From the NCBI RefSeq assembly GCF_009914755.1, contig NC_060947.1: a DNA stretch of 64,000 nt. One strand, written 5' to 3'. Origin of the DNA: the human T2T-CHM13v2.0 reference genome, Homo sapiens. Shown in pieces: positions 1 through 64,000 of this stretch; positions within the stretch are counted from its first letter, which is position 1; each line of letters opens with the position of its first letter. Below the pieces are notes generated by a model. The model saw nothing but the letters and a program-made list of their open reading frames with translations. It did no database searches and was not told the origin of the DNA. The position numbers and the translations under genes were made by a program.

Positions 1-36
1 AATACTCAGGTCTTAAGTCTATATAAATCATTTTAA

Positions 37-755
<719 letters not shown>

Positions 756-1254
756 CTAGATTTTAACAATCTCTGAACAGTATGTACAACAAATGTCTAG
801 CTAGGAATAAAAATCACAACTGATAACTAAAATTGGTTAACCTGCCTAACACACGAAACTGATTACCAGCCTAGGGGTTTAAAAAAGCTGGTATTCATTT
901 AAGTAATGTGAACCCACAGACAAACAGTATATGATGAAAATTTACAAAGATTATAATGCAGATTTCTGTCCACAAAGGTCACAGGTAGGTAATTAGACAT
1001 GTACAACTAATACTATACCCAAACTGGTTTTACAATGCTGAAATGCAAATTTACATCCTGAGAATATGAAGAGAGGGTTTACACACCTCAAAAATCAAAT
1101 GCTGTTTATACCTGAGCTATATGACAGCTATAGGACTCAAGTTATAAGCAATAAGAGCCAATAAATTAATACTGGTGAAAAGGGACTTTTCTGAAAATAC
1201 TTTGAATACTAGACTATGCAAGAAACCCAGCAGGAATGTAGGAAAAAAAAAACA

Positions 1255-1530
1255 GGAAATCTAAGTCCATTATTTGTTTTCCTTATTATCTAAACAACAA
1301 TATTAAAAAGAAACAAATAATGGTTTCTAAATACCATTCTCCACTAAAAGGAACTAGAGCTCTTTGGACAAGTGGATGATTCTAGGACCTAGGCAGAAAA
1401 ATATAAAGATGAGTTTGGAACATCTTGTTGCATCAGAAAGCAAGAAATGATCACAGAATGATGCAGATACGTCAAAAGGACACAGGAAACAGCTTGAAGG
1501 GGCTCCCACTGACCAATCTAAAACAATCAG
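1255..1530 (+). mobile_element. Old L1 (L1MC/MD-type) 3' UTR fragment
   Basis: Motifs taaataccattctccactaaaaggaac and gaaggggctcccactg. Confidence 0.65.
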
Positions 1531-1995
1531 TACTATGTTTTAAAAAGGTTAGTATTAAAAACAATTTTTTTCTTTGAAATCCTTAAGATTTTTGTACACC
1601 TTAATCTTCTTTCTACTGTATTCTCATCAATGTATTTGGAAATTTAAATTTCTAATAAGTAGTCTACTGCCATAAGTGTGTGTGGCACCTTATAGAAGGC
1701 GTAAAGTACACAGCTAAGAGTAAACTCCTGTTTTTGGTATCAGAGTTTATACCAACAACAATGGGGGCAATGTCCAATTTTATATTCATTTGAGATCAGA
1801 CGTTCCTTGTGGCTTTCTCATTTTGAAATCCAGTAACATGTATGTTTATAGCTTTACTAGAGGATGAGTAAAATTATTAATAGTAACACATACACAAGAA
1901 TTTCTGATTCACTTTTTGACTTGCATTATAGTTCAAAACCAAGTGCTGAGGCACTGCTTTACCAGCCAGAAATGCCATTGTCTCCTCTCACTTAC

Positions 1996-2071
1996 CTATA
2001 GTAGGAGTAGTAGGTTTGCTACTAACAGCACCAACACTTAATCGTGGAACTAGTCTCCCTTGGTTAGGTCC
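1996..2071 (-). CDS. TAF9B: TAF9B coding exon 5 (GPNQGRLVPRLSVGAVSSKPTTPTI); later exons lie left of the window
   Basis: 76 nt, tag acceptor and gtaagt donor, in frame with exon 4. Confidence 0.95.
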
Positions 2072-2544
2072 CTAGGGGATTTAAAAAACAAATTAATGTT
2101 AAGATGTGACACCTAAATTTACCAGGAATGAAATTAGGATTGCTGATGTAAATGATTATGGATAATCCATGGCAAGAAAGTCCTGTTTTTGTTCTCTCAG
2201 TGTTCTAAATCCAACATTTAATCTGGGGTTTGTATAAACATATATACATCTCTATCTATATAAAAATAGATATGAATACGTATAAAATCTTATGCAGTAT
2301 TAAAGTTTAAGATAGCGGTTATCCCCATTCAAATAAGACTGTAACTACTTTGTGATTTTTAATCTTAACTGGTCAATTTCTTAACCCAAAAAAGAATAAA
2401 ACTCTTATAGTGGAACTTCAGAAAAGGCAGCCTATTATGGGGAGAACTTTTTCAGTGGTGGGAGAGCTTTATGTCATATTTTAGAAAGCTGGCCTAATTC
2501 CTGATGGTATCATTTCCTCTGTTATTAGGCCTCACTAAAAAACT

Positions 2545-2690
2545 ATGATATAGTGGAAAGACTGGGAGTTATGAGGCTTGGAATCAGTCCTAGCTTTGCT
2601 ACTAACTTCATAAATGAGTTCAGGCCCTGCTTCCTGATGTGAAAAATGACTGTTGAGTTAGATGAACACTAAAGTTCCATCTAGCTCGAA
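2545..2690 (+). mobile_element. MIR fragment
   Basis: Degenerate MIR core ending in aaagttccatctagctc. Confidence 0.55.
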
Positions 2691-2829
2691 AATTTTTTAA
2701 AATTAAAAAAATTCTAGTAAGTTATCTTAACCTTTAATCTACTATACTAGCTACAGGAATTTGCTTTTCACAAAGTCCCCTATCATATTCCACCTTTTAA
2801 AAAAAGAAAAGTTGACTAAAATTTCTTAC

Positions 2830-2964
2830 CTTTTTAATTAAGGACTTCAGCCTATAGTTTGGAGCTGTTAAGCAGTATCTATCAGGTGGCAGTCTAGGTC
2901 CTGCATATGGCTTAATCAGTGGCAAAGGGGTTTGATTTTTCTGCCTTGCGATATCCAGTAAAAA
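2830..2964 (-). CDS. TAF9B: TAF9B coding exon 4 ([45 protein letters not shown])
   Basis: 135 nt, aag acceptor after poly-T tract, gtaag donor; preceded by a 78-nt intron. Confidence 0.97.
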
Positions 2965-3042
2965 CTTAAAAAAAAAATCCTTATTAGAACTACAGTTTTA
3001 AAAATTGTAAGTAAAAATAACTTCAAATCAAAGTTTGCTCAC

Positions 3043-3179
3043 ATCTCTTGGGGGAGGAGAGGTAAAAGATTGGTCAGCACGACACTGGATTGCCAGTCTC
3101 ACATCATCTGCATCAACATTAGGTTTCTTAGCATGGCTCGAATAAATTTTTGCATCATCCAGAATTGTAGTCACATAAC
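3043..3179 (-). CDS. TAF9B: TAF9B coding exon 3 ([46 protein letters not shown])
   Basis: 137 nt, tag acceptor and gtgag donor, TAF9-family histone-fold sequence. Confidence 0.97.
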
Positions 3180-3289
3180 CTATAAGAACAAAACAATCTT
3201 TTCTTAAACATATGAAGACAGCTTAATATTTATGGCTACTTGTCTTAATAAAACTTTCCACTAATTTGTAGACGGTTTATAAATTTTGT

Positions 3290-3398
3290 GGGTTTTTGTA
3301 GAGACAGGGTCTCGCTATGTTGCCCAGGAAACTCCTGGCCTCCCCGCGACAGCCTCCCGAAGTGCTGAGATTACAGGTGTAAGCTACTGTGCTCAGCC
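3290..3398 (-). mobile_element. Alu monomer (FLAM/AluJ fragment)
   Basis: gtagagacagggtctcgctatgttgcccagg...gtgctgagattacagg. Confidence 0.75.
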
Positions 3399-3557
3399 TA
3401 AATGCTGATTTTAATAAGTAATTGTCCTGTCTATATGATCAGTTTTAAACAGATATCACAGTGTGAATACTACTGTCCCCTAGCTTGAGCTCCTTTCGTT
3501 CTTTAGGCTGAATTCTATGATACTGTTAACATAATTTGGTTGAAAATGTTCTTACAA

Positions 3558-3850
3558 GGCTGGGTGCGGTGGCTCACGCCTGTAATCCCAACACTTTGGG
3601 AGGCCGAGATGGGGGGATCACTTGAGTCAGTAGTTCGAGGCCAGCCTGGGCAATATGGCGAAACTCCCTTTCTACTAATAATACAACACTTAGCCGGGCG
3701 TGGTGGCAAGTGCCTGTAGTCCCAGCTCGGGAGGCTGAGGCACAAGAATCGCTTGAACCCAGGAGGCGGAGGCCGCAGTGAGCCAAGATCGCGCCACTGC
3801 CTTCTAGCCTGGGCAACAGCGAGTCCCTGTCTCAAAAAAGAAAATAAAAG
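3558..3850 (+). mobile_element. Alu
   Basis: Dimeric Alu with TSD aaaatgttcttacaa. Confidence 0.9.
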
Positions 3851-3923
3851 AAAATGTTCTTACAATAAAAATATCTTTTCAAGTTCACAAGTTAGGCAAG
3901 TTTTTGGTGTTTCATTAACTTAC

Positions 3924-4005
3924 GGAAAGCAAATTCCAACATTTGATTTATAACCCTTGGTTCATACTCTGTGATTCCCATATCCTTCAGGATCTGTGCC
4001 ATCAC
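3924..4005 (-). CDS. TAF9B: TAF9B coding exon 2 ([27 protein letters not shown]), histone fold
   Basis: cag|GTG acceptor, gtaagt donor, 82 nt, phase consistent with exon 3. Confidence 0.97.
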
Positions 4006-4299
4006 CTGTGGATTCAAATAAAAACACCAGATGCAGAATTTGGTACTGGAAATCAAGGCTGCACTGAAGGGTAGTATTTATATTTATGATACAAGGTTCC
4101 CCTTCTTTGGGCTCCAAAGTCCTACTCACCCTTGCCCTCCCAAGTGAGTCAGTGATCACACGAAATCGCATAGTACGCTTTTGCAGAAAACTTTTATTTT
4201 TATTTTTTGGCGGGGTTGGGGGCGGGGTGTGGGGCAAAGAGAAGACAGAATTTGGCTTCTCCAGCAGAGGTAAGTAGCTCCAGCTGGTTGTCATTTTTG

Positions 4300-5090
4300 G
4301 CTGTGGCGGCGGGTTAAGGTAGCATCAGAACCCTGGACGCGGAGTCAGGGCTGGCAGATAGCTAGAGACGAGGGGGAGGCAGGGGCCCGAAGCCCAGGAC
4401 ACAAAGCTGGGCAGCCGTTCCGCAAGCTCCACTGGACCGCGACCCTCTGGCAAGACTTGGCCCAAGCGGCGAGATAGGGGCCCGGGGGCCAGGGCGCATC
4501 CCCATCACCCTCTCCTCCTGACGGCCCTGACTAGACTGAAACGAGCGTGCGAGCCGACCCTCAGGCCCTCAGCGTGGCCCCGCCTCGCAGGTCCCTGGCT
4601 GCACCTGGCTTCGCGATCCGCGGCTTATCCTTCGCACTTACCAAGGCATCTCTCGGAGCGTTCTTGGGAGGCGCCATCTTGCCCGACTCCATGTTATCCA
4701 GCCACTCGTCATCCGCGGAGACAGAGGAGAGAGGAGAGCTCGCGGGCTCCTCGCTCAGGCTCCACCCCTGCGGGGAGCGGGAGGAGGGAAACGGAAGGCG
4801 GGGTTACGTGCCAGCCGCCGGGGGCGGGAGTTTCAGCAAGCCGCTGGCCAGGGGAAGAGACGCGCTGGGGTGCCCGAGTTCAGTATTGGAAGAGGCAGGT
4901 AATCCTTCCCCATGGAGCCTGCTGGGGCCTGAAAGAAGTAGAGGGGCCGAGAAGCTCGACTTCCCAGAGTTGTTTCCCGGCAAAGGGCACCAAGTGGGCC
5001 AACCTCACCTTTGCGGGGGTCCCTCCTCACACCTCCACGGCTACCACCTTTGCCCCTTTCGGCCTCCCGGAATTCCAGACCCAGTCGGTG
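4300..5090 (-). promoter_or_regulatory. TAF9B: CpG island / TAF9B promoter and 5' UTR
   Basis: GC- and CpG-rich stretch around exon 1; GC box GGGGCGGG near 4821, ETS-like CGGAAG near 4792, YY1 motif GCGCCATCTTG at 4671-4681. Confidence 0.85.
4642..4692 (-). CDS. TAF9B: TAF9B coding exon 1 (MESGKMAPPKNAPRDAL)
   Basis: ATG at 4692-4690, 51 nt, followed by GTAAGT donor; translation matches the TAF9B N-terminus. Confidence 0.97.
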
Positions 5091-5277
5091 TTAGGGCTGC
5101 TTGGTCCAACACAGTTGGACCCGTTACGTTTGAATGTCACATCAACAAGGAATACATTTTTAGTATAAGTATATCCCAGATTTGCACAGGCCATACTTAT
5201 GCTACGAAATAATTGTTCTGATATTCATATTTAACCGGGTGTCCTGGATTTTTATTAGCTAAATCTGACAATCCTAC
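5091..5277. mobile_element. MER53-like palindromic MITE
   Basis: Termini tagggctgc / gctaaatctgacaatccta; internal inverted repeat tagtataagtat...atacttatgcta. Confidence 0.7.
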
Positions 5278-5309
5278 CCAATAGCTTGCTCTCCCCACAG
5301 CAAGACTTT

Positions 5310-5960
5310 GGTCAGCCCTTGTCACACTCAAAGCCCTACCGTGGCTGCCCATTTCACACTGATGAAAAACTAAAGCCTTCACTCGGCCCGTTAGAGACCC
5401 TCTAGCCTCTCTTGGCCCTGGAGCAGCTTCCTGTCTCCCCGCTGAGGCCAACACAGGACCCTTCCTTGCCTCCCAGTTACACCCTTCCCAGCCCCTCACC
5501 CACAGAACAGCCCGAATGACTTTTCGTGAGAACCTACCATCCAGCCCCAGTGACTTTCAAAAAATGTGCATCAGTTAACTATCTCTGGCTTAAAATGTCG
5601 CAGATAACTCATTCTTACCCTCCACATCCACCAACGCCCTAGGATTCTCCCTCAGGAACAGGAACCGTGACTCACCCAGGCCAGAAACGGAGCAGGCAGC
5701 CATGTTGGCGCTTTCCCTCACAATCCACACTCAACCTAGCAACAAGTCTTGTCCGGGTGACCTCCCAAAGTTCTATCCATGTCTCCACATCTCCATCCAG
5801 TGCTACTATGCTAACGAGTCCAAGCCAACATCCTTACCAAGATTACAGAAATATGCTCCCCAAATAGTGTCCCCCCACATTCCTTACACAGCTAGACGGA
5901 CCTTTCAGTCATAAATCCAATCATTATTTTCCTTAAAACCCTCCAGTGGCTCTCCTCACA
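5310..5960 (-). mobile_element. L2 fragments
   Basis: Pyrimidine-rich L2-like motifs such as ccttaaaaccctccagtggctc. Confidence 0.5.
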
Positions 5961-6260
5961 AACACTTACACAAATACATACTAATTTCCCAGGCTTAGCG
6001 GGTCCTTCAGTTTTGTGGCGCAGCTCACCTCATCAGACTCATCAGAATCAGCAGTCCACCTGGCCGCCATCTTGAAGTTTGGGCAGGAACTCCCCCCAAC
6101 CAAGAACCATGTGTTCTCAATACATTGTTTCCAGTGAGAGCACGTGCTCCCACGCTGAGCTAGTGCCTTTCTCCACTCTTACTGTGGCCAACCTCTGTGT
6201 AAAACTAGTAACAGTCCCTTGCTTTTGAATATTTGCAAGGTACATTTAAAAATAGGTGGG

Positions 6261-6570
6261 GGCCAGGCACGGTGGCTCACGCCTGTAATCCCAGCACTTC
6301 GGGAGCCGAGGCGGGCGGATCACTTAACGTCAGGAGTTTGAGATCAGTTTGGCCAATGTGGTGAAACCCTGTCTCTACTAAAAATACAAAATGTAGCCGG
6401 GCATGGCAGGGCACGCCTATAGTCCCAGCTACTCAGGAGGCTGAGGCAGGACAATCGCTGGAACCCAGGAGGTGGACGTTGCAGTGAGTCGAGACTGCGC
6501 CACTGCACTCCAGCCTGGGCGACAGAGCGAGACTCCATCTCAGAAAAAGAAATAAAATAAAATAAAAATA
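6261..6570 (+). mobile_element. Alu
   Basis: Dimeric Alu with A-rich tail; TSD-like aaaaatasgtgg. Confidence 0.9.
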
Positions 6571-7689
6571 CGTGGTATATTTGCAAGGTACAACATTTAA
6601 GACTACTTTAAAATACCCTAGTAAAAGAAAGCCTCTCTCACCTGTTCCAGCCACTGATGTCACTTTCACAGATGGCACCATTGTTTATCAGTTTCTATTC
6701 TGTGCAATTTACAAATAGTATCTTGTTTATATATTTTTCCTCCCACTAGAATGGTACTATAGTCTTAGGGTGGCCAACCTTCAGAGAGCCAACCCAGGAC
6801 ATAGATGTGCTAGATGAAGAAAACCCATAACATATTATAAATAATTGTCCATATGTATCATTACTTAAGAATAAGTGTTCACTTGAAATTATATGTTTTT
6901 TATGTATTATTTTCTGTTACATAAGTGCTATTTAAACAAAACACTAGGACTAAACAGTGGCCATTAGTAGTAATTAATAGTAGGATAAGTTAAATAATAT
7001 GTGTGAGAAAATCTGACAATATTTTTCATTATATTTCTGTCCTCAACAATTTAACTCTTGCACATTTAAATTTTGTACGTCGTATTGTGTATTCTTCATA
7101 TACAGAAATATAAGACTTTTAAAAGGAATGTAAATATAAGACAAACGGCTATCTATATATATTTTTAATTTTTAATTTTTCTGTGTATATAGTAAGTGTA
7201 TATATTTATGGGTACATGAAATGTTTTGATGCATGCATGCAATGTGAAATAATCACATCATGGAAAATAGGGTATCTATCTCTTCAAGCATTTATCCTTT
7301 GTGTTACAAGCAATCCAATTGCACTCTTAGTTATTTTAAAATTTACAATTAAGTTATTATTGACTATAGTCACTCTGTTGTGCTAGCAAATACCAGGTTT
7401 TATTCATCGTTTCTATTTTGTTGTACACATAAACCTACCTGCGTCTCCACCCTCCCACTATCCTTTCCAGCCTCTGGTAACCATCTTTCTACTCTCTGTG
7501 TCCATGAGTTCAATTGTTTTGAGTTTTGGATCCCACAAATAAGTGAAAACGTGTGATGTTTGTATTTCTGTCCTTGGCTTATTTCACTTACCATAATGAC
7601 TTTCGGTTCCATCCATGTGGTTGCAAATAACAGGATCTCATTCTTTTTTATGGCTGAATAGTGCTCCATTGCATATAAGTACCACATTA

Positions 7690-10644
<2,955 letters not shown>

Positions 10645-12043
10645 GTACCACATTTTCTTTATCCATTCATCTGTTGATGGACACTTAGACTGCTTCCAAA
10701 TGATGGCTATTGTGAAGAGTACTGCAACAAACCTGGGAGTGCAGACATCTCTTTGGTATATGGATTTTCTTTCTTTTGGATATACCCAGCAGTCAGATTG
10801 CTGGATTACATGGTACTCTATTTTTAGTTTTTTGAGGAACCTCCAAACCTCTTCTTTATAGTGGTTGAGTATTAATAATTTACAATCCCGCCAACAGTGT
10901 AGGGGGCTCTCTTTTTTCCACACCCTCATCAGCATTTGTTATTGCCTGTCTTTTGTATAAAAGCCATTTTAACTGGAATGAGATAATATCTCATTGTAGT
11001 TTTGATTTGTATTTCTCTGATGGTCAGTGATGTCAAACACCTTTTCATATACATTTTCCATTTTTGTGTCTTCTTTTGATAATGTCTATTCAACTCTTTT
11101 GCCTATTTTTTAAAATCAGATTATTAGATTGTTTTCCTATAGAGTTGTTTGAGCTTCTTATATTGTCTGGTTATTAATCCCTTGTCAGATGGGTAGTTTG
11201 CAAATATTTTCTCCTATTCTGTGGGTAGTCTCTTCACATTGTTGGTTGTACCATTTGCTGTACAGGAGCTTTTTAACTTGATGTGATCTCATTTGCCTAT
11301 TTTTGCTTTGGTTGCCTGTGCTTGTGGGGTATTACTCAAGAAATCTTTGCCAAGATTGATGCCTCTTGGAATTTCTCCAGTGTTTTGTTTCAGTAGTTTC
11401 ATAGTTTCAGGTCTTAGATTTAGGTATTTAATCCATTTTGATTTGATTTTTGTATATGGCAAGAGATATATGAGTCTAGTTTCATTCTTCTGCATATGGA
11501 TATTCAGTTTTCCCAGCACCATTTATTGAAGAGAGTGTCTTTTTCCCAGTGTACATTCTTGGCACCTTTGTCAACAATGAGTTCACTGTATTTGTGTGGA
11601 TTTGTTTCTGGATTTTATACTTTGTTCCATTGGTCTATGTGTCCGTTTTAATGCCAGTACCATGTTGTTTTGGTAACTGTAGCTCTGTAATATAATTTGA
11701 GGTCAGGTAATGTGATTCCTCCAGTTTTGTTCTTATTGCTTAGGATAGCATTGGCTATTCTGGAGTTTTATTGGTTCTATAAACATTTTAGGATTGTTTT
11801 TTCTGTTTCTGTGAAGAATGTCATCGGTATACTGATGGAAATTTTGTTGAATCTGTAGATTGCTTGTACCTTACAGATCTCCTGGCCTGTAAGGTTTTCT
11901 CTGAAAAGTTTGGTGCCCGATGTATTGCAGCTCCATTGTATGTTATTTGTTTCTTTTCTCTTGCTGTTTTTAGGATCCTTTGTTTGTCCTTGACCTTTGG
12001 GGTTCTGATTATTAAATGCCTTGAGGTAGTCTTCTTTGGGTAG

Positions 12044-14354
12044 TAATATGGTTTGACTGTGTCCCCAACCAAATCTCGTCTTGAATTGTAACTCCCACAT
12101 TTCCCACATGTCATGGGAGGAACCCGGTGGGAGGTGACTGAATTATGGGGGTGGGTCTTTCCTGCACTGTTTTTGTGAGAGTGAATGAGTCTCATGAGAT
12201 CTGAAGGTTTTAAAAATCTACGGTTTTTCTGCACAAGGTCTCTCTTTTTCCCTGCTGCCATCCATGTAAGACGTGACTTGCTCCTCCTTGCCTTCTGCCA
12301 TGATTGTGAGGTCTCCCCAGCCACGTCGAACTGAGTCCAATTAAACCTCTTTCTTTTGTAAATTGCCCAGTCTCAGGTATATCTTTATCAGCAGTGTGAA
12401 AATGGACTAATACAATAAATTGGTACCAGAAGTGGGGTGCTGCTGAAAAGATACCCAAAAATGTGGAAGTGACTTTGGAACTGGGTAACAAGCAGAGGTT
12501 GGAACAGTTTGGAGGGCTCAGAAGAAGACAGGAAAATGTGGGAAAGTTTGAAACTCCCTAGGGACTTGTTTAATGGCTTTGCCCAAAATGCTGATAGCAA
12601 TATGGACAAGAAAGTCCAGGTTAAGATGGTCTCAGATGGAAATGAGGAACTTGTTGGGAACTGGAGCAGAGGTGACTCTTGTTATGTTTTAGCAAAGAGA
12701 CTGGTGGAATTTTGCCCCTGCCTTAGAGATTTGTGGAACTTCGAACTTGAGAGAGATGATTTAGGGTATCTGGTGGAAGAAATTTATAAGCAGCAAAGCA
12801 CTCAAGAGGTGACTTGGGTGCTGTTAAAGGCATTCAGTTTTATAAGGGAAGAAAAGCATAAAATTTTGGAAAATTTGCAGCCTTACAATGGCATAGAAGA
12901 GAAAATCCCATTTTCTGAGCACAAATTTAAGCCCACTGAAGAAATTTGCATAAGTAACAAGGGGCTGAATGTTAATCCCCAAGACAATGGGGAAAATGTA
13001 TCCAGGGCATGTCAGAGGTCTTCAGGGCAGGCCCTCCATCACAGGCCCAGAGGCCTAGGAGGAAAAAGTGGTTTTGTGGGCCAGGTCCAGGGTCCCTGTG
13101 CTGTGTTCAGCCTAGGGACTTGCTGCCCCACATCCCAGCCACTCCAGCCATGGGTGAAAGGGGTCAATGTAGAGCTTGGGCTGTGGCTTTAGAGGGTTCA
13201 AGCCTCAAGCCTTGGCAGCTTCCACATGGTATTGAGCCTGAAAGAGCACAGAAGTCAAGAATTGAGGTTTGGGAACCTCTGCCTAGATCTCAGAGGATGT
13301 ATGGAAATGCCTGGATCTCCAGGCAGAAGTTTGCTGCAGGCGTGGAGCTGTCATGGGGAACCACTGCTAGGGCAGTATGGGAGGGAAATGTGGGGTCAGA
13401 GTCCCCACAAAGAGTCCCTACTGGGGTACCACCTGGTGGAGCTGTGAGAAGAGGGCCACTGTCCTCCAGACCCCAGAATGGTAGATCCATTGACAGCTTG
13501 TACTGTGTATCTGCAAAAGCTGCACACTCACTGCCAGCCTGTGAAGGCAGCCAGGAGGGAGGCTATACCCTGCAAAGCCACCGGGCTAGAGCTACCCAAG
13601 ACCATGGCAACCCACCTCTTGCATCAGCTTGACCTGGATATGAGACATGGAGTCAAAGGAGATCATTTTGGACCTTTAAGATTTGTCTGCCCTGCTGGAT
13701 TTTGGATTTGCACGGGGCCTGTAGCCCCTTTCTTTTGGCCAATTTCTCCCATTTGGAATGGCTGTATTTACCCAATGCCTGTACCTCCATTGTATCTAGG
13801 AAGTAAGTAGCTTGCTTTTGATTTTACAGGCTCATAGGCAGAAGTGACTTGCCTTGTCTCAGATGAGACTTTGGACTGTGGACTTTTGAGTTAATGCTGA
13901 AATGAGTTAAGACTGGGAGACTGTTGCAAAGGCATGATTGGCTTTGACATGTGAGGATATGAGATTTGGAAGGGGCCAGGGTTGGAATGATATGGTTTGG
14001 CTATGTCCCCACCCAAATCTCATCTTGAATTGTAACTGCTGCAATTCCCACGTGTTGTGGAAGGTACAGTGGAAGGTAATTGAATCATGGGGGCGGGTCT
14101 TTCCCCTGCTGTTTTAACAATAGTGAATAAGTCTCAGGAGATCCGATGGTTTTATCAAGAGGAGTCCCCCTGCACAATCTCTGTCTTTGCTTGCTGCCAT
14201 CCATGTAAGTCATGACTTGCTCCTTCTTGCCTTCCACCTTGATTGTGAGGCTTCTGCAGCCACGTGGAACCGTAAGTCCATTAAACCCCTTTCTTTTGTA
14301 AATTGCCCAGTCTCGGGTATGTCTTTATCAGTGGTGTGAAAATGGACTAATAGA
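12044..14354 (+). mobile_element. Full-length THE1B-like MaLR (LTRs 12044-12414 and 13988-14354, internal region between)
   Basis: Two LTRs beginning t(g/a)atatggtttg and ending ggactaata(c/g)a; internal ORF remnant 12509-13192. Confidence 0.9.
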
Positions 14355-16509
14355 CCTTCTTAGGTTAATTTTTAGGTATTTAAATTTATTTGTGGCAATT
14401 TTAAATAGGATTTTTTTTGTTTATTTTTTATTCACATTGTTTACTGTTGGTATATAGAAATGCTACTGATTTTTGTATGTTGATTTTGTATTCTACAACT
14501 TTACTGAATTTGTCAGTTCTGATGGTTTTTTGATGGAATCTTTAGATTTTTCTAAATATAGGGTTATATCATCTCCAAACAAGGATAATTTGACTTCTTC
14601 CTTTTCAGTTTGGATGCCCTGTATTGCTTTCTCTTGTCTGATTGCTCTAGCAAGCACTTCCAGTACTATGGTGAATAATGGTAGTGAAAGTGGGCATCCT
14701 TGTCCTGTTCCATATCTTAGATGAAGGGCTTTCAGTTATTCCCCATTTAGTATGATACTAGCTATGGGTCTGTCATATATGGCTTTTATTATGTTGAGGT
14801 ATGTTCCTTCTATACCCATATTTCTGATGGTTTTTATCCTGAAGGGATGTTGAATTTTATCAAATGCTTTTTCACCATCAATTGAAATACTCATATGGTT
14901 TTCATTCTTCATTTTGTTGCTAAGATCTATCACGTTGATTGATTTGTGTTTGTTGAACCATTTTTGCATCCCAGGGATAAATCCCACTTGATCATGATGA
15001 ACAATCTTCTTAATGTTTTGTTCAACTTGGTTTGCTAGTATTTTGTTGAGGATTTATACATGAATATTCATCAAAGATATTGGCTTGTAGTTTTCTTTTT
15101 TTGAAGTGTCGTTGTCTGGTTTTGGTATCAGAGTAATACTGGCCTCATAGAAAGAGTTTGATAGTATTCTATCCTCCTCTATTTTTCAGAATAGTTTTAG
15201 TAGAATTGGTATTAGTTCTTTAAATATTTCATAGAATTAATCAGTAAAGCCATCAGGTCCTGGGCTTTTCTTTCGTGGGAGACTTTTTATTATGTCTTTG
15301 ATCTCATTATTTGTTATTGATCTGTTCAGGTTATGGATTTCTTTATGTTTCAATCTTGGTAGGTTGAATGCATCTAGGAATTTATCCACTTATTTTATAG
15401 TTTCCAATTTATTTGGATATAGTTGCTCATAGTAGCCACTAATGGTGCTTTGAATTTCTGCAGTATTAGTTGTAATGTTTCCTATTTCATCTGTGACTTT
15501 ATTTATTTGGCTCTTTTCTCTTTTTTTCTTTGTCAGACTAAAGGTTTGTCAATTTTGTTTAACTTCTCAGAAAACTAACTTTTTGTTTCATTAATCTTTT
15601 GTATTCTTAATTTCAGTTTCATTTAATTTTTATTTGTTTCAATCTTTATTATTTCTATCTTTCCATTAATTTTGGGTTTGGTTTTGTCTTGTTTTCTAGT
15701 TCTTTTTAAGATGGATTGTTGTTGTTTATTTGAATTTTTTCCTCTTTTTTGATGTAGGTACATATAGGTATAAACTTTTTTTTTTCACTACTGCTTGTGT
15801 TTTATCCCATAGGTTTTGGTATGTTATGGTTTCATTATCATGTGTTTTCAAAATTTTTCTTGTTATTAATTTTTAGTTTTATTCTATTGTGGTCAGAGAA
15901 GAAACTTGATATTATTTCATTTTTTTAAATTTTAAGGTGTGTTTTGTGACCTAGCATATGGTACATCCTTGAGAATGATCCATGTGCTGAGGAGAAGAAT
16001 ATATATTCTGCAGCTGATGAAATGTTCTGTAGATGAAATGTTCTGTAATATCTATTAGGTTCATTTGTCCTGTAGTACAGATTAGGTCCAATGTTTCTTT
16101 GCTGATATTGTGTCTGGAAGTCCTGTCCAATACTGAAAGTGGGATGTTGAAGTATCCAGTTATTGTTTTATTAGACTTTATCTCTCTTTTTAGCTCTAAT
16201 AATATTTGTTTTGGATATCTGGGTGCTCCAGTGTTGGGTGTATATATATTTTAATTTGTTATAAGCTCTTGCTGAATTGGCCCCTTTATCTTTATATAGT
16301 GACCTTCTTTGTAGTTTTTGTCTTGAACCCTATTTCTTTTCAAGTAAGTTCAGCTAGTCCTGCTCTTCTTTGGTTTCCCTTGGCATGGAGTACCTTTTTC
16401 CATCTCTCTATTGTCAGTCTATGTGTGTCTTTCTAGGTGGAATGTGTTTCTTGTAGGCAACAGATTATTAGGTCTTGCTTTATTTTTATCTATTCAGCCA
16501 CTCTATGTC

Positions 16510-16968
16510 TTTTATTTTTTATTTCCATAGGTTTTTGGGGAACATGTGGTATTTGGTTACATGAGTAAGTTCTTTAGTGGTGATTTGTGAGGTTTTGGTG
16601 CACCCATCACCTGAACAGTATACACTGAAGTTAATTTGTAGACTTTTATCACTATCCCCTTTGGACCCTTTCCCTGAGTCCCCAGAGTCCATTGTATTAT
16701 TCTTATGCCTTTGCATCCTTATAACTTAGCTCCCACTTACGAGTGAGAACATATGATGTTTGGCTTTCCATTCGTAAGTTACTTCATTTAGAATATTAGT
16801 CTTCAATCCCATCCAGGTGGCTGCAAATGCCATTAATTCATTCCTTTATGGCTGAGTAGTATTCAATCATGTACATATATAGCACAGTTTCTTTAACCAC
16901 TCATTGATTGATGGGCATTTGGGCTGGTTCCATATTTTTGCAGTTGTGAATTGTGCTGCTATAAACAT
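16510..16968 (-). mobile_element. L1PB 3' end fragment
   Basis: atttccataggtttttgggg...catgagtaagttctttagtggtgatttgtgag. Confidence 0.8.
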
Positions 16969-17126
16969 ACTGAAATTGAATGTATTCACAATCAGGCTGA
17001 TAGTTAACTCTAAAAATAGAGTACGGGATCAAACAAATGTATTCCTCAATGGAATAAGTGAGGTTGAAACTCGGTCTAATGTATGAGGAAACCATACCAT
17101 GTGAATGACCTAGTGGTTTAAAACAG

Positions 17127-17413
17127 TTTTTTTTTTTCCATAGGTTATTGGGAAACAGGTAGTGTTTGGTTACATGAGTAAGTTCTTTAGTGGTGATTTG
17201 TGAGATTTTGTTTACCCATCACCAGAGCAGTATACACTGCACCCTATTTGTAGTTTATCCCTTTCCCCCAGAGTCCCCAAAGACTATTGTGTCATTCTTA
17301 TGCCTTTGCATCCTCATAGCTTAGCTCGCACTTATAAGTGAGAACATAGGATGCTTGGTTTTCCATTCCTCAGTTACTTTACTTAGTATAATAGTCTCTC
17401 ATCTCATCCAGGC
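17127..17413 (-). mobile_element. Second L1PB 3' end fragment
   Basis: Same L1PB 3' UTR motif after a poly-T run. Confidence 0.8.
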
Positions 17414-17516
17414 CTTGATACTGAGTTTTTTTTTTTTGAGAAATATCCATACTGTTTTCCATAGTGGCTTTAATAATTTGTGTTTCTATGAGCAGTGTAT
17501 AGAGTTTACTTTTCTT

Positions 17517-23110
<5,594 letters not shown>

Positions 23111-23127
23111 TAGAGTTTACTTTTCTT

Positions 23128-29760
<6,633 letters not shown>

Positions 29761-30359
29761 CCCAGGCTGATTTTGAACTCCTGGGCTCAAGGAATCCTCC
29801 CACCTCAACCTCCCAAAAAGCTGGGATTACAGGCATGAGCCATCAAGCCTGGCCTTCTTTGTCTTTTTAATTATAGCCTTCTTACTGGTTTAAGATGATA
29901 TCTTATTGTGGTTTTGATTTGCTAATGTTGAGCATTTAAAAATATACCTGTTGGCCATTTGTATGTCTTCTTTCATCACCTATCCTTTGGGCTATTGCAA
30001 TGGCCTCCTAATTAATAAATATATATTGTGACAGCATTTTTTCCAACACAAAAAATAGTGACACCCAACAAATCTGACAAAGGATTTTTTTTAAAAAAAG
30101 ACAACTTTCAGTTATGAAAGGCAATCTGAGGGATGGACATCAGATGTCAAGTATCAGGGTTCGGGTTATGAATCTTACAGTTCTAGTAGTTCAGAAGAGG
30201 AAGAGATCACTTCCATTTTGGTTATCAGGGAAACATTTATACAAGAGCTTGGTTTTAAGGAACAAGATAGGCAGAGAGCACAGTATGAACAAATGCACAT
30301 AGCATATTTGTTAGTGGTGATGTTGGAGTAGACTTATTTGTTTGGAATAGAGAGTTCAT

Positions 30360-30532
30360 GCAGTTTTTCCTAATTGATGATAATTATCATTTTGGGTGCT
30401 TGTTAAATATACAGATTAGCAAACCTCTGGATTAGAAATTTTGATTCAATAGGTCTGAGTGAGGGTATAGGAGTCAGTGTTTTTAACAAGCATATCAGAT
30501 GATTCTTAGGTTCAGGGAAATTTGGGAAACAC
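30360..30532. mobile_element. MER5-like hAT fossil
   Basis: gcttgttaaatatacagatt...tttttaacaagca...gatgattct...tttgggaaacac. Confidence 0.6.
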
Positions 30533-30777
30533 AGAACTGTAGAGAGAATAATGGCAGATCAAGGTGGAATGGAAAGTAGGAGCTAGATTATGTAAGACTT
30601 TCAATGCCAGGTGCAGCAGCTCAGAATGTTGTCACCGAATATGAGCAATAGCTAACATTTGGAAGTCTGTGATTATCTTCTGGTTTCCACACTGGAAATG
30701 CTGCCAGTATTATGACTGTGGATAGCATAGGTTATGAGCTGTTGTCTTGTTTACATTGGAGGAACTGTCAGGTTTAC

Positions 30778-30927
30778 CTGGACTCTGCAAAAATATGTAG
30801 TTGCAGGAATGAGACCTTTAACTTCATAGCTCAAGCAAGGGCCTGTGTAAATCAAGTGCACTGATTTTTCAATTTGTCCACACTCTAGCCTGTAATCAGT
30901 GATTTCAGCACCATTGCACACAGGAAT
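30778..30927 (-). pseudogene. FNDC3CP: FNDC3CP exon, open frame (IPVCNGAEITDYRLECGQIEKSVHLIYTGPCLSYEVKGLIPATTYFCRVQ)
   Basis: 150 nt, cag/gt boundaries; aligns to FNDC3A VPLSNGTDVTEYRLEW...SYEIKGLSPATTYYCRVQ. Confidence 0.92.
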
Positions 30928-31496
30928 CTGAAAGATGCAGTAGAGAAATTGAGCTCTTTCTCTAGGTAGTCACTATACTAGATACTGTCGAGAGTTACAA
31001 CATGATCCTTTCAGTGCCAAAGCTTATAATCTATTAAATGCTATGAGATACAGACAAGTGTAGAAATAGTTAAGCATAAGGCAGTATACTATAATTAACA
31101 TTAAAAGGCTCAAATAAAATTAAGAAAAAGGATCATCTAATTCACATATTAGATGAATGCTTTTTAAAAATTTATTAAAATTATTTTTAAGTGAGTTACT
31201 TAAAAAACAGCAAACATATATACTAATGTTGCTTTATATTACTATTGGTTACTGGGATGAAACACAAACCCCAGTATTCTCTGGTATTTATACAGTGATA
31301 CAGTGATATAATCATACCTGTCATCTATTATTAAGAGACTAAGGCTTTTTGTTAACGCTACACATACCCTGCTAGAGTCTGGGGAAAAGGGAAGAAAAAT
31401 TTAAAGATACTTACGTGGCTAAATAATTAGGTCATTTTTTTAAGAGCTTTGTTTGAATGGGAAAATATTTACATGGATGTAAAAAAGTTATTTAGT

Positions 31497-31796
31497 TATT
31501 TTTTTTTGAGATGGATTTTTGTTCTTGTTGCCCAGGTTGGAGTGCAATGGTGCCATCTTGGCCCACCGCAACCTCCGCCTCCAGGGTTCAAGTGATTTAG
31601 TGATTCTCCTGCCTCAGCCTCCCGAGTAGCTGGGATTACAGGCATGCGCCACCACGCCCGGGTAATTTTGTATTTTTAGTAGAGACAGGGTTTCTCCATG
31701 TTGGTCAGGCTGTCTTGAACTCCTGACCTCAGGTGATCCGCCTGCCTCGGCCTCCCAAAGTGCAGGGATTACAGGTGTGAGCCACTGCGCCTGACC
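31497..31796 (-). mobile_element. Alu (AluS-like)
   Basis: Reverse Alu body with poly-T. Confidence 0.9.
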
Positions 31797-32867
31797 AAAA
31801 GTTTTTTTTTTTTTAAAGCTTCATTAACTTATAGCCACATTTCTTATGTGTCATACTGTATAGTTACATGCAAGCAAACATGACCAGAGATTTCCCAATG
31901 AAGCTTTAAAAAATGCTAAGTTCTATAAATTGATTTAACTTTATCTCTTATTTTAGTTTTAAAAATTAAATTAGTGACCTATTGATATTCTACTTGGTTT
32001 TCCAAATGTATTACTTTCCTCAAATATAGGCTCTGTAGGGCAGGATTAGTATTGCTATAGCCTTCCTAATACCATTAGTATTACGTTCTAGGTGTGTTCC
32101 AGAAACCATGATCCAAGATTTGTGAGATTCTAATTCTAAACTCTGACTCCTTAGGGAGTTCCAGAGTTTCCAAAAAAGGTTCTAAAAAAATTACTGTGCT
32201 TTTATAATAATCATAAGTTAATAACAATACATTGATAACATACTCCCCAACTAACAACAGCACAGTTTGGACCCTTTCAGGTTAGTACAGGTGTACCACA
32301 TTGAGAAGGAGGGCCTGGGACTGATGGCGGTTTCACACTTCATTGAAAGATCCAAACTACAAACAAACAAATAAGCAAACATACAAATGATTGTGCAGGC
32401 ATGATCACTTCCCACCTTGACGGGAAGTAGCAGCATATATCCATCCAAAGTGAAATGGACTACAAATGGGACAACTTAACAATATAACTTCTCTATCCCT
32501 ATTTGCTGTTTTTAACTAGAAACTGTGGATTCTACGGGAATTAATTTACTCAATCTGTATTTCACGTCAGAGCCAGGGTGCCCTTGTGTGTCATCTTGGT
32601 TACCGTTTGCTTTTTTGACATATACAAGTTCTTCAGGGTTTCCATTAGCAAGATAATTGTCTATAAAAATATACAAAATCAAACTTAAAGTATTTTGTAA
32701 ATAGTTTTAAAGGTGCTTCTCTAGAATTATACAAAATAATTTGAGAAGACTGTTAAAACAAAGTAACAGAAGACTCAAAATGTAGTAATTTGTGTCAATT
32801 AATTTTTAAATTTTATTTACAGACTTCAAAAAAATTTGTGGTTTCAATTACTAAGTAAGAAACAACT

Positions 32868-33175
32868 GGCCAGGCTCGGTGGCTCCTGCCTGTAATCTCA
32901 GTGCTTTGGGAGGATGAGGTGGGAGGATCACTTGAGGCCAGGAATTCATGACCAGCCTGGGCAACAAAGTGAGACCCTGTTTCTACAAAAAATAAAAAAT
33001 GTAGCTGGATATGACAGTGGATGCCTGTAGTCCCAGCTACTCAGGAGGCTGAAGAGGGAGGTTTGCTTGAGCCCAGGGGTTCAAGGCTGCAATGAGCTAT
33101 GATTACTGTCAGTGCACTCCAGCTCGGGTGACAGAGTGAGACCCGGAGTCTAAAAAATGAACAAAGTAAAAAATG
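32868..33175 (+). mobile_element. Alu (AluJ-like)
   Basis: Dimeric Alu; TSD-like aaacaa(c/t)tggc. Confidence 0.88.
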
Positions 33176-33703
33176 AAACAATTGGCTGACCAATATTTGA
33201 TTATATTCTAAAAGAAAATCACTGGTTCTGCTTTAGTATCATTTAATATATAAAAAACCAAAAGTTACAAAACAGGAAATGTAGGCTTAGTCATACAAAT
33301 CACACAAAGAAGCCTCACTGCATAGGAGATTGGTTTCTCTGGACTTTGTCTTACCATTCAAGGGTGGAGGACAGCAAGATGCAGGAGAAAGAGTAGGTGT
33401 TTGAATAGTCAATATATCTGAAGGCTAAGAGAAAGAAAAAATACCTTATGACTGTACTGATTCAAGTTCAGTTTTGTAAAACATTTAGTAATATGATACA
33501 GCTCATTTCAGTCTTCAATTTAAAATGTTTTCCATCCTTCTTTTCTCACCTGTCTGGCCTATAAGTGAGGTATAAAAGACTCTCAGTTTATATGCAGTAT
33601 CATGTTGCAGGTGATTATGTAGAAATTCCTTTGTTGCCACTGTAAATTATGTTTCAGAGATTCACTGAAGGGATAAAAGCAAATTTATTCAATTTATTTA
33701 TAG

Positions 33704-34010
<307 letters not shown>

Positions 34011-34184
34011 TTGCTTATAAATGTTACCGGTTTCCATGATATCTCATGTATATACTAAGAATAACAATTTTGGAAATGAAGTTGGTCCAGTTATCTATTT
34101 CAATAGTAAAATAATATATGCCCCGTGAATTAACCATAAAATCGTAAGATATCAGTCAGTAAACATGATTTATTACTAAAAACT

Positions 34185-34390
34185 GCAGAAATTCAAGTAA
34201 TTTCTCGGGTTTAGGTGATAGTATTATCTCAATGCCAATTTCCTAGTTTTGATCATTGTACTATGGTTATGTAAAATATTAATCTTAGGAGAAGCTGAGT
34301 GAAGATTTTACATGGGAACTCTCTATACCTTTTTTTTTTTACAACTTCTAGTGAGTCTAAAATTGTTTCAAAATAAAATATTTTTAAAAA
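34185..34390 (+). mobile_element. Old L1 (L1MC-type) 3' end
   Basis: ttttgatcattgtactatggttatgtaa...gggaactctctata...gtctaaaattgtttcaaaataaaa. Confidence 0.65.
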
Positions 34391-35080
34391 TCATGATGCC
34401 TTACCATCTGAATTTTCACTAACTTCTAAACTGTAACTTGAAATGTATGTTCCACCATTATCTTTGGATGGTTCTGAAAAGAGAAATAAAATCAAAATTA
34501 TTCTTGAATAAACTTAAAAGTCTCCCACTGGAATGTTATCTCATGAGTTAAGAAACATTTTTCACAGAGGAAAAAATATAAACATGAAACAATAGTGTAT
34601 TAATAACCACATATTAATAAAGATAATAAAAACATAATTCGAGTTACATGTTTGGAATATTAGAAATGAAGCATTTAAATAAATATTGTAAAGTTATTTG
34701 CAAGAGATTGAAAAGCTAAGTATATGTGCCATAAAGTTGATTTCTCTAGTTTAGAGAGAAAATAATTTGTATGAATATAATTTCTTAAGCTGACATTTAT
34801 CATTGATGTGGCCTTCTAATTGTGGCCTCCATATTAGATGTAATCTTATTTAAGGACACATAAAGCTCAATAATGTGTTCATTTGCAAATTAATGAGATA
34901 GCAAGAGAGAACTAGAAAAATAATATAGTTTACAACTAAACTCATTTATATGGCAGAATATCTCACATATAAATGACTAAAAGAACATTTTATAAAGCTG
35001 AGGACAATGAGAGGAAGATTTCTTCTCAATAGTTAATATTAAGACAGAGGGAAAATTTTAAATACAAAAACATTACTTAC

Positions 35081-35219
35081 TCCATCCAATTTTTACACTG
35101 TGTGCATGGACCTTTCCCTTTATATATGGTTTTCTAGGGGATCCGGTTTTATCTGGACAGGTTGTATATTTTACTTCTCCACTGCTGTTGCTTCTTCCTT
35201 CCATATTGCAGGCAAAGAT
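35081..35219 (-). pseudogene. FNDC3CP: FNDC3CP exon, open frame (IFACNMEGRSNSSGEVKYTTCPDKTGSPRKPYIKGKVHAHSVKIGW)
   Basis: 139 nt, cag/gtaagt; aligns to FNDC3A ...EFTTCPDKPGIPVKPSVKGKIHSHSFKITW. Confidence 0.92.
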
Positions 35220-35529
35220 CTGTTTAAATAAAAGAGGATGATATGGTTGACCATTGCAAATAAACGTCTGATTTGAAAATGTTCAGTTTGCAAATATAAA
35301 GTAAGTTGAGTGAGCATTTCTAAGAACTAAATGCAAAATAAGGTTTGATTTCAAACAAAATATACTCATTTCTCTGGTGAAAAGTATAATTTTATATTAA
35401 AATATGACACAAATTTATAAAGTATAGCCACATACCCTTGTATGTAGTACTTCTCTGAAGACTTCTTGTAGTGCATGAAAGGTCTTCTCCATTGTATTTC
35501 GGCTTAAAATCTAAACCCTAGAAATACAA

Positions 35530-35750
35530 TGAACTTTGGAACTGGGCAAGCCTGCATTACAACTTCAACTTATTTTCCATCTGGGTGATTCTGAGCAAGT
35601 CCCTTAGTCTCTCTGAACTTCAGTTTCTCTATATAAAAAATGGAGATAATTTCTACTTTGACGGCCTCATTCCTTTGGGGGGATTTAATGAGATAATGAA
35701 TGTGAAAGCACTTAGCACGTTACTTGCAACATAGAACACTTCTCAACATT
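35530..35750 (+). mobile_element. MIR
   Basis: tctctctgaacttcagtttctc...aaaatggagataat...aatgagataatgaatgtgaaagcacttagcac. Confidence 0.75.
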
Positions 35751-37416
35751 TATCTACTTTATGTAAACTGTGGTAAAATATACATAATGTAATTTACAGC
35801 TGCTTTACAAATTTACCAGCCTATTCAGTACAGACTTGAAAGTTCAGGATGGAATGAAATAGTTGCCCACCCTTATCAGGAATCCAGTTATATGAACAAA
35901 GGGTAGAAATATGTTGAGGTGCTGAAGATTTATGTGACTATGCAAGATTGTCTGGTATAGGCCCAAAGTTAAAAACTAACACGCTTCTCTGAGTCTCTAT
36001 GCTATTGTTATGGCTGCTGCTGCTTCTAGCTAATTTGCAGAGACTTGAGTACTTTTAGATCTTTCTGTGCAGAATTGCCTAACCCCAGCTCCGCATTGGC
36101 CCCATCAGGAACACAGGAAGTCGGGAATCACGCAATTCCTGGCCCAACCTTGGCTCTGCATTGGCTCCCTGCAGAACACAGGGACTTGGGAATCATGCAA
36201 TTCCTGAATGAATCGATTGAGTAGAAAGCAAATTGATTAAATTAAAAATCTTCTCAAGTGCGGAATCCATATAACATATACCTAAAACTGAGGTTGAAGA
36301 TTAAAGCATATGAAAGAAAAGCTTACAGATCCTGCTTCCTCCATTTCTAGTACATAAGTAGGAGTGTCATTTGGGTTTGTGTTGGGGCACACCAGTCTAC
36401 TGACAACAGATTCCTTTCCTGCTTCTTTTAGCTTAGGAGGTGGAGGTGTTGCAGGCATAGTTCCTGATGTATGGAAGACTGCTATTTAACTGAAATCACT
36501 GAAGAATAGATTAAGATGGAAAATTAGTCTCAGATTCTTATTGAAGTATAGACTTAAATATTGTAAATATTTAAATATACTTCAAGCCAAAGTTGTTTCT
36601 GGTAGCTAATCTGAATGAGTATTTTGTAGAAATACTCAGTTCAATTATCTTGTGCTGTTTCATGGTACTCATATAGCAACTTTTGAAGTCTTCACCTTTG
36701 CCTTTAATAATAGACACAAAATACTAGAATATCATAAAATGCTACAGTTAACAACAAAAATTCATCATAACATTAATAATCATCCACAAACAAGTGCTTT
36801 TTAAAAATAAAACTGTATACTTCATCCCATTCCAAAAGGAAGCTGTTTATTTTGGAACGATTATCATTGAAACCCTAAAAATGTTTTTAAAAAGTCATGA
36901 GGGGCTGTTTTTACATGGAATACATATATATATGCTAAATACATGTATGCATATGTATATAAATTTAAAGCTATATGTTACTCTAAAATTAATCTGCTTA
37001 TATTTTATGAAGCAATCCAGATTTTAAAGCTAAAACGCACTTTTTACACTCTACAAGACATCCTTAGATTCTATGTGTTGTTATGTTTTCCAAATTGTAT
37101 ACAATGAAAAAAATTGGAACTTAAGCAAATTGAGAGGTAAATTTATTGGTAACTACAATGATAAATAATTAAGTTGTAGAAATCGATACTCCAACTTTTA
37201 TTAATTATTGAAATTCTTACAAACATTTCTCAATTTTCCTTGATGCTTGGTATATAGAAGGGAAAGATTATTATGAATAATACAAAGTGCTAGGGAAATA
37301 AGTCGGATGAGGCATGCATCATTCTATACAATTTAGGACACTGTAGGAAGAGTATTTTTAAATTATAAAAACATGATCAGGTGCTTTTGATAGTAAAATC
37401 CTTACTTTCCACTGTA

Positions 37417-38708
37417 AATTCAGGCTGCTCTTGGATCTGTTAATGAGTCTGGGTGCAAGTGGAGGGTCCAGTTTGCATCTTGGGGTTATGAAACTAACCA
37501 CTTCAAACACAGTTGTGTGTTCTGAGCCTCTTATGGTTGTTACTCTAAAAATGTAATGACAATTGTAAACTTTCAAATATTTATCCTAACATACATGATA
37601 AATTGCAAACTTGGGTTTCAGACATATTTCCTATGAGCTAAGTATAAGAAATTTACTAATAAAAATTTTCTAATAGAGCAAAGTTGAGTCCCTGCAAATA
37701 ATGATTCTCAAAGCACTCTTACCTGTTCCAAATGAAAGAAAATGAACTAATGCTAGATATTGAGGAGGCTATTTTGAAGCTTGAAGGCAAGGTCACTTTG
37801 TTGGCAAATAGTAAGGCAGACTGAAGGAATTATAAGTAGTAACTGATACAGACTGGAGAGTCTGGGGGATATGGGGTGGTGTACTTTGTTTAGAATGAAG
37901 TTCTTACCTTAAAAACTAGGCCATGGATGGTTGTAGATCAACTAGGGTAAATGTAACTCCATCACCACTGTGAAGATAATCTTTGTTTACAATGGATCTC
38001 ACACATATTTAAAAGCTAAGTAAGCAGTGCTAATCGTATATATTCAACTGACAAAAAAAGAGAAGCACAATTGAAATTTGGATAACTTTAACCCATTTTA
38101 TGTGCATGCAAGATAGTGATTTAATAATTCATTACACTTTATTTGCATACCAAATTAATCCAGCTTTAAGAAATGAAATTTTACTATTTTACCATTGCGC
38201 ATTCTTCACACTGTAATAGTGCAGACTTCCCTTCAACTAGTTTATTTTAAATAATATAGATATGAAAAGCCTCAAAGAAACCATGAATCATGAAATTTAT
38301 TCATTCAGTCACCAAGAAAAATTTTCCTGGGGTGGGCACCTATCTGCTACAATGAATAGAGTGACTGCTCCCAAACAAATGCCTTCCTGAGCAAACAATC
38401 ACAAGTACCTAGGTGTGTTCTACCACCTTAAGAAACTCCTTCAGGCTACAGACTCTAAAATGTCCTCCAAAAAAAGGTAAAAAGATTGATACTTCCAAGC
38501 ACAGGCCACTCAGGGTGACCAGAGGTATCGGAAATAATATTTTCAATTAAAAATAATAATTTTTATAAAGTGCATAATACCAGACAAATACCACCATGCA
38601 AATTCATACAAAAGTCAATTTTACAAATAGCTTTTCATCACGTTACACTTTCCCATCCCCCTATCCAATATAGAAGGTTACAGATTGTAATACTTAGACT
38701 TAAAAATT
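37417..38708 (-). repeat. Left arm of 1,292-bp inverted repeat
   Basis: Base-by-base reverse complement of 61289-62580; 10 substitutions and no indels seen. Confidence 0.97.
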
Positions 38709-40390
38709 AATCTTTTGTCCATTCAACCTGGAAGTTTTCTGCTTATATAAATTAAGTATGAATGCAATAGGCTTCCTATCAATCTGGCTTCTAGGAACAC
38801 CATGATTAATTAGCCAATGGCAGAGCTCTACATTAGTCAGACTATTCTGATTGCTGCTTTGCCTCTGCTGTCCATTATGGTACCTACATCTACCTTGCCT
38901 TTGACAGCTGAGTGCCACCACTTGGCCCCTGCCACCTCAGGATCCAATTATTCCCATTGTACTTAAATTTTGTAGTTGAGTGACTGCAGTTCCCACTGCT
39001 AGATCTGACATACAGAGAAAAGCAATTACAGGGCTCTTCAAAGATGCAGGTGCTGCCCTCACAAATCTATTTTGCAAGGCATTGGTCAAGGATATATCTT
39101 CTGGATCCTCCCAGCTGGGATGAGTAGGTCTAAAGTGACTAATCCACTCCACCATCCCAATATCCCTAAGATTTTGGATCCCATCCTCTACATTAAACCA
39201 AGGGAGATCAGGCATTTCCAGCTTGCTCACAGTGGGCCATCTTTTAATCCATATTTCAGCTAACAAAGCAAATAGACTATTAGAACCTTTTCTATCTCCC
39301 TGAGCTGCAACATTAAATGCAGAATCCCTACTTACTGGGCCCAAATTAATACATTCAGCCTCATCCAAGTCTATGTTCCTTCCATCATTATCCCACATCC
39401 TTAATATCCATTCCCATTCCTGTTATCCAGATTTCCACTTATATAGATTAGAAAACTCAAGCAGTTTTTTTTGAGTGTAGTGCACCTCCAAATGGGTCAC
39501 ACTCTGAACCTCACCTCTAGGGGCCTGCTGGGACTTTAGTTATATGTCTAGAAGCAAACAGGGATGTTGGGGGTGGCTCCTGAGGAAAATAAACATTATT
39601 TTGTCTGGCAGCTACCTTACGGGAGGCCATCACTGTTGCCTCAGGCAGTGAAGGGTTTATCTCAGACAAAGATGGAAAGTCTGATGGCAGCATGGGTTGG
39701 GGAGGGGATGTTGCCACGACTAGGGGTGGAGAAGCTGTTCCTTCTGGCAAAAAAGGTTCATCAGAGTTTATAAGCTCAGTGTCCCCAGCTTCATCAGAGT
39801 CCCTGTTCCAAGTTGCATGGTCTCATTCTTTTCCAATCAATACCCTCACTTTAACAGTAGACACATGGCAAGGCTGTGCATGCACCTTTCATTTCAGGTC
39901 AGCCACTCACATGATAGGAGCTTGTATCTGTTTTTCCACAATTTTAGCTCTTTCTCTACAGAAGATAATACTCTCACTCAGGGCAATCTGAACAAACTTG
40001 AGGCTCAGTAACTGCTTCTGAAGCCAGGAGTTAGAATCCCTGAATTCATCATTTTCTTTCATCACTTTGTCCAGTGAGCTTAGGAGCAACCAGCCAACTT
40101 CATTATGTTCCTTGGTTCTCCACATATAGTGAAAGGTATTATGTATAGAGTCACTAAACTCCTTACCTCTCATGAGTGGTGAATCAGGAGTGTCAAATGC
40201 ATTATTTTGCATAACTCTCTAAACAGTTCATGCCATGGACTCTCAGTGTTCTCCATACTATTAGAAGTAGAGTCCTTAGCATTTTGGGGTCTAATCATAT
40301 TAAGCAGCCAACTCCAGAAACCCCCAAATCAATGAAAGAACTCCATCCTTAATATTCTGATACTCTAGAACCACTCCTGGTAACAAAATC
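38709..40390 (-). mobile_element. HERV-L internal 5' part (PBS, leader, decayed gag), truncated at the inverted-repeat arm
   Basis: gag-like ORF fragments 38937-39398 and 39907-40212; directly follows the MLT2A LTR. Confidence 0.85.
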
Positions 40391-40551
40391 TATATTACTC
40401 AGAGTTCTATAGAGGTATAGAACTATTAGAATATATATATACTAATATATATATACTAATATATATACTAATATATATACTAATATATATACTAATATAT
40501 ATATACTAATATATATACTAGTAAATATATATATACTAATATACATATATA

Positions 40552-40603
<52 letters not shown>

Positions 40604-40991
40604 TTTATTAAGTAGTATTAACTCACACGATCACAAGGTCCCACAATAGGCCATCTGCAAGCTGAGGAGCAAGGAAGCCAGTCTGAGTCCCAAAGCTGAA
40701 GAACTTGGAGTCTGATGTTCGAGGGCAGGAAGCATCCAGCATGGGAGAAAGATGTAGTCTGGGAGGCTAAGCCAGTCTAACTTTTTCACGTTTTTCTGGC
40801 TGCTTCACATTCTGGCTGGGCTGGCAGCTGATTAGATGCTGCCCACCACCCAGATTAAGGGTGGGTCTGCCTTTCCCAGACCACTGACTCAAATGTTAAT
40901 CTCCTTTGGCAACACCCTCACAGACATGCCCAGGATCAATACTTTGCATCCTTCAATCCAATCAAATTGACACTCAGTATTAACCACCACA
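40391..40991 (-). mobile_element. MLT2A (HERV-L 5' LTR) with expanded TA-rich tract
   Basis: Reverse complement starts tgtggtggttaatactgagtgtcaatttgattggattg; characteristic internal (TA)n. Confidence 0.9.
40430..40600. repeat. (TATATACTAA)-like minisatellite plus (TA)n
   Basis: Directly visible. Confidence 0.95.
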
Positions 40992-41224
40992 GTGAGTGAG
41001 TTCTCACATTTGTTCATTTAAAAGTGTGTGGCATCTTCCCTACCCACTCTCTTGTTTGCTCCTGCTTTTGCCATTTGATGTGCCTGCTCCACCTTCACCT
41101 CCTGCCATTGTAAGCTTCCTTAGGCCAACCTAGAAGCCTAGCATATACCAGAACCATGCTGCCTGTAAATCCTGCAGAACAGTAAGCCAGTTAAAACTCT
41201 TCTCTTTATAAATTACCCAGTCTC
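40992..41224 (+). mobile_element. MST-family MaLR LTR fragment
   Basis: tttaaaagtgtgtggca...ctttataaattacccagtctc. Confidence 0.75.
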
Positions 41225-44990
<3,766 letters not shown>

Positions 44991-45519
44991 CTATATTTTG
45001 GATGTTAATTTTGTTTACATTCAGAAAACCAAAATATCCTTTAGTTATTAGGATCTCATTTAAAGGCTAGAGAATAGCAACCACAACAACAAATTTTGGT
45101 GTTCTGTAGCTTCAGTTCTCAACTGAAAGGAATTTTATCCTTCATGTACTTATCCCTACATATTCTGGTTCTCCATCTAAGCTGCCTCTTAAAATCGTGA
45201 ATAAATGAATTTCATGCAAAATATGTATACCACATAATTTTTTCTAGTTGCCTGCTAGTAAAAAGATTGTGAGTTATTCTACAGTCCTAACGAGTTAACA
45301 TGATTTTATTGAAACTGGGGACTTTTGTTAAAATTTGTTTAATAGTATATCCTTTAGACTACCCTCGCATTTTAAATATTTTAATGTTAGTTGCTATTAG
45401 GTGTTTGGAAGAACTCTTGGTGATTATGTATTTATAGTTGCATAACAGACATCTAACTCCTTTCCCTTGTTTTTGCCAATGTAATATTTTGTTTTGGGTT
45501 GCTCTTTTTTTACTTTTAG

Positions 45520-45570
45520 AGCAAAGCAGAAAATGGAAACTCATGTTGTTTCAACATTGGGAAACCTGTA
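45520..45570 (+). pseudogene. FNDC3CP: FNDC3CP exon on the opposite strand (...CCFNIGKPV)
   Basis: tttag acceptor, gtaagt donor; ends like FNDC3A LLSNIVKPV / FNDC3B ILSGIEKPQ. Confidence 0.75.
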
Positions 45571-45881
45571 GTAAGTAATTAAAGTGCATATTTAAGTATT
45601 CTTTTTAATTTGTCAGTGTAAAACATACACATTCTCTACTACAGTTTTAATTTCAAGCTTTACCTGGTTAAAACTTTGATAATCTCCTTTAGCAATTCAA
45701 TAAGTAAGGATCAAGTGTGACATTGTTAAAAATAAAATTAATGGTCCATTGTTTAATCACAGTATTTAAGCACCTAATATGAGGAGAACAATATGCTTAG
45801 CATCAAATAAGACTTAAAGACTGCATCATAACTTACAGAGTATAATTTTTAAGTATGCTACTTGAATTTTTGTTATTTTAG

Positions 45882-46023
45882 GTTTCTGATAGTCAAACAA
45901 GATCTGCTGTTATTTCAGGGACTCTACATGGTTCTGAGATGTGTGACCATACTAAATCTCCTATAACATTGAATTGGCAATATCTAACCGTGGTAAAAAT
46001 GGAAAATATAATAACATATATAA
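45882..46023 (+). pseudogene. FNDC3CP: FNDC3CP exon on the opposite strand (VSDSQTRSAVISG...ELAISNRGKNGKYNNIY), frameshifted, donor lost
   Basis: tttag acceptor; aligns to FNDC3B VSNIQARAVVLSW...YEVALSDKGRDGKYKIIY. Confidence 0.85.
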
Positions 46024-46874
46024 GAAGGTTTCTTTTAAATCATATCTTATTTCTTATAATTCAATTCAAATATGCTATCTAAACATATAAACCCCAACTT
46101 ACACCTACTCTGAGTTCTAAAGTTCTGTAATTTTTTTCCCAACTGAATGCATTTTTCTACAGAAATAGTTTTCCAAATAGTGGTAGGTCGCCAGGCCAAG
46201 CCACAAAATTCACTGGATCAGAAGTAGATTAGAGCTGAGGGGGGCCTTAAATATCAACTGGTCCATTTTCTTTAGTTTGCAGACTTCCTATTAGGTAAGT
46301 TTAGACTCAAGGAAGGAAAGACTCTTCCATATCCTCCTTTTCATTTTCCACTTAGGTCATTTTAGGGAAAAATAAAATTTCCCATGATGGTAGGCCTTTG
46401 GGTACACAAGTGAGGTATTTACACTGCAATGGAAATTTAAGACTTTGGCTCTCCTGGGAATTTCATTATAGGAGCTAGTTATAAGTTGGAGGCTATAGTC
46501 ATAGTAAGATGAGCTTAGAAATGTGCTCAAAGATAGAAACAAGTTGGGGGCAGGGATACAGTGGAAGACACAGCAAGAGCACACCCAGCCACTCCTAATA
46601 GCTTCTGCATTGCAGAGTTATGTACAATCTGAAAGACAGCAAGCTGAGAGAGGCACAGTAGGAAAACAAAAAAAAATCCCAAGTGGGGAAGAAGGAGAAA
46701 TTCCTATTCCCACCAAACAACTAGCTAATAAGTAAGTCAGAGATTGTGGAGTTGTCTGTACTCTACCTTAACAAACACAATATCCTCAACTTTTTTTTTG
46801 CTAGAATTTGTCATCTTTATTTAGAGGCTCAAAGTGAAAAACTTGAATGTAATTGGTTATATGTTGTATAAAGT

Positions 46875-47572
46875 TTTATTTCTTTTTTTAAGTTTTAAGT
46901 TTAGGGGTACAAGTGCAAGTTTATTACATAGGTAAACTTGTGTCATGGGGGTTTGTTGTACAGATTATTTCATCATCCAGTTATTAAGCCTAGTATCTAT
47001 TATTCTTCCTGATCCTCTCCCTCCTCTCACCCTCTATCCTCCAAAAGGTGCCAATGTGTAGTTTCCCTCAATGTGGCCCTGTGTTCTCATCATTTAGCTC
47101 CCACTTATATGTGAGATCATGTAGTATTTGTTTTTCTGTTCCTGCGTTAGTTTGCTAAAGATAATGGCCTCCAGCTCCATCCATGTCCCTGCAACGGACA
47201 TAATCTCATTTTTTTTTTTTGGCTGCATAATATTCCATGGTGTATATGTACCACATTTTAAAAATCCAGTCTATCATTGATGGGCATTTAGGTTGATTCC
47301 ATATCTTTGCTATTGTGAATAGTGCTGCAGTGAACATACGTGTGCACATGTCTTTATGATGGAATGATTTATATTCCTTTGGGTATATACCCAGTAATGG
47401 GATTGCTGGGTCAAATGATATTTCTGTTGTTAGCTCTTTGAGGAATCACCACACTGTCTTCCACAATGGCTGAACTAATTTACACTCTCACCAACAGTGT
47501 ATAAGCATTCCTTTTTCTCCACAACCTTGCCAGCATCTGTTATTTTATGACTTTTTAATAATAGCCATTCTG
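46875..47572 (-). mobile_element. Older L1PA 3' fragment; continues at 61194-61260 after the L1PB insertion
   Basis: L1PA 3' UTR; sequence resumes after the TSD. Confidence 0.8.
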
Positions 47573-49360
47573 GATCATCATGGTGGATGGGAGGCAGGAC
47601 TAGATTGCAGCTTTGGACAGAGCAGCATACGGATGCTCGCACTGTGAAATTTAGCTCCAGATCAACTGCAAAAACAAACCAGCAGAGGACCCACAGACCC
47701 TCTGAAGGAAGCCGACTTCTCCTGTAGGACTCTTGAGACACACCAAATACTGTGAGTGCCCCAACTGCAGAAGTGGGACAGGGAGAGCCTCCTTTCCCGA
47801 ACACACACCCCCACTGGAGAAACTGAAGCTCTGTTTGTGGGAGAAGTTTCTGGTCCTACCTGGAGCTGAGTCAATTTAGGGAGTTGAGCAAAATACAGGG
47901 GTAGAGGAGGCAGCAGAAAGGCCCTGGGAGCTCCCTGGGTCCCCAAGCAGGCCATTCCTGCCTGGCACCGCAGGGATCCATGGGGAGGGCAGCCAGAGGA
48001 ACAGGGCATAAAACTCCACAAGGAGAAGAAAATCTCTAGCTGAACTGTATAACAATTTGAAGGAGGAGAGAAGCCTCCTGGACACAACTCCAGGGAAGGT
48101 GCAAATACGGTATGCAGACATCACAGGCAGGGGAAAAACCAAGCCGTTTCCTTTCGCAGCTGGGAGGAGGATAGCCTGGGGCAAGTTTTCAAGCCTGGCT
48201 TGCCCACCGCCTGGAAACAGACCCTGGGCTGTTGGGGGTGGAGCACGGTAGGAGTGAGACGGGCCCTTCAGTTTGAATGGGAGCTGGGTGAGGCCTGTGA
48301 CTGCTGGCTTTCCCCACTTCTCTAACAACCTGTATGACTCAGCAGAGGCAGCCATAATCCTCCTAGGTACACAACTGCAGTGACCTGGGAATCTCACCCC
48401 CCATCCCCCACAGCAGCCGCAACAAGACCCACCCAAGGAGAATCTGAGCTGAGGCACACCTAGCCCTGCCCCCACCTGATGGTCCTTCCCTACCCACCCT
48501 GGTATCAGAAGACAAAGGGCATATAATCTTGGGACTTTTAGGGTCCCACCCACCGCAGGTCCCTCTCCATACTACCACAGCTAATTGCTCTCTGGAAAGT
48601 GCCACCTCCCAGCAAGAGGCAAACCTGCACAAAAATAGAGTATTAAACACCAAAGCTAAGAACCCTCATGAAGTCCACTGCACCCCCTCCCCACAATGTC
48701 CACAAGAACGGCACGGGCATCCACAGCTGAGAAACCCATAGACAGTTCATATCACAGGACTCTGTGCAGACAACCCCCAGTACCAGCCCAGAGCCAGGTA
48801 GACCTGCTGGGTGGCTAGACCCAGAAGAGAGACAACAATTACTGCAGTTCGGCTCACAGGAATCCACATCCATAGGAAAATGGGGGAGAATACTACATCA
48901 AAGAAACACACAGTGGGACAAAAAAAATCTTAACAGCCTTTAGCCCTAGAACTTCCCTCTGACAGAGCCCACCCAAATGAGAAGGAACCAGAAAACCAAC
49001 CCTAGTAATATGACAAAACAAGACTCGTCAACACCCCCAAAATATCACACTAGTTCACCAGCAATGGATGCAAACCAAGAAGAAATTCCTGATTTACCTG
49101 AAAAAGAATTCAGGAGATTGGTTATTAAGCTAATGAGGGAGGCAGATGAGAAAGGCAAAGCCCAATGCAAGGAAATCCAAAAAAGAAACAATACAAGAAG
49201 TGGAGAGAAATATCCAAGGAAATAGATAGCTTAAAGAAAAAGGCCGGGCATGGTGGCTCACGCCTGTAATCCCAGCACTTTGGGAGGCTGAGGCGGGTGG
49301 ATCACAAGGTCAGGAGATCGAGACCATCCTGGCTAACACAGTGAAACCCTGTCTCTACTA

Positions 49361-49663
<303 letters not shown>

Positions 49664-51773
49664 CTAATCCAACAAAGACAAAGAAAAAAGAATAAGAAAA
49701 TATGAACAAAGCCTCCAAGAAGTCTTGGATTATGTTAAATGTCCAAACCTAAGAATAATCAGTGTTCCTGAGGAAGAAGAGAATTCTAAAAGCTTGCAAA
49801 ACGTATTTGGGAGAATAATCAAGGAAAACTTCCCAGTCTTGCTAGAGATCTAAACATCCAAATAGAAGAAGCACAAAGAACACCTGGGAAATTAATTGCA
49901 GAAAGATCATCAGCTAGGCACATTGTCGTCAGGTTATCCAAAGTTAAGACGAAGGAAAGAATCTTAAGAGCTGTAAGACAGAAGCACCAGGTAACCTATA
50001 AAGGAAGACCTATCAGATTAACAGCAGACTTCTCTGCAGAAACCCTACAAGCTAGAAGGGTTTGGGGCCCTATCTTCAGTCTCCTCAAACAAAACAATTA
50101 TCAGTCAAAAATTCTGTATCCAGCACTAAGCATCAAATATGAAGGAAAGATAGAGTCTTTTTCAGACAAACAATGGCTGAGAGAATTCGCCACTATCAAA
50201 CGACCACTACAAGAACTGCTAAAAGGAGCTCTAAATCTTGAAACAAATCCTAGAAACACATCAAAACAGAACCTCTTTAAAGCATAAATCACACAGGACG
50301 TATAGAAGAAAAATACAAGTTAAAAAAACAAAACAAAAAAAGCGAAGTACACAGGCAACAAAGAGCATGATGAATGCAGTGATACCTCAGATTTCAATAA
50401 TAACATGGAATGTAAATGGCCTAAATTCTCCACTTAAAAGATATAGAACTGCAGAATGGATAAGAACTCACCAACCAACTATCTGCTGCCTTCAGAAGAC
50501 TCACCTAACACATCAGGACTCACATAAACTTATAATAAAGTAGTGGAAGAAGACATTTCATGCAAATGGACACCAAAATCAAGCAGGGGTAGCTATTCTT
50601 ATATCAGAAAAAAACAAACTTTAAAGCAACAGCTGTTAAAAGAGACAAAGAGGGACATTATATGATAGTAAAAGGCCTTGTCCAACAGGTAAATATCACA
50701 ATCCTAAACATACATACACCTAACACTGGACCTCCCAAATTTATAAAACAATTACTAATAGACCTAAGAAATGAGATAGATAGCAACACAATAATAGTGG
50801 GGGACTTCAATACTCCACTGACAGCACTAGACAGGTCATCAAGACAGAAAGTCAACAAAGAAACAATAGATTTAAACTATACCTTGGAACCAATGGATTT
50901 AACAGATATATACAGAACATTTCATCCAACAACCACAGAAAACACATTCTATTCAACATCACATGAAATCTTCTCCAAGATAGATCATACGATGGGCCAT
51001 AAAACGAGCCTCAATAAATTTGAGAAAATTGAAATTATATCAAGCAGTCTCTCAGACCACAGTGGAATAAAACTGGAAATTAACTTCTAAAGGAACCTTT
51101 GAAGCCATGCAAATACATGGAAATTAAATAACCTGCTCCTGAATGAGCATTGGGTCCAAAACGAAATAAAGATGGAAATTAAAAAATTCTTTAAACTGAA
51201 CGACAATAAGGACACAACCTACCGAAACCTCTGGGATATAGCAAAGGCAGTGCTAAGAGGAAAGTTCATAGCCATAACTGCCTACATCAAAAAGACTGAA
51301 ATAACACAAACTGACAATCTAAGGTCACACCTCAAGGAACTAGAGAAACAAGAACAAACCAAATCCAAACCCAGGAGAAGAAATAACCAAGATCAGAGCA
51401 GAACTAAATGAAATTCAAACAAAAAAAATTACAAAAGATAAATGAAACAAAAAACTGGTTCTTTGAAAAGATAAATAAAATCGATAGACCATTAGCAAGA
51501 TTAACCAAGAAAATAAGAGAGAAAATCCAAATAAACTCACTAGGAAACGAAACAGGAGATATTACAATTGACACCACTGAAATACAAAAGATCATTCAAG
51601 GCTACTATGAACACCTTTATGCACATAAACTAGAAAACCTGAAAGAGGTGGATAAATTTCTGGAAAAATACAACCCTCCTACCTTAAATCAGGAAGAATT
51701 AGATACCCTGAACAGGTATCTAATCTTAATAACAAGCAGTGAGATTGAAATGGTAATTTAAAAATTACCAACA

Positions 51774-52135
51774 TGCAGCCATAAAAAAGGATGAGTTCAT
51801 GTCCTTTGTAGGGACATGGATGAAGCTGGAAACCATCATTCTGAACAAACTATTGCAAGGACAGAAAACCAAACACCACATGTTCTCACTCATAGGTGGG
51901 AATTGAACAATGAGAACACCTGGGCACAGGGTGGGGAACATCACACACTGGGGCCTGTCGTGGGGTAGGGGGAGGGGGAAGAAAAAGCATTAGGAGATAT
52001 ACCTAATGTAAATGATGAGTTAATGGGTGCAGCACACCAACATGGCACATATATACATATGTAACAAACCTGTACGTTGTGCACATGTACCCTAAAACCT
52101 AAAGTATAATAAAAAATAATAAAAAAATAAAAAAA
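51774..52135 (+). mobile_element. Short 5'-truncated L1PA 3' end
   Basis: TSD taaaaattaccaaca and A-rich tail. Confidence 0.88.
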
Positions 52136-53930
52136 TAAAAATTACCAACAAAAAGAAGTCCAGGACCAGATGGATTCACAGCAGAATTCGACCAGACATT
52201 CAAAGAAGAATTGGTACCAATCCTTTTGACACTATACCATAAGACAGAGAAAGAAGAAACTCTCCCTAATTCATTCTACAATGCTAAAATCCTTAACAAA
52301 ATACTAGCAAACCAAACCCAACAACATATCAAAAAGATAATCCACCATGATCAAGTGGGTTTCATAACAGGGATGCAGGGATGGTTTAACATACACAAGT
52401 CAATAAATGTGATACACCACATAAACAGAATTAAAAACAAAAATCACATGATCATCTCAATAGATGCAGAAAAAGCATTCAACAAAATCTAGCGTCCCTT
52501 TATGATTAAAACTCTCAGCAAAATTGGCATGCAAGGGACATACCTTAATGTAATAAAAGCCATCTATGACAAACCCACAGCCAACATGATACTGAATGGT
52601 GAAACATTGAAAGCATTCCCACTGAGAACTGGAACAAGACAAGGATGCCCACTCTCACCACTCCTCTTCAACGTAATACTGGAAGTCCTAGCCAGAGCAA
52701 TCAGACAAGAGAAAGAAATAAAGGGCATCCGAATCAGTAAAGAAGAAGACAAACTGTCCCTATTTGCTGACAATACGATTGTGTTCCTTAAAAACCCTAA
52801 GGACTCCTCCAGAAAGATCCTAGAACTGATAAAAGAATTCAGCAGAGTTTCCAGATACAATATTAATGTACACAAATCAGTAGCTCTTCTATATACCAAC
52901 AGCGACCAAGTGGAGAATCAAATCAAGAACTCTACTTCTTTTACAATAGCTGGAAAAAATAAAATGCTTAGGAATATACCTAACAAAGGAGTCAAAAGAC
53001 CTCTACAAGGAAAACTACAAAACACTGCTGAAAGAATTCATAGACACAACTAAATGGAAACACAACCCATGCTCATGGATGGGTAGAATCAATATTGTGA
53101 AAATGACCATATTGCCAAGAGCATTCTACAAATTCAATGCAATCCCCATCAAAATACCATAATCATTCTTCACAGAATTAGAAAAAAAATTCTAAAATTC
53201 ATAAGGAACTAAAAAAGACCCCTCGTAGCAAAAGGAAGACTAAGCAAAAAGAACAAATCTGGAGGCACCACACTACCTGATTTCAAACTATACTATAAGG
53301 CCATAGTCACGAAAACAACATGGTACTGGCATAAAAATACATGCGTAGACCACTGGAACAGAATAGAGAACCCAAAAATAAACCCAAATACAGCTAACTA
53401 ATCTTCGACAAAGCAAACAAAAAACATAAAGTGGGGAAAGGACTACCTTTTCAACCAAATGGTGCTGGGATAATTGGCTAGCCATATGCAGGAGAATGAA
53501 ACTGGATCCTCATTTCTCACCTTATACAAAAATCATCTCAAGATGGATTAAGGACTTAAACCTAAGACCTGAAACTATAACAATTCTAGAAGATAACATT
53601 GGAAAAATCCTTCTAGACATTGGCTTAGGCAAGGATTTCATGACCAAAAACCCAAAAACAAATGGAATAAAAACAAAGATAAATAGCTGTGACCTAATTA
53701 AACTAAAGAGCTTTTGCACAGCAAAAGGAAGAGTGAGCAGAGTTAACAGACAACCCACAGAGTGGGAGAAAATCTTCATAATCTATACATCTGACAAAGG
53801 AATAATAACCAGAATCTACAATTAACTCAAACGAATCAGAAAAAAAACAATCCCATCAAAAAGTGAGCTAAAGACAAGGACAATCCTCAAAAGAAGATAT
53901 GCAAATGGCCAACCACGTATGAAAAAATGC

Positions 53931-60082
<6,152 letters not shown>

Positions 60083-60774
60083 GACATTTTTGAAGAATAA
60101 ATATACATAAATAAGTCAGGGAAATTCAAAAGTAGAAAAGCCATCAGGAGATTTGTGCTTTCCTAGATATTGAAATTTATAATGCTAGAATAACTAAAAC
60201 TCTTAGGCGTGGAAATAAGTATACACACAGAGAAATGAAACAGAACCAACGTTCATGAATGGATAAAAATAAAACAGATATTTAATAAATGTGAAATTCC
60301 ATATCCATGAGGAAAATGTGGGTTATTCAATAAGAGGTATTGGGACAATGAAATTTAACATCTTTAAAAATTAGAAAAGAAAAAATGCTCAACATCACTA
60401 AATATCAGGGAAATGCAAATCAAAACCACAATGCAATATCACCTTATTCCTGCAAGAATGGCCATAATCAAACAATCAAAGAACAGTAAACGTTGGCACG
60501 GATGCAGTCATCAGGGAACACTTCTACACTGCTGGTGGTAATGTAAAGTGGTACAGCTGCTATGGAAAACAGTGCAGAGATTCCTTAAAAACTAAAAGTA
60601 GAACTACCATTTGATCCAGCAATCCCACTACTGGGTATCTACCCAGAGGAAAAGAAGTCATTATACGAAAAAGATGCTTGCACATGCATGTTTATAGCAG
60701 CACAATTCACAATTGCAAAATCGTGAAACCAACCCAAATGCCCATCAGTCAATGAGTGGATAAAGAACTGTGGT

Positions 60775-60778
<4 letters not shown>

Positions 60779-60814
<36 letters not shown>
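60779..60814. repeat. (TA)n microsatellite
   Basis: Directly visible. Confidence 0.95.
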
Positions 60815-60819
<5 letters not shown>

Positions 60820-61288
60820 AATACTACTCAACCGTAAAAAGGAATGAATTAGCACCATTTGCTGTGACCTGGATGAGACTGGAAACTATTATTCTAAGTG
60901 AAATTACTCAGGAATGGAAAACCAAACATTGTATGTTCTCACTGTTATGTGGGAACTAAGCTATGAGGATGCAAAGGCATAAGAATGATATGATGGACTT
61001 TGGGGACTTGGGTGGAAAGAGTGGGAAGGGCCAAGGGATAAAAGACTACAAATATGGTGCAGTGTATATGGCTTAGGTGATGTACGCACCAAAATCTCAC
61101 AAATCACCACTAAAAAATTTACTCATGTCACCAAATACCACCTGTACCACAACAACTTATGTAAAAATAAAATTTAAGAAACAAAAACAATAAAATAATA
61201 GCCATTTTGACTGGTGTGAGATGGTATCTCATTGTGGTTTGATTTGCATTTAATGATCAGTTTTATTTATTTTATAACTAGCAGCTAA

Positions 61289-62580
61289 AATTTTTAAGTC
61301 TAAGCATTACAATATGTAACCTTCTATATTGGATAGGGGGATGGGAAGGTGTAACGTGATGAAAAGCTATTTGTAAAATTGTCTTTTGTATGAATTTGCA
61401 TGGTGGTATTTGTCTGGTATTATGCACTTTATAAAAATTATTATTTTTAATTGAAAATATTATTTCCGATACCTCTGGTCACCCTGAGTGGCCTGTGCTT
61501 GGAAGTATCAATCTTTTTACCTTTTTTTGGAGGACATTTTAGAGTCTGTAGCCTGAAGGAGTTTCTTAAGGTGGTAGAACACACCTAGGTACTTGTGACT
61601 GTTTGCTCAGGAAGGCATTTGTTTGGGAGCAGTCACTCTATTCATTGTAGCAGATAGGTGCCCACCCCAGGAAAATTTTTCTTGGTGACTGAATGAATAA
61701 ATTTCATGATTCATGGTTTCTTTGAGGCTTTTCATATCTATATTATTTAAAATAAACTAGTTGAAGGGAAGTCTGCACTATTACAGTGTGAAGAATGCGC
61801 AATGGTAAAATAGTAAAATTTCATTTCTTAAAGCTGGATTAATTTGGTATGCAAATAAAGTGTAATGAATTATTAAATCACTATCTTGCATGCACATAAA
61901 ATGGGTTAAAGTTATCCAAATTTCAATTGTGCTTCTCTTTTTTTGTCAGTTGAATATATACGATTAGCACTGCTTACTTAGCTTTTAAATATGTGTGAGA
62001 TCCATTGTAAACAAAGATTATCTTCACAGTGGTGATGGAGTTACATTTACCCTAGTTGATCTACAACCATCCATGGCCTAGTTTTTAAGGTAAGAACTTC
62101 ATTCTAAACAAAGTACACCACCCCATATCCCCCAGACTCTCCAGTCTGTATCAGTTACTACTTATAATTCCTTCAGTCTGCCTTACTATTTGCCAACAAA
62201 GTGACCTTGCCTTCAAGCTTCAAAATAGCCTCCTCAATATCTAGCATTAGTTCATTTTCTTTCATTTGGAACAGGTAAGAGTGCTTTGAGAATCATTATT
62301 TGCAGGGACTCAACTTTGCTCTATTAGAAAATTTTTATTAGTAAATTTCTTATACTTAGCTCATAGGAAATATGTCTGAAACCCAAGTTTGCAATTTATC
62401 ATGTATGTTAGGATAAATATTTGAAAGTTTACAATTGTCATTACATTTTTAGAGTAACAACCATAAGAGGCTCAGAACACACAATTGTGTTTGAAGTGGT
62501 TAGTTTCATAACCCCAAGTTGCAAACCGTACCCTCCACTTGCACCCAGACTCGTTAACAGATCCAAGAGCAGCCTGAATT
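61289..62580 (+). repeat. Right arm of 1,292-bp inverted repeat
   Basis: Reverse complement of 37417-38708 (paired coordinates sum to 99997). Confidence 0.97.
62030..62580 (+). pseudogene. FNDC3CP: Duplicated FNDC3CP exons (62030-62089 and truncated 62453-62580) in the right inverted-repeat arm
   Basis: Reverse-complement copies of 37908-37967 and 37417-37544. Confidence 0.92.
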
Positions 62581-63207
62581 AAAAAAAAAAAAAAGAAGTA
62601 TGCTGTAATAGCAAAAAAAAAAAAAAAAAAAAGAGTATATGCAGAGGCAAAAAAATTTTTACTTATATTGCTGCCATTAAATATCCTCATCCTTCCCCCC
62701 CAAAAAAAGAAAAGGTTTTTTTTCTCTCTTGAGGTTCACAGATTAGACAGAAATTTTTTGTGGGAATTATGCAAGAGTTGAAAGACCAAACAATTAAGAT
62801 GGTATGTGAGAAAAATCTTGTCTGTGGTAGAATTAACTAAGTAATAAAAATAAATATAGAAAACAATAGGGTACAGAGTGAATTAGGTTAGGGAATGAAT
62901 TGGAAAAAAATCTGAAGTCAATTCTTTGTTTTGGCCACCAGATGATAATAGCAGGCCCAAGAGTAAGGGTGGAGGACTATGTGCAGGGTACAAGCCAGAA
63001 CTCGGGAAATACCTACATTGATTGCCTTATTTGTTTTATTTCTAAATGCCCTTCCTTAGAAGAAAAACTTACCTTTGCAACTTCAGGGGAGGCAGGTGGA
63101 TGGCAAAGGAAAGATACTGTACATTCCACACAATCGCAGAACAAGCAAATCACAGAATAGATGCTCAATATATGATAACATAATAAACATTTACAAAATA
63201 ACTTCAT

Positions 63208-63300
63208 GTGGTTATAGTAAGGATTAAATGAGCTAATGCATGAATAATGTTTAGAACAGTACCTAGCATGTCATAAGAGAGCAATATATGTTATTATTAT
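63208..63300 (+). mobile_element. MIR fragment
   Basis: gtaaggattaaatgagctaatgcatg...ttagaacagtacctagca. Confidence 0.7.
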
Positions 63301-63729
63301 TACTACTGCTACTATTTTTATTATTTGCTTTCTTTGATTAAAACTCCTGCAATACTCTCAGAAGTCATGTGTAAATAAAATAAGCATGCATCCATCCCTA
63401 TGAGTTATAAAGATGAAATTTGACTGCCCAACCTAATTAGAGATTGTCTTATTGTAGATGTCCAGCTTTAAACTGGTCTAGACAGTTTAAACTGGTGTCC
63501 TGGTATCTAGTCATCTAGACACCACTGTTGCAACACAGTATATTGCTAATTATTCACAAATGTTGATTCATCCCAAGAGATATACCAAATGGTCTTCTTG
63601 TCCTCAGTACTGTATGCAACAACTATGTCTGAATTTTACCCTCAGATATGAAGCTCTGTTTTGTGTTTCATCTTGTGGGGTTTTTTTCAGAACAGAGAAG
63701 GAGTTGATCTTTCTATGTTAATGCACCCA

Positions 63730-64000
63730 TTTTATTTTATTTTAAGTTCTGGGGTACATGTGCAGGATGTGCAGATTTGTTACATAGGTAAACACGTGCC
63801 ATGGTGGTTTGTTGCACCTATCAACCCATCACCTATGTATTAAGCACCGCATGCATTAGCTATTTTTCCTGATGCTCTCCACCCCACCCCACCCTCTCTC
63901 TCCCAACAGGCCCCAGTGCGTCTTGTTCCCCTCCCTGTGTCCATGTGTTCTCATTGTTCAGCTCCCATTTATAAATGAGAACATGCATGTTTGGTTGTCT
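63730..64000 (-). mobile_element. L1PA 3' end (runs off window)
   Basis: ttttaagttctggggtacatgtgcaggatgtgcag... Confidence 0.85.

What the first reader, a model, noticed from the sequence alone, without database searches (positions are those of the whole stretch)
61289..62580. Inverted-repeat arms are homogenised in the core and diverged at the edges: possible recurrent inversion toggle
Seen by manual comparison: mismatches at 61305, 61314, 61348, 61382 (first ~95 bp) and 62485, 62519, 62527, 62529, 62553 (last ~96 bp), but only one (61599) in the central ~1,100 bp. At the edge each arm keeps part of the likely ancestral peptide (PRCKLDP vs PSCKPYP; FNDC3A has SCEPD). Inference: the duplication is old (edge divergence ~5%) and the core has been overwritten by arm-to-arm gene conversion or crossover, so the inversion may be polymorphic or recurrent today.
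Basis: partly seen in the sequence, partly recalled or inferred. Interest (0 to 1): 0.85.

Follow-up and report, generated by a model that had tools for sequence, protein, structure and literature searches.

The report
Old inversion repeat with homogenised core
Two 1.3-kb inverted copies of a piece of the dead FNDC3C gene on the human X chromosome bracket a 22.6-kb segment that was flipped long ago; their middles have since been copied onto each other while their ends kept the old differences, a textbook pattern with no sign so far that the flip still varies among people.

Summary
Nine lie in the outer 191 bp (4.7%) and one in the central ~1,100 bp (0.09%); P about 3e-7 to 3e-6. Homology stops sharply at both ends, and these are the only two copies in CHM13.

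New here: mapping lemur FNDC3C1 protein onto the region shows that the human pseudogene is scrambled. Arm A continues into the downstream exons on the minus strand. The exon that should precede the arm's exons lies inside the spacer on the plus strand, collinear with arm B. So the spacer is inverted relative to the gene's 3' half, and the arms sit where that inversion's breakpoints are expected. The 5' exon block, beyond arm B, is inverted as well.

Forty-four orthologues show derived changes on both arms at the exon edge. That fits an old duplication (roughly 10-45 Myr) whose core was recently overwritten by arm-to-arm gene conversion. Crossover alone cannot homogenise arms.

A T2T-based catalogue with 44 genotype columns has no inversion call here, so a present-day polymorphism is not supported. 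This is ordinary concerted evolution at an ancient inversion breakpoint.

The parts
37417..38708 (-). Arm A of the inverted repeat (FNDC3C sense is the minus strand). Its outer end runs on into the rest of exon Eb, a GT donor and the downstream exons.
61289..62580 (+). Arm B of the inverted repeat (FNDC3C sense is the plus strand). It ends 11 nt before the end of exon Eb and abuts an A-rich tract.
61383..62484 (+). Homogenised core of arm B (partner 37513-38614 in arm A): 1,102 bp with a single mismatch at 61599/38398.
61289..61382 (+). Diverged intronic edge: 4 mismatches (61305, 61314, 61348, 61382).
62485..62580 (+). Diverged exonic edge: 5 mismatches (62485, 62519, 62527, 62529, 62553). 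All five change the encoded residue. By orthologue comparison they are derived partly in arm A and partly in arm B.
38709..61288 (.). 22,580-bp spacer. Its one FNDC3C exon is on the plus strand, so the spacer is inverted relative to arm A and the 3' half of the pseudogene.
45882..46021 (+). Exon Ec, the exon that immediately precedes Ea in lemur FNDC3C1. It has a frameshift and a ttttag acceptor on the plus strand, and lies 16 kb upstream of, and collinear with, arm B.
62031..62090 (+). Exon Ea copy in arm B (copy in arm A at 37907-37966, minus strand). Both copies share an in-frame stop codon.
62454..62580 (+). Truncated exon Eb copy in arm B. The full exon in arm A is 37406-37543 (minus strand), followed by GTAAGG.
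30778..36874 (-). Downstream FNDC3C exons (lemur residues 667-1079), collinear with arm A. RefSeq's FNDC3CP covers only 30778-35219.
63515..63631 (+). First detectable exon of the 5' block (residues 33-71). The block runs on the plus strand to window coordinate 68706, outside the window, so it is also inverted relative to the 3' half.
62581..62634 (+). A-rich junction (A14, 18 bp, then an A run of about 20) directly after arm B. This is the novel junction between arm B and the inverted 5' block. No polyadenylation signal is visible upstream in the arm.

Best explanation
The two arms are breakpoint duplicates of an ancient inversion that scrambled the X-linked FNDC3C1 gene, now the pseudogene FNDC3CP. 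Write the ancestral gene as a-b-c-d: a = 3' exons, b = the 1.3-kb piece holding exons Ea and Eb, c = the upstream intron with exon Ec, d = the 5' exons. CHM13 reads a, b, inverted c, inverted partial b, inverted d. Each arm keeps one ancestral neighbour: arm A joins the 3' exons and arm B joins exon Ec. That layout is expected either from an inversion made by staggered breaks, which duplicates the stretch between the nicks, or from a duplication followed by recombination between the copies. The arms then diverged for roughly 10-45 million years; the ~95 bp at each end still record this (4.7%). The interior, at least 1,102 bp, was later overwritten by non-allelic gene conversion: a break in one arm is repaired from the other. 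This took one long tract or several shorter ones, most recently within about the last 0.5-5 million years (1 difference in about 1,100 bp). The ends escape because strand invasion and heteroduplex formation need homology on both sides. Shown: the repeat, the heterogeneity in divergence, the exon order and strands, and derived states on both arms. Inferred: the mechanisms, the dates, and that the inversion breakpoints coincide with the arm ends. A crossover outcome of the same exchange would flip the spacer again. The one human catalogue I could read shows no such variant.
For: Repeat and mismatch positions. Sharp ends with no flanking homology. Only 2 copies in the 3.1-Gb assembly. Non-random mismatch distribution: (P = 2.9e-7 binomial; 3e-6 for the span statistic; edges 9/191, core 1/1101). 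Exon map from tblastn of lemur and other FNDC3C1 proteins against the window plus 120 kb to its right. It gives residues 667-1079 at 36874 down to 30778 (minus), Ea and Eb in arm A (minus) and arm B (plus), Ec at 45882-46021 (plus), and residues 33-534 at 63515-68706 (plus). Ec is the exon directly before Ea in four orthologues, with an acceptor site on the plus strand. Arm A's Eb runs on to a GT donor, while arm B stops 11 nt short. Polarisation with 44 orthologues: position 11, T ancestral in 21 of 44 including all three lemur-like top hits, arm B derived; position 25, P in 44/44, arm A derived; position 26, D in 44/44, arm B derived; position 34, I in 43/44, arm B derived; position 22, G in 44/44, both arms derived. 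So both arms carry private changes, as expected after long separate evolution. Aguado et al. 2014 (PMC3961182; passages read) document human inversions mediated by repeats as short as 1.6 kb (HsInv0347). [quoted passage not shown]
Against: No outgroup genome could be examined. That the inversion breakpoints coincide with the arm ends is therefore inferred from exon order alone; an unrelated inversion plus an independently inserted copy would look this collinear by chance about one time in four (my estimate). The 5' block is also inverted and abuts arm B. A single simple inversion does not explain the whole layout: two inversions sharing a breakpoint region, or one complex event, are needed. 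The paralogue outgroups FNDC3A and FNDC3B suggested the opposite polarity at position 34; I followed the 44 true orthologues. Private derived changes at the exon edge are uneven (arm A 1, arm B 3, one ambiguous), which leaves some room for extra mutation on the arm-B side at formation. The four intronic edge mismatches could not be polarised. The dates rest on 9 and 1 substitutions and on recalled mutation rates.
Confidence: 0.7

Rival explanations
1. One reading: the 22.6-kb spacer still toggles, so both orientations segregate in humans or recur frequently.
For: The core is nearly identical (1 difference in about 1,100 bp), so the arms have exchanged sequence recently. Repeats of 1.6 kb are known to mediate polymorphic human inversions (Aguado 2014). 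At least one flip has occurred historically.
Against: Porubsky et al. 2023, Table S1 (T2T-CHM13 coordinates, 44 genotype columns), lists no chrX inversion between 74.58 and 78.89 Mb, although it contains chrX calls of 3-21 kb. None of the 11 chrX predictions in Aguado 2014, Table 1, is at this locus. Full-text searches found 0 papers for FNDC3C1 + inversion and 0 for TAF9B + CYSLTR1 + inversion. Gene conversion does not require crossover.
Confidence: 0.1
2. Different origin, same later history: arm B began as an inserted inverted copy, for example an L1-mediated retrocopy of unspliced FNDC3C pre-mRNA or a templated insertion. Recombination between the two copies then inverted the spacer.
For: An A14 tract follows the sense 3' end of arm B directly. 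A 10-bp AAAATTTTTA match at 61287 and 62652 could be a target-site duplication. The final layout is identical to that of the staggered-break model.
Against: The copy ends inside an exon with no AATAAA-type signal upstream (sequence). The candidate target-site duplication is low-complexity, overlaps the arm, and lies 70 bp beyond the A tract. No matching duplicate was found at arm A's inner flank, where a recombination flip would have moved it.
Confidence: 0.3
3. The duplication is young (core age), and the edge mismatches arose at formation through error-prone synthesis near the breakpoints. No gene conversion is then needed.
For: Mismatches hug both breakpoints. At the exon edge, 3 of the 4 polarisable private changes are on arm B, the arm with the novel junction on that side.
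Against: Arm A, which keeps its ancestral neighbour at that edge, also has a private derived change (P to L) against 44/44 orthologues. Nine changes in 191 bp is very dense. The pattern is symmetrical at both ends although each arm has only one novel junction.
Confidence: 0.05
4. Assembly or polishing artefact: the core of one arm was overwritten by reads from the other arm.
For: None obtained here.
Against: The arms are 1.3 kb long and 22.6 kb apart with unique flanks. From general knowledge, that is far shorter than the reads behind this assembly. An artefact would not leave clean 95-bp diverged ends and one internal difference.
Confidence: 0.02

Closest known systems
Human polymorphic inversions mediated by short inverted repeats (e.g. 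HsInv0347 with 1.6-kb THE1C repeats; HsInv0209 with a 782-bp 99.9% patch inside 94% repeats; Aguado et al. 2014, PMC3961182)
   Same: A kilobase-scale inverted repeat pair brackets a segment of some 10 kb or more. A patch of near-identity sits inside more diverged repeats, at the place where exchange occurs.
   Different: Those inversions are shown to segregate in people. Here no second orientation was found in the one catalogue I could read. The arms here are unique gene fragments, not transposons or large segmental duplications.
Arm-to-arm gene conversion in X and Y chromosome palindromes (Rozen et al. 2003, recalled; Makova et al. 2024, PMC11168930, passages read)
   Same: Inverted arms on a sex chromosome are kept nearly identical by intrachromosomal gene conversion.
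   Different: Palindromes are defined there as arms over 8 kb at 98% identity or more, and they often carry testis genes. These arms are 1.3 kb of pseudogene intron and exon, and only the interior is homogenised.
Inversions with inverted duplications at the breakpoints from staggered breaks (Ranz et al. 2007, PMC1885836; seen only as a search listing)
   Same: Each breakpoint carries one inverted copy of a short unique stretch, and each copy keeps one ancestral neighbour.
   Different: That model was described in Drosophila. Here the single-copy ancestral state could not be checked, and a second adjacent block is inverted too.
Edge effect in concerted evolution of duplicated sequences (theory of Teshima and Innan, recalled, not looked up)
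   Same: Divergence is high near the boundaries of the duplicated unit and low inside, because conversion tracts cannot reach the ends.
   Different: Theory predicts a gradient under many events. Here there is a sharp step, which fits one or a few recent long tracts equally well.

Membership tests
Concerted evolution by non-allelic gene conversion with diverged edges | Divergence between copies is significantly heterogeneous: low inside and high at the boundaries | tested here: met
   9/191 against 1/1101; P = 2.9e-7 (binomial) and 3e-6 (span statistic)
Concerted evolution by non-allelic gene conversion with diverged edges | The only possible donor for each copy is the other copy | tested here: met
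   2 matches in the whole assembly
Concerted evolution by non-allelic gene conversion with diverged edges | Edge differences are old: both copies carry private derived states | tested here: met
   Arm A derived at 1 site, arm B at 3 and both at 1, of the 5 exon-edge sites, against 44 orthologues. The 4 intronic sites could not be polarised.
Concerted evolution by non-allelic gene conversion with diverged edges | Across species, copies group by species in the core and by position at the edges | not testable with these tools
   No primate genome was available
Recurrent (toggling) NAHR inversion polymorphism | A highly identical inverted repeat pair flanks the segment | tested here: met
Recurrent (toggling) NAHR inversion polymorphism | Both orientations are present among human chromosomes | tested here: not met
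   No call at chrX 76.60-76.63 Mb in Porubsky 2023, Table S1, with 44 genotype columns. This is one catalogue only, and rare alleles are not excluded.
Recurrent (toggling) NAHR inversion polymorphism | Independent flips on different haplotype backgrounds, or different orientations among apes | not testable with these tools
   The macaque supplement was unreadable.
Inversion with breakpoint duplication (staggered breaks) or duplication plus NAHR | The segment between the copies is inverted relative to the ancestral order | tested here: met
   Exon Ec is on the plus strand in the spacer, while Ea, Eb and the downstream exons next to arm A are on the minus strand
Inversion with breakpoint duplication (staggered breaks) or duplication plus NAHR | Each copy retains exactly one ancestral flank | tested here: inconclusive
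   Arm A's outer flank is shown to be ancestral: the exon continues to its GT donor and the next exons. Arm B's inner flank is supported only by collinearity with Ec, 16 kb away.
Inversion with breakpoint duplication (staggered breaks) or duplication plus NAHR | The duplicated stretch is single-copy in species lacking the inversion | not testable with these tools
   No outgroup genome
X-chromosome palindrome (arms over 8 kb, at least 98% identity) | Arm length over 8 kb | tested here: not met
   Arms are 1,292 bp. The definition is taken from PMC11168930.

The most novel reading that the evidence does not exclude
The inversion that created this repeat is the event, or part of a single complex event, that broke FNDC3C1 in the anthropoid lineage. 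The repeat would still be recombinationally active, so that the spacer's orientation differs among apes or exists as a rare human variant. That would make it a small natural flip-flop caught between two states.
Probability: 0.15. Interest if true: 0.5.

Novelty: new member of a known kind. Interest (0 to 1): 0.3.

Why it matters
The locus is a clean, small example of three textbook processes on one 25-kb stretch: an inversion that leaves inverted duplicates at its breakpoints, concerted evolution of those duplicates, and the escape of their edges from conversion. The diverged edges date the rearrangement and the core dates the last exchange.

It also shows that human FNDC3CP is not only decayed but scrambled into three blocks, of which the RefSeq annotation covers just one. 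I found no paper that describes this (0 hits).

If the orientation turned out to vary among apes or people, it would add a short-repeat case to the list of recurrent X-linked inversions. No functional gene is involved, so the medical or functional weight is low.

Tried and rejected
I listed 369 ORFs as a substitute but did not send them. I used orthologous proteins with local tblastn instead, which was far more sensitive.
- Whole-genome search with a full-length lemur protein failed twice, with a machine error. Exons outside the 184 kb I fetched were therefore not looked for. Residues 1080-1449 were not found in those 184 kb even at E = 5.
- Target-site duplication hunt around arm B and at arm A's inner flank: only low-complexity 7-10-mers turned up, which is not convincing.
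- Split transposons at the novel junctions: 38709-41200 and 62581-63520 are unique within the 184 kb, so this test was not possible.
- PRDM9-type 13-mer (motif recalled from memory): none in either arm; three elsewhere in the window.
- Exact 31-mer of exon Ea in bacterial and archaeal genome contigs, looking for stray primate contamination: 0 hits.
- Literature. Porubsky 2022 (Cell) and Porubsky 2020 (Nat Genet) are not held, and bioRxiv supplements are closed. The main texts of the 2021 preprint and of PMC13629690 do not mention the locus. The supplementary tables of the ape sex-chromosome paper gave number matches that I could not interpret without their headers. Paper reading closed before the ape-genomes paper could be searched.
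- Polarisation from the paralogues FNDC3A and FNDC3B was replaced by the orthologue-based one, because the two disagreed at one site.

Full report
**1. The observation**

The repeat finder lists an inverted pair at 37417-38708 and 61289-62580. It is 1,292 nt long, 99% complementary, with 22,580 nt between the arms. A base-by-base comparison gives 10 mismatches and no gap.

blastn with word size 7 on arms plus 1-kb flanks finds only the 1,292-bp match, so homology stops abruptly at both ends. A search of the whole 3.1-Gb assembly finds these two copies and no other.

Nine of the ten mismatches lie in the outer 96 + 95 bp (4.7%, Poisson 95% interval 2.2-8.9%). One lies in the central 1,101 bp (0.09%, interval 0-0.5%). 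The binomial probability is 2.9e-7 and Fisher's test gives 2.5e-7. Only 2 of the 10 mismatches touch a CpG.

**2. What the arms are**

In gene sense (plus strand in arm B, minus strand in arm A) the arm holds intron sequence, a small exon (Ea) and most of the next exon (Eb) of an FNDC3-type gene.
- Ea lies at 62031-62090 in arm B and translates as GDGVTFTLVDLQPSMA*FLR, with a stop codon shared by both arms.
- Eb starts at 62454 in arm B.
- In arm A, Eb continues 11 nt past the end of homology to ...LQWK, followed by GTAAGG.
- In arm B, homology stops inside the exon and an A14 tract follows.

The paralogous exons of FNDC3B (chr3) and FNDC3A (chr13) were recovered from the same genome. FNDC3A indeed reads SCEPD there.

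A protein search returned 44 FNDC3C1 orthologues. The named primates among them are only strepsirrhines (Propithecus, Prolemur, Otolemur); no anthropoid appears.

**3. The new fact: the pseudogene is scrambled and the spacer is inverted**

I ran tblastn with the lemur proteins against the window and against 120 kb fetched to its right. The map, in Propithecus residue numbers, is:

| Residues | Window coordinates | Strand | Block |
|---|---|---|---|
| 667-1079 | 36874 down to 30778 | minus | a (3' exons) |
| Ea, Eb | arm A | minus | b |
| Ea, truncated Eb | arm B | plus | partial b |
| about 553-600 (exon Ec) | 45882-46021 | plus | c (inside the spacer) |
| 33-534 | 63515-68706 | plus | d (5' exons, beyond arm B) |

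Exon Ec is the exon directly upstream of Ea in four orthologues (...VSDIQTRSAVIS...GKNGKYKNVYIG|DGVTFTL...). In the human sequence it has a ttttag acceptor on the plus strand and one frameshift. Residues 1080-1449 were not found.

With the ancestral gene written a-b-c-d from 3' to 5' along the window, CHM13 reads a, b, inverted c, inverted partial b, inverted d. Two conclusions follow.
- Arm A keeps its ancestral outer neighbour: the exon continues and the next exons follow. Arm B is collinear with Ec, 16 kb upstream on the same strand.
- The 22.6-kb spacer is therefore inverted relative to the gene's 3' half, and the arms sit where the breakpoints of that inversion are expected.

This layout has two known routes. 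One is an inversion made by staggered breaks, which duplicates the stretch between the two nicks (Ranz et al. 2007, PMC1885836; I saw only the search listing). The other is a duplication followed by recombination between the copies. The two routes give the same end state, and I could not separate them.

The A-rich tract after arm B and a weak 10-bp AAAATTTTTA match hint at a retro-type insertion. However, there is no polyadenylation signal, and the match is low-complexity and misplaced.

The inverted 5' block needs a second inversion that shares the breakpoint region next to arm B, or one complex event. No inverted repeat flanks that block: 62581-63520 has no match in the 184 kb examined.

**4. 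Age of the edges and polarity**

At the five exon-edge differences, the 44 orthologues give the following:

| Position in Eb | Orthologue state | Arm A | Arm B | Derived arm |
|---|---|---|---|---|
| 11 | T in 21 of 44, including the three lemur-like top hits | T | I | B |
| 22 | G in 44/44 | R | S | both |
| 25 | P in 44/44 | L | P | A |
| 26 | D in 44/44 | D | Y | B |
| 34 | I in 43/44 | I | V | B |

The distant paralogues had suggested the opposite polarity at position 34; I follow the orthologues.

A private change in arm A at an edge where arm A has its ancestral neighbour argues against the idea that all edge differences were made at the birth of the copy.

With a recalled substitution rate of about 1e-9 per site per year, 4.9% (Jukes-Cantor corrected) between the arms corresponds to about 24 Myr (11-45 Myr from the count interval). 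Halving the rate doubles these figures. The core's single difference corresponds to about 0.5-1 Myr, with an upper bound of about 2.5-5 Myr. These dates are rough.

**5. Mechanism**

A crossover between inverted arms exchanges flanks and flips the spacer, but leaves every arm-to-arm difference in place. Only gene conversion removes differences (logic, not a tool result). So the core was overwritten by non-allelic gene conversion.

If there was a single tract, it spans at least 1,102 bp. That is longer than the few hundred bp usual in mammals, according to the passage in Aguado et al. 2014. Several events, or one long tract, are therefore needed. The lone mismatch at 61599 may be a later mutation or a boundary between tracts.

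The ~95-bp edges escape because exchange needs homology on both sides of the tract (established knowledge, recalled). The same paper describes a 782-bp, 99.9%-identical patch inside 94%-identical repeats as the likely exchange site of HsInv0209, and a validated inversion with 1.6-kb repeats, HsInv0347. So the anatomy here is of a known kind.

**6. Is it polymorphic today?**

- The T2T-CHM13-based inversion callset of Porubsky et al. 2023 (PMC10150506; I read part 11 of Table S1 and searched the two text-held supplementary files) has 44 genotype columns. Its chrX calls jump from 74,579,335 to 78,894,644. No number beginning 765, 766 or 767 occurs on chrX. The arms lie at 76,607,417-76,632,580.
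- The table does contain chrX calls of 3-21 kb, so an event of 25 kb should have been visible.
- None of the 11 chrX predictions in Aguado 2014, Table 1, is at this locus.
- Full-text searches gave 0 papers for FNDC3C1 + inversion, 0 for TAF9B + CYSLTR1 + inversion and 0 for FNDC3C1 + pseudogene.

This argues against a common polymorphism. It does not exclude rare alleles or differences among apes.

Several sources could not be used.
- The macaque supplement could not be read.
- The gibbon supplement was only partly searched, with hg38 coordinates that I converted from memory.
- The ape sex-chromosome tables gave matches I could not interpret.
- Porubsky 2022 and Porubsky 2020 are not held.
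- Paper reading closed before the ape-genomes paper could be searched. Those supplements may bear on the claim.

**7. Verdict**

A historical inversion is now shown by exon order. The present-day toggle is not supported.

This is a new member of a known kind: concerted evolution with an edge effect, in a short inverted repeat at an ancient inversion breakpoint inside a scrambled pseudogene. It carries modest interest.

Noticed in passing
window 30778-36874, 37406-37966, 45882-46021, 62031-62580, 63515-63631 (and on to 68706, outside the window): RefSeq's FNDC3CP spans only 30778-35219. Recognisable FNDC3C exons extend well beyond it, in three blocks on two strands. The last 5' exon (67870-68706, plus strand) overlaps the start of the lncRNA LOC107985669 (68618 onwards), which may be transcribed from the remains of the pseudogene.
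   Followed up: partly
window 17528-23101 and 53941-60082: Two near full-length L1 elements lie in inverted orientation: 94% identical over 4,467 bp (17528-21992 against 60082-55623), continuing at 87% to about 23101/53941. This is a longer inverted repeat than the one under study. It encloses arm A and most of the spacer, so it is a second possible substrate for inversion. A third related L1 lies at 41226-44741.
   Followed up: no
window 62581-62661: The junction after arm B is unusual: A14, 18 unique bases, an A run of about 20, 16 bases, then A7T5. It lies between the truncated exon copy and the inverted 5' block. Its origin (filler, retro-type tail or fragile AT-rich site) is unexplained.
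   Followed up: partly
window below 30778 and the 120 kb to the right of the window: The exons for the last ~370 residues of FNDC3C1 (lemur residues 1080-1449) were not detectable even at E = 5. They are either deleted or lie elsewhere.
   Followed up: partly
one search hit list: Of the 44 FNDC3C1 proteins that contain this exon, the named primates are only strepsirrhines and no anthropoid appears. This fits loss of the coding gene in the anthropoid lineage, but it is only absence from a database.
   Followed up: no
window 23140-29760 and 47577-53742: Direct repeats of 82-87% identity in three collinear pieces. Each lies next to the 5' end of one of the inverted L1s. They are probably older L1 or other transposon copies and were not classified.
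   Followed up: no
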